Position numbers and translations under genes: made by a program | The notes under the pieces: generated by a model | Databases searched by the model: none | Told to the model about the DNA's origin: nothing | Seen by the model: only the letters and a program-made list of their open reading frames with translations | Source of the DNA: Gammaproteobacteria bacterium | GTDB lineage: Bacteria; Pseudomonadota; Gammaproteobacteria; VBWC01 | Direction: 5' to 3' | DNA length: 64,000 bases | Assembly (NCBI GenBank): GCA_006218035.1 | Contig: VBWC01000003.1 | Span: 117,251 to 181,250 of the forward strand | Shown: piece by piece, positions 1 through 64,000 of the stretch | How positions within the stretch are numbered: position 1 is the first letter of the stretch | Layout: the number at the start of each line of letters is the position of its first letter

Positions 1-48
1 GCATGGACGTTGCTGTGTCTTGGGCAACACAAACCACGAGGTGGGCAC

Positions 49-453
49 ATGGCAGGCGTCATCGACAAAGCGTTCGGAATCCATGCAGAGGCGGTAGGCC
101 TGCGGGCGCGCCGCGCAGAGGTGCTGGCCACTAATCTCGCCAACGCGGACACACCGGGTTTCAAGGCGAAAGACGTCGATTTTCGCGCGGAGATTGAACG
201 CCTGCAGAACAACGATCAGTTCCGCGGCACGCTGATGACCACCGACTCGGCCCATATTGCGTTGAGTGACGGCGCCATGGGCGGAATGGAAACACTGTAC
301 CGGAATCCATTGCAACGCTCGCTCGATGGCAACACCGTGGAAGCCCAGGTCGAACAGGCCGAGTACATGCGTAATGCCCTGCAGATGCAGGCCAGCCTGA
401 GGTTTCTGGATGGCCGTATCAAGGGCCTGATGACGGCGATACGAGGAGAGTAA
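49..453 (+). CDS. flgB: flagellar basal-body rod protein FlgB
   Basis: The N-terminal AHAEAVGLRARRAEVLATNLANADTPGFKAKDVDF rod-protein motif is present. The ORF-track start at 10 was trimmed to the ATG at 49, which follows a GAGGTGGG ribosome-binding site. The gene sits in conserved order ahead of flgC. Confidence 0.9.
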   Translation: MAGVIDKAFGIHAEAVGLRARRAEVLATNLANADTPGFKAKDVDFRAEIERLQNNDQFRGTLMTTDSAHIALSDGAMGGMETLYRNPLQRSLDGNTVEAQVEQAEYMRNALQMQASLRFLDGRIKGLMTAIRGE

Positions 454-456
454 CCG

Positions 457-873
457 ATGTCGTTCTTTAGTATTTTTGATATCGCAGGCAGCGGCATGAA
501 CGCGCAATCGGTGCGCTTGAATATCGTGTCGAGCAATCTTGCCAATGCACAAAGCGTCGCCGGATCGCCTGCGCAGGCGTATCGGGCGAGGCATCCGGTT
601 TTCACGACTATACTAAACGAGCAGTTCGGCAATGACGCTGCGTCTGTCGGCGTCGCCGTCACCGATGTTATCGAAAGCCAGGTCGCTGTCGAAAAGCGCT
701 ATGCGCCGGATAATCCGATCGCGGACAAGGACGGCTATGTCTACACATCGAACGTCAATACCATCGAGGAGATGGCGAACATGATTTCCGCCTCGCGTTC
801 GTTTCAGCAGAACGTTGAGGTGATCGAAACAGCGAAGCAGCTGTTTCTGAGAACTCTGATGCTGGGTCAGTAG
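457..873 (+). CDS. flgC: flagellar basal-body rod protein FlgC
   Basis: The 138-aa product carries the SNLANAQSV and ANMISASRSFQ rod-family motifs. It starts 4 nt after the flgB stop. Confidence 0.92.
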   Translation: MSFFSIFDIAGSGMNAQSVRLNIVSSNLANAQSVAGSPAQAYRARHPVFTTILNEQFGNDAASVGVAVTDVIESQVAVEKRYAPDNPIADKDGYVYTSNVNTIEEMANMISASRSFQQNVEVIETAKQLFLRTLMLGQ

Positions 874-891
874 CGCTAACGGAGCCGATGC

Positions 892-1557
892 ATGAATACG
901 ATTGATTCAAAGGTGCTGGCCGATCTTGGGGTTGCGGCCAACCCCCAGCCAAAGAAAAGCGAGCTTGGCCAGGACGCTTTTTTGAAGTTGATGATTACGC
1001 AGCTGCAGAATCAGGATCCGTTCAAGCCGATGGAGAACGGCGAATTCCTGACCCAGATCGCGCAGTTCAGCAGCGTTACCGGCATCGACAATCTTAACAA
1101 GTCGTTTAGCTCGGTCGCGAGCGCTTTGTACTCCAACCAGGCACTGCAGGCGTCGGCGCTGGTCGGACGCTCGGTGCTGGTGCCCGGCGACCAGATGAAG
1201 ATAGCGGACGGTGGCGAAATGAAAGGCGCTGTGGAACTACCTGCAAGCAGTGACAAGGTCACAGTAACGATTCTGGATCGTTCCGGCCAGCCGATTCGCC
1301 AGCTCGACCTCGGTATACGCGAGAAGGGCATGGTCGAATTTGCGTGGGACGGCCGCGATCAGGCAGGCAGCAGAGTCGCCGAAGGCACGTATAAAATCGT
1401 GGCCAATGCGAGCGTAGGCGGTCAGATGACCGCACTTAACGGATTTATTCAGGCACCGGTCGAGAGCGTTACGCTGCTGTCCGGTGGCCAGGGGATTACC
1501 TTGAATCTTGGTGGCGTCGGGGAACGTTCCTTCAGCGACATCAAGAAAATCATGTAG
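892..1557 (+). CDS. flgD: flagellar hook capping/assembly protein FlgD
   Basis: The product has the FlgD N-terminal motif QDAFLKLMITQLQNQDPFKPMENGEFLTQIAQFSS. It lies between flgC and flgE. Confidence 0.9.
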   Translation: MNTIDSKVLADLGVAANPQPKKSELGQDAFLKLMITQLQNQDPFKPMENGEFLTQIAQFSSVTGIDNLNKSFSSVASALYSNQALQASALVGRSVLVPGDQMKIADGGEMKGAVELPASSDKVTVTILDRSGQPIRQLDLGIREKGMVEFAWDGRDQAGSRVAEGTYKIVANASVGGQMTALNGFIQAPVESVTLLSGGQGITLNLGGVGERSFSDIKKIM

Positions 1558-1587
1558 TGGAAACGGCAATAGTCGAGGAGAACAATC

Positions 1588-2829
1588 ATGCCATTTCGTG
1601 CAGCACTTAGCGGATTAAACGCCGCCCAATCGGATCTGCGGGTGATCGGCAACAACGTTGCCAATGCGGCGACAACCGGTTTCAAGAAATCGCGCACCGA
1701 GTTTGCCGACGTGATCGCGGCGTCCAATTTCGGTGCCAGCGGCAACGCGATCGGCAGCGGTGTGCGCGTGGCGAACATCGCGCAACAGTTTTCCCAGGGC
1801 GTCGTCAGTTTTACGGACAACAACCTCGACCTCGCGATCAGCGGCGGTGGATTTTTTGTACTGGACGATAACGGAACACGCGCCTATACGCGCGCCGGTA
1901 ACTTCGGTATTGACCAGAGCGGCGGCCTTGTCAATGCGCTGGGCCAGTCGCTGGTGGCGTTCCAGGCGGATACCAACGGTAATATCACCGGCCAGACCGG
2001 GCCGTTGCAGCTGGATCTGTCGGATATCTCGCCGAAGGCAACAGCGGCGATCGAGGTTGGTATGAACCTCGATGCCAACACCGGAACGAACGCATTTTCA
2101 CCGGCCATCAATCCGGCCAACCCGGCCTCCTACGATACGTCGACGTCGCTGACGGTATTCGATTCACTCGGTCGTCCGCACCTGGGCACGGTGTATCTGC
2201 AAAAGGCCGCTGGCGCGGGGGTTTGGAACAGCGAACTCTATCTCGATGGTACCGCGGCCGGTAACCGGGTGGTGCCGACGGCCGGGTCGACGATTACCTT
2301 CGGTGCCGACGGCACGCTGAGCCTGCCCGCTGGCGGCACGCTTGCCTACAACGCGTTCGCCGTTGTGCCGGCCAATGCTCTAGCCCTGACGGTTGACTTC
2401 ACCGGCACGACGCCGTCAACGCAGTACGGCAGCGCGTTCAGTGTTAACAGCCTGCAGCAGGATGGCTACGCGACCGGCCGTATCAGCAGTATCGATATCG
2501 CCGAGAGTGGCTCGATTTCGGCACGCTTTACCAATGGTCAGACCCGGACGATGGGGCAGGTGGCGCTCGCCAACTTCACCAACCCGCAGGGTTTGCTGCC
2601 GCTTGGCGATAACGCCTGGGCAGAGGGCTTTACCTCGGGTCAGCCGCTCGTCAGCGCGCCCGGTACATCAAGTCTTGGTGTGATCCAGTCGGGCGCGCTC
2701 GAAGGATCGAACGTGGACATTACCGAAATGTTGGTCGGCATGATCACCGCGCAGCGTAACTTCCAGGCCAATGCGCAGGTCATCAGTACCGCCGATGCGA
2801 TTACCCAAACGATTATTAACATCCGTTAA
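1588..2829 (+). CDS. flgE: flagellar hook protein FlgE
   Basis: The 413-aa product has the rod/hook N-terminal ANNVANAATTGFK motif and the C-terminal GMITAQRNFQANAQVISTAD motif. Confidence 0.93.
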   Translation: MPFRAALSGLNAAQSDLRVIGNNVANAATTGFKKSRTEFADVIAASNFGASGNAIGSGVRVANIAQQFSQGVVSFTDNNLDLAISGGGFFVLDDNGTRAYTRAGNFGIDQSGGLVNALGQSLVAFQADTNGNITGQTGPLQLDLSDISPKATAAIEVGMNLDANTGTNAFSPAINPANPASYDTSTSLTVFDSLGRPHLGTVYLQKAAGAGVWNSELYLDGTAAGNRVVPTAGSTITFGADGTLSLPAGGTLAYNAFAVVPANALALTVDFTGTTPSTQYGSAFSVNSLQQDGYATGRISSIDIAESGSISARFTNGQTRTMGQVALANFTNPQGLLPLGDNAWAEGFTSGQPLVSAPGTSSLGVIQSGALEGSNVDITEMLVGMITAQRNFQANAQVISTADAITQTIINIR

Positions 2830-2866
2830 CCGATAGCGCTGTAACCAAACACGGAGACGCAGATAG

Positions 2867-3607
2867 ATGGATCGCATGCTCTATATCGCCATGTCCGGTG
2901 CCAGGCAAACCATGGCGGCGCAGGCGGTGAATGCGCAGAACCTCGCCAATGTGAGTACAGCGGGTTTCCGCGAAGACTTGCTGGCCTTTGCCAGTCAGGA
3001 AGTGCCCGGTGCGGGTCTGCCATCGCGTGTCTACAACACTGCCTATAGCGTTGGAACCAATCTGGCCCCCGGCTCGATACACACTACCGGTAACGATCTC
3101 GATATCGCCGTCAGTGGCGAGGGCTGGATCGCGGTACAGGCGCCCGATGGCACGGAGGCCTACACCCGCGCCGGTGATTTACGTTTCAACGGCGTCGGGC
3201 TGCTCACCACTGGTGCGGGCCATCCGGTGCTGGGCAACGGCGGGCCGATCGCGATACCGCCGGCCGAGACGATTGAAGTGGGGCGTGATGGCACGATCTC
3301 CATACGGCCCGTCGGGCAGGGACCGAATACGCTTGCGGTGGTCGACCGGATCAAGCTTGTGAACCCGCCTGCGAAGGGGATGGAGAAAGGCGCGGACGGC
3401 CTGATGCGCATCGCCGGGCGCGGCGACGCCAGTGCGGATGCCGGGGTCACGGTTGTATCCGGCGCGCTTGAGATGAGCAACGTCAATGCGGTCGACGCGC
3501 TGGTCAATATGATGGAGCTGTCGCGCCAGTTCGAGATGCACATAAAGATTATGAAGACCGCGCAGGAAAACGACGCGGCGTCGGTGCGGCTTCTGGGTAT
3601 GAGATAG
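2867..3607 (+). CDS. flgF: flagellar basal-body rod protein FlgF
   Basis: The 246-aa rod-family protein has the NLANVSTAGFRED motif and the C-terminal MMELSRQFEMHIKIM motif. It lies upstream of flgG. Confidence 0.9.
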   Translation: MDRMLYIAMSGARQTMAAQAVNAQNLANVSTAGFREDLLAFASQEVPGAGLPSRVYNTAYSVGTNLAPGSIHTTGNDLDIAVSGEGWIAVQAPDGTEAYTRAGDLRFNGVGLLTTGAGHPVLGNGGPIAIPPAETIEVGRDGTISIRPVGQGPNTLAVVDRIKLVNPPAKGMEKGADGLMRIAGRGDASADAGVTVVSGALEMSNVNAVDALVNMMELSRQFEMHIKIMKTAQENDAASVRLLGMR

Positions 3608-3663
3608 CGCCGCGGGGTTCAACGGATAATATTCGTATATCAGTCGTCTGAAGGAGTTTAGTG

Positions 3664-4452
3664 ATGAGTTCAGCATTATGGGTGGCAAAAACCGGTCTGG
3701 ATGCACAGCAGACCCGCATGGCGGTGATATCCAATAACCTCGCCAACACCAATACGACCGGTTTCAAGCGCGGCCGGGTAGTGTTTGAGGATCTGCTGTA
3801 CCAGAACGTGCGCCAGGTCGGGGCACAATCGTCGCAGGACACGCAGTTTCCGTCCGGTATGAACCTCGGTACCGGAGTGCGCGTGGTCGCGACTGAAAAA
3901 ATCTTTACGCAGGGTAACTTTATCGAAACCGGCAATTCGCTGGATGCCGCGATCAACGGCCGCGGATTTTTCCAGATATTGCTGCCGGACGGCACCGTCT
4001 CGTACACACGCGACGGACAGTTCCAGGTTAATGCACAGGGACAGATCGTCAACGCCAGCGGTCACCCGTTACAGCCGGCGATCACGGTGCCCGCCAACAC
4101 CATCAGCATCACGATCGGTACCGACGGCACGATATCGGCCGCGACGCAGGGACAGGCGCAGACCACCCAGATCGGTAATATCCAGGTGGCCGATTTCATC
4201 AATCCGGCCGGCTTGCAGCCGGTCGGGCAAAATCTGTTTCTTGAATCCGCTGCCAGTGGTTCTCCCCAGGCGGGGACGCCCGGCCTGAACGGGCTCGGGC
4301 AGTTGCAGGCGGGTAATGTCGAGAGCTCGAATATCAATGTTGTCGAAGAGCTGGTGAACATGATCGAGGCGCAGCGCTCATACGAAATGAACTCGAAAGC
4401 GATCTCGGCGACCGACAGGATGCTGCAATTCGCGGCACAGCAGCTGGGTTAA
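3664..4452 (+). CDS. flgG: flagellar distal rod protein FlgG
   Basis: It carries the [33 protein letters not shown] motif. An AAGGAG ribosome-binding site sits 7 nt upstream of the ATG at 3664. Confidence 0.93.
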
Positions 4453-4490
4453 CACGGTAAGTAACCGTTGATATGGGGAACGCAGCCACA

Positions 4491-5207
4491 ATGAACCGCT
4501 CCAAGAAGACCTCGATACCGGTAATTGCGCTGGCGATCGCGATGTCCTCCCTGGTCGGCGGGTGTGCCAGCAAGCCGGTGAAGGCGCTTCGGGGAGCGCC
4601 GGTTGCCGAGGTCGATAATTCTGCCTTGATGTCGATGCGCAAGGAAATTGAATACAAGAACGGCTCGATATACAGCGCTGGCCACGACGTCACGTTGTTC
4701 GAAGACGTCAAGGCACGTCATGTCGGGGACATATTGACTATAGTGCTGGCGGAACGTACCGACGCCAGCAAGAGTGCCAGTACCAAGACAAGCAAGAGTA
4801 ACGATTTTACTGCAGCGAACCCGACGCTGTTCGGACGTGGAGTGAGCATGAATGGCGGCCGAAACAATCTTGGCATGGGTCTTTCGTCGAGCGGCGATTT
4901 TTCGGGTGACGGCGATGCAAGTCAGAGCAACAGCCTGACCGGTAATGTCTCGGTGGTTATTACCGAAGTAATGCCGAACGGAAATCTGCGTATTGAGGGA
5001 CAGAAGGTACTGACCATCAACCAGGGCGATGAGCAGGTGCGCCTCGCCGGTCTCGTGCGGCCGGTCGATATCCGGTCGGACAACACGGTGCTGTCCGCGC
5101 ATGTCGCGAGTGCCCATTTTGTATACGCCGGGACCGGCGTGATCGCCGACGCAAACACCATGGGATGGCTGGGACGCTTCTTCAACAGTGGCTGGTGGCC
5201 GTTCTAG
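4491..5207 (+). CDS. flgH: flagellar L-ring lipoprotein FlgH
   Basis: The lipoprotein signal ends in the lipobox LVGGC. The [20 protein letters not shown] and [10 protein letters not shown] FlgH motifs are present. The start was chosen at the ATG giving MNRSKK; the ATG at 4473 is an alternative. Confidence 0.88.
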
Positions 5208-5233
5208 ATGATACGCACGCACACGAGGTCGAT

Positions 5234-6346
5234 ATGAAAATCGGTTACGCAAGACAAGGAATGCTGTTGATCGCTTTGCTGGCCCTGGCCGGGGCCGCCT
5301 CCGCGGAGCGGATCAAGGACCTGGCGTCGATCGCCGGCGTGCGCAGCAACCAGCTCGTCGGTTACGGTATTGTGGTCGGTCTGGATGGTAGCGGTGACCA
5401 GACCAGTCAAACGCCGTTCACCACGCAGAGCATCATCAGCATGCTGGCACAATTCGGTGTCACGATGCCGCCGGGGTCCAGCCCGCAGCTGAAGAACGTT
5501 GCGGCCGTGTCTATTCATGCCGAGTTGCCGGCGTTCGCCAAGCCGGGACAGGAGATTGATGTAACGGTTTCTTCACTTGGTAATGCTAAGAGCTTGCGCG
5601 GCGGCAGCCTGTTGATGGCACCGCTGAAAGGCGCAGACGGCAAGGTGTATGCCGTTGCGCAGGGGAATCTGATCGTCGGCGGCCTGGGAGTGTCAGGCAG
5701 CGACGGCTCCAAGATTACGGTCAATATTCCCAGTGTGGGCCGCATTCCGAACGGCGCGATGATCGAACGACCGGCGCCGACCAAGTTCGGCGAGGAGCAG
5801 TATGTGGTGCTTAACCTGCATCGCCCTGACTTTACCACCGCCCGTCGTGTTTCCGAGGCGATCAATACAACGCTCGGTATGGAAGCGGCAAGCGCGCTTG
5901 ACGGTTCCTCGATCGGCGTAGCGGCGCCGCGCGACCTCGGCCAGCGGGTGTCGTTCGTGTCCATGCTTGAAAACCTGACTCTGGAACCGGGGATCGCACC
6001 GGCGAAAGTGATCATCAATTCGCGTACCGGCACCGTCGTCATCGGTCAGCACGTCCGGGTCACGTCCGCCGCCGTAACACACGGCAGCCTGACCGTCACG
6101 ATCACGGAACGACCGGTGATCAGCCAGCCAGCGCCGCTGGCGGCCGGAACCACGGTCGTCGCGCCAGCGGCTGATATCGAAATCAAGGAAGCAGGTGGCC
6201 ACATGTTTATGTTTGAACCGGGCGTATCGCTCGATGAAATCGTGCGCGCGGTAAATCAAGTGGGCGCCGCACCCGGGGACCTGGTCGCCATACTGCAAGC
6301 ACTGAAGGAGGCCGGCTCCCTGCGTGCCGAGCTGCTGGTGATTTGA
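5234..6346 (+). CDS. flgI: flagellar P-ring protein FlgI
   Basis: A signal peptide is followed by the [32 protein letters not shown] FlgI motif. The start was trimmed from the ORF-track coordinate 5165 to the ATG at 5234. Confidence 0.92.
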
Positions 6347-6347
6347 T

Positions 6348-7313
6348 ATGACCACTGATATTTCGACAACGGACGTGTATACCGATTTCAAGGGTCTCGC
6401 CGAACTTAAGATGGCGGCGCGGCAGAACGCCCCGGAAGCACTGCAACAGGTCGCGAAGCAGTTCGAGTCGCTGTTCATGCAAATGGTACTGAAAAGCATG
6501 CGTGACGCGAACCTCGGCGAGGGAATTCTCGACAGTGACCAGGGGAAGTTCTATCAGGAAATGTATGACCAGCAGCTCGCCACGACGCTGCCCGAACGCA
6601 GCAGCCTTGGCCTCGCGGATGCGATAGTCCGGCAGCTTGGCGCCGGAATCCAGACGGATACCAAGCCGGCGGGGTTCGCCATGCCGGAGGTGGATGCGAA
6701 TCTATTGCAGGTTGCGCGGCTGCGAACCGCAGCGGTACCGGTGGTTAGTGCTGTATCCGTAACGCCAGGAACAGTGGATGTAGGGAGCGCCGGCGCAGGG
6801 ACGCGCTTTAACTCTCCGGCATCTTTTGTACAGACGATGTGGCCGTATGCCGAGAAGGTCGCCAGCTCACTGAAAGTAGCGCCGGAGGCCGTACTGGCAC
6901 AATCTGCGCTCGAAAGCGGCTGGGGCAATAAAGTTATTCTGCGCCCGGACGGCAGCAGTTCGTTCAATCTGTTCGGCATCAAGGCAAATGCTGACTGGCA
7001 GGGAGCCACGGTAACCGTGCCGACAGTGGAATACGTCGACGGCAAGCGCGTGACCATGCTTGACACCTTCCGCGCTTACGGTTCGTTTGCCGAGGGTTTC
7101 GCCGATTACATGGCATTCATCGGCGGCAATCCGCGCTACCACGCGGCGCTTGCTGCCGGCCGTGACCCCGCGGCATTCGGCCACGCGATGCAACAGGCCG
7201 GATACGCGACCGATCCGGAATATGGCAACAAAATCGCCCAGATTCTGCGCGGCGACGCCATGCAGCAGTCGGTGGCCCAGCTCAAGGGCGAAACCTACGA
7301 GCCGCTAATTTGA
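6348..7313 (+). CDS. flgJ: flagellar rod assembly protein / peptidoglycan hydrolase FlgJ
   Basis: The N-terminal rod-binding region (QFESLFMQMVLKSMR) is followed by a glucosaminidase-type domain (AQSALESGWGNK ... YATDPEYGNKI). The ATG overlaps the flgI stop. Confidence 0.88.
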   Translation: MTTDISTTDVYTDFKGLAELKMAARQNAPEALQQVAKQFESLFMQMVLKSMRDANLGEGILDSDQGKFYQEMYDQQLATTLPERSSLGLADAIVRQLGAGIQTDTKPAGFAMPEVDANLLQVARLRTAAVPVVSAVSVTPGTVDVGSAGAGTRFNSPASFVQTMWPYAEKVASSLKVAPEAVLAQSALESGWGNKVILRPDGSSSFNLFGIKANADWQGATVTVPTVEYVDGKRVTMLDTFRAYGSFAEGFADYMAFIGGNPRYHAALAAGRDPAAFGHAMQQAGYATDPEYGNKIAQILRGDAMQQSVAQLKGETYEPLI

Positions 7314-7397
7314 TGTAAAGGTGATCTGTATGCGCGATTCGTTACTCCACTGCCGGCAGCGTGATCGCACCGGCCTTCTGATCAAGAGTAAGCACTG

Positions 7398-9338
7398 ATG
7401 GCCGGTGGTTCCGATCCTTTTTCCATAGGGACCAGCGGTCTGCTGGCGTTTCAGCGCGGGCTGACGACGATCAGCCACAATATCGCCAACGTCGATACCG
7501 AAGGCTATAGCCGCCAGCGCGTGGAATTCTCGGCGCGTCCGCCGACACAGCTCGGCAATCTGATCGTTGGCTCCGGTGTCGAGGCAAGCAGCATACAGCG
7601 AGTCTACGACCAATTCCTCGTTCAGGACATACGCAACGACTCGTCACAGTTCAATCGTCACAAGGCGCTGGCGGACTACGCCACGCGGATCGATGAACTG
7701 CTGGCTGACGGCGGTACCGGTATCTCGTCGGTCATGGACAGCTTTTTCAATGCGGTCCAGGGCCTCGCCGATGACCCAGCGTCGACGCCGCGCCGAGACG
7801 TATTGCTCAGCGAGGCCAACAATCTTGCGACTCGTTTTAACTTTTTGTTCGAACGCACGCACCAAATAGAAACCTCGCTGAACGGGCGTATCGAGCAGAA
7901 TATCGGTGAAGTGAATACGCTGGCGACCGAGATAGCGGCGCTTAACACCAATATTTCCGAGGCGAGAAATCGTACGGGCGGTCAGCAGCCCAACGATCTT
8001 CTCGATCAACGCGACACGCTTTTGCTCCGGCTCAGTGAATTCGCCGCGATATCGACCGTCGAACAGGATGATGGCTCGGTCAACGTATCGTTGGGAAAGG
8101 GGCAGGCACTGGTAGTCGGCGGCGCAACCCAGAAACTGACGGTGATACGCGACCAGTACGATCCGACGCGGATTGACGTAGGTTACGGTGGAACCGGCAG
8201 CGCTAATGTCATATCCAGTCAATTGACCGGTGGCTCGATCGCCGGCCTGGTGGATGCGCGGCGCACCATTATCGACTCCAGCTACAACATGCTCGGTCGT
8301 GTCGCGATGGGTGTTGCGAAGACGTTTAACGAGCAGCATCAGCTTGGCACGGATCTGAATGGCAATCCGGGGGCGAAATTCTTCGCGGATATCGCAGCGA
8401 ATGCGCCACAGGCTCTGCCGAGTTCCCAGAATACCGGTACGGCGGCAATTAACGCGGACATTACCAATGTCGGCGCGGTGACGACCAGTGACTATCGCCT
8501 GACGCGTACGGCAGGCCCGGTGTATACCCTAACCAGACTGTCGGACAATACTTCGACGGATATCGGCGCGCTGGGTTTTCCGGGTGGTAGTGTTACCGTC
8601 GACGGGGTGACCTTGTCGCTGGCCTCCGGTGCGATGAGCGACGGCGACACGTTCCTGATCCGCCCGACACACAATGCGGCAAAGGATATTGCGGTGGCGT
8701 TGCGGGAAACGTCCAGTATCGCGGCGGCAGCGCCGATCCGCACTGCGGCTTCGCTCGGCAACAACGGCAGAGCCGTCGTCAGTCTCGGTGCGGTCAATGC
8801 TCCGCCACCGCCCAATGCCAATTTACAGCAGACGGTGACGATTACCTTCGATAACCCGCCGACCACGTTCGACGTTGTTGGCACGGGCACTGGTAACCCG
8901 ACCAACGTCGCGTATACCTCCTCGGGCAGCATCACCTATAACGGCTGGACCATACAGATATCGGGAGCGCCGGTCGCCGGTGATGTATTCACCGTGAGCG
9001 CCAACACTAGCGGCGTCGGTGATAACCGGAATGCGCTGCTGTTGGCGGATCTGCAGAAGCAGTTAACGCTCGAGAATGGCACTGCGACGTATCAGAACGC
9101 GTACGGCTCCTATGTTGCAAACGTCGGCACCACCACCCGTCAGGCGGAAATCAGCCGGGATGCGCAGCAAATCCTGTTGCAGAAATCGCAGGATACGCGG
9201 GAATCCTATTCCGGCGTGAATCTCGACGAGGAAGCGGCGGACCTGCTGAAGTTCCAGCAGCTATACCAGGCGACAGCAAAGATCATCTCGATCGCCGATA
9301 ACATGTTCCAGTCCTTGCTGGACGCGACGGCGAGGTAA
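7398..9338 (+). CDS. flgK: flagellar hook-associated protein 1 FlgK
   Basis: The 646-aa product has the N-terminal LLAFQRGLTTISHNIANVDTEGYSRQR motif and the C-terminal NLDEEAADLLKFQQLYQATAKII motif. Confidence 0.9.
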   Translation: MAGGSDPFSIGTSGLLAFQRGLTTISHNIANVDTEGYSRQRVEFSARPPTQLGNLIVGSGVEASSIQRVYDQFLVQDIRNDSSQFNRHKALADYATRIDELLADGGTGISSVMDSFFNAVQGLADDPASTPRRDVLLSEANNLATRFNFLFERTHQIETSLNGRIEQNIGEVNTLATEIAALNTNISEARNRTGGQQPNDLLDQRDTLLLRLSEFAAISTVEQDDGSVNVSLGKGQALVVGGATQKLTVIRDQYDPTRIDVGYGGTGSANVISSQLTGGSIAGLVDARRTIIDSSYNMLGRVAMGVAKTFNEQHQLGTDLNGNPGAKFFADIAANAPQALPSSQNTGTAAINADITNVGAVTTSDYRLTRTAGPVYTLTRLSDNTSTDIGALGFPGGSVTVDGVTLSLASGAMSDGDTFLIRPTHNAAKDIAVALRETSSIAAAAPIRTAASLGNNGRAVVSLGAVNAPPPPNANLQQTVTITFDNPPTTFDVVGTGTGNPTNVAYTSSGSITYNGWTIQISGAPVAGDVFTVSANTSGVGDNRNALLLADLQKQLTLENGTATYQNAYGSYVANVGTTTRQAEISRDAQQILLQKSQDTRESYSGVNLDEEAADLLKFQQLYQATAKIISIADNMFQSLLDATAR

Positions 9339-9344
9339 GCAGTC

Positions 9345-10538
9345 ATGCGCGTATCCACCGCATTCATGCACCAGCAGGCCATTAACATCATTCTTGATCA
9401 GCAGGCACGTGTCAACAAGACACAACAGCAGATTTCGACCGGCAAAAACGTTCTCAAGCCCTCGGATAATCCTGCCGCCTCGGCCGACATTATGTCGCTG
9501 GAGGAGGCCTTTGCGCGCAGCGTGCAGTATCAGGATAACGCCGAGCGTGCGCGCGCTCGCCTGGGCGTCGAGGAGACAGCGCTGGCCGATATTGCGAACA
9601 CCTTGCAACGACTGCACGAACTCTCGCTCCAGGCCAACAACGCAACGCAGAACGACACCTCGCGTGCGGCGATCGCCAATGAGGTGCGGCTCGTTCTGGA
9701 TGGTCTGATGGACCTCGCCAATCTTCAGGACCCGAATGGGGAATATATATTCTCGGGGTTCAAGACGCAGACGCCGGCGTACTCCCGCAGCGGGGGTGTA
9801 TATACCTATAACGGTGATCAAGGGCAGCGCTTCATCCAGATCGGATCGACCCGCCAGGTGGCGATGAGCGATCCGGGCACCGACGTCTTCTCCAGGATCA
9901 AGTCTGGTAACGGTACATTCTCGGCCAGTGAAAACCCGGCTAACACCGGGACCGGCATCATCGGGCCCGGACGAGTTGTCGGCGCAACCAGTTTTCCGGA
10001 AACCTATACCGTTAGCTTTTTGACCGCGACGACCTATGAGGTACGTGACAGCGGTGCCGGGCTGGTTGCCAGCGGTAACTACGTCGGTGGCGATTCGATC
10101 ACCTTCGCGGGTGTTGAGGTCAAAATAACCGGAGGCCCGGCCACCGGCGACAGTTTTACGGTAACGAACAGTGTGAATCAGGACATTTTCACGACGGTGG
10201 AGAAACTGGCTGCCGCACTTGAAACCAAGACCACGTCCACTGCCGACAAGTCTCACGTCCAGAATTCGATCACGCGGGAGCTGGCGAATATCGAGCGAGC
10301 GCTTGACAACGTACTTGATATCCGCTCGCGCGTTGGCGCAAGAATAAATGCGGTAGAAGATCAAAATAACGTCTCGGAGGGTATCAAGGCCAGCGTACAA
10401 ACTACGCTGTCAAGTATCCAGACGCTGGACCTTTCCGAGGCGGTGAGTCGCCTGAACCGGCAGCTGATCACGTTACAGGCGGCGCAAACGTCATTTCTGC
10501 GGGTTCAGCAGCTGTCGCTGTTCAATTCGATCGGCTAG
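9345..10538 (+). CDS. flgL: flagellar hook-associated protein 3 FlgL
   Basis: The termini are flagellin-like (MRVSTAFMHQQAINII ... NRQLITLQAAQTSFLRVQQLSLFNSIG). It directly follows flgK. Confidence 0.88.
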   Translation: MRVSTAFMHQQAINIILDQQARVNKTQQQISTGKNVLKPSDNPAASADIMSLEEAFARSVQYQDNAERARARLGVEETALADIANTLQRLHELSLQANNATQNDTSRAAIANEVRLVLDGLMDLANLQDPNGEYIFSGFKTQTPAYSRSGGVYTYNGDQGQRFIQIGSTRQVAMSDPGTDVFSRIKSGNGTFSASENPANTGTGIIGPGRVVGATSFPETYTVSFLTATTYEVRDSGAGLVASGNYVGGDSITFAGVEVKITGGPATGDSFTVTNSVNQDIFTTVEKLAAALETKTTSTADKSHVQNSITRELANIERALDNVLDIRSRVGARINAVEDQNNVSEGIKASVQTTLSSIQTLDLSEAVSRLNRQLITLQAAQTSFLRVQQLSLFNSIG

Positions 10539-10680
10539 CCGCGTCGTTTCGGCCGGCAAGATTGCCGTCCAGGGTATCCCCGCTATTCGCAAACCTTCTT
10601 TTCTGTCGCATCACGTAATATCATGCAGGAATTGCGTCACGCGGGTGGGCGTGTGAATTATTATTGGCGGGGAAGGGACG

Positions 10681-11742
10681 TTGAAAATATTTGTCACCGG
10701 GGGCGCGGGGTTTATCGGCTCTGCTGTCATTCGCGACCTGATTACGGGGTCAGAAGACACCGTAGTAAACATCGACAAGCTGACCTATGCCGGCAATCTG
10801 GAATCACTTTCTGCGGTCGAGGCCAATCCCCGCTATACATTTGAACGCGCCGATATCGGCGCGGCTCCGGTACTGCGAAAGCTGTTCGAAAAGTACCGGC
10901 CGGACGCGGTACTGCATCTGGCTGCAGAGTCTCATGTCGACCGATCTATCGATGGACCTGCCCAGTTTATTTACACCAATATCGTAGGAACCTACGCACT
11001 GCTGGAGGAAACCCTGCGGTACTGGCAGTCATTGGGTAGAGAGAGGCGATCGAGTTTTCGTTTCCACCACGTGTCCACCGACGAGGTGTACGGGTCGCTC
11101 GGCGAAACCGGGTTGTTTGGTGAAGATTACCCGTATCAACCCAGTTCACCGTATTCGGCAAGCAAGGCGGCGTCGGATCATCTGGTGCGAGCGTGGCATC
11201 ATACCTACGGTCTGCCGGTTGTTGTCAGTAATTGCTCGAACAATTACGGGCCGTACCAGTTTCCCGAAAAGCTGATACCCCTTGCAATCCTGAATGCGCT
11301 CGCCGGAAAGCCGATTCCGGTATATGGCAATGGCGAAAACGTCCGTGACTGGTTATATGTCGACGATCACGTGCGGGCGCTGCGGATGATACTTGCACAT
11401 GGCAACATCGGTGAAAGTTATAACGTGGGCGGGCATAACGAAAAAACCAATATCGAGGTTGTCGAAACCGTGTGCGGCTTGCTGGATGACCTGCGGCCGT
11501 CGTCCCCCTGTCGTCCGCATGCCTCATTGATAAAGTTCGTTGAAGACCGCCCCGGGCATGACAAGCGGTATGCGATTGACTCCGGCAAGATCGGTCGCGA
11601 GTTAGGTTGGCAGCCGCAGGAAACTCTCGACAGCGGCTTGCGCAAGACGGTGCAGTGGTATCTGGAGAATCAGTCCTGGAGCGAACACATACGTGACGGC
11701 CGATATCGCGGTGAGCGACTGGGTCTGGAGCGTGTGAAGTGA
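10681..11742 (+). CDS. rfbB: dTDP-glucose 4,6-dehydratase
   Basis: It has the N-terminal Rossmann motif [13 protein letters not shown] and the catalytic YSASKAASD motif. It begins at a TTG codon after a GGGGAAGGGA ribosome-binding site. Confidence 0.88.
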
Positions 11743-12626
11743 AGGGGATCATATTGGCAGGTGGCACCGGCACGCGGTTATACCCGCTGACACGGGTCGT
11801 CAGCAAACAGCTTCTGCCGGTGTATGACAAGCCGATGATTTACTATCCGCTGTCGGTTCTGATGTTATCCGGTATACGCGAAATCCTGGTGATTTCGACC
11901 CCGGAGGATCTGCCGCAGTTTCAGAAACTCCTGGGTGACGGATCGCAGTGGGGGCTGTCGTTCGTTTATGCACAACAGCCGCGTCCGGAAGGCATTGCGC
12001 AGGCATTTCTGATTGGTGAGTCGTTTATCGGCAACGACGCTGTATGCCTGGTGCTCGGCGATAATCTTTTTTATGGCCACGGGCTGGTGCGTGCGTTGCA
12101 GGAAGCAGTGGCGCGTCGCACGGGGGCCACGGTGTTTGGTTATCGTGTTCGTGACCCCGAGCGCTATGGAGTACTTGTATTCGATAAAAAAGGAAAGATC
12201 GTTGATATAGAGGAAAAGCCGAAACGCCCGCGTTCCAATATCGCGGTTACCGGGCTTTATTTTTATGATAATGACGTTATCGGTATTGCCAGGCAGATTA
12301 TGCCGTCGGCGCGCGGTGAGCTTGAAATCACCGACGTGACCCGCGCCTATCTTGACCGTGGTGATCTGCAGGTTGAAGTGTTGGGGCGTGGCGCGGCGTG
12401 GCTCGACACGGGCACACACCACTCGCTGCTGGAAGCCAGCCAGTTCATCGAGGTAATCGAGTCCCGCCAGGGCCTGAAGGTCTCCTGTCCGGAGGAAATC
12501 GCGTGGAGGATGGGTTTTATTGATGACGCGCAGTTAGAGATGTTGGCGCGGCCGCTGGAGAGTAGCGGGTATGGTCGGTATCTTCTCGACATGCTTGACC
12601 GCAAGAAATCAGACGATCGCGATTAA
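11739..12626 (+). CDS. rfbA: glucose-1-phosphate thymidylyltransferase
   Basis: The N-terminus [18 protein letters not shown]...[17 protein letters not shown] is typical of RmlA. The GTG start overlaps the rfbB stop. Confidence 0.9.
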
Positions 12627-12648
12627 TCTATATTGGTTCGATACGACA

Positions 12649-13212
12649 ATGAAAATTATCAAAACCAGCTTGCCCGACGTGGTCGTTGTTGAACCCGATG
12701 TATTTGCCGACGTGCGCGGAAAGTTTATGGAAACCTTCCGGGTCAATCGGTATCAGGAGGCCGGAATTCCTGGCCCGTTCGTGCAGGACAATTTTTCCCG
12801 TTCGCAACGCGGGGTGTTGCGCGGTCTACATTATCAGTTGCAAAAACCGCAAGGCAAGCTGGTCCAGGTGCTGCGCGGTGAGGTGTTTGACGTCGCCGTG
12901 GATATCCGGCGCGGATCACCGACCTTTCGCCAGTGGACTGCCGCGATACTGTCGGAGGAAAACAACCGGCAGATGTATATTCCGCCGGGTTTTGCGCACG
13001 GCTTTCTGGTGTTGAGCGAGACCGTCGACTTCGTTTACAAGTGCACTGACTACTATGATCGGGATGACGAATGCGGTGTGTTGTGGTCGGATCCGGCGAT
13101 CGGGATACGCTGGCCGGGCGGTGAGCAGCTTTTGTCAGCGAAGGATAGTGCCTTGCCGGAACTTGCGGCGATACCTGATGAAAAGCTGCCGGTATATCAG
13201 GCGTCACCATGA
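12649..13212 (+). CDS. rfbC: dTDP-4-dehydrorhamnose 3,5-epimerase
   Basis: The RmlC cupin motifs VRGKFMETFR...RGLHYQ...KLVQVLRGEVFDVAVDIR are present. The start was trimmed from the ORF-track coordinate 12571 to the ATG at 12649. Confidence 0.88.
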   Translation: MKIIKTSLPDVVVVEPDVFADVRGKFMETFRVNRYQEAGIPGPFVQDNFSRSQRGVLRGLHYQLQKPQGKLVQVLRGEVFDVAVDIRRGSPTFRQWTAAILSEENNRQMYIPPGFAHGFLVLSETVDFVYKCTDYYDRDDECGVLWSDPAIGIRWPGGEQLLSAKDSALPELAAIPDEKLPVYQASP

Positions 13213-14084
13213 CAATGCTGGTTACCGGTTGTGGCGGGCAGGTGGGAACCGAGCTGCTGCGCCGGGCGCGTGCCCACGGAATCGACGTGATCGGATTGTC
13301 CCACCAGGAACTCGATATCACCCGTTCAGATCAGGTTGATGCCGCTCTGTCGCGATTGCCCGTTACCGTCGTTGTGAATGCCGCCGCTTATACGGCGGTG
13401 GATCGCGCCGAGCATGACAAAGCGGCGGCGTTTGCCGTCAATCGCGACGGCCCTGCCAATCTGGCGCAATTTTGTACCGGGCAGGGAATCCCGTTGATCC
13501 ATATTTCCACGGATTATGTATTCGACGGAAACAAGCCGGGACCGTACACCGAGAATGATCCCGTTGCGCCATTGGGCGTGTATGGGGCGAGCAAGGCGGC
13601 GGGTGAGCAGGCGGTCCGGGAGCTGGCGCCCAAGCATGTGATCCTGCGTACTGCCTGGGTGTATAGCGCCCACGGCCATAATTTTGTCAAAACGATGTTA
13701 AGGCTGGGCCGCGAGCGCGATGAGATTGGCGTCGTGGCCGACCAGGTCGGCTGTCCAACGGCGGCCGGGGAAATCGCGGTAGCCATTATTACCGTGATAA
13801 AGGCGATGCAGGCGGGCGGTGACCCGTGGGGAACCTACCATTTCTGTGCGGCCGGTCAGGCGAGCTGGTACCAATTCGCCTGCCGGATCTTCGAGATTGC
13901 CTCACGTTACCGGCCGTACCCGGTGACGGTAAAGCCTATTCCCGGCACGGCATATCCGACACCAGTACGTCGTCCGGCAAATTCGGTACTGGATTGCTCC
14001 AGAATCGAGGAAACCTTCGACCTAGACCGACGCCCGTGGCCAGGGCCTCTCGCTGACGTTCTCGGCGAAATTCATAATAATTAA
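13209..14084 (+). CDS. rfbD: dTDP-4-dehydrorhamnose reductase
   Basis: It has MLVTGCGGQVGTEL and the YGASKAAGEQ active-site motif. The ATG overlaps the rfbC stop. Confidence 0.88.
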   Translation: MTMLVTGCGGQVGTELLRRARAHGIDVIGLSHQELDITRSDQVDAALSRLPVTVVVNAAAYTAVDRAEHDKAAAFAVNRDGPANLAQFCTGQGIPLIHISTDYVFDGNKPGPYTENDPVAPLGVYGASKAAGEQAVRELAPKHVILRTAWVYSAHGHNFVKTMLRLGRERDEIGVVADQVGCPTAAGEIAVAIITVIKAMQAGGDPWGTYHFCAAGQASWYQFACRIFEIASRYRPYPVTVKPIPGTAYPTPVRRPANSVLDCSRIEETFDLDRRPWPGPLADVLGEIHNN

Positions 14085-14175
14085 TAAAAACAATAATAAA
14101 TATAGTCTATCTAATCTGTAAGGTCCGCTGTGTATGGGTGGTCCGTCGGTACCGGCCTCTCGCACAATGCCCCCC

Positions 14176-14203
14176 TAAAGTTATGCTCCCGAACGGCCGT
14201 TAA
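14176..14203 (+). promoter_or_regulatory. sigma-28 (FliA) type promoter upstream of fliC
   Basis: TAAAG is followed by a 16-nt spacer and GCCGTTAA (consensus TAAA-N15-GCCGATAA). It lies about 110 nt upstream of the fliC ATG. Confidence 0.6.
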
Positions 14204-14313
14204 CCTCATCGGAAGCGGTAAAAATTTCCGGTTTTTCGGCAAGTTTATCCGCTAGTGAAAAATCTGAGCCCGGCAACGCCGTTCAAAGGTTGTCAGGGCG
14301 CGAGGAGAGAAAA

Positions 14314-15744
14314 ATGCCTCAAGTAATTAATACTAACGTTGCGTCGTTAAACGCCCAACGTAACCTGAATAAGTCCCAGACCGAATTGTCCGTCGCGCTG
14401 CAGCGTCTGTCTTCCGGTCTGCGTATCAACAGTGCCAAGGACGATGCCGCGGGACTGGCGATTTCGGAGCGGTTCACCACGCAGATTCGTGGTTTGAACC
14501 AGGCTGCCCGTAACGCGAGTGATGGTATTTCGCTGTCGCAAACGGCGGAATCGGCACTTGGCGAGTTGACAGCCAACCTGCAGCGTATCCGCGAGCTGGC
14601 TGTCCAGTCGGCGAACGGCTCTAACTCTGCATCCGATCGTGCGGCTCTTGATCTTGAAGTGCAGCAGCGTCTCGCGGAAATTGATCGTATCGCGACGCAA
14701 ACCACGTTCAACGGTCAGCGCGTCCTTGACGGTACGTTCGGTTCGCAGCAGTTCCAGGTCGGCGCGAACGTTGGTGACACGATCACTATAGATCTGAGCA
14801 CCGGTGTTCGTCTGACCCAGATCGGCCGTATCGCCAGCAGCACCGGCAGTGCGGTAGATGCAAACGCGTTGGCGGCCAATGACGTGACGATTAACGGTAC
14901 TGCAGTAGGTGCCGCCGTCGCTGGCACGGGCGCTCAGCAGACCGTCGACAGTGCTTATGCGAAGACCAACGCGATCAATAATTCCGGTATCGCGGATTTG
15001 ACAGCAACCGCCATCACGGGCACCAAGGGCTCGGACAATGCGAGCCAGGGTGTTACATTGACTGACGCTGGCGACTCGTATTCGCTGACCATCAACGGTG
15101 TGGCGGTTTACAGCACGACAGGTGCAACGACAGTCACCCAGGCCTCTTTGGTCTCAACGATTAACTCGTTTTCGACGCAGACCGGTGTGTCTGCCGCTGT
15201 CAGCGGTACAGCGCTTAATCTGACCACGACCGATGGGCGGAATATCGTAGTGGTCGCTGCGCAAACGGAAGCGGGCGGCGGTACGGCCGACACCACGAAA
15301 GTTGCGTTCTCCGCCGGCACGACGACGACACGCGGTACGGTCAAATTGCAATCGTCAGCCGCTATATCGGTAACCGGTACCGTGGCGCGTATTGGCCACA
15401 GCGTGGGCAGCATTGCGCTGGATACCAATACCTCTCTTTCCGGAATAGGCGTGACCACGATTACCAACTCCAACACGGCGATACAACGTGTGGATTCGGC
15501 GCTGACATCGGTCAGTAATCTGCGTAGTACCTTCGGTGCTATCCAGAGTCGTATGTCGTCCACGATCTCGAACCTGGAAGCGATCTCGGAAAACCTCGCT
15601 TCTTCACGCAGCCGAATCCTGGATGCGGATTTCGCCGCCGAAACGGCGTCGTTAACCCGCTCCCAGATTTTGCAGCAGGCAGGTATTGCGATTCTGGCCC
15701 AGGCGAACGCGGCTCCGCAGAATGCTCTGGCCTTGTTGCAGTAG
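14314..15744 (+). CDS. fliC: flagellin
   Basis: The conserved termini are MPQVINTNVASLNAQRNLNKSQ and LSLLQ-type ...APQNALALLQ. The central domain is rich in Ser/Thr/Gly/Ala. The start was trimmed from 14290 to the ATG at 14314 after a GAGGAGAG ribosome-binding site. Confidence 0.93.
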   Translation: MPQVINTNVASLNAQRNLNKSQTELSVALQRLSSGLRINSAKDDAAGLAISERFTTQIRGLNQAARNASDGISLSQTAESALGELTANLQRIRELAVQSANGSNSASDRAALDLEVQQRLAEIDRIATQTTFNGQRVLDGTFGSQQFQVGANVGDTITIDLSTGVRLTQIGRIASSTGSAVDANALAANDVTINGTAVGAAVAGTGAQQTVDSAYAKTNAINNSGIADLTATAITGTKGSDNASQGVTLTDAGDSYSLTINGVAVYSTTGATTVTQASLVSTINSFSTQTGVSAAVSGTALNLTTTDGRNIVVVAAQTEAGGGTADTTKVAFSAGTTTTRGTVKLQSSAAISVTGTVARIGHSVGSIALDTNTSLSGIGVTTITNSNTAIQRVDSALTSVSNLRSTFGAIQSRMSSTISNLEAISENLASSRSRILDADFAAETASLTRSQILQQAGIAILAQANAAPQNALALLQ

Positions 15745-15770
15745 CGGTTCAAGGGATTAGTCGGCAGTAG

Positions 15771-15792
15771 CCCGGAGCCTTATGGCTCCGGG
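15771..15792 (+). terminator. perfect 9-bp stem-loop (CCCGGAGCC-TTAT-GGCTCCGGG) downstream of fliC; no U-tract
   Basis: The inverted repeat is read directly in the sequence. No T-run follows it, so it may act as an attenuator or RNA-stability element rather than a strong intrinsic terminator. Confidence 0.45.
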
Positions 15793-15834
15793 TGAACCCG
15801 GAACGAGAAACGAAACTGGTAATAGGTGAGAAAC

Positions 15835-16260
15835 ATGGTTAACGTGATTTCAAATCAGTTAACGACGCTGACCGCCAGCTCCGGGCCGGAGAAGGCGAAG
15901 CCGCCGGTCAAAGTGGATCTACCGGTGGTTGTCGAAGCGCGGCAGGAAATCGCCGCGGACAGGCCAGTATATCCACCGGCGGAGACGGATTCCTCGCAAG
16001 GGCCCAAGAGCAAGGCATCGGACCATGAGTCGGTCAGTGTCGAGGATGTGGCCCGGGCGGTGGCAGAGATCAACTTGCACTTTCAGAATCTGCAGCGCGA
16101 TCTTAAGTTCAGTGTCGACAGGAATAGCGGGCATCAGGTAATTACGGTCCTGGATTCCAAAACGAAGGAAGTGATTCGTCAAATACCCGCGGAAGAAGTT
16201 CAGGCGCTGGCACGGATGCTCCAAGGCGATATGGGGAGCTTGATCAAGACGGAAGCCTGA
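15835..16260 (+). CDS. flaG: flagellar protein FlaG
   Basis: It sits between fliC and fliD and has the FlaG-type C-terminal motif INLHFQNLQRDLKFSVDRNSGHQVITVLDSKTKEVIRQIP. An AGGTGA ribosome-binding site sits 5 nt before the ATG. Confidence 0.8.
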   Translation: MVNVISNQLTTLTASSGPEKAKPPVKVDLPVVVEARQEIAADRPVYPPAETDSSQGPKSKASDHESVSVEDVARAVAEINLHFQNLQRDLKFSVDRNSGHQVITVLDSKTKEVIRQIPAEEVQALARMLQGDMGSLIKTEA

Positions 16261-16263
16261 TCC

Positions 16264-16279
16264 TGGCCCTCGTTTTGCA
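16264..16279 (+). promoter_or_regulatory. sigma-54 type promoter upstream of fliD
   Basis: TGGCCC-N5-TTGCA has the GG and GC elements 10 nt apart (consensus TGGCAC-N5-TTGCA). It lies about 45 nt upstream of the fliD ATG. Confidence 0.55.
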
Positions 16280-16323
16280 TCGTTTACGGATGCAGGTGCG
16301 ATAGTTAGCTGACGAGGTCAGAT

Positions 16324-18384
16324 ATGGCGACGATTTCCTCCCCCGGCCTGGGTTCGGGCCTGGACATAGCCCGCCTGGTCGGGGATCTGGTTGCCGCAGA
16401 GGCGAAACCGACGACCCTCAGGCTGGACCGTCGTGAAGCGGCGCTGCAGGCGGATTTATCGGCCTACGGCACGCTTCGCGGCGCTCTCTCGTCATTCTCG
16501 GCAACGCTGACAAAGATCAGCAGCCTGACGAGTTTTCAGGCCAGATCGGCTGGCTCCACGGATGACAAGGCGGTAAGGGCGACCGCGACCTCGACCGCAG
16601 TTACCGGAACCTACAATATCTCCGTCACTCAGCTCGCCAGGGCGCATTCGCTGGCGACGCCGGTGGGAGCATTCACGTCGATAACCGATCCGGTCGGCAC
16701 CGGCATCCTGACGTTCAAGTTCGGTGCTACTGTCCATACCGAGCCCGATACCTATACATCGTTTACCCAGAATGCGTCGGAGGCAATACAGACGGTCACG
16801 ATTGATTCCACCAACGACAGCCTGCAAGGTGTTCGAGACGCGATTAACGCGGCAAATATTGGCGTTACCGCGACGATTATCAACAATGGATCCGGCTATC
16901 GGCTGGTGATGACGTCCGGTGACACCGGCGCCAACCACAGCATGCAGATTACGGCCGACGATGACGATCTGAACGACACCAATGGTAGTGGCCTGTCGAT
17001 TTTGGCATTTAACGCATCGGCCACGAACATGATACAAACCCAGGCAGCGCAGGATGCTGCGCTGTCGATCAACAATATCGCCGTGACGAGCGACAAGAAC
17101 ACGCTGACGGAAGCCATCGAAGGCGTGACGTTGACGTTGCTCAAGGATGCTTCCTCAGCAACCGTGAGTGTCGCGACCGATGTGAACCTCGTTACAAAGA
17201 ATATTGAGGCGTTCGTTAACGGTTATAACACCCTTATCGGCAGCGTAAAACAACTGACCAAGTTCGATCCGACCGGAAAAAGCTCTGGCGTATTGCTGGG
17301 CGATACGACGACACGGGCCATCGAATCGCAAATCAACGCCATTTTAGGCGCTGGCGTGGATCAGCTCACCGGTCCCTATTCGATCCTGGCGGATATCGGC
17401 GTCACCCGGAACACGGACGGCACCCTGAAGCTTGACAGCAGCAAGCTGCAAACGGCGCTTGACACTAATTTTGATGCGGTTGCAGGGTTATTCGTTGCGC
17501 AGGGTAAACCGACGGACGCGTTGGTCAAGTTTACGGGGTCGACCGCGAGCACAAAGATAGGCTCTTATAGCGTTGGCGTGACGCAGCTTGCGACTCGAGG
17601 TGTCATCAACGGGAACGGTACGGGCGCGTTGGCTGACAATGGCGCCGGAAACTTCTCGACGCCGTTCAATGTGGATGTTGACAACGATGCCTTCAAGATC
17701 AAGGTTGATGGAATCGAGTCAGATACGATTACGCTCACTGCCGGAAATTACACAACGACCGCGTCACTGGCTGCGGAAATTCAGGCCAGGATCAACGGCG
17801 ATACGAATCTTGAAAATGTCGGAATCACCGTGGCAGTATCGTTTGATGCGATCAATAACCGGCTTGTGTTTACCTCTGATCGCTTTGGTTCGGCATCCAA
17901 GCTTGAATTTACCGAGGTGGATATCAATACTGGCGCGGAGCTCGGTTTTACCACTGCGCTGGTCGCGACGGACGGCGTCGATACTGCCGGCTCTATCGGC
18001 ACGCTGGGAGCATCCGGGTCCGGGCGTTTCCTGACCGGCACAGGCGACGCGACCGGTTTGAAGCTCGAGGTGATAGGCGGGGATACCGGAACGCGTGGTA
18101 ACGTCACTTTCACCCGTGGATACGCCGATCGGCTGAATACCTTGATTGATGAGTTTCTCAAAGGCAACGGTCTTCTCGATACGCGGGTCGTCGGGATTCA
18201 GGGGACAATCGATAATATCGAGGAGGACCGCGTGGCTCTGAACCGCCGCCTCGAGACGCTCGAGGCCAGATTATTCGCCCAGTTCAATGCAATGGATACA
18301 TTGGTTGCTCAATTAAGTGCTACCAGCAATTTTCTGACGCAGCAGCTGGCGGGTCTGCCAGGGGCCTCGCGGCGCAGCGGGTAA
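16324..18384 (+). CDS. fliD: flagellar filament cap protein FliD
   Basis: The 686-aa product has the N-terminal ISSPGLGSGLDIARLVGDLVAAEAKP motif and a C-terminal coiled coil. Confidence 0.9.
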   Translation: MATISSPGLGSGLDIARLVGDLVAAEAKPTTLRLDRREAALQADLSAYGTLRGALSSFSATLTKISSLTSFQARSAGSTDDKAVRATATSTAVTGTYNISVTQLARAHSLATPVGAFTSITDPVGTGILTFKFGATVHTEPDTYTSFTQNASEAIQTVTIDSTNDSLQGVRDAINAANIGVTATIINNGSGYRLVMTSGDTGANHSMQITADDDDLNDTNGSGLSILAFNASATNMIQTQAAQDAALSINNIAVTSDKNTLTEAIEGVTLTLLKDASSATVSVATDVNLVTKNIEAFVNGYNTLIGSVKQLTKFDPTGKSSGVLLGDTTTRAIESQINAILGAGVDQLTGPYSILADIGVTRNTDGTLKLDSSKLQTALDTNFDAVAGLFVAQGKPTDALVKFTGSTASTKIGSYSVGVTQLATRGVINGNGTGALADNGAGNFSTPFNVDVDNDAFKIKVDGIESDTITLTAGNYTTTASLAAEIQARINGDTNLENVGITVAVSFDAINNRLVFTSDRFGSASKLEFTEVDINTGAELGFTTALVATDGVDTAGSIGTLGASGSGRFLTGTGDATGLKLEVIGGDTGTRGNVTFTRGYADRLNTLIDEFLKGNGLLDTRVVGIQGTIDNIEEDRVALNRRLETLEARLFAQFNAMDTLVAQLSATSNFLTQQLAGLPGASRRSG

Positions 18385-18462
18385 TGATGTGATGGGAGCG
18401 GCCCGTCTGCCGGTTTTCGGTGTGAAACTGAATCAGATATCGACGTAACGGCATGGGCCACC

Positions 18463-18489
18463 TAAAGCATATGGCACTTAGGCCGATAA
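18463..18489 (+). promoter_or_regulatory. sigma-28 (FliA) type promoter upstream of fliS
   Basis: TAAAG-N15-GCCGATAA is an exact consensus match. It lies about 75 nt upstream of the fliS ATG. Confidence 0.7.
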
Positions 18490-18562
18490 ATCGTGTACTA
18501 CGGCGCTCGCATTTAGTTGGCAGACCTGTTGAATATAAAATAAAAGAGTAAAAGGCAAGACT

Positions 18563-19018
18563 ATGAATTATGTGAAGACCACGGGCGCGTTGAAAGAGTA
18601 TAGCCAGGTCGGCGTCCATAGCGGGGTTGCCGCGGCGACGCCCCATCGTCTGATCCAGATGCTGATGGAGGGTGCCTTGGGCAAAATCGCCGGCGCGAAG
18701 GGCGCGATGGGCCGGGGCGATGTGCCTGCAAAGGGTGCCCAGATCAGCTGGGCGATATCGATCATCGACGGTTTACGTATGAGCCTCGACATGGAAGCGG
18801 GCGGAGAAATCGCCGACAACCTCAACCGTTTATATGACTACATGACCCGGCGTCTGCTGGAAGCGAATCTCAAGAACGAAGGCGCTTACCTCGATGAGGT
18901 GGCGAATCTGTTAAAGGAAATCAAATCGGCGTGGGACTCCATACCCGCCGAAATCAAAAATGCGCACGCTAACAACTCACCGGAACCCCCGTCCACGGTC
19001 GCATCGGCCAAGGGTTGA
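18563..19018 (+). CDS. fliS: flagellar export chaperone FliS
   Basis: The FliS motifs MNYVKTTGALKEYSQVGVHSG...PHRLIQMLMEGAL are present. Confidence 0.88.
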   Translation: MNYVKTTGALKEYSQVGVHSGVAAATPHRLIQMLMEGALGKIAGAKGAMGRGDVPAKGAQISWAISIIDGLRMSLDMEAGGEIADNLNRLYDYMTRRLLEANLKNEGAYLDEVANLLKEIKSAWDSIPAEIKNAHANNSPEPPSTVASAKG

Positions 19019-19033
19019 TCTGGTCATAATGCC

Positions 19034-19381
19034 GTGAGTTCGATGCAGTCGGAAACGGATACATCCGCGCAGCGTGCGCCATTAACGTTGATCATCGAGC
19101 TTACCCGAAAAATGCTTGCCGCCGCCCGTCAGAGCGACTGGGACACGGTATTGAGTTATGAAAATCGGCGCCGGCTGATCATGCAACAGACGTTTACGAA
19201 CGTTCCTGCATTGTCGGAGCTAAGCAATCTGGCCAGTTGTATCGAGGAGATATTAGGTCTCGATCGCGAGCTTATCGCACTTGCCGAGGGCGCCAGAACG
19301 GGGTTTGCAGATCAATTGAGCGTACTCAGGACCAGCAAAAAGGCCGTAAAGGCCTATACATTACCCGCTACCGCCAGTTAA
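19034..19381 (+). CDS. fliT: FliT-like flagellar chaperone (small helical protein after fliS)
   Basis: It is assigned from its position immediately after fliS, its 115-aa size and its helical character. The similarity to FliT is weak. Confidence 0.45.
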   Translation: MSSMQSETDTSAQRAPLTLIIELTRKMLAAARQSDWDTVLSYENRRRLIMQQTFTNVPALSELSNLASCIEEILGLDRELIALAEGARTGFADQLSVLRTSKKAVKAYTLPATAS

Positions 19382-19439
19382 TCGGGCGATCCCGGGCCGA
19401 TGCGACCGCACCACCTACCGCTCCGACACACCTCGCTTG

Positions 19440-22400
19440 TCACGATTTGCCGGTTTTGGCACTCAGCCCGACGCTGTCAAGAGCAGACCGCAACAGCTCG
19501 ATGTATTGATTCCGTACCGATGTCTTGTGGGCGATCAATCTTGCGGATTCGGCAGCGATGTCCATTGTTCGCAGCCGTTCCACAACGTCAACAGCGGACT
19601 CAACCGACGGATCGATGGTTTTCGATAGAAAACCATTGGCGCTCGTGAAGTATTGCGGCGCCGATATTACAAATGCGGGGATGCCCAGCGAGGCGCACAG
19701 GCCGGCGTCCTGCGCGCGCGTTGTAATCGTCATATCGAACGCATCGTAGATGCGCAGATAGTCAATGGCGTCGCTTGAGTAGTGAAAGTCCATGATATCC
19801 CCGAGCAGCGGCGTCAGCTCGGCGAGCTCACTGATATGGTGGCAGACCAGCGCACACTCGTAGTGCCGGGCGAGTTCCCGGTATAGATTCACGGTGTAGT
19901 GAAAGATCGACGGGTCCAGGCATTCGCTGGTTCTGCGTGATATCCCGGGCGTCGATAACGCGATGCGTTTTGTTTGCGTGCGCCATGTTGCGGTCTTCGC
20001 GCACAGCAACGTTGGGCAAGGCAACTGATGGGGATTCAGCGGGCGAAGCGTATTCCCACACGCTGTGTCGCGAACCGTGACCAGCAGCGAGCGGATAAGT
20101 AACAGTTGATCCAGGACCGCGACTTGCTCGAATTGGAAATCTTCCGTGTCCGACGCTGAGCCCAGGCCCAGATACATGGTCGGTATGGTCGTTTTGATAA
20201 GTCTATCGACCAACGGGCCGGCCATATCGCCTCGCCATGCCGTGATGCCGGTGAAAATTGCCAGATCAGCCGTTTCCAGATTGATGCCTGGATGCCATGA
20301 GTTGTCGCGCGTCGCTGACGGGTCGCGATAGTCGGCAGAGTCACGGCCATACGATCTATCCGGCGCGTCAGACGCTAACTGCGCTATGTCGGGGTGTCGT
20401 CGGTGAACAATCGGGTTGAAGTCCCCGATCAGTTCCGTGAGAAGATTCTGGATGCCATACCGCGCGAACTCCCCGTCCGTGTTGGTTGAGATCAGGATAT
20501 TCGGCCGAACCGTCGGCCGGGAACGATTGAAACGCCGTCCTATCATCAAATTCGGTACGTCGTGCGATCGGTCATAGTAGCGCGCAGGCACCTGGCGGGT
20601 GGCGGCGACGGCACGAAGTTCCGTGGCCAGCGCGGCGAAGGTGCCGGGCCAGTCCTGCGGCTCGGGCTGGCGAAACAGACGCATACTCGGATACCACGGG
20701 CTGTCGCTACGATCGAGCAACCAGCGCCAGTCCGCCACATAGGACAACAGCACCCATACTGGTTTTCCCATCGCTCCGCCAAGATGAGCGACGGATGTAT
20801 CGACGGATATGACCAGGTCCAGGTTTTCAACCAGCGCGGCACTGTCAGCAAACGTTAGTTGTTCGTTGGCCGCGTCGATCAGATGCATCCCCGCTGGCGG
20901 GTTGGCTGTCTGCTCCGCCCCCGTCCCTTTTTGCAGGCTGTGGAAAGTGACGCCAGGTATATCGCAGAGGCGTGCGAAATCTGCGAGCGAGCACGAGCGG
21001 TTCTTGTTATTGGCGTGACGGGGGTTTCCCGCCCACGCGAGTCCAACATTGAGGTGTCCCGGAACCATTTTTTCCTTCCACAAGCCGATACGTGCCGGGT
21101 CGGCGTGCAGATAGGGAACATCATTCGGGATGGTTCTAAACGTCGTACCGAACAGCGCCGGCAGGCTCAGCAGATAGGTGTGATAGTCGAAATCGACATC
21201 GGGTGCGGAACGCGTGTCCTGCACAATGAGCTGGTCGACGCCCTGCAAACCGGTGAAGAGATCGATCAATCCCGGCGGGCACTCGAATATCACATCGGCA
21301 CCCATTGCCTTGAGCATCGGCAGATACCGGACGAAATGCATTGAGTCGCCGATCCCTTGTTCCGCGTGCACCAGAATCCGCTTTCCGGCCAGCGGCTCGC
21401 CTTTCCAGCGCGGCTTTTTCATGGTCCGATGGTCGGGCCGTCGCTCCAGTATCTGGATACGCGATTCGTATGCCTTCCATGCGTCGGCAAAGCGGCCGAG
21501 CGTCAACATCACGATACCCTTGTTCAGATGGGCGTCCGCAAGGTCGGGCTGGATCATTATTGCCTCATCGAACCGGCCGTAGGCCGCGCTATAGTCACCC
21601 ATGTCCTTAAACGCTGTTCCCATGTTCATATGGGCAGCCGCGTAATCGCGCTTGAGCGACAACGCTGAGCGGTAATGCTGTATGGCGCCGGCAAAATCAC
21701 CGTTCGATTTGAGCGCGTTACCGAGGTTGCAATGCGCTTCGGCCATGCCGGGCTGTAGCTTCAGGGCGCTTTCAAAGTAGGCGATGGCGTCAGCGGTCTT
21801 GCCTTGTTGGCAGAGCGCATTGCCATAGCTGTTTAGCGTATGCGCATGTGCGGGATTGATCGCCAGTGCTTTTTCAAATAGCGGTAATGCGTCATCGATG
21901 CGATTTTGTTGCAGCTCCGCGAGCCCCAGGCTGTTCAGGGTGTCGACGTTGTCGGGCTCTATCGTCAGCAGCCGCCGATAACAGGCCGCCGCGGCTGCCG
22001 GCTCGCCCTTGCCATGCTGAAGTTCCGCGAGTATACGCAGCGCGTTGGCGTTGTTTCCGTCGCACTCCAGCGTCCGCCTGAACGCGTGGACTGCGTCGTC
22101 GGCGCGGTTCAGTTTCAACAGCGCGACGCCGAGGTTGAAATGGGCGAGAGAGAATGCCGGAGCGAGCTCCGTCGCTTTCGTAAAATGCTCGATCGCCAGC
22201 TCCGGATTGTTCCGCTTGAGCGCTACGTGCCCGAGGTTGTTGATCGCCTCGGGAAACGCCGGTCGCAGATGCGCTGCGCGGATATAACATTGCTCGGCAT
22301 CGTCGATGCGTTCCAGTTCAAGGTAGATACTGCCAAGATCATTCAGGATGCCCGGTTGTGCGGGGTCGATTGACAATGCCTGCTCACAGTGACGCACCGC

Positions 22401-22808
22401 CTCATCACGCTGCCCCTGGTTCTGCAATAGCCCGGCAAGCGCAATATGCGCCGCCAGATACAACGGGTCTATCGATAGCGCACTGCGGTGACAGGTAATG
22501 GCCTTGGCGGTATCGCCCGCGGCGGCGCAGGCCGAGGCCAGGTTCTGATAGTAGGACGGGGCGCGGGGATTGTGGCTGATTGCCTGTTCGATCAGGCTCG
22601 TCGCCGCCGCCGGATTGCCCTGTTGCAGCTCGGTCACACCCAGCAGATTCAAGGCGTCCGCATGACCGGGACTGGTGGCGAGAATCTTGCGATACAACCG
22701 CGCCGCACGCGCTATGTCGCCGGACTCATGCGCGCGCACGGCATTATCGAGTAATGCTGCGGATCGGGTTCCGACGTCGGCGATTTTCTCGCTGGTGTTA
22801 ATGCTCAT
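19440..22808 (-). CDS. TPR-repeat / GT9 (heptosyltransferase-like) glycosyltransferase with additional C-terminal domain (1122 aa)
   Basis: The N-terminal ~450 aa hold about 12 TPR units (repeated A..Y....L...P..A.A..NLG). The GT9 signatures are KRILVHAEQGIGDSMHFVRYLP and LVISVDTSVAHLGGAMGKPVWVLL. The C-terminal ~380 aa are of unclear family and may be pyruvyl-transferase-like (ITTRAQDAGLCASLGIPAFVIS). Confidence 0.75.
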   Translation of the reverse strand: MSINTSEKIADVGTRSAALLDNAVRAHESGDIARAARLYRKILATSPGHADALNLLGVTELQQGNPAAATSLIEQAISHNPRAPSYYQNLASACAAAGDTAKAITCHRSALSIDPLYLAAHIALAGLLQNQGQRDEAVRHCEQALSIDPAQPGILNDLGSIYLELERIDDAEQCYIRAAHLRPAFPEAINNLGHVALKRNNPELAIEHFTKATELAPAFSLAHFNLGVALLKLNRADDAVHAFRRTLECDGNNANALRILAELQHGKGEPAAAAACYRRLLTIEPDNVDTLNSLGLAELQQNRIDDALPLFEKALAINPAHAHTLNSYGNALCQQGKTADAIAYFESALKLQPGMAEAHCNLGNALKSNGDFAGAIQHYRSALSLKRDYAAAHMNMGTAFKDMGDYSAAYGRFDEAIMIQPDLADAHLNKGIVMLTLGRFADAWKAYESRIQILERRPDHRTMKKPRWKGEPLAGKRILVHAEQGIGDSMHFVRYLPMLKAMGADVIFECPPGLIDLFTGLQGVDQLIVQDTRSAPDVDFDYHTYLLSLPALFGTTFRTIPNDVPYLHADPARIGLWKEKMVPGHLNVGLAWAGNPRHANNKNRSCSLADFARLCDIPGVTFHSLQKGTGAEQTANPPAGMHLIDAANEQLTFADSAALVENLDLVISVDTSVAHLGGAMGKPVWVLLSYVADWRWLLDRSDSPWYPSMRLFRQPEPQDWPGTFAALATELRAVAATRQVPARYYDRSHDVPNLMIGRRFNRSRPTVRPNILISTNTDGEFARYGIQNLLTELIGDFNPIVHRRHPDIAQLASDAPDRSYGRDSADYRDPSATRDNSWHPGINLETADLAIFTGITAWRGDMAGPLVDRLIKTTIPTMYLGLGSASDTEDFQFEQVAVLDQLLLIRSLLVTVRDTACGNTLRPLNPHQLPCPTLLCAKTATWRTQTKRIALSTPGISRRTSECLDPSIFHYTVNLYRELARHYECALVCHHISELAELTPLLGDIMDFHYSSDAIDYLRIYDAFDMTITTRAQDAGLCASLGIPAFVISAPQYFTSANGFLSKTIDPSVESAVDVVERLRTMDIAAESARLIAHKTSVRNQYIELLRSALDSVGLSAKTGKS

Positions 22809-23056
22809 TCGCAGGGCAATCTCTCTTCATTAACTGTCGATCGCGTATCGGTGTAACGATGCTGGCCCTAAAAATGCATAATTTGTACCAGAGCCATCAT
22901 GTTAACGAGTGGACCCGGCATGCCGCTGCGATACCCGCAAAGCGGTCGATTCTTGCCGTATCAAACGATATGCTGGCCGATCACGCAGCAAGTTCCGCGA
23001 TACCCGACAGGCAATGACGACAAATAATTGACCGGAAGAGGCGGGCTGTCGAAGGC

Positions 23057-24880
23057 ATGGCACATACACAAAGGCATGATAGTTCGGTGACGACAGTCCC
23101 AGACAACACTCAGGCGGCAACGATTGATCGATGGATCGACGCGGCCTTGCAACACCACCAGGCCGGCCGTTTGCCCGATGCCGAGGCGCTGTATCGCCAG
23201 GCACTTGTGGAGCAACCCGATCATCCGGATGCACTGCATCTGCTCGGGTTCGTGGCGTATCAGTGCGGCCGGCACCAGCAGGCGCTTGAACTGATTTCGA
23301 CCGCCTTACGCCGCTCCCCGGATGCGCCCGATTTTCACAACCATCTCGGTCTGGTCCTGGCGGCGCTGGGCAGACCGGCAGACGCGATAGCGAGCTATGG
23401 CAACGCCCTGCGACTCGCGCCGGAATTTCCGGAAGCGCATAACAACCTCGGCATCCGGTTGCGCGAAGACGGTCGCCTGACGGAGGCGGAAGCGCACTAC
23501 CGCGCCGCGGTGGCGGCCCGGCCAGTGTTTTCGGATGCGTGGAATAACCTCGGCAACGTGTGTCGTGAACGCGGTGAATTCGATGCGGCCCTGGCGGCGT
23601 ATCGCGAAGCGCTGCGGCAACGGCCCGATTTCGCCGAGGCGCACAGCAATATCTTGTTTACATTGAGCCACTACTTGCTGGCTGATCCGGATCAGCTGCT
23701 GCAGGAACATCAGGGCTGGGACCGCGTGCATGGCGTTGCCGGGCGCGCACACGCCCACGCGCATCCGCGTCGCGGGGATCCGGAAAAACGCCTGCGTATC
23801 GGCTATGTATCGCCGGATTTTCGTTTGCACGCCGCGAACAGTTTCTTTGAGTCGCTGATCGCCGCGCACACCCGCGACGCGGTAGAGATCTTCTGTTACG
23901 CCGAAGTATCCCGGCCGGATGCGGTGACAGAGCGCATCCGCGTGAACGCCGATGTTTGGCGGAGTACCGTGGGGCTGTCGGATGACGCGCTCGGGCGGCA
24001 GATTCGCGACGACGGTATCGATATTCTGGTCGATCTGGCCGGGCATACGACCGGCAACCGGTTGCGCGTGTTTACCGGGAAACCGGCGCCGATACAAGTA
24101 TCTTATCTCGGCTACTGCGCGACGACCGGCCTGACCGCGATGGACTACTGGATTACCGACGGGGTGATTCACCCGCCCGATACGATCGAAAGGACAGTCG
24201 AAGCGATCATCCGGTTGCCGCGCTGCTGGGTGACCTACCGGCCGCCTGTGGACGCGCCGCCGGTTCGTTTACCGGCACGCAGTGGTATTACGTTCGGCTG
24301 TTTTAACGAACGTTCCAAGATCACGCCAGCCACGATCGCGCTGTGGAGCAGTATCCTGCTCGAACTGCCTGATGCCCGCCTGGTGCTCAAGGCGCGCCAG
24401 TACGCCGATGACAGTGTCCGGCAGGCGATCATCGATACCTTTACGCAGCACGGGGTGGCCGCAAACCGGTTGGTGTTTCTGCCAGCTACCGGTTACCTCG
24501 ATTACCTCGCCGCCTATCAAGACGTCGATATCGCGCTGGATCCGGTACCTCGCGCGGGCGGCGTGACCACAGCGGACGCGTTGTGGATGGGCGTGCCGGT
24601 GATCACCTTGTGCGGGCAGCGTTTCATCGAGCGCCACGGCGCGAGCCTGTTACGTGCCGCCGGCATGGACGAGTGGATCGCCGTGACGCCGCGGGATTAC
24701 GTTGACAAGGCGCTGGCGCTCGCGCGTGACCACGTGCACCGGCGTACTATGCGGCTGGCCCAGCGTGACCGTATGGCGGCGTCGCCATTGTGTGACGCAT
24801 TGGCCCATGCGCGCGCCATGGAACAAATCTACCGGGACATGTGGCGCGCATACGTGCGCAACACACCCCTGACTTCATGA
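23057..24880 (+). CDS. TPR-repeat protein with C-terminal GT41 (O-GlcNAc-transferase/SPINDLY-like) glycosyltransferase domain (607 aa)
   Basis: About 5 TPR units span aa 25-200. The C-terminal domain carries RIGYVSPDFRLHA...APIQVSYLGYCATTG...GGVTTADALWMGVPVITLCGQRFIERHGASLL, typical of the bacterial OGT-like family (COG3914). Confidence 0.8.
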   Translation: MAHTQRHDSSVTTVPDNTQAATIDRWIDAALQHHQAGRLPDAEALYRQALVEQPDHPDALHLLGFVAYQCGRHQQALELISTALRRSPDAPDFHNHLGLVLAALGRPADAIASYGNALRLAPEFPEAHNNLGIRLREDGRLTEAEAHYRAAVAARPVFSDAWNNLGNVCRERGEFDAALAAYREALRQRPDFAEAHSNILFTLSHYLLADPDQLLQEHQGWDRVHGVAGRAHAHAHPRRGDPEKRLRIGYVSPDFRLHAANSFFESLIAAHTRDAVEIFCYAEVSRPDAVTERIRVNADVWRSTVGLSDDALGRQIRDDGIDILVDLAGHTTGNRLRVFTGKPAPIQVSYLGYCATTGLTAMDYWITDGVIHPPDTIERTVEAIIRLPRCWVTYRPPVDAPPVRLPARSGITFGCFNERSKITPATIALWSSILLELPDARLVLKARQYADDSVRQAIIDTFTQHGVAANRLVFLPATGYLDYLAAYQDVDIALDPVPRAGGVTTADALWMGVPVITLCGQRFIERHGASLLRAAGMDEWIAVTPRDYVDKALALARDHVHRRTMRLAQRDRMAASPLCDALAHARAMEQIYRDMWRAYVRNTPLTS

Positions 24881-27189
24881 GCGTCAACCAACATATCGCG
24901 GGATCGCGGCTCGACAAACTGCTGGCCGACGCGGTGGCGCTGCATCAGGCCGGGAATCTCGCCGCGGCAGATACCCTGTATCGCGAGGCGCTGGCGATTG
25001 ATCGGCAACTCCCCGGCGCACTTTACGGTGCCGGTGTGGTCGCTCATCAGCTGGGCCACAACGATACGGCGATCGAATTGCTCGATGCGGCGCTACGCCA
25101 TCGTCCCGATGAACCGGCCTGGCTCAACATGCGCGGTCTGGTGTATGCGGCAATCGGCCGGATTGAGATGGCGCTCGAGGACTTTCAGCATGCCATCAGG
25201 CTTGAGCCGGACTTCGCCGAGGCGTACAACAGCATCGGTGTGACGCTGCGCAAGCAGGGTCGGGTCGATGAGGCGATCGAGTATTACCGGCAGGCGATTG
25301 AATGTCGTCCGGACCTCGTTATGGCGCATAACAATCTTGGCAACGCTCTCAAGAGCAAAGGGGCGCTCGACGCAGCGTTAGACCATTATCGCCATGCCTT
25401 GACGCTGCAGCCGGATTTCGTCGAGGCGATCAACAATCTCGGTACGGTCTACACGATGCAGGGGTCACTCGACGAGGCGCATGACGCATTCGAAAGAGCA
25501 CTGCAACTGCGGCCGGAATACCCGGACGCGCTGAATAATCTTGGCGTGGTTTATCAGAAGCGGGGAGACATTTCAGCCGCGCGGCAGTGCTTCGAGCGCG
25601 CGCTCCGGATCAGTCCGGGATTCGCCGCCGCGCACGCGAATCTGGCGTCCGCGCAGAATGCGCAGGAGGAGTTTTACAACGCGATCGAGTCTTGCCGCCA
25701 GGCACTGGCGATTGCGCCGGAGTTTCCCGAGGCCTATTTCAACCTGGGCATTGCGTTCAAGGATCTCGGTTTGCCGCTGAAGGCGCTGAAATACTTCGAA
25801 ACCGCCGTCAGACTGCGGCCGAACTACGCTGGCGCCTACAACGGCATCGCCAACGTCTGCCGCGACCAGGGGCAATTCGAGCTGGCCGGAACGTTCTATC
25901 GTGAAGCGTTGAGCGCTGATCCAACGAACCATGAAGTACATAACAATCTGCTGTTTACCATGAGCCATCACGTGATGACCACTCCGGAGGCGTTACTGGA
26001 GGCGCATCGGGACTGGGCGGCTAGCCATTGCCATGAAGGACGGGTGCATCGGTATACGCACTCTCCCGCGACGGCCCATGACGGGCGACGCTTGCGTATC
26101 GGTTACGTGTCACCGGATTTCCGCCGGCATGCCGCCGCCATCTTTCTGGAGCCGTTGCTCGCGGCTCACGACCGGCGGGTCGTCGAGATTTATTGTTACG
26201 CCGAACTTGTCCGTACCGATCAGGTGACCACGCGCTTCCGTCAGAGCGCGGACGCCTGGCGCGATACCGCCGGGATGAGCGACACGCAGCTGGCCCGACA
26301 GATCGTCGATGACCGGATCGATATCCTTGTCGATCTGGCCGGGCATACCGCCGGCAATCGGTTGACGATGTTTGCCTTCAAGCCGGCACCGGTGCAGGCG
26401 ACCTATCTCGGCTACTGTGCGACCACCGGTCTGGAAGAAATCGATTACTGGATCAGCGACGACGTGATACATCCGGCGGATACCTGCGAACTGGCGGTTG
26501 AGCAGATCCTGCGGTTGCCGCGCTGCTGGGTGAGTTACCAGCCGCCGGTCGATGCGCCGGAGGTGCAGATATCGCAACACGATCACATTACATTCGGATG
26601 TTTCAATGACCGCAGCAAGATCACGCCGGAGGTGGTCGCTGCGTGGAGCGGGATTCTCGATCGCGTACCTGGTTCGCGGTTGGTGCTGAAAGCGCGCCAG
26701 TACGCCGATGCGGACATCAATGCCGAGCTGATCGGTATGTTCCGGCAACATGGTATTGACGCGACGCGGCTCGAGTTCCAGCCGCTGTCGCTGCCCGGCG
26801 AATATCTGGCCAGTTATCACGCGATCGATATCGCGCTCGATCCGTTCCCGCGGCACGGCGGCGTTACTACGGCGGATGCCTTGTGGATGGGTGTGCCCGT
26901 GGTGACGCTGATTGGCGAGCGGTTCATCGAACGGCATGGTGCCAGCCTGCTGGCGGCAATCGGCGCACAGGACTGGATTGCCCAAGACCTCGAATGCTAT
27001 ATCGAGATCGCCGTGGCGTTGGCAGCGGATCCCGGTCGGCGTCACGCGTTGCGCCTGACGCAGCGGCAACGCGTGCGCGAGTCACCGTTGTGCGATCCGC
27101 AGGGATTGGCCAGGGCGATGGAGGGGCTCTATCGGCGGATGTGGCGCCGATATGTCCAATCGGCTTACGGTTCAACTCCCGCTTGCTAG
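24877..27189 (+). CDS. paralogous TPR-repeat / GT41 (OGT-like) glycosyltransferase (770 aa)
   Basis: The TPR array is longer (about 10 units), and the C-terminal domain is near-identical in motifs to the upstream gene (RIGYVSPDFRRHA...APVQATYLGYCATTG...GGVTTADALWMGVPVVTLIGERFIERHGASLL). Its ATG forms an ATGA overlap with the upstream stop. Confidence 0.8.
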   Translation: MSVNQHIAGSRLDKLLADAVALHQAGNLAAADTLYREALAIDRQLPGALYGAGVVAHQLGHNDTAIELLDAALRHRPDEPAWLNMRGLVYAAIGRIEMALEDFQHAIRLEPDFAEAYNSIGVTLRKQGRVDEAIEYYRQAIECRPDLVMAHNNLGNALKSKGALDAALDHYRHALTLQPDFVEAINNLGTVYTMQGSLDEAHDAFERALQLRPEYPDALNNLGVVYQKRGDISAARQCFERALRISPGFAAAHANLASAQNAQEEFYNAIESCRQALAIAPEFPEAYFNLGIAFKDLGLPLKALKYFETAVRLRPNYAGAYNGIANVCRDQGQFELAGTFYREALSADPTNHEVHNNLLFTMSHHVMTTPEALLEAHRDWAASHCHEGRVHRYTHSPATAHDGRRLRIGYVSPDFRRHAAAIFLEPLLAAHDRRVVEIYCYAELVRTDQVTTRFRQSADAWRDTAGMSDTQLARQIVDDRIDILVDLAGHTAGNRLTMFAFKPAPVQATYLGYCATTGLEEIDYWISDDVIHPADTCELAVEQILRLPRCWVSYQPPVDAPEVQISQHDHITFGCFNDRSKITPEVVAAWSGILDRVPGSRLVLKARQYADADINAELIGMFRQHGIDATRLEFQPLSLPGEYLASYHAIDIALDPFPRHGGVTTADALWMGVPVVTLIGERFIERHGASLLAAIGAQDWIAQDLECYIEIAVALAADPGRRHALRLTQRQRVRESPLCDPQGLARAMEGLYRRMWRRYVQSAYGSTPAC

Positions 27190-27829
27190 CTGTCGAGCGC
27201 ATGGATTATTGTGCACGGGTATGACGGAACCACATAACGACAGGTTGGGCAGCGGTCTGGTCTATACCGACTCGATACCATTCTCGTGGCGGCAACTCGA
27301 TACCGTTACCGGCGATGCTGCCGCGGCTCACATCGGTCACCACAGCCTGCAGGTGCTGCGGCTGATTCTGTCGATAGAGGAACAGGGGCCGGAGCCGGTC
27401 GCGGATGCCGATCCGGAGCACGAGAACATCGCCCGGCTGGAATTCAAGCTGAATCTGCTGATCGATCTGGTCGGCTACCTGCTCGCGCAGAATTCCCTGA
27501 TCCCGCCCCGTGTGCTTGTAAGCCTGAGTGCGGACGGACTGGAATGGGGCAGTGACGATGCGCCGCAGCTGGGCAGCTATGTTGAACTGGCGTTATACCT
27601 GAGCCCGAAATATCCGCGGCCAGTGACCTTGCCAGGCTTCATCGAAGCCGTGGATGTAACGCCGGAGGGCGGCTACCGCACACGTGCGATCTTTCCAGAG
27701 CTGAGCGTCCCGCTGCAGGACGCGCTGGAGAAATTCATCTTTCGTCATCACCGCCGGATCATTGCGAGCCGGCGTGGCGAAACCTCGACAGCGGATGAGC
27801 ATACTGGAGTAATGCAACACGATTCCTAA
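27152..27829 (+). CDS. hypothetical protein (225 aa) immediately upstream of fleQ
   Basis: The ORF overlaps the preceding gene by 38 nt, and an alternative in-frame ATG lies at 27221. No confident family assignment was possible from the sequence. It has an acidic middle region and a basic C-terminus. Confidence 0.5.
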   Translation: MSNRLTVQLPLASCRAHGLLCTGMTEPHNDRLGSGLVYTDSIPFSWRQLDTVTGDAAAAHIGHHSLQVLRLILSIEEQGPEPVADADPEHENIARLEFKLNLLIDLVGYLLAQNSLIPPRVLVSLSADGLEWGSDDAPQLGSYVELALYLSPKYPRPVTLPGFIEAVDVTPEGGYRTRAIFPELSVPLQDALEKFIFRHHRRIIASRRGETSTADEHTGVMQHDS

Positions 27830-27887
27830 CTAAGTTTCTGAAATCCCGATTTAATGACCCGGGAGCCATGGGCAAGATGACGAAATT

Positions 27888-27916
27888 TTGACATTTATAG
27901 GGGGCAGTGGTTTACT
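27888..27916 (+). promoter_or_regulatory. sigma-70-like promoter upstream of fleQ
   Basis: TTGACA is followed by a 17-nt spacer and TTTACT. It lies about 140 nt upstream of the fleQ ATG. Confidence 0.5.
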
Positions 27917-28056
27917 CTGTCCCAACGGGCGCTTCCAGGGGTTGATTGCCCGGAGTCTTCATAAATAGAAGGGGCCGGCCCGGGCCCGAAAGAACTGCAC
28001 CCTACAATGACGCGGCGCGGCAACTGCTCAGAAAACGGGAACGGGAGGTAGCTCGC

Positions 28057-29481
28057 ATGGCGGAGTCGACAACCGTAGTACTGATCGATAATGACCTGTC
28101 TCGGCGTCAGCACCTGAAAAATATTATGGACTTTATCGACGATGCGGCCATCGAAGTGGCCGACGTCGACACCTGGCAGGACAAGATCGCCGCGACGGAC
28201 GCCTTGCTGGCGGCTTTCGTAGGCAACTGCGGCTCGGACGAAGCACTGCGGACAACGCTCACGGCACTGCGCGCAAAGCACGCGAACGTGCCGGTGATAC
28301 TACTGTGCTCGCCGGACGCCGACGAGCCGGCGCCGGAAATCGTCCAATTGATCTTCCACAGCCTGAAATTCCCGACCAAGTACCGCGCGATGAACGATCT
28401 GATGCAGCAGATCGAGATTTTCCATGACGGCCAGCGGCGCTCCCGCGGCAACCGGTCGGCGGAACTGTTCCGCAGCCTTGTCGGTAACAGCCGCAAGATT
28501 CGCGACGTCCGTGCGCAGATCGAGCAGGTGGCCAAGTCCGACGCGAATGTCCTGATACTCGGCGAATCGGGTACCGGCAAGGAAGTCGTGGCGCGCAACC
28601 TGCATTACTATTCATCGCGGCGCAACAAGCCGTTTGTGCCGATCAACTGCGGTGCGATCCCGGCGGATCTGCTGGAAAGTGAACTGTTCGGTCACGAGAA
28701 GGGCGCGTTTACCGGCGCGCTGAGCACGCGGCGCGGGCGTTTCGAAATGGCGGAGGGTGGCACGCTGTTTCTGGACGAGATCGGCGATATGACCATGCAC
28801 ATGCAGGTCAAACTGCTGCGCGTGCTGCAGGAGCGGACCTTCGAGCGCGTCGGCAGCAACAAGACCATTACGACGGACGTGCGGATTATCGCCGCCACAC
28901 ACCGAAACCTTGAAAAAGCGATCGAGGACGGCGAATTCCGCGAGGACCTTTATTATCGGTTGAACGTGTTTCCGATCGAGATGCCGCCGTTGCGTGATCG
29001 CGTCGAGGACATTCCACTGCTGGTGAACGAACTGATCAAGCGCCTCGAACACGAGAAACGTAGTTCGGTGCGTCTGACGCAGGCGACCACCGTCGCGCTG
29101 TGCGAATACCACTGGCCGGGTAACGTGCGCGAACTCGCGAACCTGGTCGAGCGCCTGATCATCATGTATCCCTTCAGCGTCGTCGATGTGCATGATCTGC
29201 CGGAAAAATTCCGGGCGAATCTCGGCGAACTGCCACCGAAGGCCATCCAGGAGCCGACCGCGATCCCGGACTACGATGTGTCCGCCGCGACGCGTCTGCC
29301 GCGCGACGGCATCGACCTCAAGAGGCACCTCAGCGAACTTGAGAGCAGCCTGATTCAGCAGGCGCTGGATGATGCAGGCGGAATCGTCGCGCACGCGGCG
29401 AACCGGTTGAAACTGCGCCGTACCACGCTCGTTGAAAAACTGCGGAAATACGGCCTGCACCGCCTCGACGATACGCCGTAA
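28057..29481 (+). CDS. fleQ: sigma-54-dependent flagellar master regulator FleQ/FlrA
   Basis: It has an N-terminal REC-like domain, an AAA+ sigma-54 activator core (GESGTGKEVVARNLH...GAFTGA...ESELFGHEKGAFTGA) and a C-terminal HTH. The start was trimmed to the ATG at 28057 after a GGGAGG ribosome-binding site. Confidence 0.88.
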   Translation: MAESTTVVLIDNDLSRRQHLKNIMDFIDDAAIEVADVDTWQDKIAATDALLAAFVGNCGSDEALRTTLTALRAKHANVPVILLCSPDADEPAPEIVQLIFHSLKFPTKYRAMNDLMQQIEIFHDGQRRSRGNRSAELFRSLVGNSRKIRDVRAQIEQVAKSDANVLILGESGTGKEVVARNLHYYSSRRNKPFVPINCGAIPADLLESELFGHEKGAFTGALSTRRGRFEMAEGGTLFLDEIGDMTMHMQVKLLRVLQERTFERVGSNKTITTDVRIIAATHRNLEKAIEDGEFREDLYYRLNVFPIEMPPLRDRVEDIPLLVNELIKRLEHEKRSSVRLTQATTVALCEYHWPGNVRELANLVERLIIMYPFSVVDVHDLPEKFRANLGELPPKAIQEPTAIPDYDVSAATRLPRDGIDLKRHLSELESSLIQQALDDAGGIVAHAANRLKLRRTTLVEKLRKYGLHRLDDTP

Positions 29482-29541
29482 TCTTGACGACCCTGTCAGT
29501 CAGCCTTTGTAACTGTCTGTTTCTCTGTAATTAGATTTCGC

Positions 29542-29556
29542 GGCATGCTTCTTGCT
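29542..29556 (+). promoter_or_regulatory. sigma-54 type promoter upstream of fleS-fleR
   Basis: CGGCAT-N5-TTGCT has the GG and GC elements 10 nt apart. It lies about 50 nt upstream of the fleS ATG. Confidence 0.55.
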
Positions 29557-29602
29557 CGGTCACTGTGCAGTCAATGTACTACACAGTGGAGCAGGGATCC
29601 GC

Positions 29603-30829
29603 ATGAGTCAGACGGCAGTAGCCAACAAGCGGGAACTGGAAAACGCGTTCCGGACCTTTAATCAGGTCTCGGAGCAGTTGGCCGCCTCCTATCACGCGCT
29701 TGAAGAGCAGGTCCGGCAGCTGACCGCCGAGCTGGCGCACGCGCAGGACCAGCGTATCCAGCAGCTCTCCGAGAAGGAGCGTATTGCCAATCGCCTCGAA
29801 CGTCTGCTCGATGCGTTACCGGCCGGTGTCGTCGTGCTTGACGGTCGCGGCGTCGTGCGCGACGCCAACAGCGCCGCGCGCCGTTTGCTTGGCGAACCGT
29901 TACTCGGCCTTTTTTGGCTGGAAGTCATCAACCGCGCATTCTCCTCGCGACTTGGTGATTTCAATGAAGTCCTTTTGAAAGATGGCCGTGTCACGAGCAT
30001 TTCGACCAACCCGCTCGGTAGCGAACCCGGTCAGATCGTTCTGCTGAACGACATCACCGAAACCTGCTCGTTGCAGGAGAAGCTCGGACGTCACCAGCGT
30101 TTGTCGGCGATGGGCGAAATGGCCGCATCGCTGGCTCACCAGATACGCACTCCGCTGGCATCGGCATTGCTGTATGCCGCGCAAACGGGCAGCGAGAAAC
30201 TCGATGGGGACCGGCGTAAGCGCCTGTCCGAAAGGCTGCTGGCCGGTTTGCGCCAGCTTGAACACATGGTCAACGACATGTTGCTGTTTGCGCGCGGTGG
30301 CGGTGCCGGTACCGACGTCATTGCCATCGACGGACTGCTGGGCGACCTGCAACAAAACCTGGATACCTATTTGCGCGACGGTGTCCGCCGTTTCACCGCC
30401 GTGGACGAAACGCGGGGTGCGGTGCTGACCGGCAACCGCAACGCGCTGATGGGCGCGTTGCAGAACCTGGTTATCAACGCGCTACAGGCGGCTGACGGCA
30501 ACGTCAGCATCCAGGTAATTGCGGTGCGCAACACCGACAAGAGCGGTCAGCCGGTCATCGATATTTCTGTTACCGATAATGGTCCGGGTATCGCGGCCGA
30601 GGTGCGCGACAGAATCTTTGAACCGTTTTTTACCACCCGATCGCAGGGAACCGGGTTGGGACTGGCGGTCGTAGAGGCGGTGGCGCACATGCACAACGGT
30701 GCGGTATGGATGACACCGGCGAACGGTGGCGGGGCGACATTTACCATCCGGGTGCCGTTCGTCGATGCGCACGCCGATGGGGAAGCGCAACTACTGGAAT
30801 TATCTTACGCAGAGAGGAAGGTGGTATGA
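29603..30829 (+). CDS. fleS: flagellar two-component sensor histidine kinase FleS/FlrB
   Basis: It has the H-box SLAHQIRTPLAS and an HATPase region (VTDNGPGI...GTGLGL). It is soluble, with a PAS-like N-terminus. Confidence 0.85.
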   Translation: MSQTAVANKRELENAFRTFNQVSEQLAASYHALEEQVRQLTAELAHAQDQRIQQLSEKERIANRLERLLDALPAGVVVLDGRGVVRDANSAARRLLGEPLLGLFWLEVINRAFSSRLGDFNEVLLKDGRVTSISTNPLGSEPGQIVLLNDITETCSLQEKLGRHQRLSAMGEMAASLAHQIRTPLASALLYAAQTGSEKLDGDRRKRLSERLLAGLRQLEHMVNDMLLFARGGGAGTDVIAIDGLLGDLQQNLDTYLRDGVRRFTAVDETRGAVLTGNRNALMGALQNLVINALQAADGNVSIQVIAVRNTDKSGQPVIDISVTDNGPGIAAEVRDRIFEPFFTTRSQGTGLGLAVVEAVAHMHNGAVWMTPANGGGATFTIRVPFVDAHADGEAQLLELSYAERKVV

Positions 30830-32202
30830 GCCAATGCACCGCTTTGGTAGTGGAAGACGATCGCGCGCTGCGCGAGGCCTTGTGTGACACCCTCGAGCTG
30901 GCCGGTTATCAGGTTGCAGCCGCTGCCGACGGGATCGCCGCGCTCGATATGCTCGCGAAACGCCGCCGCGAAATCGGTGTCGTGGTAAGTGATGTCCAGA
31001 TGCAGCCGATGGATGGCCATGCGCTGCTGAAGAAGATCAAGGCGCAGTATCCGGATCTGCCGGTTCTGCTGATGACGGCGCACGGCACCATCCAGAAGGC
31101 GGTAGAGGCGATGCACGATGGCGCCGCCGATTATCTTGTCAAGCCGTTCGAGGCCGAGGTGCTGGTCAATATGGTCGAGCGGTTTGCGATCCACGACGAC
31201 GGCGATGACGGCACGGCGATTGCCCGTGACCCGGTCAGTGTCGAGTTGTTTGCACTGGCAGGCCGGGTGGCGACCAGCGAGGCCACGGTGCTGATCACCG
31301 GCGAAAGTGGTGCAGGCAAGGAGGTGTTGGCACGTTACATTCACCGGCAGTCGACGCGCAGCGAAGGCGGTTTTATTGCGATCAATTGCGCGGCGATTCC
31401 CGACAACATGCTGGAGGCAACGCTGTTCGGGTACGATAAAGGCGCGTTCACCGGTGCCTATGCAGCGTGCCCCGGCAAGTTCGAACAGGCACAGGGTGGC
31501 ACGCTGCTGCTCGACGAGATATCCGAAATGAGTCTGGGGTTGCAGGCGAAGTTGCTGCGCGTGCTACAGGAGCGCGAGGTCGAGCGTCTGGGCAGCCGTA
31601 AAATGATTGCGCTTGACGTGCGCGTGCTGGCGACATCAAACCGCAACCTCAAAGGCGAGGTCGCCGCCGGGCGTTTCCGCGAGGATTTATTTTATCGCCT
31701 GAGCGTGTTTCCACTGCATATGCCGCCGTTGCGGGACCGTCCGGGAGACATCATCGCGCTCGCGGAGCGGTCTATAGAAAAGGTCTGCCGCCATGCTGGT
31801 CAGCCGGTCCCGGTGTTATCCGGCTTGGCGAAAGCGGCACTGCTTGGGCACCCGTGGCCCGGCAACGTGCGTGAACTGGACAATGTCATGCAGCGCGCGT
31901 TGATTGTCCGTAACGGCCAGTCGATTGAGGCGCAGAACTTGCATTTTGAAAGCACGGCACGGGCGACAACCATGCCGCAGGTGGAATCGCTGGTTGAGGT
32001 TACGCTGGCCGACAAGCTGGACGAGGATCTGAAAACCCACGAACAGCGCCTGATTCTCGAAGCATTGCGCGCGGTTAACGGCAACCGGCAGGTGGCGGCC
32101 CGAAAGCTCGGCATCAGCCCGCGGACGCTGCGCTACAAGCTGTCGCGCATGCGCGACTCCGGCGTAACGGTGCCCAAACGTTACGGACGCGAGTTTGCCT
32201 GA
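30826..32202 (+). CDS. fleR: sigma-54-dependent response regulator FleR/FlrC
   Basis: It has a REC domain (ALVVEDD...VVSDVQMQPMDG), a sigma-54 activator core (GESGAGKEVLARYIH...GAFTGA) and a C-terminal HTH. It forms an ATGA overlap with the fleS stop. Confidence 0.88.
   Translation: MSQCTALVVEDDRALREALCDTLELAGYQVAAAADGIAALDMLAKRRREIGVVVSDVQMQPMDGHALLKKIKAQYPDLPVLLMTAHGTIQKAVEAMHDGAADYLVKPFEAEVLVNMVERFAIHDDGDDGTAIARDPVSVELFALAGRVATSEATVLITGESGAGKEVLARYIHRQSTRSEGGFIAINCAAIPDNMLEATLFGYDKGAFTGAYAACPGKFEQAQGGTLLLDEISEMSLGLQAKLLRVLQEREVERLGSRKMIALDVRVLATSNRNLKGEVAAGRFREDLFYRLSVFPLHMPPLRDRPGDIIALAERSIEKVCRHAGQPVPVLSGLAKAALLGHPWPGNVRELDNVMQRALIVRNGQSIEAQNLHFESTARATTMPQVESLVEVTLADKLDEDLKTHEQRLILEALRAVNGNRQVAARKLGISPRTLRYKLSRMRDSGVTVPKRYGREFA
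32185..32198 (+). promoter_or_regulatory. weak sigma-54-like element upstream of fliE
   Basis: GGACGC-N5-TTGCC has GG/GC spacing of 10 but two mismatches in the -24 box. It lies 60 nt upstream of the fliE ATG. Confidence 0.3.
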
Positions 32203-32254
32203 TCGGCAAACCCCGCGCGCTACGATTCATTCGCGAACACAGGAAAGAACAGTT

Positions 32255-32581
32255 ATGGAAATCAACGACGCCAACATCAATCAATTGCTTGGCCAGATGC
32301 GCGCGATGGAGGCGATGGCAAAGGCACCGCCTGCCGCGGGGCAGGGCGGTGCCTCGCAAACCGACTTTTCGTCGGTGCTGAAGGGCGCTATAGACAAGGT
32401 GAATGAAACGCAACAGGCGGCCGGCGCGCTGGGCGCGGCGTTCGAGGCCGGCGATCCGCAGGTCGACATGACCGAAGTGATGCTGGCGTTGCAGAAGGCG
32501 AGCCTGTCATTTCAGGCGATGACGCAGGTGCGCAACCGGATAATCGGTGCGTATCAGGACGTCATGGGCATGCCGATCTGA
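32255..32581 (+). CDS. fliE: flagellar hook-basal body protein FliE
   Basis: The 108-aa product has the C-terminal FliE motif VMLALQKASLSFQAMTQVRNRIIGAYQDVM. Confidence 0.85.
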   Translation: MEINDANINQLLGQMRAMEAMAKAPPAAGQGGASQTDFSSVLKGAIDKVNETQQAAGALGAAFEAGDPQVDMTEVMLALQKASLSFQAMTQVRNRIIGAYQDVMGMPI

Positions 32582-32646
32582 CGTTTGATCGGATGTGCCG
32601 ATGAGCAGGTATACGGTTGCGAAGCTGACGGAGGTTTAACCGGTTT

Positions 32647-34251
32647 ATGGCGCTGGTAGACACAGAAAAAATGGGTGTGGTCGGGCAGGGATTCAATCAA
32701 CTGCCGGTGCTGCGGCAGCTCGGTCTGTTCATCGGGCTGGCTGCCAGTATCGCCGTCGGGGTGACGGCGGTGATGTGGGCGTGGACGCCGGACTATCGCA
32801 CGCTGTACAGCAACCTCACCGAAAAAGACGTCGGCATGGTGGCCGACGGTTTGGCGAAGGCCGGTGTCGAATACAAGATGGGTGGCGACGGTGGCACCGT
32901 GCTGGTACCCGCCGGCGAAGTGCACAACGCGCGGTTGAAGCTGGCCGCGATGGGCCTGCCGAAAGGCACCGGTACCGGTTTCGAGATACTCGAGGAAGAC
33001 AGCGGCTTCGGCACCAGTCAGTTCCTCGAAAACGCCCGCTACCAGCATGCGCTGGAGGGCGAGCTGTCGCGCACCATCTCCGCCATGACGAATGTGCAGG
33101 GCGCGCGCGTGCACATCGCCGTACCGAAGCAATCGTCATTCGTCCGCGAACCAAAAAAGACCAGCGCATCGGTGCTGGTGAATGTCTATCCGGGGCGGGA
33201 GCTGGATGACGGCCAGGTCGGGGCCATCGTGCATCTGGTTGCGGCCAGTGTGCCGAATCTTGAGGCCGGCGGCGTCACCGTCGTGGATCAGAGCGGCCGT
33301 CTGTTGAATTCGTCGGAAACATCGAATGATGTGCGGATCACGGCCAACCAGTTCACCTATCAGAGAAGTCTGGAAAGCTATTACAGCAAACGCATCGAAT
33401 CGATACTGTCGCCGATCGTCGGCATTGGCGGCGTCAAGGCACAGGTCGTCGCCGATGTCGACTTTACCGTGACCGAGCAGACCCAGGAGTCGTTTAATCC
33501 CGAAACCCCGTCGGTGCGCAGCGAACAGGTCATCGAGGAGAACGGCCACGGTGCGCAGGGCGTCGGTGGCGTTCCGGGTGCGCTGTCGAACCAGCCGCCG
33601 CAAGCGGGAACCCCCGTGCCCGCCGGTGCCGGTACGTCGCTGACCACGCCACCATCGACGACGCGCCGCGCGACCCGCAATTTCGAACTCGACAAGACCA
33701 TCAGCCATACGCGTCAGGCGAGCGGCAAGGTCCAACGGCTGTCGATCGCAGTGGTCGTCGATGACCAGCAAAAGGTCGACGAAAACGGCGAGGTCGCCCG
33801 CACGCCGCACGCACCGGAAGAAATCGAACGCATGACCAACCTCGTCAAGGAGGCGGTCGGTTTCAGCGAAACACGCGGCGATACGATCAACGTGATCAAC
33901 AAGTCGTTCGCCGTCCCGCCGCCCGCTGAACCGTTACCCGAGATACCGTTGCTTGAGCGGGCGTGGGTGCCGTCAGCGATAAAAGTGGGGCTCGCCGGTG
34001 TCCTGATCCTGGTGGTGATGTTCGGTGTGCTGAAACCGATACTGACCGAACTCGCCGCCAAAGGCGTGGCGTTCAAGGGTGCAGCACCGCAAGCGGGCGA
34101 GCTGGCGCTGGTCGGCGGAGAGCCGCGGGTGGCGATCGCGGCGCCGACGCCCCAGCAGAATAATCTGACGACGGCCAAGACCATGGCGACGCAGGAACCG
34201 GCGCGCGTCGCACAGGTGGTCAAAAACTGGGTAGAGAACGATGCCGGTTAA
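32647..34251 (+). CDS. fliF: flagellar MS-ring protein FliF
   Basis: The 534-aa product has an N-terminal transmembrane segment, the YRTLYSNL...AGVEYK FliF motifs and a C-terminal transmembrane segment. Confidence 0.9.
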   Translation: MALVDTEKMGVVGQGFNQLPVLRQLGLFIGLAASIAVGVTAVMWAWTPDYRTLYSNLTEKDVGMVADGLAKAGVEYKMGGDGGTVLVPAGEVHNARLKLAAMGLPKGTGTGFEILEEDSGFGTSQFLENARYQHALEGELSRTISAMTNVQGARVHIAVPKQSSFVREPKKTSASVLVNVYPGRELDDGQVGAIVHLVAASVPNLEAGGVTVVDQSGRLLNSSETSNDVRITANQFTYQRSLESYYSKRIESILSPIVGIGGVKAQVVADVDFTVTEQTQESFNPETPSVRSEQVIEENGHGAQGVGGVPGALSNQPPQAGTPVPAGAGTSLTTPPSTTRRATRNFELDKTISHTRQASGKVQRLSIAVVVDDQQKVDENGEVARTPHAPEEIERMTNLVKEAVGFSETRGDTINVINKSFAVPPPAEPLPEIPLLERAWVPSAIKVGLAGVLILVVMFGVLKPILTELAAKGVAFKGAAPQAGELALVGGEPRVAIAAPTPQQNNLTTAKTMATQEPARVAQVVKNWVENDAG

Positions 34252-35251
34252 GGACAATATCAGCCCGGGCCTGCAAAAGGCCGCGATACTGCTGATGGCC
34301 ATCGGCGAGCAGGAAGCCGCCGAGATCATGAAGCACATGGAGCCGCGAGAGGTGCAAAAACTCGGTTCGGCCATGTCGCGCCTGAGAAACATCGCGAAGG
34401 AAGAGGTCGATTCGGTCATTAACAGCTTTGTCGACACGGTCGAGCGGCAGGCATCGATCGGGCACCAGTCCGATGAATACGTGCGATCGGTCATCGCCAA
34501 GGCGCTGGGCGAAGAGAAGGCGGAGGCGATTACCGACCGCATCCTGAGTCATTCCACGGTATCGGGTCTGGAGCAGCTCAAGTGGCTGGACGCCCGGACC
34601 GTTGCCGGCATCCTCGCCAACGAGCATCGGCAGATTGTTGCGATCGTGCTTTCCTATCTGGAAAGCGATCAGGCCGCCGGGGTGCTGGCGCATTTTCCCG
34701 ATGACGCGCGTCACGAGGTCATTATGCGCATCGCGACGCTGGATGCCGTGCATCCGGCCGCGATCGAGGAACTGAACCGGATCATGGAAACCCAGTTCGC
34801 CACCGACAAGTTCGCGCCGGCATCGTCATACGGCGGCCTCAAGACAGCGGCCGATGTGCTGAATTATCTCGACGTTTCCAGTCTGGAAGCGATCATAGCC
34901 AAGATCAAGGAAATGGAACCGGATCTTGGCGCGCAGCTCGAAGACCTGATGTTTGTGTTCGAGGATCTGATGGAGGTCGACGATCGCGGTATCCAGGCAT
35001 TGATGCGCGAGGTATCGACCGATGCGCTGGTCATCGCGCTGAAGGGCACCAGCGACGGCATCAAACAGAAGATATTCGCCAACATGTCGAAACGCGCTGC
35101 CGAGATGCTGCGTGAGGATCTCGAGGCGAAAGGCCCGGTCAAGGTCAGCGAAGTCGAGCTCGCCCAGAAGGAAATCATTTCCGTGGCACGGCGTCTGGCG
35201 GAGTCCGGCGAGATATCGCTCGGCGGCAAGGGCGGCGAGGAATATGTCTAA
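34241..35251 (+). CDS. fliG: flagellar motor switch protein FliG
   Basis: The FliG motifs KAAILLMAIGEQEAAEIMKHM...MLREDLEAKGPVKVSEVELAQKEI are present. Confidence 0.92.
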   Translation: MPVKDNISPGLQKAAILLMAIGEQEAAEIMKHMEPREVQKLGSAMSRLRNIAKEEVDSVINSFVDTVERQASIGHQSDEYVRSVIAKALGEEKAEAITDRILSHSTVSGLEQLKWLDARTVAGILANEHRQIVAIVLSYLESDQAAGVLAHFPDDARHEVIMRIATLDAVHPAAIEELNRIMETQFATDKFAPASSYGGLKTAADVLNYLDVSSLEAIIAKIKEMEPDLGAQLEDLMFVFEDLMEVDDRGIQALMREVSTDALVIALKGTSDGIKQKIFANMSKRAAEMLREDLEAKGPVKVSEVELAQKEIISVARRLAESGEISLGGKGGEEYV

Positions 35252-35864
35252 GATCATCTCGGCGGAGTCGCTGCAATCTTCCCTGCGCTCCGAAACGCCG
35301 GTGGTGATCGGTGCGGCGCGCGCCGCGCTGCTGGGCGGTTCGGCTTTGCAGAACCGGGTGGAAGAACGCGAGAGGCAGGCGTATCAGGAAGGGCTGAAAC
35401 GCGGTCACAAGGACGGTCTTCACGCCGGCCTGCGCGAAGCGGCGCAGGCCATGGCGCCGCTCGTTGCCGCGCTGCAGCAGCCGCTGGCGAATATCGATGA
35501 GCAACTTGAAGTGCAACTGGTTGAGCTGACGCTGGCGATCGCGCGGCAGCTGATCCGGCGCGAGATCAAGCTGGAACCGGGACAGATTGTCGCGGTTATT
35601 CGGGAATCGCTGGCGGCGTTGCCGGCGGCCTCGCCACGGACGCGTATCGTGCTGCATCCCGACGATCTGGCACTCGCGCGCGAGGCAATACCGGGTCTGG
35701 ATTCCGGTGACGCGATGCAGTGGCAGGAAGACCCGTCGTTGACGCGCGGCGGCTGCCGGGTTATCACCGATATCTCGGCGGTAGACGCTACCGTCGAGGC
35801 GCGTATCGCCGCCGTGGCAGCGCGGCTGCTGGGCGGTGAGCGCGAATCCGATGGCGATAAATAA
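35244..35864 (+). CDS. fliH: flagellar assembly protein FliH
   Basis: It lies in the fliG-fliH-fliI context and has the Glu/Arg-rich helical region [20 protein letters not shown]. The start was trimmed to the ATG at 35244, overlapping the fliG stop. Confidence 0.75.
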
Positions 35865-37227
35865 ACCGGACCGGCTGGCGCGTATCGGCACGTCGCTCGC
35901 TGAACGTCGTGCATTGTTGAAAGACGCACCGCCACCGGTGGTTGCCGGAAAACTCACCCGTATGGTCGGGCTGACACTCGAGGCCGTCGGGTGCCAGGCG
36001 CCGGTCGGCGGGCGTTGCCAGATCATCGGCAACAACGGCATGCCGATCGAGGCGGAAGTGGTCGGTTTCGCCAGCGATAAAATCTTTCTGATGCCGACCG
36101 GCGACATACGCGGCCTGGTGCCCAATGCCCGCGTGGTTCCCACCGGCCGCGTATACGAGGCGCTGGTCGGTGAGGCATTGCTCGGACGGGTCGTCGACGG
36201 GGCATGCCATCCGCTGGACGGCAAGGGTCCGTTACGCCTGACCGATACGGTGCCGATTAACGGGGTGCCGATCAATCCGCTGGCCCGCCGGCGTATCGAT
36301 GAACCGCTGGATGTCGGCGTGCGGGCGATCAACGCGTTGTTGACGATCGGCCGCGGCCAGCGCATGGGATTGTTCTCCGGCAGCGGCGTCGGCAAGAGCG
36401 TGCTGCTCGGCATGATGACGCGCTATACCAACGCCGATGTCATCGTCGTCGGCCTGATCGGCGAACGCGGCCGGGAGGTCAAGGAATTCATTGAAAACAG
36501 CCTCGGCGCCGAGGGTCTGAAGCGTTCTATCGTGGTCGCGACGCCGGCCGATCATCCGCCATTGCTGCGTTTGCACGGCGGCATGCTGGCGACGAGTATC
36601 GCCGAGTATTTCCGTGACCGCGGCAAACATGTGTTGTTGCTGATGGATTCGCTGACGCGTTACGCCCAGGCGCAACGCGAGATCGGTCTGGCCATCGGCG
36701 AGCCGCCCGCGACCAAGGGCTATCCGCCGTCGGCGTTTGCCAGGCTGCCGCAGCTGGTGGAGCGCGCCGGCAACGGCAACACGCGCGGCGGCTCGATCAC
36801 CGGTATCTATACGGTGCTGACCGAAGGCGACGATCAACAGGACCCGGTGGCCGATGCCGCGCGTGCCGTGCTGGACGGCCATATCGTGTTGTCGCGGCGG
36901 CTGGCGGACAACGGGCACTACCCGGCGATCGATATCGAGGCATCGATCAGCCGGTCGATGGTGCATGTCACCAGCCCGGACCATCAACGGCTCGCGCGGC
37001 GTTTCAAGCAGCTTTATTCCGGCTACGAAAGCAACCGCGACCTGATCAGCGTCGGCGCCTATGCAAAAGGCAGCGACGCGCGCATCGACGAGGCCATCGA
37101 ACATCACCCGCGCCTTATGCATTTTCTGCGACAGGATATGGACGAACCGGTTGACTATGAACAGAGCATCGGCGGACTGGCGCAGCTGATGGAGCAGCGC
37201 GGTCCGACCGAGCTGGTCAAGCAGTAG
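35836..37227 (+). CDS. fliI: flagellum-specific ATP synthase FliI
   Basis: Walker A is GSGVGKS and Walker B is [13 protein letters not shown]; the T3SS-ATPase fold is apparent. Confidence 0.93.
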
Positions 37228-37257
37228 TCCGGCGTCGGCGAGTGGATGTAGCCCGGT

Positions 37258-37716
37258 ATGATAAAGAAATCGAAGCGATTGCAGCCGGTGGCAAACCTTG
37301 CCGGGACACGCGAACGCGACGCCGCGCGCGCGCTCGGCGACGCGCAGCGCATCCTCAAGGAACACGAGGAGCGGTTGGGCGAGTTGCTGGATTACCAGGC
37401 GCAGTATCATCAACAGTTTCATGATGCCGGCAGCGCAGGGGCCGCGGCACAGCGGCTCAACGACTATCAGGCGTTTTTGACGCGGCTGAAGGAAGGCATC
37501 CGGCACCAGACGACGCGCATACAATTGGCGCGGCTCACCGTCGAAAGGCGCAAGGGCGAATGGATGGAGGCGCGCAGCCGCGCGCAGGCGATGAACAAGG
37601 TGGTCGAGCGTCACGTCAGTCACGAGAAATACCACGAAGACCGCCAGGATCAGCTCGAAACCGACGAACAGGCGCGGGTCGTCACCAACGGTCGTCACGA
37701 TCCGTCGCCGGACTAG
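37258..37716 (+). CDS. fliJ: flagellar export protein FliJ
   Basis: A 152-aa coiled-coil protein follows fliI, with the FliJ-type LQPVANLAGTRERDAARALGDAQ motif. Confidence 0.75.
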   Translation: MIKKSKRLQPVANLAGTRERDAARALGDAQRILKEHEERLGELLDYQAQYHQQFHDAGSAGAAAQRLNDYQAFLTRLKEGIRHQTTRIQLARLTVERRKGEWMEARSRAQAMNKVVERHVSHEKYHEDRQDQLETDEQARVVTNGRHDPSPD

Positions 37717-37821
37717 CCGGCGGCGAACGGGCGACGCGCAGTCCGCCTGGCTGGCACACGGATTGCTCTGTTACTGGCAAAGCCCGGGAACCAATCGCCC
37801 GGAATTACCAGGAAAGAGAGC

Positions 37822-39000
37822 GTGAGTCAGGACATACCCAGCGTTTTACCGGCGAACGTTACTGCCGCGGCGAATCCCGCGGCACTGACGGCAACGCCGC
37901 AAAATCAGCCAGTTGGCGCGCAGAACATCTTCGCCAACCTGCTGGTTGCGCAGTTCAAGGAACGCGGGTTGATGCCGGGCGGAACGCAGACGCTGAATCT
38001 CGATCAGCTCGTCCAGCCCGGGCAAGCATTGCCACAAGGCGGCAAGGCATTGCCGGATTCCTTGCCGGTTGGCGACGATCTGATGCAGATGCTGGAGGCC
38101 GCCAACTCCGCCGATTCGTTGCCGTCGAAGAGGGTCGGCACCGATGACGCGAAGATCGCCGGGAACATGCTGGACGTGGCGTTACGCACCGCGATCGGTG
38201 TGACGCTGGCGGACAAACCGGCCGCACCCGCCGCACCGGTCGCGACGCTCGCCGATACCGATATCGATATACGCTTGCCCGCGGTGCCCATGGTCCGGGA
38301 CAACGCGCTTGTCAGTAACAACCTGCTGGCGCAATTGAACGACACGGCACTGCTCAATCAGATGACCAGCGCGAACAAGCCGGGTGCGCCGCTTGCCGCG
38401 GTCGTCCCGTTCGATCAGTTGCCGGAGTTGCTGGCGCAAAGACTCGCGACCAAATTGAACGGTGCGCCGGCGATCACATCGGCGATCGGCGGCCAGCACA
38501 CCGGTAATATGTTCACCCAGCTTACCGGGGCCTCGCAGGCCATGTCGTCACCGATTCCTGCACAGTCCGTCTTTGTACCGGTCGATCATGCCGACTGGGG
38601 CCATGAGCTCGGTGACCGGGTCCGCTGGCTGGTCACGCAAAACGTCCAGACCGCCGACATCCGCCTGAACCCGCCGGAACTTGGTCCGGTGCGGGTCCAT
38701 ATATCGATAGACCAGGGCCAGGTCAGCGTGACGTTTACCTCTCACCATGCGCAGGTACGCGACGCACTGCAATCGGCGATGGCGAATCTCGGCGACCTGC
38801 TGGCGGAAAGCGGCCTGAATCTGGCCGAGGGCAACGTCGCTGACCAGTCGCCGGGACAGCAAAACGGTGCCGAAAACGAACCTATCGAGGAATTCGGTGC
38901 GGCGGCAGGTGACGACGGTTCTACGCTGGCCGGAGTCTGGCGCGGGGAAGGGATGGTGCGGGCAATGGCGGGCCGGGGGCTGATTGATCACTATGTGTAG
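37822..39000 (+). CDS. fliK: flagellar hook-length control protein FliK
   Basis: It starts at a GTG codon. The N-terminal region is Ala/Pro/Gln-rich, and the conserved FliK C-terminal domain is present (PPELGPVRVHISIDQGQVSVTFTSHHAQVRDALQ). Confidence 0.8.
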   Translation: MSQDIPSVLPANVTAAANPAALTATPQNQPVGAQNIFANLLVAQFKERGLMPGGTQTLNLDQLVQPGQALPQGGKALPDSLPVGDDLMQMLEAANSADSLPSKRVGTDDAKIAGNMLDVALRTAIGVTLADKPAAPAAPVATLADTDIDIRLPAVPMVRDNALVSNNLLAQLNDTALLNQMTSANKPGAPLAAVVPFDQLPELLAQRLATKLNGAPAITSAIGGQHTGNMFTQLTGASQAMSSPIPAQSVFVPVDHADWGHELGDRVRWLVTQNVQTADIRLNPPELGPVRVHISIDQGQVSVTFTSHHAQVRDALQSAMANLGDLLAESGLNLAEGNVADQSPGQQNGAENEPIEEFGAAAGDDGSTLAGVWRGEGMVRAMAGRGLIDHYV

Positions 39001-39004
39001 CTAG

Positions 39005-39026
39005 CAGGCTGTTGAAAAACAGCCTG
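39005..39026 (+). terminator. 9-bp perfect stem-loop (CAGGCTGTT-GAAA-AACAGCCTG) directly after fliK
   Basis: The inverted repeat is read directly. A second short palindrome (GTGCATGGATGCAC) with a TTTTT run follows at about 39031-39055. Confidence 0.5.
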
Positions 39027-39064
39027 CGTGCGGTGCATGGATGCACTGCCATTTTTCAACGGAA

Positions 39065-39091
39065 TAAACAATAAAATATCCGTGCCGATAA
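39065..39091 (+). promoter_or_regulatory. sigma-28 (FliA) type promoter upstream of the MCP gene
   Basis: TAAA-N15-GCCGATAA is an exact match in the -10 box. The -10 box ends 10 nt before the ATG at 39101. Confidence 0.65.
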
Positions 39092-39100
39092 GGGCATGAC

Positions 39101-40840
39101 ATGAAGTTAGTCCTGCTCAACCCTTTTACACGAATGCACATCCGCAGCCGGTTGCTGCTGGGTTTTGGCACGCTGATCCTGATTATCTGCGGCGGCTACG
39201 CGATCAGTTCGACCAATCTTATATACCTGCAACGCGAACAGGCGAAGATTCCCGAGGCGATGCACCAGGTTGAGGTCGCAGTGGGCGATGTCCTCACGTT
39301 GCGGCACGCACAGCAACTGGTCCTTAAGTGGGGCTACCCGGTGCTCCAGGAGCGAACCACACTGGAAAAATATTTTGTTACCGACGGCGTCGCTGCGCAA
39401 CAGGGTATATATGAGGAGTTTCAGCGACTGGGTGATGAAATCGATAACATTGCCACCCAATTGAGCAGCGTCATATCGGACAAGCAAGCCGCGACAAAAA
39501 TTGCCGAGATACAGAGTCAGCAACAGAAAATTCATCTGGCTGCGATCGAGGTTATTGCCGCGTTCGATGGCGAGGGCGAATTTGGCGACGAGGCGCAGTC
39601 GCAGTTGGCAGCGTTTGTTCAGCAGATTGATGTGCTTCTGTCATTGATACTGGGCTTCGAACAATTAGTGAACGAAAAGGGCGAGCTTGCCACCGATATT
39701 CAGAGCGACCGATTTCAGGCGGTCGCCAGGAACATCGAAGGATCAAAACAGGTTATTGCAGCGTCGCAATACATCAGCCTGTTCCTTGTCCTGGTTGGGT
39801 TGGCGTTCGCCATGTCGGTCAGTGTGATGATCTACCGATCGATCGTTCTTCCTTTACGGTATTGCACGATGCTCTCGCGGCGCATCGCCGCGTTCGATCT
39901 GAGACTGGACAACAGCCGTGACGCGCCGACCGGGCCCGATGCATTGTCGCGGCTCGCGGCCGATTTGAACTCGATGCGCTCGTCATTGCGTGACCTGATT
40001 GAAAAGATCGTTGCGGCGGCCAATCACCTCAGTGTTTCGGGTGATGAGTTCCAGCGTTCCTCGGTGCGGGTTCGGGAAGTGGCTGGCAGCCAGGCGGCGA
40101 GGTCCGGCGACGCGTCGGCCGCAACAGGGCAGATGTTGGCGACGGTCCAGGAGATTGCCCGGGCAGCAGGCGAAACAGCCGAATTTTCGCATCAGGTTGA
40201 TGAGAAGGTTCGGTACAGCGCCGATGTCGAGGCCAAGGTGACACTTGAAGAGATGGAGCACGCGATTCAGGCGGTTGATGCGAACAACGAAGAGATCCGG
40301 TTTGTTTCCGGTTCGGCAAAAGAGGTTGGTGAGATCGTCGGTTTCATCAGCGGTGTTGCCGAGCAGACCAACCTCCTCGCGTTGAACGCCGCCATTGAGG
40401 CAGCCCGGGCCGGTGAGCATGGCCGCGGATTTGCGGTAGTTGCTGACGAGGTGCGTAATCTGGCGAAGCGAACGAAGGAGGCCACGGCCGAGATAAAGGA
40501 AAAGGTCGAGCGCATGCAGGCCGAGGTCCGTAAGGCCTCGACCAGAATGGACAGCAGCCGTGAGTCTGTGCGGCGCGGTTCGGTTGCGGTCAACCGGATT
40601 GTCGATCTGTTGCGGGAAATCGAGACCATGAACACCAAGTTGCGCGTGCTCAACGAGAATATTGCGGCGTCCACGGAAGAGCAAACGAATACATCGGAAG
40701 AGATCGCCAGGAGTGTCGCGGGCGTGAATACCAGCTGCGGCGACCTTACGAAACATGCGGAAGATATCCATGCTCAGGCCAAAGGTGTCTATGACATGAC
40801 GGAAACCATCAGCAAAGAAATAATGAAATTCAAGATTTAG
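39101..40840 (+). CDS. methyl-accepting chemotaxis protein
   Basis: It has two transmembrane segments flanking a ~180-aa periplasmic region, then HAMP. The highly conserved MCP signalling domain [38 protein letters not shown] is present. Confidence 0.9.
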
Positions 40841-40938
40841 CGGGAGTATAGTTGTATCTGTAAACGGCTGGTTCACGGTGATCCCGGCCGGCGCAGAAAA
40901 AAAGAACGTGACAGTCATGGACGGGAGGGGACAGTGCC

Positions 40939-42063
40939 ATGAAGTTGAGAAATTATCTGGCGGCGGGTGTGGCAACGGGCTTCGGTGTCTTGTTCGTCAA
41001 CGGAGCGGCGTGTGCGGATGACGCGTTGGAACAACGCGTTCGTAAACTCGAAACCGAACTGCAACTTTCCAGAGAGGAGATTCAGCAGTCAAGGCAGCAA
41101 CAAGACGTTGATGTATCCGGTTACGTTGATTTTGAATATTCGGGATATTCGGAGACGCCGGGTAAAGAAAGCGCGTTTCGCCTGCATCACCTGTCACTGT
41201 TCTTTACCAAGCAACTTGCCGAAAAGTGGCGCTTCTTCTCCGAGATAGAATATGAAGATGGGTCGAACTTCGAAGGTCCGGAGACAGCGGGCGTTCTTAA
41301 ATCCGATGATGGCAAGATATTCGTCGAGGCGGTCAATACGGATTTCCTGTACGATTCGCGCGCCAATCTTCGCGTTGGCCGGTTTTTTACACCGGCTGGT
41401 ATCTGGTCGATAGATCACTATCCGCCGTTTGTGCCAACCCAGGTGCGGCCGCAGCATATCCGCAAGATATTTCCTCAGTTGGTGGATGGTTTGATGGTGT
41501 ACGGGACGTTACCGGCAGGTGATTCATTTGTTAACTACGACGCCTATATTGGTAACGGCGAAGGGAATAGCGGCGCGGGAGACAGCAACAGTGAGAAAGC
41601 ACTGGGTGCCAAGATTTCAGTGGTTTTCCCTGCGCTTGATCTTGAGGTCGGTGGTACGATTTACCGCGACGAGAAGGACACCGGGAATGCTAACGCCGAC
41701 AAGACGGCAGCCGGTGTTCACGCGAAGCTCTCCGCTGGAGGGTTTACCGGGCAGTTTGAATATGCCGCAGCGGATCTGACTCCGGCTGGCGGCGGCAGCG
41801 ACGATGAGGTCGAGGGATGGTATCTGCAGATCCTGTATGACCTCTCCAACTGGACGTTCGGGCTGCGCCATGATGTTTATGACAGCGACAAGGACAATCC
41901 CGTGACGCTCACCGAAGATACCGTGAACAGTGTGTTCGTCAATTATCATGTTTCGCCGACGATGGTCATCAAGCTCGAACATCATGTAACCGACGACGCA
42001 AGCGATCCGGTAAACGATCCCACCCAGACCATGGCGAGTATGGCGATATTCCTGGGTGATTGA
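40939..42063 (+). CDS. outer-membrane porin-like protein, phosphate-selective porin O/P-like
   Basis: A signal peptide (AACA) is followed by a short coiled coil and then alternating beta-strand-like segments rich in Y/G/D/N. The family assignment is by resemblance only. Confidence 0.45.
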   Translation: MKLRNYLAAGVATGFGVLFVNGAACADDALEQRVRKLETELQLSREEIQQSRQQQDVDVSGYVDFEYSGYSETPGKESAFRLHHLSLFFTKQLAEKWRFFSEIEYEDGSNFEGPETAGVLKSDDGKIFVEAVNTDFLYDSRANLRVGRFFTPAGIWSIDHYPPFVPTQVRPQHIRKIFPQLVDGLMVYGTLPAGDSFVNYDAYIGNGEGNSGAGDSNSEKALGAKISVVFPALDLEVGGTIYRDEKDTGNANADKTAAGVHAKLSAGGFTGQFEYAAADLTPAGGGSDDEVEGWYLQILYDLSNWTFGLRHDVYDSDKDNPVTLTEDTVNSVFVNYHVSPTMVIKLEHHVTDDASDPVNDPTQTMASMAIFLGD

Positions 42064-42087
42064 TCCGCTCGATAGGGGGGAATAAGC

Positions 42088-42516
42088 ATGTGGGCGACAA
42101 GAATCATGTTAATGGTGGTGGTGTCTGGGGTTGTAGCGCCAGCGCAGGCCGAGCCGGTTGCGGTGATTGTCAATTCGGAAAACACGCAAGCGCTGAGTTC
42201 CGCCGATGTACGCAATATGTACGAGGATAACGTCATCGTCTGGAGCAACGGCGACCCGGTCAGGCCGTATCATCTGTCGACAAAATCAGACGCAAGGGAG
42301 GTATTCTCCAAAAACGTGCTTGATAAATCAGCGATGGCGGCGGCGCGATTCTGGGCTAACAAGAAAATAACCAATACGGCGAAGAATCCCCCGGAAACCA
42401 GTAATGAACTGCTGGTCATCAACGAGGTGTTACGAAACCGGCAGGCGATAGGTTATGTGCCGCTTGCCATGGTTAAAAAGCAGGACGGTGTCAGGATCGT
42501 TCTGACAGTGGAGTAA
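42088..42516 (+). CDS. small periplasmic PstS/PBP-like phosphate-binding domain protein
   Basis: A signal peptide (APAQA) precedes a ~120-aa region resembling the short PBP-like phosphate-binding fragment family (VAVIVNSEN...AIGYVPLAMV). Confidence 0.4.
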   Translation: MWATRIMLMVVVSGVVAPAQAEPVAVIVNSENTQALSSADVRNMYEDNVIVWSNGDPVRPYHLSTKSDAREVFSKNVLDKSAMAAARFWANKKITNTAKNPPETSNELLVINEVLRNRQAIGYVPLAMVKKQDGVRIVLTVE

Positions 42517-42717
42517 CCGCGGGCCGACGACCGGCGATACCGGTCGGCGCGGGAGCGCCGCGCCGCTGTTTTTGCTGCGCGAACCCGCTGTAGTAACGTT
42601 GCCAGCCTCGACGTGAATTTGTCTGTGTCGTATCAACCCTCTGTCAAACTTTCGCCGTCCTGTGTTCTTGCCTCTCCAAGCCACTGATTAGGCATCCTTA
42701 TAATTGTTGCGGATCCA

Positions 42718-42733
42718 TGGCACGGCTCTTGCT
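42718..42733 (+). promoter_or_regulatory. sigma-54 type promoter upstream of fliLMNOPQR
   Basis: TGGCAC-GGCTC-TTGCT is a near-perfect consensus with GG/GC spacing of 10. It lies about 37 nt upstream of the chosen fliL GTG start. Confidence 0.7.
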
Positions 42734-42769
42734 CGATGCATGGCATCTGCAACAAAGGAAGGATTAGCC

Positions 42770-43351
42770 GTGGCGAAAGAAGAGGAAGGCAAGGACAAGG
42801 ACAGCGAAGGTGAGGGCGAAGAAGCGAAGGCCCCGCCGAAGTCGCGTAAGAAGCTGATCATCATCATCGCTGCTATCGTTCTGGTGAGCGCCATCGGTGT
42901 CGGCGTTACGTTGATGCTGCTGCCCGGTCATCCGCCAGCTGACGAGCATGCGGCTGCCGCCGGAGAAGCTGGGGCGGCCGAGGACGGCAAGCCGAAGAAG
43001 CCGCGCAAGGGCGGCGGCAAGCCGGAGAGCGCCGACGCAAACTACTACGCGTTCGACCCGCCGTTCATTGTCAATTTCCGGGATCAGGCACAAGCGCGCT
43101 TTCTGCAGGTGGAAGTGCAGGTGATGGCGCTCGATCCGGCGGTCATTGAGACCATCAAGAAACACATGCCGCGCATACGTAACGATCTGATCCTGCTGTT
43201 CAGCAGCCAGAAATACGAGACGCTGAGCACGCGCGAAGGGAAAGAGAAGATGCGCGACGAGGCCTTGTTCGAGATACGCAAGATCCTCAAGGAAGAAACC
43301 GGCAACCCCGGTGTCGAAGGGCTCTATTTCACCACGTTGATCATGCAGTAA
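42770..43351 (+). CDS. fliL: flagellar basal body-associated protein FliL
   Basis: It has a single transmembrane segment (LIIIIAAIVLVSAIGVGVTLMLL) and the FliL C-terminal domain (FIVNFRD...RFLQVEVQVM...LSTREGKEKMRDE). The GTG start after an AAGGAAGGA ribosome-binding site was chosen because the longer ORF-track start would overlap the sigma-54 promoter. Confidence 0.8.
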   Translation: MAKEEEGKDKDSEGEGEEAKAPPKSRKKLIIIIAAIVLVSAIGVGVTLMLLPGHPPADEHAAAAGEAGAAEDGKPKKPRKGGGKPESADANYYAFDPPFIVNFRDQAQARFLQVEVQVMALDPAVIETIKKHMPRIRNDLILLFSSQKYETLSTREGKEKMRDEALFEIRKILKEETGNPGVEGLYFTTLIMQ

Positions 43352-43356
43352 TCGCC

Positions 43357-44382
43357 ATGCCAGTGAACGATCTGTTATCGCAGGATGAAATCGACGCGCT
43401 GTTGAGTGGCGTTTCGTCCGGAGATGTCGAGACCGAAACCGATCAGCCGGTCGATGACGGCTCGACGAACGTCTATGACTTCACCAGTCAGGATCGTATC
43501 GTCCGCGGCCATTTGCCGACACTGGAAATGATCAACGAACGTTTCACGCGTAATTTCCAGACCAGTCTCTACAAGGTGCTGCACCGCACTGCGGAGGTCA
43601 CGGCAGCGGGCGTGCAGATGGTCAAGTACGCCGAATATATCCATGGCCTGTATGTGCCGACCAATCTGAATCTTGTCCGGATCGTGCCGTTACGCGGCAC
43701 GGCGCTGTTCATGCTGGATCCCAAGCTGGTGTTCATACTGGTTGAAACATTCTTTGGCGGATACGGCCGGTATCACACGCGGGTCGAGGGTCGCGAGTTT
43801 ACCGCGACCGAGCTGCGTATCGTGCAGATTGTGCTCGAGCGCATCTTTGCGGACTTCAGGAAGGCCTGGGAACCGGTCGCCGATATTAAATTTGAGTTCC
43901 TCAGCTCCGAGATCAACCCGAACTTCGTCAACATCGTATCGTCGACGGAAATCGTCGTCGTCAGTTCTTTCCGGATTGAATTCGAGGGTGGCGGCGGAGA
44001 CTTTCATGTGACGATGCCGTATTCCATGCTCGAACCGATCCGCGAACAGCTCGGTTCCGGCTTTCAGGGGAATCCCGGCAACGATCAGGGTTCGGATGCC
44101 CGCTGGGCGAACTCGATGCGGGACGAGATGGGCGCGGCGGAGCTGGAGCTGACCACAACGCTGGTGGAAGAAACACTGACACTGCGCGATCTCGTCAATA
44201 TGAAGCCCGGTGACGTCATACCGGTCGATCTGCCCGACTACGTCGTATCACGTATAGAAGGCGTGCCGGTATTTCGCGCGACGTACGGCGTTTCGGATGG
44301 CAACTATGCGTTAAAGGTGGTGGACAGGATCCGTCCGGCAACCGGGTCCAATCTGGCGCGAACTGAGGAGGCAATGAAATGA
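43357..44382 (+). CDS. fliM: flagellar motor switch protein FliM
   Basis: The N-terminal CheY-P binding motif LSQDEIDALL is present, followed by the FliM middle domain. Confidence 0.92.
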   Translation: MPVNDLLSQDEIDALLSGVSSGDVETETDQPVDDGSTNVYDFTSQDRIVRGHLPTLEMINERFTRNFQTSLYKVLHRTAEVTAAGVQMVKYAEYIHGLYVPTNLNLVRIVPLRGTALFMLDPKLVFILVETFFGGYGRYHTRVEGREFTATELRIVQIVLERIFADFRKAWEPVADIKFEFLSSEINPNFVNIVSSTEIVVVSSFRIEFEGGGGDFHVTMPYSMLEPIREQLGSGFQGNPGNDQGSDARWANSMRDEMGAAELELTTTLVEETLTLRDLVNMKPGDVIPVDLPDYVVSRIEGVPVFRATYGVSDGNYALKVVDRIRPATGSNLARTEEAMK

Positions 44383-44813
44383 GCGATAACGCCGACGAAG
44401 AAACCAGGAACGAAGCGGCCGATGCGGCGACGGAAGTGACTGAAGCCGAGGCGGAAGAGACCGTCGATGAGACCAGCGAACCGCCAAAGAAGACCTATCA
44501 GAAGGCCGAGTTCCAGAATCTTTCCGCAGCGAGCGGTGCGCCGCTCGGTGACAAGAACAACCTCGACCTGATTCTGGACGTCCCGGTGGTGATATCGATG
44601 GAGCTGGGTCGCACCTCGATTCCGATACGCAACCTGATGCAGTTGACGCAGGGATCGGTGGTCGAATTGAACCGGCTGGCCGGTGAACCGATGGACGTGC
44701 TCGTCAATGGCACGCTGATCGCGCACGGCGAGGTCGTCGTCGTCAACGAGAAGTTCGGTATCCGGCTCACCGATGTCGTCAGTCCGGTAGAGCGCGTCAA
44801 GAAACTCGGTTAG
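44379..44813 (+). CDS. fliN: flagellar motor switch protein FliN
   Basis: The C-terminal SpoA domain LDLILDVPVVISMELGRTSIPIRNLMQLTQGSVVELNRLAGEPMDVLVNGTLIAHGEVVVVNEKFGIRL is present. Confidence 0.92.
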   Translation: MSDNADEETRNEAADAATEVTEAEAEETVDETSEPPKKTYQKAEFQNLSAASGAPLGDKNNLDLILDVPVVISMELGRTSIPIRNLMQLTQGSVVELNRLAGEPMDVLVNGTLIAHGEVVVVNEKFGIRLTDVVSPVERVKKLG

Positions 44814-44842
44814 CCCATGGCGACCAAAGGTAAAACGATTTT

Positions 44843-45337
44843 ATGAGATCCAGGCTATCGAGCGGCGCTGTGCAAGGACCGTGGAGCGGGCTTCGTCGCC
44901 TGACGCCTGTTGCGCGGCGGGTCTTCGTATCTATCGCTGCGTTGGTGCCCCCGGCTTGGGCCGCCGGCGCCGAGACAGCGTCCACCGCCGCCAACGTCGC
45001 GCCGTTTGACACAGGTAACGTGCTGCGTATCGTCATCGGTCTGATGGTTGTCGTGATCGCGATCGTCGCCACCGCCTGGGGACTGCGGCGTTGGGGTAAT
45101 TTTCGCGCGTCCGCCCAAGGGGAACTCCAGATCATCGGCGGTTTGTCGATGGGGCCCCGCGAGCGCCTGGTGCTGGTTCGGGTGGGCGACGAGCAGCTGC
45201 TGCTCGGCGTTGCCCCGGGCCGGATACAGACACTGCACAAGCTTGAACGGCCGGTACCGGTCAACAGCGAGACAGCGCGGGGAGAAAGTTTCGCCGAGCG
45301 TATGCGCACCGCGGTAAAACAGAGGGCCGGTTTATGA
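44843..45337 (+). CDS. fliO: flagellar biosynthesis protein FliO
   Basis: It has a single transmembrane segment ([21 protein letters not shown]) and lies between fliN and fliP. The family sequence is poorly conserved. Confidence 0.65.
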
Positions 45338-46074
45338 AGCGCCTGATCGTGGGTCTGGTGCTGGTATTTCTGCTTGTCCCGGACACGTTTGCGCAGCCTG
45401 GCATGACGGCGCTGTCGGTGACGACCGGTCCCGACGGTCAGCAAACCTACTCGTTGAGTATCCAGGTGCTGATCTTCATGACCCTGCTGACGCTGCTGCC
45501 CGCCGGGCTGATGATGATGACGTCGTTTACACGCATCATTATCGTGCTGGCGATATTGCGGCAGGCGTTGGGCACGCAGCAGACGCCGACCAGTCAGACA
45601 TTGATCGGCCTCGCGCTGTTCCTGAGCTTTTTCATCATGGCGCCGGTATTCGACCGCGTGTATCAGGACGCGGCCCGGCCGTATCTGAACGAGGAAATAA
45701 CCATTCAGGACGCGCTGCAGCGGGCGAGCGATCCGTTCAGGAAGTTTATGCTGGCCCAGACCCGCTCCAGTGATCTCGAACTGTTCGCCGGCATCGCCGG
45801 GCAAACGGATATCGAGTCGCCCGACGGCGTGCCGTTTTCAATGTTGGTGCCGTCGTTCGTCACCAGCGAGCTCAAGACGGCGTTTCAGATCGGCTTTCTG
45901 ATCTTCATTCCGTTCCTGGTGATCGATCTGGTCGTCGCGAGCGCGCTGATGTCGATGGGTATGATGATGTTATCGCCGCTGATCATATCGCTGCCGTTCA
46001 AGATCATGTTGTTCGTGCTCGTCGATGGCTGGGCGCTGATTATCGGCACGCTGGCGTCGAGTTTTTATGTGTAG
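45334..46074 (+). CDS. fliP: flagellar export apparatus protein FliP
   Basis: The signal peptide is followed by the FliP motifs ([43 protein letters not shown]). Confidence 0.93.
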
Positions 46075-46122
46075 GACGGGCCGCTCGGCGGGTCGCGGAT
46101 GCCAACCGGGAGTGACCGGCTG

Positions 46123-46392
46123 ATGACGCCGGAAACCGTGCTGACCGTTGGCCAGGAGGCGCTGTATCTCACGCTGGTGCTGTGTTCAATCATTCTGTTG
46201 CCCGCGCTGGCGGTCGGTCTGATCGTCAGCATGTTTCAGGCGGCGACGCAGATCAACGAGATGACGTTGAGTTTCATCCCGAAACTGATGGTCATATTCC
46301 TGGTGCTGATCGTTGCCGGCCCGATGATTCTGGGCATGATCGTTAACTACACGCGGCGGCTGATCGAAAGCATTCCCGGGATGATCGGCTGA
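46123..46392 (+). CDS. fliQ: flagellar export apparatus protein FliQ
   Basis: It is an 89-aa two-transmembrane protein (MTPETVLTVGQEALYLTLVL...). The start was trimmed to the ATG at 46123. Confidence 0.88.
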   Translation: MTPETVLTVGQEALYLTLVLCSIILLPALAVGLIVSMFQAATQINEMTLSFIPKLMVIFLVLIVAGPMILGMIVNYTRRLIESIPGMIG

Positions 46393-46406
46393 CCGGGTAT
46401 TCCGCC

Positions 46407-47180
46407 ATGGTGCTGACTCTCGAACAAATCACGGGCTGGATCGGGGCCTTCCTGTGGCCGTTCTTCCGCATCGCCGCGCTGTTCAGCGTCGCGCCGGTCT
46501 TCAGCGCGCTTACCGTGCCGGTGAAAACCCGCCTTGGCCTGGCGATTGTGGTGACGCTCGCGGTAGCGCCGATGTTACCGCCGGCCCCGGCCGTCGGTCC
46601 GTTAAGCAGCGACGGCATACTGATCGTTGTACACCAGATTTTGATCGGGCTGGCGATGGGATTCGCGCTGCGCCTGGTGTTTGATGCGCTGGCCAACGGC
46701 GGCCAGATCATCGGCATGTCGATGGGCCTCGGCTTCGCCTCGATGAACGATCCGCAGCACGGGGTGTCGGTGCCGGTACTGAGTCACTTTTTCACGCTGT
46801 TCGCAACGCTGCTGTTTCTTTCGCTGGACGGACACCTGGTGCTGCTCGGCGTGCTGGTCAACAGCTTCGATACGTTGCCGGTGTCCGCTACCGGGATCAC
46901 ACTGGCGAGTCTCTGGGACCTGGTGCTCTGGGGCGGGTGGCTGTTTTCGGGGGCAGTGCTGATCGCATTGCCGGCGACCGCGGCGATGCTGGTGGTTCAT
47001 ATCGCGTTTGGCGTGATGTCACGCGCGTCGCCACAGCTGAATATTTTCGTGATCGGGTTTCCCATCACCCTGCTGGTGGGATTCGTTGTGATAGCAATCT
47101 CGCTACCGAGCTTGCTGCCGCAGTTGACCGCCTTGCTGGACAATGCGTTTGGTCTGGCGCGTCATATCGGTGGAGGCTAG
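46407..47180 (+). CDS. fliR: flagellar export apparatus protein FliR
   Basis: It is a 257-aa polytopic membrane protein with the FliR family pattern. Confidence 0.9.
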   Translation: MVLTLEQITGWIGAFLWPFFRIAALFSVAPVFSALTVPVKTRLGLAIVVTLAVAPMLPPAPAVGPLSSDGILIVVHQILIGLAMGFALRLVFDALANGGQIIGMSMGLGFASMNDPQHGVSVPVLSHFFTLFATLLFLSLDGHLVLLGVLVNSFDTLPVSATGITLASLWDLVLWGGWLFSGAVLIALPATAAMLVVHIAFGVMSRASPQLNIFVIGFPITLLVGFVVIAISLPSLLPQLTALLDNAFGLARHIGGG

Positions 47181-47186
47181 CGAGCC

Positions 47187-48314
47187 GTGGCCGAGAATCC
47201 CGCCCAGGAAAAGACCGAAGAACCCACGGCTAAACGCGTCAAGGAATCGCGTGACAAGGGCCAGATTGCGCGATCGCGCGATCTGAACACGATGACGGTT
47301 CTAGTGGTGGCGGCAGGAGGCTTCTTTTTGCTGGGCGCCGGCATGATCGACGGCTTGCTGGCGATCATGCGCGATCACTTCGTGCTTGCCCGCAGCGAGG
47401 TTTTCGATGAAAGCGCGATGCTCAGCGGCACCTATCGGGCGATAGCGGACGGTATTCTGGCACTGGTGCCATTTCTGTTATTGATGCTGTTCGCGGCGCT
47501 GGTTGCGCCGCTCGCGCTCGGCGGCTGGTCGTTCAGTGTGCAATCGCTGGCCTTCAAATCGGAAAAGCTCAATCCCATCGAGGGCATGAAGAAGATATTC
47601 TCGGTCCGCGGACTCGTCGAGATGCTCAAGGCACTGGCCAAGTTCGCGTTGCTGTCCGGGGCGCTGGTGCTGATGTTGTGGCATGAGGCCGGCGACTTTC
47701 TGAAGCTTGGCAGTATGTCCGTGGAAGCGGGAATCAGCAGCATCGGTAATCTGCTCGCCTGGTCGTTGCTGTTGTTGAGCGCGACGCTGATCTTCGTTGT
47801 GGCGATCGACGTGCCTTTTCAGCTATGGGATCACGCCAAGCAGATGCGCATGACGCGCCAGGAAATCAAGGACGAACACAAGGAAACGGAAGGCAGTCCC
47901 GAGGTGCGGGGCCGGGTGCGAACGTTGCAACGGGAAATCGCACGCCGGCGCATGATGGCCGAGGTACCGAGGGCCGATGTGGTGGTGACCAACCCGAGTC
48001 ACTATGCCGTGGCCTTGCGTTACGACCAGAAGACGATGCGCGCGCCGGTCGTGGTCGCCTCGGGCGGCGATTTGATTGCCGCGCAGATCCGCCATGTCGC
48101 GATTCAGTACAACATACCCATCCTGTCGGCGCCGCCGTTGGCGCGCGCGCTGTTCTTCAGCACCGAGATCAATCACCCGATTCCGACCGGACTCTACCTG
48201 GCCGTGGCGCAGGTGCTGGCCTACGTATTCCAGCTGCGCGCCAGGCCGCGCCGAAACCGGCGGCCGGTGGTGATGGATGACCTGCCGATACCCGACGATT
48301 TGCGGCACGATTGA
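47187..48314 (+). CDS. flhB: flagellar export switch protein FlhB
   Basis: It starts at a GTG codon, has four transmembrane segments, and carries the C-terminal autocleavage motif NPSHY (an NPTH variant) in VVVTNPSHYAVAL. Confidence 0.92.
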   Translation: MAENPAQEKTEEPTAKRVKESRDKGQIARSRDLNTMTVLVVAAGGFFLLGAGMIDGLLAIMRDHFVLARSEVFDESAMLSGTYRAIADGILALVPFLLLMLFAALVAPLALGGWSFSVQSLAFKSEKLNPIEGMKKIFSVRGLVEMLKALAKFALLSGALVLMLWHEAGDFLKLGSMSVEAGISSIGNLLAWSLLLLSATLIFVVAIDVPFQLWDHAKQMRMTRQEIKDEHKETEGSPEVRGRVRTLQREIARRRMMAEVPRADVVVTNPSHYAVALRYDQKTMRAPVVVASGGDLIAAQIRHVAIQYNIPILSAPPLARALFFSTEINHPIPTGLYLAVAQVLAYVFQLRARPRRNRRPVVMDDLPIPDDLRHD

Positions 48315-48358
48315 CGCGTTACAACGCACCGATACGGAACCATGCAAGAGGAACGATC

Positions 48359-50461
48359 ATGGCACAGGTAGTATTCCCGTCAAACGCAGGTGACGTCGCC
48401 CGCATCGGTCTGGGCGCACCTTTGCTGCTGTTCGCGCTGCTCGCGATGCTGGTTGTGCCATTGAGTCCGTTTGTACTGGACGTGCTGTTCACCTTCAACA
48501 TTTCTCTGGCGCTGGTGGTGATACTCGCCGGTGTTTACAGCCGGCGGCCGCTGGACTTCGCGGCGTTTCCCACCGTGCTGCTGCTGGCGACGCTGTTACG
48601 GCTCGCGCTGAATATCGCCGCGACCCGGGTGGTGCTGCTGAATGGTCACAGCGGTACCGGCGCGGCTGGCCACGTTATCGAGGCGTTCGGCGAGTTCGTT
48701 ATCGGTGGCAACTATGCGGTTGGCCTGGTGGTATTCGCGATCCTGGTGATCATCAACTTCGTGGTCGTCACCAAGGGCGCCGGGCGCATATCGGAAGTGA
48801 CGGCGCGGTTCACCCTGGATGCGATGCCCGGCAAGCAAATGGCCATAGACGCCGATTTGAACGCCGGCCTTATCGACCAGGAAACCGCCAAGACCCGGCG
48901 CTCCGAAATCGCGCGTGAAGCGGACTTCTACGGCGCGATGGACGGTGCCAGCAAGTTTGTACGCGGCGACGCCGTTGCCGGCATCCTGATTTTGTTTATC
49001 AATCTGATCGGCGGTGTGTCGATCGGTATCGCGCAGCATGGCATGGGATTCGCGGACGCGATGCACACCTACTCGCTATTAACGATAGGTGATGGTCTGG
49101 TCGCCCAGATTCCCGCGTTGGTGCTATCGACATCGGCGGCCATCATGGTGACGCGTATGTCGACTGCGCACGACATGGGCAAGGACATCCTGATGCAGCT
49201 ATTCGCCAATCCGAAGGCGCTGGCCGTTACCGGCGCGATCATCGGTGGCATGGGGCTGGTGCCGGGCATGCCGAATCTGGTGTTCCTGACGCTCGGCGGG
49301 CTGTGCGGCGGCGGTGCCTATCTGATCGCGCAGAAACAACAGGGGGCTGCCGAACAATCCGTCAAGGAGGCCGTCGTTGCACCGGTGCCGGTGGCACGCG
49401 ACCTGAGCTGGGACGACGTGACTCCGATCGACCCGGTCGGGCTTGAGGTGGGCTACCGGTTGATACCGATGGTGGACAAGAACCAGGGTGGCCAGCTGCT
49501 GGGGCGGATCAAGGGCGTGCGCAAGAAACTCACGCAGGATCTCGGCTTCCTGATTCCGGCGGTTCATATCCGCGACAATCTCGATCTCGCGCCGAACGGG
49601 TATCGCGTCACGCTGCTCGGCGTCGTGGTGGGTGAAGCGGAGATCTATCCGGATCGGGATCTGGCGATCAATCCCGGCCAGGTGTTCGGCACGGTGGCGG
49701 GTATCGATGCGCGTGATCCGACCTTCGGCCTGGAAGCGAAGTGGATCGAACCGTCATTGCGCGAGCAGGCGCAAACGACGGGCTACACGGTGGTCGACGC
49801 CAGCACGGTCATCGCGACGCATCTCAGCCACCTGATACAGACGCATGCGCACGAACTGCTCGGCCGGGAAGAGCTGCAGCAGCTGCTCGACACGCTGGCC
49901 AAAGCGGCGCCGAAAATGGTGGAAGACCTGGTGCCCGACACGGTGCCGCGCGGCGTGGTGCTGCGGGTACTGAAGAATCTGCTGGAGGAAGGCGTATCGA
50001 TACGCGATATGCGCACGATCGCCGGGACGTTGGCGGAACACGGCGTGAAGAGTCAAGACCCCGCCGTGTTGACGGCCGCAGTGCGCGTCGCGCTGGGCCG
50101 TTCCATTGTTCAAAATATCAATAACATAGGGCGTGAACTGCCAGTGATTACACTGGACCCGGAGCTGGAACAGTTATTGCAAAACTCCATTCAGGGTACG
50201 GGTGACGCGGCGGCGGCACTGGAACCCGGGCTGGCAGACAGGATTCACAGGACCCTGGCGGATGTCGTACAGCGCCAGGAGGCGGCCGGAGAGCCGGCGG
50301 TACTGCTGGTATCGGCGCCGATCAGGACCCTGCTGGCGCGGTTCGTACGGTTCAGCATACCGAGTTTACAAGTGCTGTCGTACAACGAAATACCGGATAA
50401 CAAACGCATCCGCGTGATCGCGAGCGTCGGCAACAACAAGACACTGAACGGTGTCGCGTAA
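48359..50461 (+). CDS. flhA: flagellar export gate protein FlhA
   Basis: The 700-aa product has an N-terminal membrane domain, the FHIPxxxR-type motifs (GNYAVGLVVFAILVIINFVVVTKGAGRISEV) and a cytoplasmic C-terminal domain. The start is the ATG at 48359 after an AGAGGA ribosome-binding site. Confidence 0.92.
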   Translation: MAQVVFPSNAGDVARIGLGAPLLLFALLAMLVVPLSPFVLDVLFTFNISLALVVILAGVYSRRPLDFAAFPTVLLLATLLRLALNIAATRVVLLNGHSGTGAAGHVIEAFGEFVIGGNYAVGLVVFAILVIINFVVVTKGAGRISEVTARFTLDAMPGKQMAIDADLNAGLIDQETAKTRRSEIAREADFYGAMDGASKFVRGDAVAGILILFINLIGGVSIGIAQHGMGFADAMHTYSLLTIGDGLVAQIPALVLSTSAAIMVTRMSTAHDMGKDILMQLFANPKALAVTGAIIGGMGLVPGMPNLVFLTLGGLCGGGAYLIAQKQQGAAEQSVKEAVVAPVPVARDLSWDDVTPIDPVGLEVGYRLIPMVDKNQGGQLLGRIKGVRKKLTQDLGFLIPAVHIRDNLDLAPNGYRVTLLGVVVGEAEIYPDRDLAINPGQVFGTVAGIDARDPTFGLEAKWIEPSLREQAQTTGYTVVDASTVIATHLSHLIQTHAHELLGREELQQLLDTLAKAAPKMVEDLVPDTVPRGVVLRVLKNLLEEGVSIRDMRTIAGTLAEHGVKSQDPAVLTAAVRVALGRSIVQNINNIGRELPVITLDPELEQLLQNSIQGTGDAAAALEPGLADRIHRTLADVVQRQEAAGEPAVLLVSAPIRTLLARFVRFSIPSLQVLSYNEIPDNKRIRVIASVGNNKTLNGVA

Positions 50462-50522
50462 GGCACGGCAACGGCAGCAGACGGACAGGGTGTTAACGCA
50501 GGCAGCTTTCGAGACCAATTGA

Positions 50523-51818
50523 ATGAAAGTAAAACGCTTCTTCGGTGCAGATATTCGCGCAGCGCTGCGTCAGGTGCGCCACGAGCTGGGCCCGGACGCG
50601 GTGATTCTCTCCAACCGCGCGGTCGACAACGGCATCGAGATCGTCGCCGCGACCGACTACAGTGAAAGTGCGTTGGGACAGATCGCGGGGACTCTGCAAC
50701 CGGCGGCCGATGATCAGCCCGCGAAGTTCAAGCCGGATCAGGTAACGCTCTCCGGCAAAAGGCCGGTGGCGCCGCAGCTGGTGAATCCACCGAGGCCGTC
50801 CGCGGTACCGCAGCGCGGCGACAGTGTCACCGCCGGAACGCCCCAGGCACCGGTAAGCCCCGGCATCGTCTGGACCCAGGATCCGGTACTGACGGAGATG
50901 CGACGCGAGATCAAGACGCTGCGTGGCCTGATGGAAAATCATTTTTCGGCGCTGGCCTGGGAGGAGTACGGCAGGCTGCATCCCTTGAAGGTCGACCTGC
51001 TGCGGCGCCTGATGCGCCTCGGGCTGGGGATGGCGCTGTCAGAGAAGGTCGCTGACGCCGTCAAGACGACCGACGATATTGACCATTGCTGGCGCGCCGC
51101 GCTGGGAATGCTCGCCGACATGGTGCCGGAGTCCGACATCGATCTGATGAATAACGGCGGGTTGGTCGCACTGGTCGGCCCTACCGGGGTTGGCAAGACC
51201 ACGACACTGGCCAAACTCGCCGCCCGTTTCGCGTTGCGTCACGGGGCGCGGCAGGTGGCCCTGATCAGTACCGACGAGTTTCGCATCGGCGCCCATGAAC
51301 AGGTCCGTATCTACGGCAGAATTCTTAACATACCGGTACGGTCGGTCAGTACAGCGGACGAACTGGAAACCGCGCTTGCCGAATTTTCCGACCGCCGGCT
51401 GGTGTTGATTGACACGGCGGGCATCGGCCAGCGTAACAGCGGTATTACCGGGCAGTTGCGGGTACTCGAAGGCGGCTTACGCAAACTGAAGACCTGTCTG
51501 GTGATGTCAGCGACCACGCACCGTACCGGCTTGCTCGAAATCGTGGATGCATTCCGCTTCATCAATCCGAGCGCCTGCATCCTGACAAAACTCGACGAAA
51601 CCACGCAGTTGGGCGGTGTGCTCAGCACACTGATTGCATCCGCCCTGCCGGCCGCCTACCTGTGTGACGGGCAGCGGGTGCCGGAGGATATACACACGGC
51701 GCGCAAACATAATCTCGTCAGCCAGTGCGTCGCCATCGCCCAGAATATCGATGACAAATATCAGGAGGAAGCGACGGTGCTGTCTTTTTCAGGGATGACA
51801 TCCAATGCCCGCGTCTAG
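50523..51818 (+). CDS. flhF: flagellar placement SRP-type GTPase FlhF
   Basis: The G-domain motifs are GPTGVGKTTTLAKLA, DTAGIG and TKLDE. Confidence 0.9.
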   Translation: MKVKRFFGADIRAALRQVRHELGPDAVILSNRAVDNGIEIVAATDYSESALGQIAGTLQPAADDQPAKFKPDQVTLSGKRPVAPQLVNPPRPSAVPQRGDSVTAGTPQAPVSPGIVWTQDPVLTEMRREIKTLRGLMENHFSALAWEEYGRLHPLKVDLLRRLMRLGLGMALSEKVADAVKTTDDIDHCWRAALGMLADMVPESDIDLMNNGGLVALVGPTGVGKTTTLAKLAARFALRHGARQVALISTDEFRIGAHEQVRIYGRILNIPVRSVSTADELETALAEFSDRRLVLIDTAGIGQRNSGITGQLRVLEGGLRKLKTCLVMSATTHRTGLLEIVDAFRFINPSACILTKLDETTQLGGVLSTLIASALPAAYLCDGQRVPEDIHTARKHNLVSQCVAIAQNIDDKYQEEATVLSFSGMTSNARV

Positions 51819-52692
51819 TCTCAAGCAGGATCAGGCGACCGGGCTGCGTACCATGACGCGACCGAAACCGGTCCGGGTAATCGCCGTTACCAGCGGCAAG
51901 GGTGGTGTCGGCAAGACCAATGTTTCGGTAAATCTGGCGGTGTCGATGGCCGATGCCGGCAAGCGCGTGCTGCTGTTCGACGCCGACCTCGGGTTGGCCA
52001 ACGTCGACGTGATGCTGGGGCTGCGTGCGCAGTACACGCTGCAGCACGTCATCAACGGCGATCGTACACTCGAAGAAATCCTGATCGAAGGGCCGTCCGG
52101 ATTGAAGATCGTCCCGGCGGCGTCAGGCGTCGCCGGCATGGCCGACCTGTCGCCTGCACAGCATGCCGGCCTGATACATGCGTTCGGCGAGCTGACCTTT
52201 CCGGTTGACACGCTGTTGATCGACACGGCAGCAGGAATTTCCGATGGCGTGATCAGCCTGATCAAGGCCGCACAGGACGTGCTGGTCGTGGTCTGCGATG
52301 AGCCGGCATCAATCACCGACGCCTATGCGATGATCAAACTGTTGAATCGCGAGCACGGCATCCACCGTTTCCGCGTGGTCGCGAACATGGCGTTAAGTGC
52401 CAGGGAAGGGCAGGACCTGTTTAAAAAACTGGTCAGAGTGACGGACCGCTTTCTGGACGTCACGCTCGACTTCATGGGCACTGTTCCCTACGACGAGTAT
52501 CTGCGCAAGGCAATACAACGGCAGCGCGCCGTCGTCGATGCCTACCCGCGCAGTAAATCGGCGGTAGCCTTCAAGAACCTGGCACAGAAAACGGACAGCT
52601 GGCCTGCGCCGACTGTCGCCGGGGGGCGTCTCGAATTCTTTGTTGAGAGACTGATACAGGCAAGTCAATTAGCCGAGGCATCTGGACTATGA
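51805..52692 (+). CDS. fleN: MinD-like ATPase FleN/FlhG (flagellar number regulator)
   Basis: The deviant Walker A box is VTSGKGGVGKTNVSVNLA. It lies between flhF and fliA. Confidence 0.9.
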   Translation: MPASSLKQDQATGLRTMTRPKPVRVIAVTSGKGGVGKTNVSVNLAVSMADAGKRVLLFDADLGLANVDVMLGLRAQYTLQHVINGDRTLEEILIEGPSGLKIVPAASGVAGMADLSPAQHAGLIHAFGELTFPVDTLLIDTAAGISDGVISLIKAAQDVLVVVCDEPASITDAYAMIKLLNREHGIHRFRVVANMALSAREGQDLFKKLVRVTDRFLDVTLDFMGTVPYDEYLRKAIQRQRAVVDAYPRSKSAVAFKNLAQKTDSWPAPTVAGGRLEFFVERLIQASQLAEASGL

Positions 52693-53426
52693 ACGGAGCA
52701 GCGATGTACGTGTCTATGAAAACCGATGACAACATGGATGATGATCTCGTAACCAGACACGCGCCGCTGGTGAAGCGGATTGCGTACCATCTGATCAGCC
52801 GCTTGCCACCCAATGTTCAGGCGGACGATCTGATTCAGGCCGGTATGATCGGCCTGCTCGAAGCGTCGCGAAATTATGACGCGACACAGGGCGCGAGCTT
52901 CGAGACCTATGCCGGTATCCGCATACGCGGCGCGATGCTCGACGAGATTCGCAAGGGCGACTGGGTGCCGCGCTCGGTACACCGCCGCGCACGCGAGATG
53001 GCCGAGGCGGTGCGTAAGGTCGAAAACCTTACCGGGCGTGACGCACGTGATCACGAGATCGCCGAGGAGATGGGACTGGAACTGGCCAGCTATCACAAGA
53101 TACTCCAGGACGTCAGCGGCCACCGCGTGCTGAGTTTCGAGGACCTGGGGATCGATGATGGCGGCATCGGCGACGCTTTCCCCGACGGGGCGACGAATCC
53201 CTATGAGGGTCTGGAAAGGGCCGACTTCAAGAAGGCACTGGCGGATGCAATCTCCGGCCTGCCGGAACGGGAGCGCCTCGTGCTGACCTTGTATTACGAC
53301 GAAGAAATGAATTTGCGGGAGATCGGCGCCGTTATAGGTGTCAGCGAATCGCGCATCAGCCAGATTCACAGCCAGGCGCTGATTCGCCTGCAGGCGCGCC
53401 TGAAGAACTGGGCGTTACGAGACTAA
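52689..53426 (+). CDS. fliA: RNA polymerase sigma-28 factor FliA
   Basis: Sigma-70 regions 2, 3 and 4 are present (LVKRIAYHLISR...DLIQAGMIGLLEA ... LREIGAVIGVSESRISQIHSQAL). Confidence 0.92.
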   Translation: MNGAAMYVSMKTDDNMDDDLVTRHAPLVKRIAYHLISRLPPNVQADDLIQAGMIGLLEASRNYDATQGASFETYAGIRIRGAMLDEIRKGDWVPRSVHRRAREMAEAVRKVENLTGRDARDHEIAEEMGLELASYHKILQDVSGHRVLSFEDLGIDDGGIGDAFPDGATNPYEGLERADFKKALADAISGLPERERLVLTLYYDEEMNLREIGAVIGVSESRISQIHSQALIRLQARLKNWALRD

Positions 53427-53450
53427 AAAAGCGGCGACTGGTGACTAACA

Positions 53451-53843
53451 ATGGCTCTCGATAAGGATATCAAGATCTTGATCGTCGATGACTTTGCGAC
53501 GATGCGCCGAATAATAAAAAATCTGTTGAGGGACCTCGGTTTCGAGAACACCGACGAGGCGGAGGACGGCGCCAAGGCGCTGCCGAAGCTACAGAACGGC
53601 GACTACAAGTTCGTGATCACCGACTGGAACATGCCGGCGATGCCCGGCATCGAGCTGCTGAAGGCGATTCGTGCCGACCGGCGGTTGCAGGCGCTGCCGG
53701 TGCTGATGGTGACGGCGGAACAGCGCCGCGAACAGATCGTCGAGGCCGCGGAGGCCGGCGTCAACGGCTACATCGTCAAGCCATTCACGGCAGCCATGCT
53801 CAAGGAAAAAATTGAACGGATATTCGAACGGCTGGAACACTGA
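53451..53843 (+). CDS. cheY: chemotaxis response regulator CheY
   Basis: The 130-aa product has the CheY hallmarks DDFATMRR...DWNMPAMPG...MVTA...GYIVKPFTA. Confidence 0.93.
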
Positions 53844-53982
53844 GCGCCGCCGGTATCCGGAGGGTTGTGGAAATAGTGATGGTGACCGGTAATGAGTGCG
53901 AAGCGGATGAGATTCGAATAACGGCAGCCCGCGCGGTGCGGTTGCCGGTGTTGCCGGAACGCTGGAGAAGAAGGTTGACTTT

Positions 53983-55974
53983 ATGGCATCGAACTTCGAT
54001 GGGGAAATAGTTCGCGACTTTATCGTTGAGGGCGGCGAAATTCTGGAAAAACTCGGGGAGGAGCTCGTCACGCTGGACGGGAGCCCGCGCGATATTGAGC
54101 TGCTGAACAGCATATTTCGCGGTTTTCATACCATCAAGGGCGGCGCCAGTTTTCTGAGTATCGAGCCGGTCGTCGCACTCTGTCACGGAGCCGAAGATCT
54201 GTTCAGCCTGTACCGTTCCGGCGAACGGAGCGTGGATTCCCGCGATATTGACATCGTGCTGCGCACTGTCGACGAACTTGGCGCGGCCTTTGCTGAATTG
54301 CGAAACAATGCCGCGCCGAAACCGGCCGATCCCGCCCTGCTGTTGGACCTCCGTCAAAGTGTCTCCCGGCTTGGTGGCAACGCCTCGTCGGGAACGGCCG
54401 CCGCCGCAACATCCGGTGCGGTCGAACGGACGGACCCGCCGGCCGGTGGGCAGGATCAATTCACGGCTGCGGTCGCGGCGGGCGATGCCACTGGTACACC
54501 GTCTGGCGGGCAAGGGCTTCATGCGCCGCCAGGTCACCAGGCAGGCGCGGATACGCTGGCGGGCGCCGGGTTACTCGCGCCGCCGCAATTTTCCGACGCG
54601 GAATTTGAAGCACTGCTGGATCGCCTGCATGGTAAAGGCAGCGCGAGTACAGCACCTGTCGTGGCAACGCCCGCGGGGCCAGGCAAAGCGACCGACAGAA
54701 ACCGCAACGAACCTTCGGCCAGGGCGGCCGAGACGCCAATCCATGCAGTGCCGGTACCGGAGCCGACGGATACCGGCGAGAAGCCGCTACGCCAGCCGGA
54801 AGCGACGTTGCGTATTGAAACACGGCGCCTCGATGCGATCATGAATCTCGTCGGCGAACTGGTGCTGGCGCGCAATCGTTTGCTTTCGCTTGAATCGCTG
54901 GCGCGTGACGAGCGTACCAGCAAGGCGCTCAACGATCTCGACCTGGTGATCTCGGATCTTCAGGTGGCGGTGATGAAGTCGCGCATGCAGCCCATTCAGA
55001 AGATATTCGCGCGTTTTCCGCGGGTGGTGCGCGATCTCGCGCGCAGCCTTGCCAAGGAAGTCACGCTGGAGATCAGCGGTGAGGAAACCGATCTGGAAAA
55101 GAACATGGTCGAGTCGCTCGCCGATCCGCTGGTGCATCTGGTGCGTAACGCGATAGACCACGGCATCGAAACCCCCGGCGAGCGCGAAGCCGCCGGCAAG
55201 AGCCGCCACGGGACGGTGAACCTTTCGGCCCATCAGGAAGGCGATCGCGTCGTTGTTACCATTGCTGACGATGGCGCCGGTATCGACGCCGCGCGCCTGC
55301 GTGACGCGGCGGTACGCAAGAAGATGCTCGATCAGATGGCCGCCGACCGTCTTTCGGACGAAGCGTGCTTCGAGTTGATGTTCCTGCCGGGCCTGACCAC
55401 GCGTCAGCAGGCGTCGGACATTTCAGGTCGGGGCGTCGGGATGGACGTGGTGCGGACGAAGATCGAACAGCTCGGCGGCACGATTGCAGTGAGCTCGGTC
55501 CCGGGTTCCGGTACGACCATTGAGATCCGGCTGCCGCTGACGCTGGCGATACTGCCGACATTGATGATCGGACTGGAGCACCAGGTCTTCGCGTTGCCGT
55601 TGTCGTGCGTGGTTGAAATCGTCCATATCAATCTGGCGGAGTCGCGACTCGTGGACGGGCAGCCGGTCATCATCATTCGCGGCAGGCCGCTGCCGCTGTT
55701 TCATCTCGGGGAGTGGCTGCTGCGCAATCCCGCCGGGCGTTCGGCGTCCGTCGGTCAGGTCGTTGTCGTTCGCATCGGACCGCGCCACGTTGCTTTTGCA
55801 GTCGATGACCTGATCGGTCAGGAGGAAGTCGTCATCAAGCCGTTGGGCGCGCTCGTTCATGGCACCAAGGGTCTGGCCGGCGCGACCATCACGGGGGACG
55901 GGCGGGTGGCGCTGGTTCTCGATATACCGGAGCTGCTGTCAAAACACATGATGAAAATGGCGGCGGGGGCATGA
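53983..55974 (+). CDS. cheA: chemotaxis histidine kinase CheA
   Basis: It has an HPt domain (FRGFHTIKGGASFL), an Ala/Pro-rich linker, a dimerisation domain, an HATPase domain (DDGAGID...GRGVGMDVV) and a C-terminal CheW-like domain. Confidence 0.92.
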   Translation: MASNFDGEIVRDFIVEGGEILEKLGEELVTLDGSPRDIELLNSIFRGFHTIKGGASFLSIEPVVALCHGAEDLFSLYRSGERSVDSRDIDIVLRTVDELGAAFAELRNNAAPKPADPALLLDLRQSVSRLGGNASSGTAAAATSGAVERTDPPAGGQDQFTAAVAAGDATGTPSGGQGLHAPPGHQAGADTLAGAGLLAPPQFSDAEFEALLDRLHGKGSASTAPVVATPAGPGKATDRNRNEPSARAAETPIHAVPVPEPTDTGEKPLRQPEATLRIETRRLDAIMNLVGELVLARNRLLSLESLARDERTSKALNDLDLVISDLQVAVMKSRMQPIQKIFARFPRVVRDLARSLAKEVTLEISGEETDLEKNMVESLADPLVHLVRNAIDHGIETPGEREAAGKSRHGTVNLSAHQEGDRVVVTIADDGAGIDAARLRDAAVRKKMLDQMAADRLSDEACFELMFLPGLTTRQQASDISGRGVGMDVVRTKIEQLGGTIAVSSVPGSGTTIEIRLPLTLAILPTLMIGLEHQVFALPLSCVVEIVHINLAESRLVDGQPVIIIRGRPLPLFHLGEWLLRNPAGRSASVGQVVVVRIGPRHVAFAVDDLIGQEEVVIKPLGALVHGTKGLAGATITGDGRVALVLDIPELLSKHMMKMAAGA

Positions 55975-55978
55975 GCAG

Positions 55979-57061
55979 ATGAAGCTACGCGTGCTGGTTG
56001 TCGAGGATTCCCGGTTCTTTCAGCGGCGCATGGTCGAGATGATCAATACCGATCCGGAGCTTGAGGTCGTCGGCGTCGCCGCGAACGGTATTGAGGCGAT
56101 CGAACAGAACAAGGCGCTCAGTCCCGACGTCATCACCATGGATATCGAGATGCCGGAAATGGACGGAATCAGCGCGGTGCGGCGCATTATGCGCGAAAAG
56201 CCGACGCCTATCCTGATGTTTTCGGTGTTGACGACCGATCGGGCGCAGGAAACGCTGGCGGCCCTCGATGCCGGCGCGATCGATTATCTGCCCAAACGAT
56301 TTGAGGATTTGTCGAAGAATACCGAGACCGCCCGGCGTCTGCTGTGTGAGCGTATTCGGAGTGTCGCGAACCGCCAGCGGGTGTCGTTGCCGGCCCACAT
56401 GGCGGCGATCGGTTCGGTAGCCAGGACCGCGCACGCTCCGTTGCCGACGCGGATATCCGCCGGTCAGCCCGCAATCAAAGCAAAGCACCGGTCACCTGTA
56501 GAACTGGTGGTCATCGGCGCATCGACCGGCGGGCCGGTAGCGTTACAACTGGTATTGTCCGCATTATCCGCCGATTTCCCGGTGCCGATATTGATCTCGC
56601 AGCACATGCCGGGCACGTTTACGCCGGCGTTCGCGCAGCGGCTGTCGCGGGTCTGTGCGATGACCGTCAGCGAGGTGGTTGACGGCGAACGCCTGGTTGC
56701 CGGTCGCGCCTACATCGCACCTGGCGGACGGCAGACGCTGGTGAAACGTTGCAATGGTGCGTTGTGCGCCGAGGTACGGGAGGCGGCGGACGACGACATC
56801 TATCGGCCGAGTGTCGATATTACCTTCCGATCCGTCGCGCAGCACTGTGGCGAAAAGGCCCTGGCGATAGTCCTGACCGGCATGGGCGCCGACGGCAGGG
56901 AAGGCGCGCGACACCTTAAGGAAAGCGGTGCGTCCGTATGGGCGCAGGATGAAAGCTCGTCGGTCGTATTCGGCATGCCGGGTGCGGTGATCGACGCGGG
57001 GCTGGCGGATGAGGTGTTGCCGCTGGTGGATATCGGGGCGCAGTTAATCAAGAAGATATAG
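55979..57061 (+). CDS. cheB: chemotaxis methylesterase CheB
   Basis: It has a REC domain (VLVVEDS...ITMDIEMPEMDG) and a methylesterase domain (VVIGASTGGP...GMGADG). Confidence 0.92.
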   Translation: MKLRVLVVEDSRFFQRRMVEMINTDPELEVVGVAANGIEAIEQNKALSPDVITMDIEMPEMDGISAVRRIMREKPTPILMFSVLTTDRAQETLAALDAGAIDYLPKRFEDLSKNTETARRLLCERIRSVANRQRVSLPAHMAAIGSVARTAHAPLPTRISAGQPAIKAKHRSPVELVVIGASTGGPVALQLVLSALSADFPVPILISQHMPGTFTPAFAQRLSRVCAMTVSEVVDGERLVAGRAYIAPGGRQTLVKRCNGALCAEVREAADDDIYRPSVDITFRSVAQHCGEKALAIVLTGMGADGREGARHLKESGASVWAQDESSSVVFGMPGAVIDAGLADEVLPLVDIGAQLIKKI

Positions 57062-57063
57062 CG

Positions 57064-57801
57064 ATGGATATACTTTCTATAGCAGGCGTGATTCTCGCGC
57101 TCACCGCGATTCTCGGCGGAAACCTGCTCGAAGGCGGACACACGGCATCGTTGCTGCAGCTGACGGCGTTCATCATTGTGGCCGGCGCCACGGCGGGCGC
57201 CATCATGCTGCAGTTCGCCATGCCGATATTCATGCGCGGCCTCAAAATGGGCCTGTGGGTGTTTTTTCCGCCGAAAATTCCGGTTAAGGAGGCGATCGAC
57301 AAGATCGTGTCGTGGAGTAATACCGCGCGCAAGGAGGGCCTGCTGGGGCTGGAGGAGGTCGTCGAGGGAGAAACCGATCCATTCGCGCGCAAGGGTTTGC
57401 AGCTACTGGTCGACGGTGGCGAGCCCGAGGCGATACGCGGCATTCTGGAGCTCGAGTTGACGATCCGTGAGGAGCGCGATGCGCTGTCCGCGAAGATCTG
57501 GGAGGCGGCCGGCGGTTATACACCGACGGTCGGGATTATCGGCGCGGTCATGGGTTTGATTCACGTTATGAATAATCTGGCCGACCCGAGCAAGCTCGGT
57601 AGCGGTATTGCGGTCGCGTTCGTCGCGACAATCTACGGTGTCGGCCTCGCCAACCTGCTTTTTCTGCCGATGGCGAGCAAGCTGAAGGCGCTGGTCGGTA
57701 AACAAACGAAGTACGCCGAGATGATCATCGAAGGCATTATCGCGATCGCCGAGGGTGAAAACCCGAGGAACATCGAATCCAAGCTGCAAGGCTATTTGTA
57801 A
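57064..57801 (+). CDS. motA: flagellar stator protein MotA/PomA family
   Basis: The 245-aa product has four transmembrane segments. Its position after cheB corresponds to motC/pomA of polar-flagellum systems. Confidence 0.85.
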   Translation: MDILSIAGVILALTAILGGNLLEGGHTASLLQLTAFIIVAGATAGAIMLQFAMPIFMRGLKMGLWVFFPPKIPVKEAIDKIVSWSNTARKEGLLGLEEVVEGETDPFARKGLQLLVDGGEPEAIRGILELELTIREERDALSAKIWEAAGGYTPTVGIIGAVMGLIHVMNNLADPSKLGSGIAVAFVATIYGVGLANLLFLPMASKLKALVGKQTKYAEMIIEGIIAIAEGENPRNIESKLQGYL

Positions 57802-57820
57802 AGGCACGTTGTGAACGCCG

Positions 57821-59542
57821 ATGGCGCGCAAGAAAAAACACGAAGAACACGAGAACCTCGAACGTTGGCTGGTTTCTTACGCCGACTTCATTACCCTGTT
57901 GTTCGCGTTCTTCGTCGTCATGTACTCGGTCTCGTCGGTCAATCAGGGTAAGTACCGCGTGTTGTCAGACGCACTGGTGGCGTCGTTTCGTTCGCCTCTT
58001 AAAAGCCTCGACCCAATCCAAATCGGCGATACCGCGAAATCGATTTATAACCCTCAATACGCGTTTATGAAGGAGCCGTCTGTCTTTAATATTCCCAAGC
58101 TGCCGCAGCGGCATGTGCCGGGCGCGGAAACGAAGGGCCCGCGGTCGCAAGGCGACGGTGGGACCCGCGAGCGGGCGGAGGGCAGGGGTATCGAGGGCCG
58201 TGCAGTGGAACAAGGCACGACCGAAGGCCAGCATCGTGGCGTTGTGTCCGCCGAGGGGGACGTCGAAAATGCCTTTCAACAACGCCTGCCGCCGATACCG
58301 GAAACCGGTCTGCCGCCGGAGGCGTTGCAGCCCGGCACGATCGTCAGCAAGGGTACCAGGATAGGCGGATTCGGCGGTATCGAGGCCGAGTTACCCGCGC
58401 CGTTGCCGGATACCGACAAAACCGCAAAAGAGTTGAAGGTGGGAACCCTCGTCAGTGGCGGCACCGAGATCGGCGGCTTCGGCGGGGTGGATGTCGAACT
58501 GCCCGCGCCGCTGCGGGAAGTGAAGGCGCATCGCGATGTCCGCGCGATCTCGCAGGAGTTTACCGAAAAACTGGAGGGACTCATCGCCGGCGACCTTGTC
58601 GCCATACGCAGTGACGAAAAGGCGCTGACAGTAGAGGTGGAAATCAAGGACAACGTATTGTTCAAAAGCGGTAGCGCCAATGTCGAAGCGACCGCGTTGC
58701 CGGTGCTCAACGATCTTGCGGGGGTATTGAAACAGTTTCCGTATCCGGTTCGTGTCGAAGGATTTACCGATAACAATCCGATCAGCACCAGCGCTTTTCC
58801 GTCCAACTGGGAATTGTCCGCGGTGCGGGCGGCAAGCGTGGTCAAGGCGTTGAGCACCGCCGGTATCGAACCGCCGCGGCTGTCTGCAGTTGGCTACGGT
58901 GAGTACCGTCCGGTCGCCGCCAACAACACCGTCGAGGGCCGCCAGCAGAATCGCCGCGTCATCCTGGTGATCGAGGCGAACCCGTCTGCGCAGCCGATAT
59001 TGCAGGCGTCGCTGCCGACCCGGCCACGCAGCGTGACGTTCGACAAGGAGGCAGTGGCATTGCCGCCGCCCGCGGTACCCGTTACCCGTGCCATACCTGC
59101 ACCGGTAACGCCGGTGCCGGACAAGCCGGTGGCACCGGCCAGTCCGGTTGAGGCGAAACCGGTGGTCCCGGTGCCGCTGCCGGCCACGCCGGTTGAACAG
59201 CCGGTGACTGTCGACGAAAAAAATGTCGTAGTACCCGCCGCGATCAAACCTGAACCAGCGGTACCGGCAAAACAAATCGCGCAGCCAGCAATCGTGACGC
59301 CGGAAATAACTCCGGAGCCGGTGGTTGCGCCGGAACCGCTGCCGCCACCGAAGACGGCTGAATCTGCGGGCGCCATTTTGCAACCGTTTCGGGCGATCGA
59401 CATGCCGAACCCGATCACGATGCCGATTGCACCGCCGATCAAGTTGCCGGTCGCGCCCGAGCGGAAGCAGTCGTCCGAACTTACGCCGAATGCGCTCGGG
59501 GTCAAGTCGATCTGGCCCGGTGGATCCAAAGAGAAGCCATAG
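57821..59542 (+). CDS. motB: flagellar stator protein MotB/PomB family, unusually long (573 aa) with repeat insert and Pro-rich C-terminal extension
   Basis: The N-terminal plug/transmembrane region (WLVSYADFITLLFAFFVVMYSVSS) matches MotB. The OmpA-like peptidoglycan-binding domain (VRVEGFTDNNP...AVGYGEYRP...QNRRV) is present. An internal tandem repeat and a ~190-aa Pro/Val/Ala-rich tail are additional. Confidence 0.82.
   Translation: MARKKKHEEHENLERWLVSYADFITLLFAFFVVMYSVSSVNQGKYRVLSDALVASFRSPLKSLDPIQIGDTAKSIYNPQYAFMKEPSVFNIPKLPQRHVPGAETKGPRSQGDGGTRERAEGRGIEGRAVEQGTTEGQHRGVVSAEGDVENAFQQRLPPIPETGLPPEALQPGTIVSKGTRIGGFGGIEAELPAPLPDTDKTAKELKVGTLVSGGTEIGGFGGVDVELPAPLREVKAHRDVRAISQEFTEKLEGLIAGDLVAIRSDEKALTVEVEIKDNVLFKSGSANVEATALPVLNDLAGVLKQFPYPVRVEGFTDNNPISTSAFPSNWELSAVRAASVVKALSTAGIEPPRLSAVGYGEYRPVAANNTVEGRQQNRRVILVIEANPSAQPILQASLPTRPRSVTFDKEAVALPPPAVPVTRAIPAPVTPVPDKPVAPASPVEAKPVVPVPLPATPVEQPVTVDEKNVVVPAAIKPEPAVPAKQIAQPAIVTPEITPEPVVAPEPLPPPKTAESAGAILQPFRAIDMPNPITMPIAPPIKLPVAPERKQSSELTPNALGVKSIWPGGSKEKP
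58340..58518 (+). repeat. imperfect tandem duplication of a ~71-nt unit (period ~108 nt) inside motB
   Basis: The units are 58340-58410 and 58448-58518. They encode TIVSKGTRIGGFGGIEAELPAPLPD and TLVSGGTEIGGFGGVDVELPAPLRE. Confidence 0.7.
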
Positions 59543-59590
59543 CCCCGCTGGTAAGTCAGTGTTCGGTGTATCGTCCCTATCAAGAGAGAG

Positions 59591-59606
59591 TGGCATGGAT
59601 GCTGCA
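59591..59606 (+). promoter_or_regulatory. possible sigma-54-like element upstream of cheW
   Basis: TGGCAT-N5-CTGCA has GG/GC spacing of 10 but two mismatches. It lies about 115 nt upstream of the cheW ATG. Confidence 0.3.
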
Positions 59607-59719
59607 ACGTATCGGGTATCTCGCCGTGCGACAAAAAGCCGGCGTATATGTGCACGATGTTTGGCGGGTTGCCGGATTGCCGGCGTTGCCGAAACAGGAA
59701 TGACGACACGAGCATAACG

Positions 59720-60178
59720 ATGGAATCAGTCAGACAGGAAACGAAGCGGGCGGATACGGTCACGCAATGGGTGACCTTCAGGCTGGCCGGCGAAACCTAC
59801 GGCATCGAAGTCATGTCGGTTCAGGAGGTTTTGCGGGTTCCGGAGATTACGCCGGTACCGGGCGTACCGGATCACGTACTGGGTATTATCAATCTGCGCG
59901 GCAAGGTTGTTACGGTGCTCGATATGCGCCAGCGTTTCGGTTTGCCGTCGACCGGGCTCGACGACGCGTCGCGCATCATTGTCATCGAAATCGCCGATGA
60001 CGTGGTCGGTGTCCTGGTGGATCGTGTGGCCGAGGTGGTCTACCTGAACGAGGCCGAGGTGGAAAGCGCCCCGGATGTCGGTAATCGGAAGAGTTCGCGA
60101 TTTATTCGCGGGGTGCATGTCAGCGACGACCAAATGCTGATTCTGGTCGATTTCACCGGTCTCATCGACGAAGCGTAG
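59720..60178 (+). CDS. cheW: chemotaxis coupling protein CheW
   Basis: The CheW domain is present (QWVTFRLAGETYGIEVMSVQEVLRVPEITPVPGVPDHVLGIINLRGKVVTVLDMRQRFGL). The start was trimmed to the ATG at 59720. Confidence 0.9.
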   Translation: MESVRQETKRADTVTQWVTFRLAGETYGIEVMSVQEVLRVPEITPVPGVPDHVLGIINLRGKVVTVLDMRQRFGLPSTGLDDASRIIVIEIADDVVGVLVDRVAEVVYLNEAEVESAPDVGNRKSSRFIRGVHVSDDQMLILVDFTGLIDEA

Positions 60179-60232
60179 CGCGCGTCGCACACTTCGTGAT
60201 GAATCGTCGCCGCATGTCTCAGGAAACCGTCC

Positions 60233-60409
60233 ATGGTAAAACTTCCCGAGATTCCTCCCGTCGCACCGGCCTGGCCTAGACCAAAGTCCGACCGGACCGG
60301 TCGATCCGGGCGAACCGAGAAAAAGCAACGCGACGACGAACGTGAACGCCGGCGCAAGGATGATCCGGACGAAGAGGGCGGGAAGGATCATGTCGACGAA
60401 TACGCTTAG
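60233..60409 (+). CDS. possible small (58 aa) highly charged protein between cheW and the DUF2802 gene
   Basis: The ORF is below the 60-aa cutoff of the supplied track. Its product, MVKLPEIPPVAPAWPRPKSDRTGRSGRTEKKQRDDERERRRKDDPDEEGGKDHVDEYA, fills an otherwise unexplained gap. No ribosome-binding site could be confirmed. Confidence 0.25.
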   Translation: MVKLPEIPPVAPAWPRPKSDRTGRSGRTEKKQRDDERERRRKDDPDEEGGKDHVDEYA

Positions 60410-60424
60410 AACATGGAGTGATAT

Positions 60425-60793
60425 ATGCATCTTCTGAACATACTCTTTTTTCTTGTGGTGACCGGGCTGATTTACGAAAGCCACCGGCGCTTCAGCCGGG
60501 CGCTATCACAGCGCGACGAGGCCATCATGCGTTTGCAGCGCGATATCGCGGCGTTAACCACCGCCGGTGCCGGGATCAGCGGGCATCTGATGCGTATCGA
60601 ACGCCATCTCGCCGAATTCGGCGAGCGCCAGTATCAGCTTGAAACATCGACGCGGGTCGAACAGTCCTACAGCCAGGCGATTCGCCTGGCCAGCGAGGGT
60701 GCCGGTACCGATCAGCTAATCGAGGACTGCGGTCTGGTGCGGGATGAGGCGGAGTTGCTGCGCACCTTCTATCAGCAACGCAAGGCGTCCTGA
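60425..60793 (+). CDS. DUF2802-family protein (flagellar-cluster associated)
   Basis: It has an N-terminal transmembrane segment plus a coiled coil. Proteins of this organisation commonly follow cheW in polar-flagellum clusters. The family call is from memory of the pattern, not from a search. Confidence 0.55.
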   Translation: MHLLNILFFLVVTGLIYESHRRFSRALSQRDEAIMRLQRDIAALTTAGAGISGHLMRIERHLAEFGERQYQLETSTRVEQSYSQAIRLASEGAGTDQLIEDCGLVRDEAELLRTFYQQRKAS

Positions 60794-60803
60794 CGATACC
60801 TGC

Positions 60804-62684
60804 TTACGCCCCGTCGTGCGCATCACCGCGCACGTCTATCGTGCGGCGCGGCTCGCCAACAAAATACCCCTGTGCATAGTCAATACCCAGGTCGGTCAGC
60901 ATGTCGAGCACCGCCTGATTTTCCACGAACTCGGCAACGGTTTTTTTGCCGAGGGAGTGGGCGACGTCAATAATGGATTTGACCAGCGACTGATCCATGG
61001 CGCTGTTGGGAAGATTGGTGATGAAGCTGCCGTCGATCTTGAGAAAATCCACCGGAAAGTTTTTGATGTAGGCGAACGAGTTGAAGCCGGAACCGAAGTC
61101 GTCGAGTGCGAACTGGCAACCGAGTTCGCGCAGGCGGATAATCATTTGGCGCGTCTGTTCCGCGTTCGCGATCGCTGCGGTTTCGGTGATTTCAAATATC
61201 AGGCGGGTCGCATCAATACCGCGCTCGGTAATCTGATCCCGAATCAGCGCAAACAGGGTCGGATCCTGGAAGGAATGACCGGACAGGTTGATATTCAGTG
61301 AAACGTGCGCCAGCTCGGGCGGGAGCGTCGCCAGCATCCTGATCGCACTGAGCACTACCCAGCGATCTATGTCATGGATCAGGCCCATGCTTTCCGCTAC
61401 CGGGATAAAATTCACCGGGCTGACCAGCTGGTTGTCGGCGTCGATCAACCGTATCAGTACCTCGTAATGCTGAAAGCGGCCGTTCGCAACATTGAGTACC
61501 GGCTGGTACACCAGGCAAAAACGCTGTTCCGCGAGCGCCGCTCGAATGATTGGCACCCAGTGCGCAGCGCTGCGCAGGATGTCCATTTCCGCGTCTTCCT
61601 TGCTGTAGAGATGAACGAGATTCCGCCCGCGGGACTTGGCGGCGAAACAGGCCCGGTTAGCGCGTGCGAGTATGGTGCTGGCGGACAGCCCGTCGTCGGG
61701 ATGAATGAGCACGACGCCGATGCTCGCGCCGATATGATACGTGCGCTTATTGACGTCGACGCGATAGTTGTCCATCAAGCGATGCAACGATTCGGCGGTG
61801 CCCAGCACGGCCTTGTCATCCGCGCCTTCGATCACGACGGCGAACTCGTCTGCGCTGACGCGACAAACGAGATGGGCGGCGCCGAAGTGACGGCGGAGTA
61901 ATCGGGAGATTGCTATTAATACCTCATCACCCACGGTATAGCCTTCCAGATCGTTGATGACCTTGAACTGGTCGAGATCAAGGTACAGCAAGCCGCTGGC
62001 GACGCCGCTATGTTCCGCTAGATGTACGAGGCGATCCATGGCCTTCTCGAGCTGGCGGCGGTTACAGAGTCCGGTGAGATCGTCGTGCGTGACGAGATGG
62101 TTCAGGCGCTCCTCAACGATGCGTCGTTCCGCAAGTTCAATGACGAGCTCGTCTTCCCGGCTCTTGCGCAGGTCTCGTTCCCGCTTGAGCGAAAGCGCGG
62201 ATATCACTCGCGGGATCAGTTCCACGCGACGTATCGGTTTAAACATGATGTCGGTTGCGCCGGCGGTAAAGCTGGTGTTGGCGATTTCGTCCTGCCACGT
62301 CGCGTTTGCAGTGATCATGATGACCGGGATATCCGCCCAGTCGATTTGGGAGCGTATCCGGCCGCAAACCTCGTATCCGTCCATATTCGGCATCATGATG
62401 TCGAGCAACACGAGATTGATGCGACACTGATTGTTCGCGGTGTTTTGCGCCAGCAGATTCAGGGCCAGGGCACCGCTGCTCGCGGCGACCGTATTCATGA
62501 ATCCGCTCTTGGCGAGCATGGCGCGTGTCAGGTCGATGTTGTCGCTGTTGTCATCAACGACCAGGATGCGCATGCGGCGCAATTCGTCGAGAAAGTTGGT
62601 ATGCGGGTCGCGGCCGTTCGCGTCGCCGCCGCGGTCCGTCGGGGACGCAGGCCCGTTGTTCTGTTTACGACCCGTGTTTTCCAT
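60804..62684 (-). CDS. response-regulator receiver / degenerate GGDEF (SADEF) / EAL phosphodiesterase-domain protein
   Basis: The REC domain carries ILVVDD...LVLLDIMMPNMDG. The GGDEF-like domain has SADEF in place of GGDEF. The EAL domain carries EVLIRL, the NINLS, EITE, DDFGSGFNS, KIDGSF and QGYF motifs, consistent with a catalytically competent c-di-GMP phosphodiesterase. Confidence 0.85.
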   Translation of the reverse strand: MENTGRKQNNGPASPTDRGGDANGRDPHTNFLDELRRMRILVVDDNSDNIDLTRAMLAKSGFMNTVAASSGALALNLLAQNTANNQCRINLVLLDIMMPNMDGYEVCGRIRSQIDWADIPVIMITANATWQDEIANTSFTAGATDIMFKPIRRVELIPRVISALSLKRERDLRKSREDELVIELAERRIVEERLNHLVTHDDLTGLCNRRQLEKAMDRLVHLAEHSGVASGLLYLDLDQFKVINDLEGYTVGDEVLIAISRLLRRHFGAAHLVCRVSADEFAVVIEGADDKAVLGTAESLHRLMDNYRVDVNKRTYHIGASIGVVLIHPDDGLSASTILARANRACFAAKSRGRNLVHLYSKEDAEMDILRSAAHWVPIIRAALAEQRFCLVYQPVLNVANGRFQHYEVLIRLIDADNQLVSPVNFIPVAESMGLIHDIDRWVVLSAIRMLATLPPELAHVSLNINLSGHSFQDPTLFALIRDQITERGIDATRLIFEITETAAIANAEQTRQMIIRLRELGCQFALDDFGSGFNSFAYIKNFPVDFLKIDGSFITNLPNSAMDQSLVKSIIDVAHSLGKKTVAEFVENQAVLDMLTDLGIDYAQGYFVGEPRRTIDVRGDAHDGA

Positions 62685-62811
62685 CTATGCTTTCAGTATC
62701 GGCTGGCGTGGCGCCACGAGTGGCCATGAATAGCGATTCACCTGGATCAGCAATGATCCGAACCCCAATTCGAAAAACGGAAGACAATCAGTGCCTGGTC
62801 AATCAGCCCAT

Positions 62812-62840
62812 TTATCGGCGCTGCCCCACCATTCTTTATA
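62812..62840 (-). promoter_or_regulatory. sigma-28 (FliA) type promoter driving the REC-GGDEF-EAL gene
   Basis: On the minus strand it reads TAAAG-N15-GCCGATAA, an exact consensus match. The -10 box ends about 128 nt upstream of the start codon at 62684. Confidence 0.65.
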
Positions 62841-63162
62841 GCGTGAATTCAACTCGTAAGTGCAACTCTACGCCTTTGGCAGGAGGCCAGGCCTAATGAC
62901 GTCGCGCCGGTCGGCCGCTCTCGCTCAGGTGGCGGTTTTCAGGCGCGCGACTTTCGGCGCGGGCCCGGTGCGCGCGCTTCGGGACGACGTTTCCGGGATA
63001 GGCCGGATTCTTTTCTGGCAGCTTGTTGAAAAACTACTGCGCTTGCCATGACGGCGTTGCAAAAAGGCTCAAACGACATACAGTACCTCCTGTACATAAC
63101 CCCGCTTTTTCGCCTTTTTGCGCCTTGTCCCGGTGGCACTCGCTACGTTTTTCAACATGCTG

Positions 63163-63462
63163 CTAGGTGGCTTTACGCGTGGCGGCGTGTTCGGCCGCCT
63201 TGCCCGATACGATATAGGCGAATGCGATAACTTCGGCGATGACAAAATAGAGCTGTTCCGGGATTTCATCGCCCAGCTCGAGTTGCGACAGCAGGAACGC
63301 GAGGCCGGGGTCTTCGTGTAACGGAATGTTATGCGCCCGGGCGATCTCGATGATCTGATCGGCCAGTTCGTCGAGCCCTGTTGCCGTCACCCGGGGCGCG
63401 TTGCTGCCGTCGTATTTCAATGCGACGGCTTTGCGCGGCCCCTGGTTCTCATCGCTGTTCAT
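63163..63462 (-). CDS. FlhB C-terminal-domain paralog (FlhX/YlqH-like small protein)
   Basis: The 99-aa product aligns with the post-NPTH part of the FlhB encoded in this same window: AVALKYDGSNAPRVTATGLDELADQIIEIARAHNIPLHEDPGLAFLL compared with AVALRYDQKTMRAPVVVASGGDLIAAQIRHVAIQYNIPILSAPPLARAL. Confidence 0.8.
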   Translation of the reverse strand: MNSDENQGPRKAVALKYDGSNAPRVTATGLDELADQIIEIARAHNIPLHEDPGLAFLLSQLELGDEIPEQLYFVIAEVIAFAYIVSGKAAEHAATRKAT

Positions 63463-64000
63463 GCCTCGAGATTCCTCAATAACTCCGGCGTGCGGTGGCC
63501 GGGCACGGGCGGGGGCTTGCCGGTCTGGCAGCGCATTGCTCCGACGGTCAGGCCGGCGCTGGCGAGTTTGCCTTGCAATTCGGCCAGGTGTCGCTCGAAC
63601 AGATCCGCGGTGCGGGGTTGTTCTGCCCAGAACATCGTCGAGATATGACGGTTTTGCAGTGTCAGGCGGGCATGAACGGGCCCGAGATGTTCCAGATCAA
63701 ATGCGATGTGAATGGTCCATTGCCGCGCGGCCTCATCCTGTGAGCCGGTCGCATCCCGTGTGATACGCAGCTGTATGACGTCCACCTGATTCCCGTGGCG
63801 TAGCGGCAGTTCAAACGTGAGATACGGCTGGGCCTGGTCCTGGGCGGGTAGCGCGGCAAGCTGGCTGATCTGTAAACGTGCGAGCACGCCATCCGCCTGC
63901 TGCAGCAGCACACCGAGCAATTCATCGACGGTTGAGAACATTGCCGGGGCAGCCCGTGCCTGGGCCTGCATCACGGACCCACGCAGCGGTGGCGCCGCGT
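63459..64000 (-). CDS. FliK C-terminal-domain-like protein (partial; 5' end beyond window)
   Basis: Its C-terminal region resembles the FliK C-terminal domain in this window: LEHLGPVHARLTLQNRHISTMFWAEQPRTADLFERHLAELQGKLASAGLTV compared with PELGPVRVHISIDQGQVSVTFTSHHAQVRDALQSAMANLGDLLAESGLNL. It overlaps the downstream FlhB-like gene by 4 nt. The reading frame is open to the window edge. Confidence 0.65.
   Translation of the reverse strand, partial: AAPPLRGSVMQAQARAAPAMFSTVDELLGVLLQQADGVLARLQISQLAALPAQDQAQPYLTFELPLRHGNQVDVIQLRITRDATGSQDEAARQWTIHIAFDLEHLGPVHARLTLQNRHISTMFWAEQPRTADLFERHLAELQGKLASAGLTVGAMRCQTGKPPPVPGHRTPELLRNLEA

What the first reader, a model, noticed from the sequence alone, without database searches (positions are those of the whole stretch)
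23057..27189. Tandem paralogous TPR-GT41 genes with blocks of near-identical DNA; translationally coupled (ATGA overlap)
The two OGT-like genes share long identical motif blocks at DNA level. One example is ATCC(TG)CGGTTGCCGCGCTGCTGGGTGA in both, around 24210 and 26510. They differ in TPR number (about 5 versus about 10). This suggests a recent duplication with diversification of the substrate-recognition TPR array, for example different acceptor sites or different substrates such as flagellin versus the cap protein.
Basis: seen in the sequence. Interest (0 to 1): 0.5.

Follow-up and report, generated by a model that had tools for sequence, protein, structure and literature searches.

The report
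Old, conserved flagellar TPR-glycosyltransferase gene pair
Two neighbouring, overlapping genes for SPINDLY-like TPR glycosyltransferases sit in a flagellar sugar-modification island, but they are an ancient conserved pair and not a recent duplication with near-identical DNA.

Summary
The anatomy is as described. Gene A (23057-24880, 5 TPRs) and gene B (24877-27189, 10 TPRs) both carry a GT41 catalytic domain, overlap in ATGA, and share an exact 22-mer at 24212 and 26512.

The evolutionary reading fails.
- The proteins are 54% identical. DNA is 59% identical over all aligned codons and about 70% over the catalytic core.
- No 90-nt window exceeds 76% identity. Exact runs are 22, 20, 19 and 14 nt, all on invariant motifs.
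- Synonymous sites are saturated (pS 0.67, dS about 1.7).
- A and B genes from different genomes share equally long runs (20-22 nt).
- Four other assemblies carry the same A-B pair in the same flagellar locus. A and B form separate clades with matching topology.
- A third paralogue elsewhere in a sister genome is as close to A and to B as they are to each other.

So the duplication predates these lineages.

The pair lies in a conserved island: rmlBACD-fliC-flaG-fliD-fliS-fliT-C-A-B-pilZ-fleQ. It sits behind a conserved sigma-54-like promoter element, and both genes are under purifying selection with catalytic motifs intact.

Most likely the two are cytoplasmic flagellin O-glycosyltransferases that differ in acceptor recognition. 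This function is inferred, not shown. It is a new member of a known kind, of modest interest.

The parts
23057..24880 (+). Gene A: a TPR(5)-GT41 protein of 607 aa from ATG 23057. The start may instead be GTG 23087 (597 aa), as NCBI annotates and as orthologue N-termini suggest.
   Evidence: ORF and translation. PF13844 at 176 bits plus TPR families. 100% match to NCBI MAG protein FD165_139. Nearest solved structure is Arabidopsis SPINDLY 7y4i, E 9e-125, aligned over residues 41-602.
23123..23632 (+). TPR array of A: five 34-residue repeats, aa 23-192, followed by a capping or connector helix (AEAHSNILF...).
   Evidence: The 34-residue register and the per-repeat identity matrix show A TPR1-5 collinear with B TPR1-5, at 13-18 of 34 identities each.
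23657..24877 (+). GT41 catalytic domain of A. It is SPINDLY-like and shows no large insertion relative to SPINDLY.
   Evidence: Motifs SPDFRLHA (from aa 252), FGCFNERSKI (from aa 413, holding the catalytic-Lys equivalent of SPY K665) and DPVPRAGGVTTAD (from aa 495).
24877..24880 (+). ATGA: the start codon of B overlaps the stop codon of A.
   Evidence: Read directly from the sequence. The same ATGA occurs in L003 and L054, a 1-nt overlap (TGATG) in L001, and an 11-nt overlap in L002. The 20 nt upstream (cgcaacacacccctgacttc) contain no Shine-Dalgarno-like purine run.
24877..27189 (+). Gene B: a TPR(10)-GT41 protein of 770 aa.
   Evidence: ORF and translation. PF13844 at 179 bits. SPINDLY 7y4i at E 5e-139. 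The orthologue P0009 starts at the same MSVN....
24910..25929 (+). TPR array of B: ten 34-residue repeats, aa 12-351. TPR6-10 have no counterpart in A.
   Evidence: pairwise alignment.
25957..27186 (+). GT41 catalytic domain of B.
   Evidence: 59.5% identical to the catalytic domain of A by tblastn. Motifs SPDFRRHA, FGCFNDRSKI and DPFPRHGGVTTAD.
24212..24233 (+). Exact 22-mer shared with B; it encodes RLPRCWV.
26512..26533 (+). Exact 22-mer shared with A.
22863..22890 (.). Conserved 28-nt element TGGCCCTAAAAATGCATAATTTGTACCA in the C/A intergenic region. It reads as a sigma-54 -24/-12 promoter on the + strand (towards A-B) and on the - strand (towards gene C). The two share the palindromic TGCA.
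   Evidence: Pattern search. The same element is present in all five loci. It is the only long invariant block in the intergenic alignment. fliD carries a similar TGGCCCTCGTTTTGCA at 16264.
19440..22808 (-). Gene C, divergent from A-B: 1122 aa with about 13 TPRs, a GT9-like domain and a C-terminal domain that resembles a pyruvyl transferase in orthologues.
   Evidence: for the TPRs. PF01075 is weak here (E 8e-4) but is precomputed in most homologues, and PF04230 appears in the full-length orthologues P0122 and P0124. The gene is conserved at the same position in L001, L002, L003 and L054.
27221..27829 (+). tPilZ-domain gene 31 nt downstream of B, probably the third gene of the operon.
   Evidence: PF16823 at E 3e-13. 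The start was fixed by alignment to orthologues. The gene always follows B.
10681..14084 (+). rmlB-rmlA-rmlC-rmlD (dTDP-L-rhamnose synthesis), lying between flgL and fliC.
   Evidence: NCBIfam equivalogs TIGR01181, TIGR01207, TIGR01221 and TIGR01214, all above their cut-offs. The same position is seen in L003 and L055.
14311..15744 (+). fliC, the only flagellin in the window and the presumed acceptor. About 30% of its central region (residues 171-400 of the ORF translation) is Ser or Thr.
   Evidence: Pfam Flagellin_N and Flagellin_C; sequence and S+T fraction.

Best explanation
A and B are an anciently duplicated, stably retained pair of cytoplasmic SPINDLY-like TPR-GT41 protein glycosyltransferases. 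They belong to a conserved flagellar glycosylation island.

Shown:
- The two genes sit between fliT/gene C and pilZ-fleQ in five independent assemblies.
- They are always adjacent with overlapping stop and start codons.
- Each is under purifying selection.
- Each keeps the GT41 catalytic Lys motif and the TPR Asn-containing repeats.
- They differ essentially by five extra TPRs in B.

Inferred:
- They are transcribed together, probably with pilZ, from a sigma-54-type promoter of the flagellar regulon.
- B is translated by termination-reinitiation at the ATGA, since no Shine-Dalgarno sequence precedes it. This would give fixed A:B stoichiometry.
- Each enzyme uses its TPR superhelix to hold a flagellar protein, most likely FliC, before export.
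- The GT-B domain then transfers a small sugar to Ser/Thr. The most plausible donor is L-rhamnose from the dTDP-L-rhamnose made by the adjacent rmlBACD genes.
- The near-identical catalytic pockets together with 5 versus 10 TPRs suggest the same chemistry applied to different acceptor sites or proteins.
- Gene C (TPR-GT9-like) and, in some relatives, a TPR-methyltransferase would elaborate the glycan.
For: Age of the pair:
- dS is about 1.7, which is saturated.
- Paralogue dN is 0.39-0.46, against at most 0.36 for orthologues.
- The A and B clades are congruent, with bootstrap 96-100 on the inner nodes.
- A third paralogue clade is equally distant from both.
- Cross-genome paralogues share equally long exact runs.

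Conserved synteny and overlap.

Purifying selection: dN/dS is 0.10-0.24 in both lineages.

Catalytic competence:
- PF13844 scores far above its cut-off.
- SPINDLY is the best solved homologue, at E 1e-124 and 5e-139.
- SPY N661/K665 map to N/K, D491/H495 map to D/H, and the phosphate-loop GGVTTAD motif is present in all ten orthologues.
- K665 is essential in SPY (PMC9715652).

Flagellar regulon membership:
- The conserved sigma-54-like element is the only invariant intergenic block.
- rmlBACD lies next to fliC in three loci.

Precedents:
- GT41/SPINDLY-type enzymes occur in flagellin glycosylation islands of Enterobacteriaceae (PMC4875605).
- The TPR domain of the flagellin glycosyltransferase FlmG binds flagellins and is required for modification (PMC7591256).

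A-versus-B difference: it is concentrated in the TPR array.
Against: - No experiment shows that this flagellin is glycosylated, or that A or B acts on it.
- The organism is a MAG.
- The donor is unknown. The residue proposed to select the donor in GT41 (SPY Y744, human OGT C917) is Arg in A and B. No characterised GT41 has Arg there.
- rmlBACD could serve LPS, or could serve gene C rather than A and B.
- Close paralogues of A and B sit outside flagellar loci (P0037, P0085), so family membership alone does not imply a flagellar substrate.
- The sigma-54 assignment rests on a motif match only. Two overlapping divergent promoters cannot both be occupied at once.
- The NJ node uniting the deepest A member has only 62% bootstrap, and the A/B/third-clade branching order is unresolved.
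Confidence: 0.6

Rival explanations
1. A and B arose by a recent tandem duplication, or are homogenised by gene conversion, leaving near-identical DNA blocks. The TPR number has since diversified rapidly.
For: An exact 22-mer is shared, plus three more runs of 14-20 nt. This is a slight excess over a codon-resampling null, with P about 0.02-0.04. The genes are adjacent and in the same orientation.
Against: - pS is 0.67 and dS about 1.7.
- DNA identity is 59% overall and at most 76% in any 90-nt window.
- Orthologous A-B pairs exist in four other genomes, down to 60% amino-acid identity, with congruent clades.
- Cross-genome A-versus-B comparisons give the same run lengths and the same or higher same-codon fractions.
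- TPR counts are stable within each clade: 595-610 aa against 767-776 aa.
Confidence: 0.02
2. A and B are subunits of one obligate heteromeric glycosyltransferase, with asymmetric TPR arms of 5 and 10 repeats, rather than two independent enzymes. The conserved stop/start overlap exists to enforce 1:1 synthesis.
For: - The overlap is conserved in five loci, and no Shine-Dalgarno sequence precedes B.
- Both genes are always present together.
- SPY works as a dimer and appears to act in 2:2 stoichiometry (PMC9715652).
- Both keep intact active sites.
Against: - There is no direct evidence of interaction.
- Translational coupling is also common between consecutive enzymes of one pathway.
- The overlap length varies (1, 4 and 11 nt).
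- Close single-copy paralogues such as P0037 and P0085 evidently work without a partner.
Confidence: 0.2
3. A and B glycosylate proteins other than flagellin. Candidates are FliD, hook-associated proteins, FleQ or other regulators, as a cytoplasmic O-GlcNAc- or O-fucose-like regulatory modification. Alternatively, they act sequentially with different sugars on the same glycan.
For: - Eukaryotic OGT and SPY are regulatory enzymes with many targets (PMC9715652).
- Paralogues occur in non-flagellar contexts.
- A PilZ-type gene and fleQ follow directly.
- The B clade always has PRHGG where the A clade has PR(A/T)GG, next to the putative donor-gate residue.
Against: - The position between fliS/fliT and fleQ, the rml genes next to fliC and two more TPR-tethered glycan-modifying enzymes in the same island all fit a filament glycosylation island.
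- Only 7 fixed differences separate the catalytic domains of A and B, which argues against different chemistry.
Confidence: 0.15

Closest known systems
Arabidopsis SPINDLY (SPY), a GT41 protein O-fucosyltransferase (PDB 7y4i, 8dtf; PMC9715652, PMC10027727)
   Same: - Best solved homologue of both A and B, at E 9e-125 and 5e-139. The alignment covers the last TPRs, the connector and the whole catalytic domain, with no large insertion of the kind expected for human OGT's intervening domain.
- The equivalents of N661, K665, D491 and H495 are conserved.
- The TPR array is directly fused to the GT-B domain.
   Different: - Donor-gate Y744 is Arg, S496 is Ala, and base-stacking H728 is Tyr. GDP-fucose use is therefore not implied.
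- A and B have 5 and 10 TPRs, against 11 in SPY.
- They are bacterial, sit in a flagellar locus and come as a coupled pair.
GT41/SPINDLY-type (COG3914) glycosyltransferases of enterobacterial flagellin glycosylation islands (De Maayer and Cowan 2016, PMC4875605)
   Same: GT41 enzymes are encoded inside flagellar loci next to fliC, often together with rml genes and methyltransferases. These islands hold one to three glycosyltransferases each.
   Different: - Most of the enterobacterial GT41 proteins are fused to a methyltransferase domain. Here the methyltransferase, when present (L001, L002), is a separate TPR protein.
- Those enzymes are also uncharacterised biochemically.
- Sequence relatedness to them was not tested here.
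Caulobacter FlmG, a modular TPR-GT flagellin O-glycosyltransferase (PMC7591256)
   Same: The architecture and proposed logic match: an N-terminal TPR domain binds flagellins and a C-terminal GT-B domain transfers the sugar in the cytoplasm before export. It is about 600 aa, like A.
   Different: - FlmG transfers pseudaminic acid, and this window has rml genes.
- FlmG is a single gene, not a coupled pair.
- Homology of the FlmG GT domain to GT41 was not tested here.
Human/Drosophila OGT and Xanthomonas XcOGT (PDB 3pe3, 5a01, 2jlb)
   Same: Same CAZy family, with TPR repeats of the ...A.NNLG... type and the same catalytic Lys.
   Different: - These are weaker matches than SPY.
- The best-scoring aligned stretches to human OGT chains cover only residues 136-391 of A, consistent with OGT's intervening domain, which A and B appear to lack.
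- The gate residue is Cys in OGT and Tyr in XcOGT, against Arg here.
Pseudomonas aeruginosa flagellin glycosylation islands (FgtA/PA1091, OrfN)
   Same: Same locus logic in a FleQ/FleS/FleR-type polar flagellar cluster. The deoxyhexose, probably rhamnose, is O-linked to flagellin Ser (PMC11833859).
   Different: FgtA is a GT2 enzyme fused to a phosphotransferase (PMC11833859), not GT41. Its island lies between flgL and fliC, whereas A-B lie between fliT and fleQ.

Membership tests
CAZy GT41 / Pfam PF13844 (OGT-SPINDLY family) | Significant match to the Glyco_transf_41 profile above the curated cut-off | tested here: met
   A scores 176.1 bits and B 179.1 bits against a cut-off of 25. The catalytic part alone scores 177.7 bits.
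CAZy GT41 / Pfam PF13844 (OGT-SPINDLY family) | N-terminal TPR superhelix fused directly to the GT-B catalytic domain | tested here: met
   5 TPRs (A) and 10 TPRs (B) in a 34-residue register, followed by a connector and the catalytic domain.
CAZy GT41 / Pfam PF13844 (OGT-SPINDLY family) | Catalytic lysine (hOGT K842 / SPY K665) and the phosphate-binding Thr loop | tested here: met
   FNxRSK and GGVTTAD are conserved in A, B and all eight orthologues.
CAZy GT41 / Pfam PF13844 (OGT-SPINDLY family) | Transfer of a monosaccharide from a nucleotide sugar to a protein side chain | not testable with these tools
   Needs enzyme assays or glycoproteomics.
SPINDLY-type protein O-fucosyltransferases (a subgroup of GT41) | No intervening domain between the N-Cat and C-Cat lobes; closest to SPY over the full catalytic domain | tested here: met
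   A contiguous alignment of A 41-602 to SPY 279-847 and of B 329-762 to SPY 408-847.
SPINDLY-type protein O-fucosyltransferases (a subgroup of GT41) | Tyr at the donor-gate position (SPY Y744), needed for fucosyltransferase activity (PMC9715652) | tested here: not met
   Arg in A and B (PRAGG and PRHGG). Arg occurs in 33 of the 120 best homologues, against Tyr in 53. A and B should not be filed as O-fucosyltransferases.
Flagellin glycosylation island / flagellin O-glycosyltransferase (functional class) | Encoded inside the flagellar gene cluster near fliC, with conserved synteny | tested here: met
   The order fliC-flaG-fliD-fliS-fliT-C-A-B-pilZ-fleQ is seen in the window, L001, L002, L003 and L054.
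Flagellin glycosylation island / flagellin O-glycosyltransferase (functional class) | Nucleotide-sugar biosynthesis genes in the same island | tested here: met
   rmlBACD equivalogs lie immediately upstream of fliC here, in L003 and in L055.
Flagellin glycosylation island / flagellin O-glycosyltransferase (functional class) | Flagellin actually carries an O-linked glycan that depends on the enzyme | not testable with these tools
   No proteomic data are available. FliC has an S/T-rich central region (30%), which permits glycosylation but does not show it.
Flagellin glycosylation island / flagellin O-glycosyltransferase (functional class) | Co-regulation with flagellar genes | tested here: inconclusive
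   A conserved sigma-54-like -24/-12 element lies upstream of A in five loci and resembles the one before fliD. This is a motif match only.
   pS is 0.67 and dS about 1.7. The minimum pS in any 30-codon window is 0.36.
   winA is 72% identical to P0003 in another genome but 58% to winB. The clades are separate, and cross-genome A-B similarity equals within-genome similarity.
Translationally coupled gene pair | Overlapping stop and start codons, conserved, with no independent ribosome-binding site for the downstream gene | tested here: met
   ATGA in three loci, TGATG in one and an 11-nt overlap in one. There is no purine-rich Shine-Dalgarno run in the 20 nt before B. The coupling itself is inferred.

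The most novel reading that the evidence does not exclude
A and B may represent an uncharacterised 'Arg-gate' class of GT41 enzymes. The class signature is PRxGGxTT, FNxxSK and SPDFxxHA. Its donor would be neither UDP-GlcNAc nor GDP-fucose. In this locus the donor could be dTDP-L-rhamnose, which would make them the first GT41 protein O-rhamnosyltransferases. They might also work on flagellin as a translationally coupled heteromer with asymmetric TPR arms of 5 and 10 repeats.
Probability: 0.15. Interest if true: 0.6.

Novelty: new member of a known kind. Interest (0 to 1): 0.27.

Why it matters
The result removes a false lead: there is no recent duplication or concerted evolution here.

What remains is a clean, five-fold conserved example of a flagellar modification island. 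In it every enzyme carries its own TPR module: two GT41 enzymes, a GT9-like/pyruvyl-transferase-like protein and, in some relatives, a methyltransferase.

If the pair is studied experimentally, it offers a natural test of how TPR length sets acceptor choice, because the catalytic domains are nearly the same. It also offers an entry point to a large, uncharacterised Arg-gate subgroup of bacterial SPINDLY-like enzymes whose sugar donor is unknown.

Tried and rejected
- **Gene conversion or a recent duplication tract.** Rejected by sliding-window pS, the repeat finder and cross-genome paralogue controls.
- **The 22-mer as significant evidence of recency.** It is significant against random shuffles. 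Against the proper null of a conserved protein alignment plus codon bias it is only marginal, and pairs from different genomes match it.
- **A or B as a degenerate pseudoenzyme.** Rejected: catalytic motifs are intact in all ten genes and dN/dS is 0.10-0.24.
- **Different catalytic chemistry in A and B.** Little support: only 7 fixed differences in 407 columns, none at a known catalytic position.
- **First sigma-54 search.** It used the wrong spacer (N9) and found nothing relevant. Corrected to N8.
- **A sigma-28-like GCCGATCA upstream of A.** The spacing is wrong and it is conserved only in the near-identical L003. Not pursued.
- **Sigma-70 and terminator scan of 18900-28100.** Nothing above shuffled expectation.
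- **Solved-structure search with the C-terminal 673 aa of gene C.** No hit with E below 0.07.
- **Literature on Burkholderia FlmQ.** The JBC 2014 paper is not held. My recollection that FlmQ is a TPR-type glycosyltransferase is therefore only a lead and is not used.
- **Structure prediction.** Not run, because sequence homology to SPINDLY is already decisive and the tool cannot model an A-B complex.

Full report
**Observation**

The region holds two same-strand ORFs: A at 23057-24880 (607 aa) and B at 24877-27189 (770 aa from the ATG inside the ATGA overlap). NCBI annotates A from the GTG at 23087, giving 597 aa, and orthologue N-termini fit that start better.

Both proteins have an N-terminal TPR array and a Pfam PF13844 GT41 domain far above its cut-off. 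In a strict 34-residue register A has 5 TPRs and B has 10. A's repeats 1-5 are collinear with B's repeats 1-5, so B carries five additional repeats (6-10) in front of the connector.

The quoted block is real. CGGTTGCCGCGCTGCTGGGTGA occurs exactly at 24212 and at 26512 and nowhere else in the window.

**Is the DNA near-identical?**

No.
- The proteins are 54% identical over 567 residues. blastn aligns only 869 bp, at 69%.
- In a codon alignment the only exact in-register runs of 14 nt or more are 22, 20, 19 and 14 nt. All lie on invariant motifs: LPRCWV, VDLAGHT, ARQYAD and YLGYC.
- The repeat finder reports 300 nt at 72%, 184 nt at 70% and 43 nt at 84%, all at a spacing of exactly 2300 nt.
- No 30-codon window exceeds 76% nucleotide identity, and the lowest local pS is 0.36.
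- Nei-Gojobori pS is 0.67, giving dS about 1.7, which is saturated. dN is 0.39.
- I built a null that keeps the protein alignment and redraws synonymous codons from the window's codon usage. The longest run then averages 15.3 nt, with P(>=22) = 0.044. The excess is marginal.

The decisive control compares A and B genes taken from different genomes. These share runs of 20, 21 and 22 nt and have equal or higher same-codon fractions. The blocks therefore reflect family-level motif conservation under GC3 bias.

**Age of the duplication**

A database search found A-like proteins at 93, 72, 69 and 60% identity. Each lies on the same contig as a B-like protein of about 770 aa. The contigs confirm adjacency and context:
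- L001/L055, L002, L003 and L054 all show fliC-flaG-fliD-fliS-fliT-(TPR-methyltransferase in two of them)-C(minus strand)-A-B-tPilZ-fleQ-fleS-fleR-fliE-fliF-fliG.
- The window has the same order, including flaG and fliT ORFs.

In a neighbour-joining tree of the catalytic domain, A and B orthologues form two separate clades with the same internal branching. Bootstrap is 96-100 on the inner nodes and 62 on the deepest A node.

Paralogue dN (0.39-0.46) exceeds the dN of the most distant orthologue pairs (0.31-0.36).

A third clade (P0028, P0037, P0085) is 57-61% identical to A and B, as close as A is to B at 58%. P0037 is encoded in the same genome as L003, in a non-flagellar neighbourhood.

The duplication therefore predates the common ancestor of these five lineages. 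A and B are two members of a multigene family, not fresh copies. Tandem arrays of two to four GT41 genes also occur in unrelated genomes, such as Burkholderia seminalis, a Magnetococcales MAG and Ferrovibrio. Tandem TPR-GT41 genes are thus a recurrent arrangement.

**What the proteins are**

The nearest solved structure for both is Arabidopsis SPINDLY, at E 9e-125 and 5e-139. The alignment runs contiguously through the connector and the whole catalytic domain. Matches to human OGT chains are weaker, and for A the best stretch to the truncated constructs covers only residues 136-391.

Mapping SPY's functional residues (PMC9715652) onto the HMMER alignment gives:
- N661/K665 map to N/K (FNxRSK). 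K665 is essential in SPY.
- D491/H495 map to D/H.
- S496 maps to Ala.
- The base-stacking H728 maps to Tyr.
- Y744 maps to Arg (PRxGGVTTAD). That paper argues Y744 sets the size of the sugar pocket and may drive donor selection across GT41.

All ten A and B genes keep these motifs, and orthologue dN/dS is 0.10-0.24 in both lineages. Both are probably active enzymes.

Among the 120 best homologues the gate residue is Tyr in 53, Arg in 33, Phe in 10 and Cys in 4. Arg co-occurs with Ser at the SPY A664 position and Ala at the S496 position. A and B therefore belong to an Arg-gate subgroup with no characterised member. They should not be filed as O-fucosyltransferases or O-GlcNAc transferases.

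**A versus B**

Across 407 catalytic columns, 153 are invariant in both clades. Only 7 are fixed differently, none at a known catalytic position. The B clade always has PRHGG where the A clade has PR(A/T)GG.

The main stable difference is the TPR array: A proteins are 595-610 aa and B proteins 767-776 aa in every genome.

**Context and regulation**

- rmlB, rmlA, rmlC and rmlD are all NCBIfam equivalogs above their cut-offs. They lie between flgL and fliC here, in L003 and in L055.
- Gene C is divergent from A. It has about 13 TPRs plus a GT9-like domain. In full-length orthologues its C-terminal part hits PF04230, polysaccharide pyruvyl transferase.
- The C/A intergenic regions of the five loci are otherwise diverged but share one 28-nt block, TGGCCYYRAAARTGCATAATYTGTACCA, at window 22863-22890.
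- This block reads as a sigma-54 -24/-12 promoter on both strands, with the two sharing the palindromic TGCA. fliD is preceded by a similar TGGCCCTCGTTTTGCA.
- The stop/start overlap of A and B is conserved: ATGA in three loci, TGATG in one and 11 nt in one. No Shine-Dalgarno-like run precedes B.
- A tPilZ gene follows B after 31 nt in the window, with its start at 27221. In the other loci it starts 32-35 nt after B's end coordinate.

**Most likely mechanism**

Shown: an ancient, syntenic, overlapping and selectively maintained pair of catalytically intact SPINDLY-like TPR-GT41 genes inside a flagellar island that also encodes dTDP-L-rhamnose synthesis.

Inferred:
- A-B(-pilZ) is a sigma-54-dependent flagellar operon.
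- B is made by termination-reinitiation.
- Each enzyme binds a flagellar protein through its TPR superhelix before export. The most likely target is FliC, whose central region is 30% Ser/Thr. This follows the FlmG precedent (PMC7591256).
- Each enzyme then O-glycosylates that protein.
- The donor is possibly dTDP-L-rhamnose.
- The 5 versus 10 TPR arrays direct the same chemistry to different sites or proteins.

GT41 enzymes in flagellin glycosylation islands have been catalogued in Enterobacteriaceae (PMC4875605). The Pseudomonas FgtA enzyme, by contrast, is GT2 (PMC11833859).

The main rivals are an obligate A-B heteromer and non-flagellin targets. None of the functional steps can be tested with sequence tools.

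**Verdict**

- This is a new member of a known kind of system, of modest interest. The more interesting open points are the unknown donor of the Arg-gate GT41 subgroup and the possible heteromer.

Noticed in passing
window 22863-22890 (also L001, L002, L003 and L054 between gene C and gene A): A 28-nt element, TGGCCCTAAAAATGCATAATTTGTACCA, is the only long invariant block in an otherwise diverged intergenic region. It matches a sigma-54 -24/-12 promoter on both strands, with a shared palindromic TGCA as the -12 element. This suggests two overlapping, mutually exclusive divergent promoters for C and for A-B.
   Followed up: partly
window about 23021-23034: A second short conserved block, AAATAATTGACC (invariant core TTGAC), lies about 25-35 nt upstream of the A start in all five loci. 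Its role is unknown.
   Followed up: no
window 10681-14084: A complete rmlB-rmlA-rmlC-rmlD operon for dTDP-L-rhamnose synthesis is inserted between flgL and fliC. It is conserved at this position in L003 and L055.
   Followed up: partly
window 19440-22808 (minus strand): Gene C has about 13 TPRs, a GT9 (heptosyltransferase-like) domain and a C-terminal domain that hits PF04230 (polysaccharide pyruvyl transferase) in orthologues. NCBI names it 'Flp pilus assembly protein TadD', which looks like a TPR-driven misannotation. TPR-GT9 proteins are very numerous: 7471 hits at E <= 1e-10.
   Followed up: partly
L001 4450-6501; L002 4231-6363: A TPR-methyltransferase gene (683-710 aa) lies between fliT and gene C in two relatives. 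It is absent from the window, L003 and L054. The island therefore varies by whole TPR-enzyme modules.
   Followed up: no
window 27221-27829: An atypical PilZ-domain (PF16823) gene follows B after 31 nt in the window and after a similarly short gap in the other loci, just before fleQ. The mechanical ORF start at 27152 overlaps B and is probably wrong; orthologue alignment puts the start at 27221.
   Followed up: partly
proteins P0001-P0120 (homologues of A): The GT41 donor-gate residue (SPY Y744, human OGT C917) varies among close bacterial homologues: Tyr 53, Arg 33, Phe 10, Cys 4, Trp 2, Gln 1. Arg co-varies with Ser and Ala at two other pocket positions. This points to several donor-specificity classes in bacterial SPINDLY-like enzymes.
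   Followed up: partly
L052 10001-12193 (GCA_023266115.1, contig JAHFRU010000003.1): The sister genome of the window's organism encodes a third TPR-GT41 paralogue (P0037, 730 aa) among housekeeping genes. It is as similar to A and to B as they are to each other.
   Followed up: partly
L016 (Burkholderia seminalis) 10685-21162; L019 (Magnetococcales MAG) 10691-18173: Four TPR-GT41 genes lie in tandem within about 8-11 kb in each of these unrelated genomes. In L016 they sit with an RmlB-like gene, and no flagellar gene lies within the 10-kb flanks.
   Followed up: no
window 14290-15744: The mechanical fliC ORF starts at TTG 14290. The conserved flagellin N-terminus MPQVINTN begins at ATG 14311.
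   Followed up: no

What the first reader, a model, noticed from the sequence alone, without database searches (positions are those of the whole stretch)
57821..59542. MotB/PomB-type stator protein nearly twice normal length: internal tandem repeat plus ~190-aa proline-rich C-terminal tail
Canonical MotB proteins are about 250-350 aa. This one has a ~36-aa tandemly duplicated segment between the transmembrane/plug region and the OmpA domain; the units are 71 nt with a period of about 108 nt. After the peptidoglycan-binding domain it carries a long PVAP/PEP-type low-complexity extension. Such linkers could change stator reach or anchoring, for example to an unusual cell envelope.
Basis: seen in the sequence. 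Interest (0 to 1): 0.5.

Follow-up and report, generated by a model that had tools for sequence, protein, structure and literature searches.

The report
Extra-long flagellar stator protein MotD
This is a genuine, intact gene for the cell-wall-anchoring subunit (MotD type) of the flagellar motor. In a small group of uncultured groundwater bacteria it has gained a long floppy linker with a duplicated 36-residue piece and a long proline-rich tail ending in short conserved motifs. It is an unusual variant of a well-known protein, not a new kind of system.

Summary
ORF 57821..59542 (+) encodes 573 aa with MotB_plug (aa 3-56) and OmpA (aa 280-378) domains. It sits next to a MotA-type gene inside a flhF-flhG-fliA-cheY-cheA-cheB-motC-motD-cheW flagellar cluster. 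It passes NCBI's MotD equivalog cut-off.

The 36-aa duplication is real: a 27-aa core scores 103, against 22±5 for shuffles. It is also old, with only 44% identity at third codon positions. It occurs in four independent assemblies, and two more distant relatives have one copy.

The tail (aa 398-573) is 24% proline. All five relatives keep it in frame, at 190-230 aa (about 250 in a sixth after frameshift correction). Its spacer evolves fast (dN/dS 0.44-0.68), but its end is constrained (about 0.18-0.19 in two of three close comparisons).

The tail end carries FRAIDMPNPITMPIAPPIKLP. This looks like a variant of a motif found in about a quarter of related MotD tails, though it matches that motif's HMM only weakly. 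AlphaFold2 predicts both the linker and the tail as disordered.

Assembly artefact and gene fusion are excluded. What the expansions do (extra reach, or a second docking contact) is inference only.

Verdict: new variant of a known kind, modest interest.

The parts
57064..57801 (+). motC: stator A subunit (MotA/PomA-type, 245 aa), partner of the protein in question
   Evidence: Pfam MotA_ExbB and MotA_N. NCBIfam NF006583 scores 380 bits against a cut-off of 237, while PomA, MotA and MotP models fall below their cut-offs.
57821..59542 (+). motD: stator B subunit, 573 aa, a single intact ORF
   Evidence: NCBIfam NF006541 (MotD equivalog) scores 305 bits against a cut-off of 283. It is identical to an NCBI MAG protein annotated as MotB.
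57878..57937 (+). Transmembrane helix (aa 20-39). It contains Asp22 (nt 57884-57886), which aligns with the proton-carrying Asp of MotB.
   Evidence: AF2 helix 20-39. D22 is invariant in 119 homologs.
57953..57991 (+). Plug helix (aa 45-57)
   Evidence: Pfam MotB_plug. AF2 helix 45-57.
57992..58504 (+). Expanded periplasmic linker (aa 58-228, 171 aa), predicted disordered
   Evidence: AF2 gives no secondary structure and pLDDT 37-54. The GKYR-to-EGFTD distance is 270 aa here against a family median of 161. dN/dS is 0.04-0.43.
58178..58243 (+). Clade-specific conserved Gly/Glu/Arg motif block EGRGIEG...EGQHRGV (aa 120-141) inside the linker
   Evidence: Columns are invariant across the six clade members. 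The motifs are absent from all other MotD linkers examined and occur only in the 7 clade sequences.
58324..58410 (+). Repeat unit 1 (core aa 169-195, LQPGTIVSKGTRIGGFGGIEAELPAPL)
   Evidence: dN/dS 0.05-0.15.
58432..58518 (+). Repeat unit 2 (core aa 205-231, LKVGTLVSGGTEIGGFGGVDVELPAPL). It abuts the start of helix alpha1.
   Evidence: dN/dS 0.20-0.43. This unit is absent in P0005 and P0006.
58505..59011 (+). Helix alpha1 plus the OmpA-like peptidoglycan-binding domain (aa 229-397). It includes EGFTD (58757-58771) and NWELSAVRAASV (58805-58840).
   Evidence: AF2 pLDDT above 90. Foldseek matches PomBc5 3wpw (TM 0.93, rmsd 1.4) and MotS and MotB structures. Sequence hits in the PDB. Motif columns are invariant.
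59069..59380 (+). Pro/Val/Ala-rich spacer of the tail (aa 417-520). It includes a degenerate copy of family motif M1 at 59288-59320 (AIVTPEITPEP).
   Evidence: Composition is 27% P. dN/dS is 0.44-0.68, with many in-frame indels. Resemblance to P0005/L006 FPVIVLPEITEE was judged by eye.
59387..59449 (+). Tail motif M2, FRAIDMPNPITMPIAPPIKLP (aa 523-543). It looks like a variant of the MotD-subfamily motif ..G.FPVI..PPIKLP.
   Evidence: Conserved in the clade. The family-motif HMM matches it only weakly: 9 bits over the APPIKLP part. dN/dS for aa 521-573 is 0.18-0.19 against L001 and L004, and 0.45 against L003.
59483..59524 (+). Tail motif M3, TPNALGVKSIWPGG (aa 555-568), clade-specific
   Evidence: Present in the query, P0002, P0004, P0005 and frame-corrected L006. 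Absent in P0003.
59720..60178 (+). cheW, the next gene. The likely true start is ATG 59720; the mechanical ORF starts at 59648.
   Evidence: Pfam CheW. Orthologs are called at 152-160 aa.

Best explanation
What it is. The ORF is the real, intact B subunit (MotD type) of the MotC/MotD stator of a polar flagellum, in an uncultured gammaproteobacterium.

Shown:
- It has every canonical part: the TM helix with the conserved Asp22, the plug helix, helix alpha1, and an OmpA-like peptidoglycan-binding domain.
- Its partner gene is adjacent and it lies in a flagellar/chemotaxis cluster.
- It carries two expansions, both predicted disordered.
- The first is a 171-aa linker (the plug-to-OmpA distance is about 110 aa above the family median). 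It contains conserved Gly/Glu/Arg motifs and an ancient 36-aa duplication directly N-terminal to helix alpha1.
- The second is a 176-aa tail. It is a fast-evolving but length-retained Pro/Val/Ala-rich spacer that ends in short constrained motifs.
- The specific linker motifs, the duplication and the M2-M3 tail end are restricted to one small clade. One tail motif looks like a variant of a motif carried by roughly a quarter of related MotD tails.

Inferred:
- The core works like any MotB. Protons pass via Asp22. The plug is released and alpha1 opens when the unit docks on the rotor. The OmpA-like domain then grips peptidoglycan.
- The long linker gives extra slack or reach between the inner membrane and the wall-binding domain.
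- The proline-rich tail acts as an extended arm. It presents its terminal motifs to a partner beyond the wall-binding domain. That partner could be peptidoglycan, a periplasmic flagellar ring, or something on the outer-membrane side. This would add a second contact that helps recruit or hold stator units.
For: Identity. Pfam. The NCBIfam MotD equivalog is above cut-off and the partner NF006583 is above cut-off. Asp22 and the PG-binding motif columns are invariant. AF2 and Foldseek match PomB, MotS and MotB structures. Gene order is conserved in relatives.

Reality of the expansions. Five independent assemblies keep them. All indels are in frame and dN/dS is below 1 in every segment. Third-codon-position identity between the repeat units is only 44%, while 19 of 36 residues are kept.

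Constraint. Linker dN/dS is 0.04-0.43 with no length change among four sequences. Spacer dN/dS is 0.44-0.68. Tail-end dN/dS is 0.18-0.19 in two of three close comparisons. Tail length stays at 190-230 aa (about 250 in corrected L006) across about 45% sequence divergence.

Family-wide motif. The HMM consensus GEPVDVTSRPVTEVGRFPVIAPPIKLP is found in 45 of 187 MotD tails. It never occurs in tails under 60 aa and occurs in 40 of 76 tails of 60-130 aa.

Disorder. AF2 gives no secondary structure for aa 58-228 and 398-573.

Background from the literature. The plug-to-PEM linker is dispensable in Salmonella MotB and Vibrio PomB, and alpha1 opens on activation (PMC9093738, read).
Against: No experiment or structure bears on the expansions, and no partner for the tail motifs was identified. 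AF2 does not dock the family motif onto the OmpA domain, neither in the query nor in a canonical motif carrier, P0009 (pLDDT 53-69). So neither an intramolecular nor a trans role is shown.

The query matches the family-motif HMM only weakly: 9 bits, limited to the APPIKLP part. The FRAIDMP resemblance to FPIIDLP was judged by eye. The tail-end constraint is not uniform: dN/dS is 0.45 against L003 and 0.94 against L005. P0003 lacks motif M3, so that motif is not indispensable.

[quoted passage not shown] In model species the linker can be deleted. Both expansions could therefore be largely neutral.
Confidence: 0.55

Rival explanations
1. Neutral bloat. The linker and tail are tolerated disordered expansions that arose by replication slippage or duplication in regions where MotB proteins accept almost any sequence. 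They have no specific function. Conservation within the clade reflects recent common ancestry and compositional constraint only.
For: Both regions are predicted disordered. Spacer dN/dS is 0.44-0.68 with many indels. Linker and tail lengths vary widely across MotD homologs, which range from 277 to 573 aa. Other lineages expanded the linker with unrelated repeats, for example P0038. Linkers are dispensable in model species. The P. aeruginosa MotB tail is not needed for swimming.
Against: dN/dS is 0.04-0.22 in the linker and repeat units against relatives whose synonymous sites are near saturation. The tail end is at about 0.18 in two comparisons. Linker motifs are invariant across sequences that are 55% identical overall. 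Both repeat copies kept 19 of 36 residues while third codon positions randomised. The tail motif recurs in many distant MotD proteins and is tied to tails of 60 aa or more.
Confidence: 0.3
2. Envelope-geometry adaptation only. The long linker exists because the peptidoglycan layer or the stator-binding ring lies unusually far from the inner membrane in this lineage. The tail simply fills or spans the space between peptidoglycan and outer membrane, without specific docking.
For: The plug-to-OmpA distance is about 110 aa above the family median. FliL in the same cluster has about 40 residues between its TM segment and the FliL domain, which starts at aa 114 of the 215-aa ORF. From my own recollection this is longer than in model FliL proteins. 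The Pro/Ala/Val-rich composition resembles the hinge of OmpA-type proteins that spans the outer-membrane-to-peptidoglycan gap (own knowledge).
Against: No envelope measurement exists for this lineage. The idea does not explain the conserved sequence motifs in the linker and at the tail end. FliL linker length was not compared systematically.
Confidence: 0.12
3. Artefact. The repeat or tail comes from misassembly, or the ORF is a frameshifted fusion of motD with a downstream gene such as the ParA-like parC that usually follows motD. Alternatively, the long reverse-strand ORFs (58391..59596 and 58894..59763, minus strand) are the real genes.
For: One relative (L006/P0006) does carry a frameshift in the tail. 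One database protein (P0110) is a MotD-ParA-like fusion call. parC is missing downstream in this clade.
Against: Five independent assemblies give the same architecture, with diverged sequence and in-frame indels. The repeat units are only 60-70% identical at DNA level, too different to confuse an assembler. The tail shows no similarity to the ParA-like part of P0110 (best E 0.41) and has no Pfam domain. A profile of the tail end finds only its own clade among 1.84 billion representatives. Purifying selection is seen in the plus-strand frame. The minus-strand ORFs translate to Arg-rich nonsense.
Confidence: 0.02

Closest known systems
MotD (B subunit of the MotCD stator) of Pseudomonas-type polar flagella; NCBIfam NF006541
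   Same: It scores above the equivalog cut-off. It has the same N-terminus (MARKKKHEEHEN..WLVSYADFITLLFAFF), plug and OmpA-like domain. Gene order is the same: cheA-cheB-motC-motD followed by cheW.
   Different: It is about twice as long. The linker region is about 110 aa longer and includes a 36-aa duplication. The tail is 176 aa, against about 50 aa in short family members. The parC/parP genes that usually follow motD are absent here.
Vibrio PomB and Salmonella/E. coli MotB (structurally characterised stator B subunits)
   Same: The predicted fold of aa 229-397 superposes on PomBc5 (TM 0.93) and on MotB and MotS structures. The layout is the same: plug, then a dispensable linker, then alpha1, then the PG-binding core (PMC9093738).
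   Different: The PomB, MotB and MotS NCBIfam models all score below their cut-offs. Those proteins have short linkers and short disordered C-termini. No tail motifs are known in them.
C-terminal extension of P. aeruginosa MotB (38 residues longer than MotD)
   Same: It is a disordered extension beyond the PG-binding domain of a stator B subunit. It is the only such extension I found studied experimentally (bioRxiv 10.1101/2025.11.06.686970).
   Different: It is 38 aa rather than 176 aa and is not described there as proline-rich. Its truncation did not affect swimming in liquid. No sequence relationship was tested.
Proline-rich periplasmic spacers: the TonB Pro-rich rod and the OmpA/OprF hinge (own knowledge)
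   Same: These are Pro-rich, extended segments of periplasmic proteins that bridge envelope layers. The tail spacer has a similar composition (27% P plus V and A).
   Different: There is no alternating Glu-Pro/Lys-Pro pattern, no folded TonB C-terminal domain and no Pfam TonB hit. Here the spacer follows the PG-binding domain rather than preceding it. This is a resemblance of kind, not homology.

Membership tests
MotB/MotD family (flagellar stator B subunit) | Single N-terminal TM helix carrying the conserved proton-binding Asp | tested here: met
   AF2 helix at aa 20-39. D22 in YADF is invariant in 119 sequences.
MotB/MotD family (flagellar stator B subunit) | Plug segment directly after the TM helix | tested here: met
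   Pfam PF13677 MotB_plug at aa 3-56, 75 bits against a cut-off of 24. Helix at aa 45-57.
MotB/MotD family (flagellar stator B subunit) | C-terminal OmpA-like peptidoglycan-binding domain with a conserved PG-binding motif | tested here: met
   PF00691 at aa 280-378. T316, D317, N329, L332, S333 and R336 are invariant or nearly invariant. The fold matches PomB, MotB and MotS.
MotB/MotD family (flagellar stator B subunit) | Encoded next to a MotA-type A subunit within flagellar/chemotaxis genes | tested here: met
   motC ends at 57801, 19 nt upstream. The window holds flgE through fliD, fleQ, fliK/L/M, cheA/B/W.
MotD equivalog (NCBIfam NF006541) | Whole-protein score above the curated cut-off | tested here: met
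   305.4 bits against a cut-off of 283, matched in two stretches split by the linker insertion.
MotB/MotD family (flagellar stator B subunit) | Actually drives flagellar rotation; ion specificity | not testable with these tools
   This needs genetics or biophysics. The A subunit matches NF006583 and not the PomA model (170 bits against a cut-off of 341). That only hints at a MotC-type, H+-driven unit.
PomB (Na+-driven Vibrio-type) | Score above the family cut-off for PomB-type or PRK08944-type models | tested here: not met
   NF006508 scores 160 bits against a cut-off of 259. The partner scores 170 against 341 on the PomA model.
TonB-like energy transducer | Pro-rich rod followed by a folded TonB C-terminal domain | tested here: not met
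   No TonB_C or other Pfam domain in aa 398-573. AF2 shows no folded element there.
MotD-subfamily C-terminal motif (defined here; consensus GEPVDVTSRPVTEVGRFPVIAPPIKLP) | Match to the motif HMM in the tail after the OmpA domain | tested here: inconclusive
   The query matches weakly: 9 bits, i-E 0.0097, covering only APPIKLP. Clade member P0005 matches clearly: 26 bits, 3.6e-8. Frame-corrected L006 carries the full motif.

The most novel reading that the evidence does not exclude
The proline-rich tail is a periplasm-spanning arm, TonB-like in principle. It would give the stator a second anchoring or recruitment contact beyond peptidoglycan, by docking its terminal short motifs (F-x-hydrophobic-I-D-x-P ... 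P-P-I-K-L-P) onto an outer-membrane-proximal flagellar ring or envelope protein. A related motif sits in about a quarter of related MotD proteins, so this would be an unrecognised and widespread mode of stator anchoring. The clade in this window would be its most extreme form.
Probability: 0.15. Interest if true: 0.6.

Novelty: new variant of a known kind. Interest (0 to 1): 0.3.

Why it matters
How stator units are recruited, held and released is a central question in flagellar motor mechanics. Nearly all work uses short MotB and PomB proteins, whose linkers and C-termini are treated as dispensable.

This clade shows that the two 'dispensable' regions can grow to about 60% of the protein (347 of 573 aa) while staying under purifying selection. 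It also shows that MotD tails in many uncultured gammaproteobacteria share a short conserved motif with no assigned function.

If those motifs dock onto a partner, they define a new contact in the stator-anchoring network. If they do not, the protein is a natural experiment on how much disordered length a stator tolerates. Either way the core finding is an ordinary MotD ortholog, so the immediate impact is modest.

Tried and rejected
1. Word-index homolog search with the linker alone (aa 96-245) returned nothing, not even the protein itself. The search was wasted, probably because of low-complexity masking.
2. An exhaustive profile search with the tail end (M2-M3, alignment A3) against 1.84 billion representatives found only the clade's own representative, P0005. 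The tail end is not a module shared with other protein families.
3. AF2 on the query with a 119-sequence alignment gave no confident structure or docking for the repeat units or tail motifs. AF2 on P0009, a canonical carrier of the family motif, gave the same result.
4. A third upstream repeat copy was suggested by a 21-nt DNA match at the same 108-nt spacing (family D3). It is not significant at protein level.
5. The tail as a remnant of the missing downstream parC is rejected. It has no similarity to the ParA-like part of P0110. Other long-tailed MotD genes still have parC downstream.
6. The tail and linker have no paralogous copy elsewhere in the window.
7. Tandem Repeats Finder does not detect the repeat.
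8. Four literature searches found no description of long proline-rich MotB or MotD tails or of the tail motif. The library is limited to open-access papers.
9. Rfam, PHROGs and PADLOC were not used, as they are not relevant to this question.
Full report
**What is there**

The coordinates given match one open reading frame, 57821..59542 on the plus strand, of 573 aa. Pfam finds a MotB_plug domain at aa 3-56 and an OmpA domain at aa 280-378. The gene 19 nt upstream (57064..57801) is a MotA/ExbB-type channel subunit. Further upstream lie cheB and cheA. Downstream lie cheW and a DUF2802 gene. The rest of the window is a polar-flagellum cluster holding flgE, flgI, flgK, flgL, fliC, fliD, fleQ, fliK, fliL, fliM and flhB.

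NCBI's curated models place the protein in the MotD equivalog (NF006541, 305 bits, cut-off 283). Its partner falls in NF006583 (380 bits, cut-off 237). The PomA/PomB, MotA/MotB and MotP/MotS models stay below their cut-offs. So this is the B subunit of a MotC/MotD-type stator. An identical protein is already in NCBI from a metagenome-assembled genome, annotated automatically as 'chemotaxis protein MotB [Gammaproteobacteria bacterium]'.

**Checking the observation**

Length. The 120 best homologs have a median of 344 aa. The MotD genes of 76 GTDB species representatives have a median of about 320 aa, and the next longest is 490 aa. 'Nearly twice normal length' is therefore correct.

Repeat. The repeat finder reports two 87-nt copies, 58324-58410 and 58432-58518. 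They are 70% identical and exactly 108 nt apart.
- In protein terms, 27-aa cores at aa 169-195 and 205-231 align with a score of 103. Shuffles average 22.0 with sd 4.7, and 0 of 1000 reach the observed score.
- 19 of 36 residues are identical in register.
- Nucleotide identity by codon position is 61%, 75% and 44%.

The duplication is therefore old. Synonymous positions have largely randomised while the amino-acid pattern GT.VS.GT.IGGFGG...ELPAPL was kept in both copies. A putative third copy upstream is not significant.

Tail. It runs from aa 398 to 573 and is 24% Pro, 13% Val and 13% Ala.

**Is it real?**

Five other assemblies from different samples encode close relatives: P0002 (89% identical, 573 aa), P0003 (570 aa), P0004 (577 aa), P0005 (572 aa) and P0006 (519 aa). 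Their loci have the same gene order.

The query, P0002, P0003 and P0004 all have two repeat units. P0005 and P0006 have one. The duplication therefore arose inside the clade.

Codon-level comparison shows no frameshifts and only in-frame indels. dN/dS by segment, for comparisons of the query with L001, L003 and L004:

| Segment | dN/dS |
|---|---|
| TM/plug | about 0.01 or lower |
| Gly/Glu/Arg-rich linker | 0.11-0.15 |
| Repeat unit 1 | 0.05-0.15 |
| Repeat unit 2 | 0.20-0.43 |
| OmpA domain | 0.08-0.14 |
| Proline-rich spacer | 0.44-0.68 |
| Last 53 residues | 0.18-0.19 (L001, L004); 0.45 (L003) |

Against the more distant L005, the last 53 residues give 0.94.

The apparently shorter P0006 is an assembly frameshift. 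The +1 frame of L006 continues into a tail that matches P0005 and ends ...IPNPSGIKSIWPGSQQDEE.

The tail has no similarity to the ParA-like protein that usually follows motD. A profile of the tail end finds only this clade's own representative among 1.84 billion representative proteins. Assembly artefact, gene fusion and reverse-strand genes are therefore rejected.

**Anatomy**

AlphaFold2 with a 119-sequence alignment gives confident structure only for four elements: the TM helix (aa 20-39), the plug helix (aa 45-57), a long helix at aa 229-256, and the OmpA-like domain to aa 397 (pLDDT above 90). This folded part superposes on Vibrio PomBc5 (TM-score 0.93, rmsd 1.4 Å) and on MotS and MotB structures. 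Asp22 and the peptidoglycan-binding motif columns are invariant in the family alignment.

The linker (aa 58-228) and the tail (aa 398-573) have no predicted secondary structure, with pLDDT of 37-64. The alignment is only six sequences deep in those regions, so a fold cannot be strictly excluded.

The linker is not featureless. EGRGIEG, EG.HRGV and several Gly and Pro positions are invariant across clade members that are only about 55% identical overall. These motifs occur in no other MotD linker examined. The second repeat unit ends exactly where helix alpha1 begins. In Salmonella MotB and Vibrio PomB, alpha1 is the element that opens when the stator is activated (PMC9093738).

**The tail is spacer plus motifs**

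Among the 108 homologs that could be parsed, the tail after the NRRV motif has a median of 84 aa. 36 tails are 100 aa or longer and 13 are 150 aa or longer. Long tails are therefore common in this MotD subfamily.

Many of these tails end in a shared short motif. An HMM built from clear cases has the consensus GEPVDVTSRPVTEVGRFPVIAPPIKLP. It is detected in 45 of 187 tails. It is found in none of 88 tails shorter than 60 aa and in 40 of 76 tails of 60-130 aa.

In the long clade, P0005 and frame-corrected L006 carry three elements:
- M1, a clear copy of the family motif: PVDVTG.PGLERG.FPVIVLPEITE.
- M2, after a spacer: AIDLP....P..APIxI.
- M3, a terminal element: IPNP.GI[KR]SIWP.

The query keeps a degenerate M1 (AIVTPEITPEP, aa 490-500). 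It has M2 as FRAIDMPNPITMPIAPPIKLP (aa 523-543) and M3 as TPNALGVKSIWPGG (aa 555-568). The query matches the family HMM only weakly: 9 bits over the APPIKLP part. The resemblance of FRAIDMP to the FPIIDLP variant is judged by eye.

AF2 on P0009, a canonical motif carrier, does not dock the motif onto the folded domain (pLDDT 53-69, no secondary structure). If the motif has a binding role, that role is unresolved.

**Distribution**

In GTDB species representatives only one genome carries the long form: JAHFRU01, 'Gammaproteobacteria bacterium nzgw581', which encodes P0002. The other 79 loci match only the first 400 or so residues. They include Methylophaga, Acidiferrobacterales, Chromatiaceae, Immundisolibacter, Porticoccaceae, Pseudohongiella and many unnamed MAGs. 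The clade is small and uncultured.

**How it most likely works**

Shown: this is a complete MotD with all the parts needed for the standard mechanism.

Inferred from established knowledge of MotB and PomB (PMC9093738): protons pass via Asp22, the plug blocks the channel until the unit docks, alpha1 opens, and the OmpA-like domain binds peptidoglycan.

For the expansions there is only indirect evidence. Purifying selection and conserved length argue that they matter. Disorder, fast spacer evolution, dispensability of linkers in model organisms and the non-essential MotB tail of P. aeruginosa argue that they may matter little.

My preferred reading has two parts. The linker provides extra reach or slack. 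The proline-rich tail is an extended arm presenting short docking motifs for a second contact. By a standard disordered-chain scaling law, quoted from memory and not computed with a tool, a 171-residue linker has a relaxed end-to-end distance of roughly 9 nm, against about 5 nm for 60 residues. A spacer of about 125 residues reaches at least 8 nm, which is comparable with the gap between peptidoglycan and the outer membrane. These figures are illustrative only.

The main rival is neutral bloat. It gains a small hint from the roughly 40-residue linker between the TM segment and the FliL domain in this cluster.

**Novelty and verdict**

Four literature searches found no description of such long MotD proteins or of the tail motif. 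The closest experimental work concerns the 38-residue MotB extension in P. aeruginosa.

The protein is a member of a known family by every testable criterion, with unusual lineage-specific disordered expansions. I rate it a new variant of a known kind. Interest is modest (0.3). It would be higher only if the tail motifs prove to be a real anchoring contact.

Noticed in passing
window 60233..60409 (+): A 58-aa, extremely charged ORF (…RTEKKQRDDERERRRKDDPDEEGGKDH…) lies between cheW and the DUF2802 gene. A gene of 58, 58 and 68 aa is called at the same position in L001, L003 and L004. It has no Pfam match.
   Followed up: partly
window 59543..59719, and loci L007-L086: In most related genomes motD is followed by a ParA-like gene (parC) and then cheW about 1.5 kb further on. 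In this clade and in a few Methylophagaceae loci, cheW follows motD directly and the ParA-like gene is missing from this position. There is no correlation with tail length.
   Followed up: partly
window 59648..60178 (+): The mechanical CheW ORF is 176 aa, but orthologs are called at 152-160 aa. The true start is probably ATG 59720. The 177-nt motD-cheW spacer contains a small tandem repeat, TTGCCGGN x3.8, at 59661-59691.
   Followed up: no
window 19440..27189 (both strands): Three large TPR proteins lie next to fliC and fliD. Two of them carry glycosyltransferase family 41 (O-GlcNAc-transferase-like) domains. This may be a flagellin glycosylation island.
   Followed up: no
window 39101..42516 (+): Three genes are inserted between fliK and fliL in the flagellar cluster: a 579-aa ORF that looks by eye like a methyl-accepting chemotaxis protein (not scanned against Pfam), a porin-like protein (PF13609) and a 142-aa protein with no Pfam match.
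   Followed up: no
window 42704..43351 (+): FliL has about 40 residues (Pro/Ala/Gly/Lys-rich) between its TM segment and the FliL domain, which starts at aa 114 of the ORF. From memory this seems longer than in model FliL proteins. It may parallel the long MotD linker.
   Followed up: no
L006 around nt 1960-2320 (ENA ERZ23486259 scaffold_5012): There is a +1 frameshift inside the motD tail. The called protein P0006 (519 aa) ends in out-of-frame sequence. The corrected frame gives a protein of about 590 aa with tail motifs M1-M3.
   Followed up: yes
P0038 (461-aa MotD-like protein): This is an independent linker expansion built from a different repeat (GGLEGLEKLAELGGLQSLEELAKIGGLEGL…). It shows that linker growth by internal repetition recurs in this family.
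   Followed up: no
P0007, P0063: The family-wide tail motif is tandemly duplicated (…HVPGEPIDITSQPVTDVGHFPIINLPIAVP… twice) in some MotD proteins.
   Followed up: no
L074, L080, L084, L086 (Pseudohongiella and relatives): The MotD proteins of this group end in a different conserved C-terminus, …MRQR..Y..ET.GWW, with a terminal Trp-Trp.
   Followed up: no
P0110 (683 aa): This database protein joins MotD to a ParA-like ATPase through a stretch that looks like out-of-frame translation. It is probably a gene-calling or assembly fusion of motD and parC.
   Followed up: no
window 60804..62684 (-): A response-regulator-GGDEF-EAL protein (626 aa) lies immediately after the chemotaxis/stator genes. It is conserved at the same place in L001.
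   Followed up: no

What the first reader, a model, noticed from the sequence alone, without database searches (positions are those of the whole stretch)
60804..62840. c-di-GMP phosphodiesterase candidate (REC-SADEF-EAL) placed under an exact-consensus sigma-28 promoter
On the minus strand, TAAAG-N15-GCCGATAA sits about 128 nt upstream of the start. This wires a response-regulator-controlled EAL enzyme into the late (FliA) flagellar class, functionally analogous to the FliA-dependent PdeH/YhjH of E. coli but with a different architecture. The GGDEF motif is degenerate (SADEF) while the EAL residues (EVL, N, EITE, DDFGSG, K, E, Q) look intact, which predicts PDE-only activity gated by phosphorylation. 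The gene also converges on the DUF2802 gene with only a 10-bp gap.
Basis: partly seen in the sequence, partly recalled or inferred. Interest (0 to 1): 0.55.

Follow-up and report, generated by a model that had tools for sequence, protein, structure and literature searches.

The report
Flagellar sigma-28-driven c-di-GMP phosphodiesterase gene
A gene at the edge of a flagellar gene cluster encodes a signal-receiver enzyme that most likely destroys the "stay put" messenger c-di-GMP, and it carries a conserved late-flagellar (sigma-28) promoter, so swimming and messenger removal are probably switched on together; the logic is already known from E. coli and Pseudomonas, so this is a solid but fairly ordinary new example.

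Summary
Window 60804-62684 (-) encodes a 626-aa REC-GGDEF-EAL protein. An exact TAAA-N15-GCCGATAA site lies at 62812-62838 (-), 127 nt upstream of the ATG.

There are three exact sites in the window against 0.01 expected. The other two precede fliS and an MCP gene, and fliA is in the same window.

The promoter is conserved. 17 of 34 syntenic orthologous loci have a site with at most 1 mismatch, mostly about 100-112 nt upstream of the start. None of 37 non-syntenic relatives and none of 72 generic GGDEF-EAL genes has one. An unbiased k-mer count finds GCCGATA and CTAAAG as the most shared upstream words.

All nine EAL catalytic residues are present in 119-120 of 120 homologues. The GGDEF motif is S[SA]DE[YF] in 113 of 120 and the second glycine is never present, yet the GTP- and metal-binding residues are invariant. 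The REC phosphorylation residues are intact.

Most likely this is a FliA-class, phosphodiesterase-only response regulator. Phospho-gating, GTP sensing and the kinase are inferred only. It resembles FliA-driven PdeH and BifA, and REC-GGDEF-EAL PdeR/RavR. I call it a new member of a known kind, of moderate-to-low interest.

The parts
62834..62838 (-). Sigma-28 -35 element TAAAG. The extended box TAAAGAAT is 62831-62838.
   Evidence: Exact pattern match and sequence read. CTAAAG is shared by 11 of 30 dereplicated orthologous upstream regions, more than in any of 100 shuffles.
62812..62819 (-). Sigma-28 -10 element GCCGATAA.
   Evidence: Exact match. GCCGAT is in 14 of 30 and GCCGATA in 12 of 30 orthologous upstream regions, the most shared 6- and 7-mers. 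17 of 34 syntenic loci have a full site with at most 1 mismatch.
62685..62811 (-). Leader between the -10 box and the ATG (127 nt). The predicted 5' UTR is about 120 nt.
   Evidence: Sequence. Leader length is similar in most orthologues with a site (about 100-112 nt). No Rfam hit. Folding z-score is +0.54. No consensus structure.
60804..62684 (-). CDS of the REC-GGDEF(degenerate)-EAL response regulator, 626 aa.
   Evidence: Conservation of [LF][DE]xLRxM just before M38 supports a start upstream of M38.
62208..62567 (-). Receiver (REC) domain, residues 40-159. The phospho-acceptor D95 codon is 62400-62402.
   Evidence: Pfam PF00072, 81 bits. D44, D45, D95, T125 and K149 are present; D95 is present in 116 of 120 homologues. 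The closest solved REC is PleD D1.
62091..62207 (-). Conserved helical linker, residues 160-198 (LKRERDLRK...ELAERRIVEERL).
   Evidence: Most conserved family-specific stretch (82% mean column identity). Role as a signalling helix is inferred.
61620..62090 (-). Degenerate GGDEF domain, residues 199-355. The SADEF motif is at 61842-61856.
   Evidence: Pfam PF00990, 117 bits. SADEF aligns to GGDEF of RbdA and MorA. The family motif is S[SA]DE[YF] in 113 of 120 and the second Gly is absent in all 120. D236, N244, D253, K350 and R354 are invariant.
60849..61547 (-). EAL phosphodiesterase domain, residues 380-612.
   Evidence: Pfam PF00563, 252 bits. E408, R412, N466, E498, E501, D528, D529, K549, E585 and Q605 are conserved in 119-120 of 120 homologues.
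52689..53426 (+). fliA, the sigma-28 factor expected to read the promoter.
   Evidence: Pfam sigma-70 regions r2, r3 and r4. NCBIfam NF005413 FliA scores 311.9 bits (cut-off 201) and TIGR02479 scores 272 bits.
60425..60793 (+). Convergent neighbour: a DUF2802 (FipA-like) gene, last gene of the che/mot operon.
   Evidence: Pfam PF10975, 61 bits. FipA is the DUF2802 partner of FlhF (PMC11620751). Synteny is conserved.
63163..63462 (-). Upstream same-strand neighbour: an FlhB C-terminal-like gene, preceded by a FliK-like gene (63459 to beyond the window).
   Evidence: Pfam Bac_export_2 and Flg_hook. TIGR00789 flhB_rel. Conserved upstream of orthologues.

Best explanation
The gene encodes a response-regulator-type c-di-GMP phosphodiesterase. 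It is transcribed from its own FliA (sigma-28) promoter as a late flagellar gene.

Shown by computation:
1. A REC-GGDEF-EAL architecture.
2. A complete EAL catalytic set.
3. A GGDEF motif degraded to S[SA]DE[YF] across the whole family.
4. An exact sigma-28 consensus site in the intergenic region, in the sense orientation, in a cluster that also encodes FliA.
5. Conservation of that site and of the gene order (fliK-like, flhB-like, PDE, then convergent fipA-cheW-motB) across diverged uncultured gammaproteobacteria.

Inferred:
- When FliA becomes active after the hook-basal body is completed, the enzyme is made together with flagellin and chemoreceptors. It lowers c-di-GMP so that c-di-GMP brakes on motility are released. 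The cluster itself encodes candidate c-di-GMP sensors, FleQ and an atypical PilZ protein.
- The degenerate GGDEF domain no longer makes c-di-GMP. It keeps its nucleotide-binding residues, so it probably acts as a regulatory (GTP-binding or docking) module, as in RbdA, RmcA and PdeA.
- Phosphorylation of D95 is transmitted through the conserved helical linker and probably tunes EAL activity. The kinase is unknown; CheA and a FleS-like kinase are the only ones encoded in the cluster.
For: Promoter:
- The site is an exact match. The window has 3 exact sites against 0.01 expected; the other two precede fliS and an MCP gene.
- A near-consensus site precedes the flagellin gene.
- fliA is present.
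- No sigma-70-like promoter and no terminator were found on the minus strand between the flhB-like gene and the PDE gene.

Conservation:
- 17 of 34 syntenic loci have a site with at most 1 mismatch, and 24 of 34 with at most 2, mostly about 100-112 nt upstream. L163 and L164 also have one.
- Only 18 sites with at most 1 mismatch occur in 445 kb of these loci scanned on both strands, nearly all of them these same sites.
- 0 of 37 non-syntenic relatives and 0 of 72 generic GGDEF-EAL genes have such a site.
- In a de novo k-mer count, GCCGAT(A) and CTAAAG exceed every shuffle.

Enzyme:
- Pfam domains.
- RbdA is the best solved relative, E 6e-87.
- Residue statistics over 120 homologues.

Synteny.

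Precedents:
- pdeH is a FliA class 3 gene (PMC5635695).
- bifA has sigma-28 and sigma-70 promoters (PMC5300878).
- PdeR is a REC/GGDEF/EAL phosphodiesterase triggered by its kinase (PMC6637768).
- GTP binding to the GGDEF domain rearranges the EAL domain in RmcA and RbdA (PMC7825114).
Against: - There are no expression data. The transcription start and FliA dependence are unmeasured.
- About a quarter to a half of syntenic orthologues lack a recognisable site. Some of these upstream regions were truncated or the start was mis-assigned.
- Read-through from the upstream fliK-like/flhB-like genes cannot be excluded, because no terminator was found.
- Phospho-gating is not assured. VieA and BsmR (REC-EAL) are phosphorylation-independent (PMC5498567). 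The REC resembles PleD D1 rather than CheY. Some family members have lost the DD pocket or D95.
- AGDEF and SGDEF cyclases are active (PMC3974145), so a degenerate motif alone does not prove loss of cyclase activity. Here, though, the second Gly is also missing.
Confidence: 0.7

Rival explanations
1. The phosphodiesterase is constitutive. It is controlled only by how much is made (FliA dosage). The REC domain would be structural or a dimerisation module and not a phosphorylation switch.
For: VieA and BsmR are REC-EAL enzymes whose activity is independent of phosphorylation, and BsmR acts through its expression level (PMC5498567). PdeH works purely by abundance (PMC5635695). No dedicated kinase gene sits next to the gene in any locus. 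Some homologues have lost the DD pocket or D95. The aromatic switch position is Ile146.
Against: In the window protein and most homologues all five phosphorylation residues are kept: D95 in 116 of 120, DD in 103-104 of 120, K149 in 106 of 120. The REC-GGDEF linker is the most conserved family-specific segment. PdeR, which has the same domain set, is triggered by its kinase (PMC6637768).
Confidence: 0.3
2. The sigma-28 match is not the working promoter. The gene would be transcribed by read-through from the upstream fliK-like/flhB-like genes or from an unrecognised promoter.
For: No intrinsic terminator was detected on the minus strand between 63163 and 62838. A subclade (L101, L102, L103, L123) carries a sigma-70-like TTGACT-N17-TATAAA closer to the start. 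Some orthologues have no detectable sigma-28 site.
Against: The two boxes are the most conserved upstream words, while the spacers and leaders have diverged. Sites are absent from 109 control upstream regions. The 478-nt intergenic gap and the other exact sites ahead of fliS and the MCP gene fit a working FliA regulon.
Confidence: 0.1
3. The protein is a catalytically inactive c-di-GMP receptor or scaffold, like FimX or LapD, and not an enzyme.
For: FimX and LapD are among the solved GGDEF-EAL relatives. The degenerate GGDEF resembles receptor-type proteins.
Against: All EAL metal-binding and catalytic residues are conserved in 119-120 of 120 homologues, with the same spacing as RocR. The best matches are active phosphodiesterases: RbdA, MorA and DosP.
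Confidence: 0.06
4. The protein is bifunctional. The SADEF domain would still make c-di-GMP, with REC phosphorylation switching between synthesis and breakdown.
For: GTP- and metal-binding residues of the GGDEF domain are invariant. AGDEF and SGDEF cyclases are active (PMC3974145). RbdA was reported to be both a cyclase and a GTP-enhanced phosphodiesterase (PMC7825114).
Against: Both glycines are replaced here, and the second is never Gly in 120 homologues. The active exceptions keep the second Gly. The I-site RxxD is absent (G268...H271; family G-x-x-D/G).
Confidence: 0.05

Closest known systems
PdeH (YhjH) of E. coli and Salmonella
   Same: A c-di-GMP phosphodiesterase expressed as a FliA-dependent late flagellar gene. 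This couples low c-di-GMP to motility (PMC5635695).
   Different: PdeH is a stand-alone EAL domain with no sensor, and it is encoded outside the flagellar clusters. The protein here has REC and degenerate GGDEF domains and sits at the edge of the flagellar/che cluster. It is an analogue and not a family member.
BifA of Pseudomonas putida and P. aeruginosa
   Same: A GGDEF-EAL phosphodiesterase partly controlled by FliA, with a sigma-28 promoter next to a sigma-70 promoter (PMC5300878, PMC4866697, PMC5026340). A subclade of the orthologues here also carries a sigma-70-like element.
   Different: BifA has no REC domain. The sigma-28 site of bifA is not conserved even between two Pseudomonas species (PMC5300878). 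Here the site is conserved across proteins down to about 46% identical.
PdeR / RavR of Xanthomonas (REC-GGDEF-EAL response regulators)
   Same: The same three domains. PdeR has phosphodiesterase activity triggered by its cognate kinase PdeK and is polarly localised (PMC6637768).
   Different: PdeR and RavR are encoded next to their kinases, and no sigma-28 promoter is reported for them. Orthology was not tested because no sequence was available to me. No kinase gene is adjacent here.
RbdA (PA0861) of P. aeruginosa, PDB 5xgb
   Same: The best solved relative over GGDEF-EAL (E 6e-87, residues 186-612). It is a GTP-enhanced phosphodiesterase (PMC7825114).
   Different: RbdA has PAS input, an intact GGDEF motif and an RxxD site. 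The protein here has REC input, SADEF and no RxxD.
Pch/DipA of P. aeruginosa and PdeB of Shewanella putrefaciens
   Same: Phosphodiesterases tied functionally to the flagellated pole or the chemotaxis machinery (PMC3861689). In PdeB the GGDEF domain is used as a docking switch (PMC9061725).
   Different: These have other input domains, and they are linked by protein-protein contact and not by a flagellar promoter. Any polar localisation here is speculation.

Membership tests
Active EAL-domain c-di-GMP phosphodiesterase | EAL domain hit above the curated threshold | tested here: met
   PF00563 scores 251.9 bits against a cut-off of 31.3, covering residues 380-612.
Active EAL-domain c-di-GMP phosphodiesterase | Catalytic and metal-binding residues: E(A/V)LxR, N, ExxE, DD, K, E, Q | tested here: met
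   E408, R412, N466, E498, E501, D528, D529, K549, E585 and Q605 are conserved in 119-120 of 120 homologues. The spacing equals RocR E175...Q372 through the ungapped 233-residue offset of the 3sy8 match. The RocR residue numbers are from my own knowledge.
Active EAL-domain c-di-GMP phosphodiesterase | Hydrolysis of c-di-GMP to pGpG | not testable with these tools
   Needs an enzyme assay.
Diguanylate cyclase (active GGDEF) | GG[DE]EF active-site motif | tested here: not met
   The motif is SADEF. The family has S[SA]DE[YF] in 113 of 120, and the second Gly is absent in all 120.
Diguanylate cyclase (active GGDEF) | RxxD inhibitory site five residues upstream of the motif | tested here: not met
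   G268-A-A-H271 in the window. In the family, position 268 is G in 83 of 120 and R in 15 of 120.
Diguanylate cyclase (active GGDEF) | GTP- and Mg-binding residues (PleD D327, N335, D344, K442, R446 equivalents) | tested here: met
   D236, N244, D253, K350 and R354 are present in 120 of 120. The mapping to PleD numbers is from my own knowledge. This is compatible with a regulatory nucleotide-binding role.
Two-component receiver domain | DD pocket, phospho-acceptor Asp, Thr/Ser and Lys | tested here: met
   D44, D45, D95, T125 and K149. PF00072 scores 81 bits.
Two-component receiver domain | Phosphotransfer from a cognate kinase | not testable with these tools
   No adjacent kinase gene. CheA (53983-55974) and a FleS-like kinase (29552-30829) are in the cluster. 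The REC is PleD-like and 32% identical to the local CheY.
FliA (sigma-28) dependent promoter | Match to TAAA-N15-GCCGATAA, in an intergenic region, in the sense orientation | tested here: met
   Exact match at 62812-62838 (-), 127 nt upstream of the ATG, inside a 478-nt intergenic region.
FliA (sigma-28) dependent promoter | Cognate sigma factor encoded in the genome | tested here: met
   fliA is at 52689-53426. NF005413 scores 311.9 bits against a cut-off of 201.
FliA (sigma-28) dependent promoter | Boxes conserved in orthologues beyond the background rate | tested here: met
   17 of 34 syntenic loci against 0 of 109 controls with at most 1 mismatch. The k-mer test agrees.
FliA (sigma-28) dependent promoter | Transcription start downstream of the -10 box, lost without FliA | not testable with these tools
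   Needs 5' RACE or RNA-seq in a fliA mutant. The organism is an uncultured MAG (GCA_009773435.1).
PdeH/YhjH family | Stand-alone EAL domain protein | tested here: not met
   Three-domain, 626-aa protein. It is a functional analogue only.
Curated named PDE families in NCBIfam (DibA, PdeR/YciR, DosP, PvrR, LapD and others) | Score above the equivalog cut-off | tested here: not met
   The best hits are 323 bits against a cut-off of 1135, and 298 against 980. None passes.
PdeR/RavR-type REC-GGDEF-EAL regulators | Sequence orthology to Xanthomonas PdeR/RavR | not tested
Only the domain composition is known from PMC6637768.

The most novel reading that the evidence does not exclude
The REC domain may be a phosphoryl acceptor of the cluster's own chemotaxis kinase CheA, or of the FleS-like kinase. 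Moment-to-moment chemotactic or flagellar-assembly signalling would then be converted directly into c-di-GMP hydrolysis by an enzyme made only once the flagellum is complete. That would be a hard-wired version of the CheA-Pch link seen in P. aeruginosa. It could also serve as a phosphate sink in a cluster that has no cheZ between cheY and cheA.
Probability: 0.15. Interest if true: 0.65.

Novelty: new member of a known kind. Interest (0 to 1): 0.3.

Why it matters
This is a clean case, supported by comparative data, in which a c-di-GMP-degrading enzyme is part of the flagellar regulon in uncultured sulfur-cycle-type gammaproteobacteria. It extends the rule 'late flagellar sigma factor switches on a PDE' from enterobacteria and pseudomonads to a different enzyme architecture that also has a phosphorylation input.

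The family signature is S[SA]DE[YF] together with intact nucleotide-binding residues and a conserved REC-GGDEF linker. That gives a defined set of proteins for testing how a dead cyclase domain and a receiver domain jointly control an EAL domain.

It does not change current concepts.

Tried and rejected
1. A riboswitch or other known RNA in the 127-nt leader. There was no Rfam hit at E up to 1 over 60000-64000. The leader folds no better than shuffles, z = +0.54. RNAalifold finds no consensus pairs in 8 orthologous leaders.

2. CsrA/RsmA control through GGA motifs in the leaders. There are 24 GGA in 14 leaders against 26.2 expected from shuffles, so I rejected this.

3. A CheY-like identity for the REC domain, as a hint that CheA is the donor. 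The REC is closest to PleD D1 and is only 32% identical to the local CheY, so this is not informative.

4. A genome-contig scan with the full-length alignment. Only L001-L003 were relatives. Those loci were reused as negative controls. A linker-only alignment gave the useful metagenome loci.

5. Lysobacteraceae and Pseudoxanthomonas hits (L009, L053) as possible RavR-like proteins. They are PAS-GGDEF-EAL proteins with an intact GGDEF motif and are not relatives of this family.

6. The 10-bp convergent gap as a special feature. Orthologues range from a 23-nt overlap to a 47-nt gap. So it is simply a tight convergent junction without a terminator.
Full report
**What is there**

The minus-strand ORF 60804-62684 starts with ATG and encodes 626 aa. 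Pfam finds three domains: a receiver domain (residues 40-159), a GGDEF domain (199-355) and an EAL domain (380-612), all far above threshold. The best solved relative is the GGDEF-EAL part of P. aeruginosa RbdA/PA0861 (5xgb, E 6e-87). MorA, FimX and DosP follow.

In these alignments the query's SADEF (residues 277-281, window 61842-61856) lies exactly under the GGDEF motif of RbdA and MorA. The RocR match (query 383-612 to RocR 150-379) gives an offset of 233. That puts these residues on RocR E175, N233, E265/E268, D295/D296, K316, E352 and Q372. The RocR numbering is from my own knowledge of Rao et al. 2008.

The receiver domain has D44, D45, D95, T125 and K149.

**The promoter motif**

TAAA-N15-GCCGATAA matches exactly at 62812-62838 on the minus strand. 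The window has three exact matches, against 0.01 expected from dinucleotide-preserving shuffles.

Read in full, the site is TAAAGAAT-GGTGGGGCAGC-GCCGATAA. This is the TAAAGTTT-N11-GCCGATAA register of the enterobacterial consensus (the consensus is from my own knowledge). There are 127 nt between the -10 box and the ATG.

The other two exact sites precede fliS (18463-18489) and a methyl-accepting chemotaxis protein gene (39065-39091). A one-mismatch site with a 16-nt spacer precedes the flagellin gene (14176-14203).

fliA itself is at 52689-53426. NCBIfam NF005413 scores 311.9 bits against a cut-off of 201.

A simple scan found no sigma-70-like promoter and no intrinsic terminator on the minus strand between the upstream flhB-like gene and this gene.

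**Context**

The window is one large polar-flagellum supercluster of the Pseudomonas/Vibrio type. Its gene order is:
- flgD to flgL
- sugar-nucleotide genes
- flagellin, fliD, fliS
- TPR/GT41 proteins
- an atypical PilZ protein
- fleQ, a FleS-like kinase and a FleR-like regulator
- fliF to fliK
- an MCP gene and a porin gene
- fliL to fliR, flhB, flhA, flhF, flhG
- fliA, cheY, cheA, cheB, motA, motB, cheW
- a DUF2802 gene

The DUF2802 gene matches the description of FipA, the FlhF partner encoded at the end of this operon in other gammaproteobacteria (PMC11620751). It converges on the PDE gene with a 10-bp gap. Upstream, on the same strand as the PDE gene, lie a FliK-like gene and a small FlhB C-terminal-like gene.

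The source is the MAG GCA_009773435.1, contig WSNP01000001.1, annotated as a gammaproteobacterium.

**Relatives and synteny**

A search of the large protein collection returned 2,789 proteins with E up to 1e-20 among the 8,000 candidates scored. The best 120 share the same three domains, are about 570-675 aa long and are 50-72% identical. All named ones come from uncultured Gammaproteobacteria, Thiotrichales or Chromatiaceae MAGs.

I used an alignment of the family-specific REC-GGDEF linker to fetch 80 metagenome loci. tblastn with the window's neighbouring proteins shows the same gene order in essentially every locus whose protein is at least about 45% identical. That order is fliK-like, flhB-like, PDE, then convergent DUF2802, cheW and motB. 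Precomputed Pfam annotation of further contigs confirms it independently.

A more distant group (about 41-43% identical, with no N-terminal extension) is not in this context.

**Is the promoter conserved?**

| Set of upstream regions | Site with at most 1 mismatch |
|---|---|
| 34 non-redundant syntenic orthologues | 17 (24 with at most 2 mismatches) |
| 37 non-syntenic REC-GGDEF-EAL relatives | 0 |
| 72 generic GGDEF-EAL genes | 0 |

- Two further genome contigs, L163 and L164, also have a site. Two that lack the flagellar neighbours upstream, L165 and L166, do not.
- Over all 445 kb of these loci, scanned on both strands, there are only 18 such sites, nearly all of them the ones upstream of this gene.
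- To avoid circularity, I counted k-mers in 220 nt upstream of 30 dereplicated orthologues. The most widely shared words are GCCGAT (14 of 30), CCGATA (12), GCCGATA (12) and CTAAAG (11). Each exceeds the maximum seen in 100 shuffles.
- The spacers and leaders differ freely between loci. The two boxes therefore appear to be under selection and are not merely inherited.

**Family-level residue statistics (120 homologues)**

- The GGDEF position reads SSDEY in 81, SADEY in 22, SADEF in 7, GSDEF in 5 and SSDEF in 3. The second glycine is never present.
- The I-site arginine is replaced: G268 in 83 of 120.
- D236, N244, D253, D279, E280, K350 and R354 are invariant. By my own knowledge these are the PleD-type Mg- and GTP-contacting residues.
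- All nine EAL catalytic residues plus R412 are present in 119-120 of 120.
- The phospho-acceptor D95 is present in 116 of 120, the DD pocket in 103-104, T125 in 93 and K149 in 106.
- A few lineages (for example P0098, P0103, P0108, P0117) have lost parts of the phosphorylation site.

**Most likely mechanism**

The evidence supports three things:
- an EAL phosphodiesterase with an intact active site;
- a cyclase domain that has lost its catalytic glycines but kept its nucleotide pocket;
- a FliA-type promoter that is conserved.

From these I infer the following:
- The enzyme is produced with the late flagellar genes and lowers c-di-GMP when the cell commits to swimming. PdeH does this in E. 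coli (PMC5635695) and BifA does it in P. putida (PMC5300878, PMC5026340, PMC4866697).
- The degenerate GGDEF domain acts as a regulatory nucleotide-binding or docking module. GTP binding to the GGDEF domain rearranges the EAL domain in RmcA and RbdA (PMC7825114). In Shewanella PdeB the GGDEF domain docks to HubP (PMC9061725).
- Phosphorylation of D95 modulates activity through the strongly conserved helical linker. PdeR, with the same domain set, is triggered by its kinase (PMC6637768).

The last step is the weakest. VieA and BsmR are REC-EAL enzymes that work independently of phosphorylation (PMC5498567). The kinase is unknown. The REC is PleD-like and not CheY-like. The only kinases in the cluster are CheA and a FleS-like protein.

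Possible local targets of the c-di-GMP drop are FleQ and the atypical PilZ protein encoded in the same cluster. This is also inference.

**Things that led nowhere**

- The leader has no Rfam match, no unusual stability and no conserved structure.
- GGA motifs are not enriched in the leaders.
- The 10-bp convergent gap is one value in a range from a 23-nt overlap to a 47-nt gap among orthologues. There is no terminator there. So the 3' ends of the two transcription units probably overlap, but this was not pursued.

**Comparison and novelty**

The regulatory logic (FliA drives a phosphodiesterase) and the enzyme type (a REC-GGDEF-EAL phosphodiesterase) are both known. What is new is their combination in a conserved, cluster-embedded and so far uncharacterised family. 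This family reaches no curated NCBIfam equivalog threshold and is known only from uncultured gammaproteobacteria.

I class it as a new member of a known kind and set interest at 0.3.

The most novel reading not excluded is direct phosphotransfer from the cluster's CheA (or its FleS-like kinase) to this enzyme. I put its probability at about 0.15.

Noticed in passing
window 53843-53983: No cheZ lies between cheY (53451-53843) and cheA (53983-55974); the gap is only 140 nt. Pseudomonas and Vibrio clusters of this layout carry cheZ here (my own knowledge). Whether cheZ or another CheY-P phosphatase is elsewhere in the genome is unknown.
   Followed up: no
window 27152-27829: A 225-aa protein with an atypical PilZ domain (PF16823 tPilZ, E 3e-13) is encoded immediately upstream of fleQ (27946-29481). 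So the cluster carries its own candidate c-di-GMP receptors.
   Followed up: no
window 46040-46067 (-): A TAAA-N16-GCCGATAA site with both boxes exact lies antisense inside fliP (45334-46074). It could be a chance match or an antisense FliA promoter.
   Followed up: no
window 39065-39101: The exact sigma-28 site upstream of the MCP gene ends only 9 nt before the listed ATG at 39101. The real start codon of the MCP is therefore probably further downstream.
   Followed up: no
window 63163-64000 (-): There is a second FliK-like gene (Flg_hook domain; 488 aa in the source contig) followed by a 99-aa FlhB C-terminal-like gene (TIGR00789 flhB_rel). These are in addition to the canonical fliK (37822-39000) and flhB (47187-48314). 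The pair is conserved upstream of the PDE gene in orthologous loci.
   Followed up: partly
L101:838-890, L102/L103:4524-4576, L123:4515-4567: A subclade of orthologues carries TTATTGAC[TA]ATAATATCAATAAGTTATATAAA about 50 nt before the start. It reads as a near-consensus sigma-70 promoter (TTGACT-N17-TATAAA) and also contains a 7-bp inverted repeat (TTATTGA/TCAATAA). This suggests dual promoters or an operator, as for bifA.
   Followed up: partly
window 57821-59542: MotB is unusually long (573 aa). It has a roughly 190-residue Pro/Ala/Val-rich C-terminal tail after the OmpA domain, and a repeat-like insertion between the plug and the OmpA domain.
   Followed up: no
window 19440-27189: Three large TPR proteins, two with GT41 (O-GlcNAc-transferase-like) domains, sit between fliS and fleQ. 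dTDP-sugar genes lie at 10681-14084, upstream of the flagellin gene. Together these suggest flagellin glycosylation.
   Followed up: no
window 60794-60803 and orthologous loci: The PDE and fipA genes converge with gaps from -23 to +47 nt in 21 orthologous loci, and no terminator was detected. The 3' ends of the FliA-driven PDE transcript and of the che/fipA operon transcript probably overlap.
   Followed up: partly
L165 (GCA_016712635.1) 3233-3501: The homologue P0117 has a degenerate REC acidic pocket and lacks the fliK-like/flhB-like genes upstream. It also lacks any sigma-28-like site, although DUF2802, motB, motA and fliA are still downstream.
   Followed up: partly
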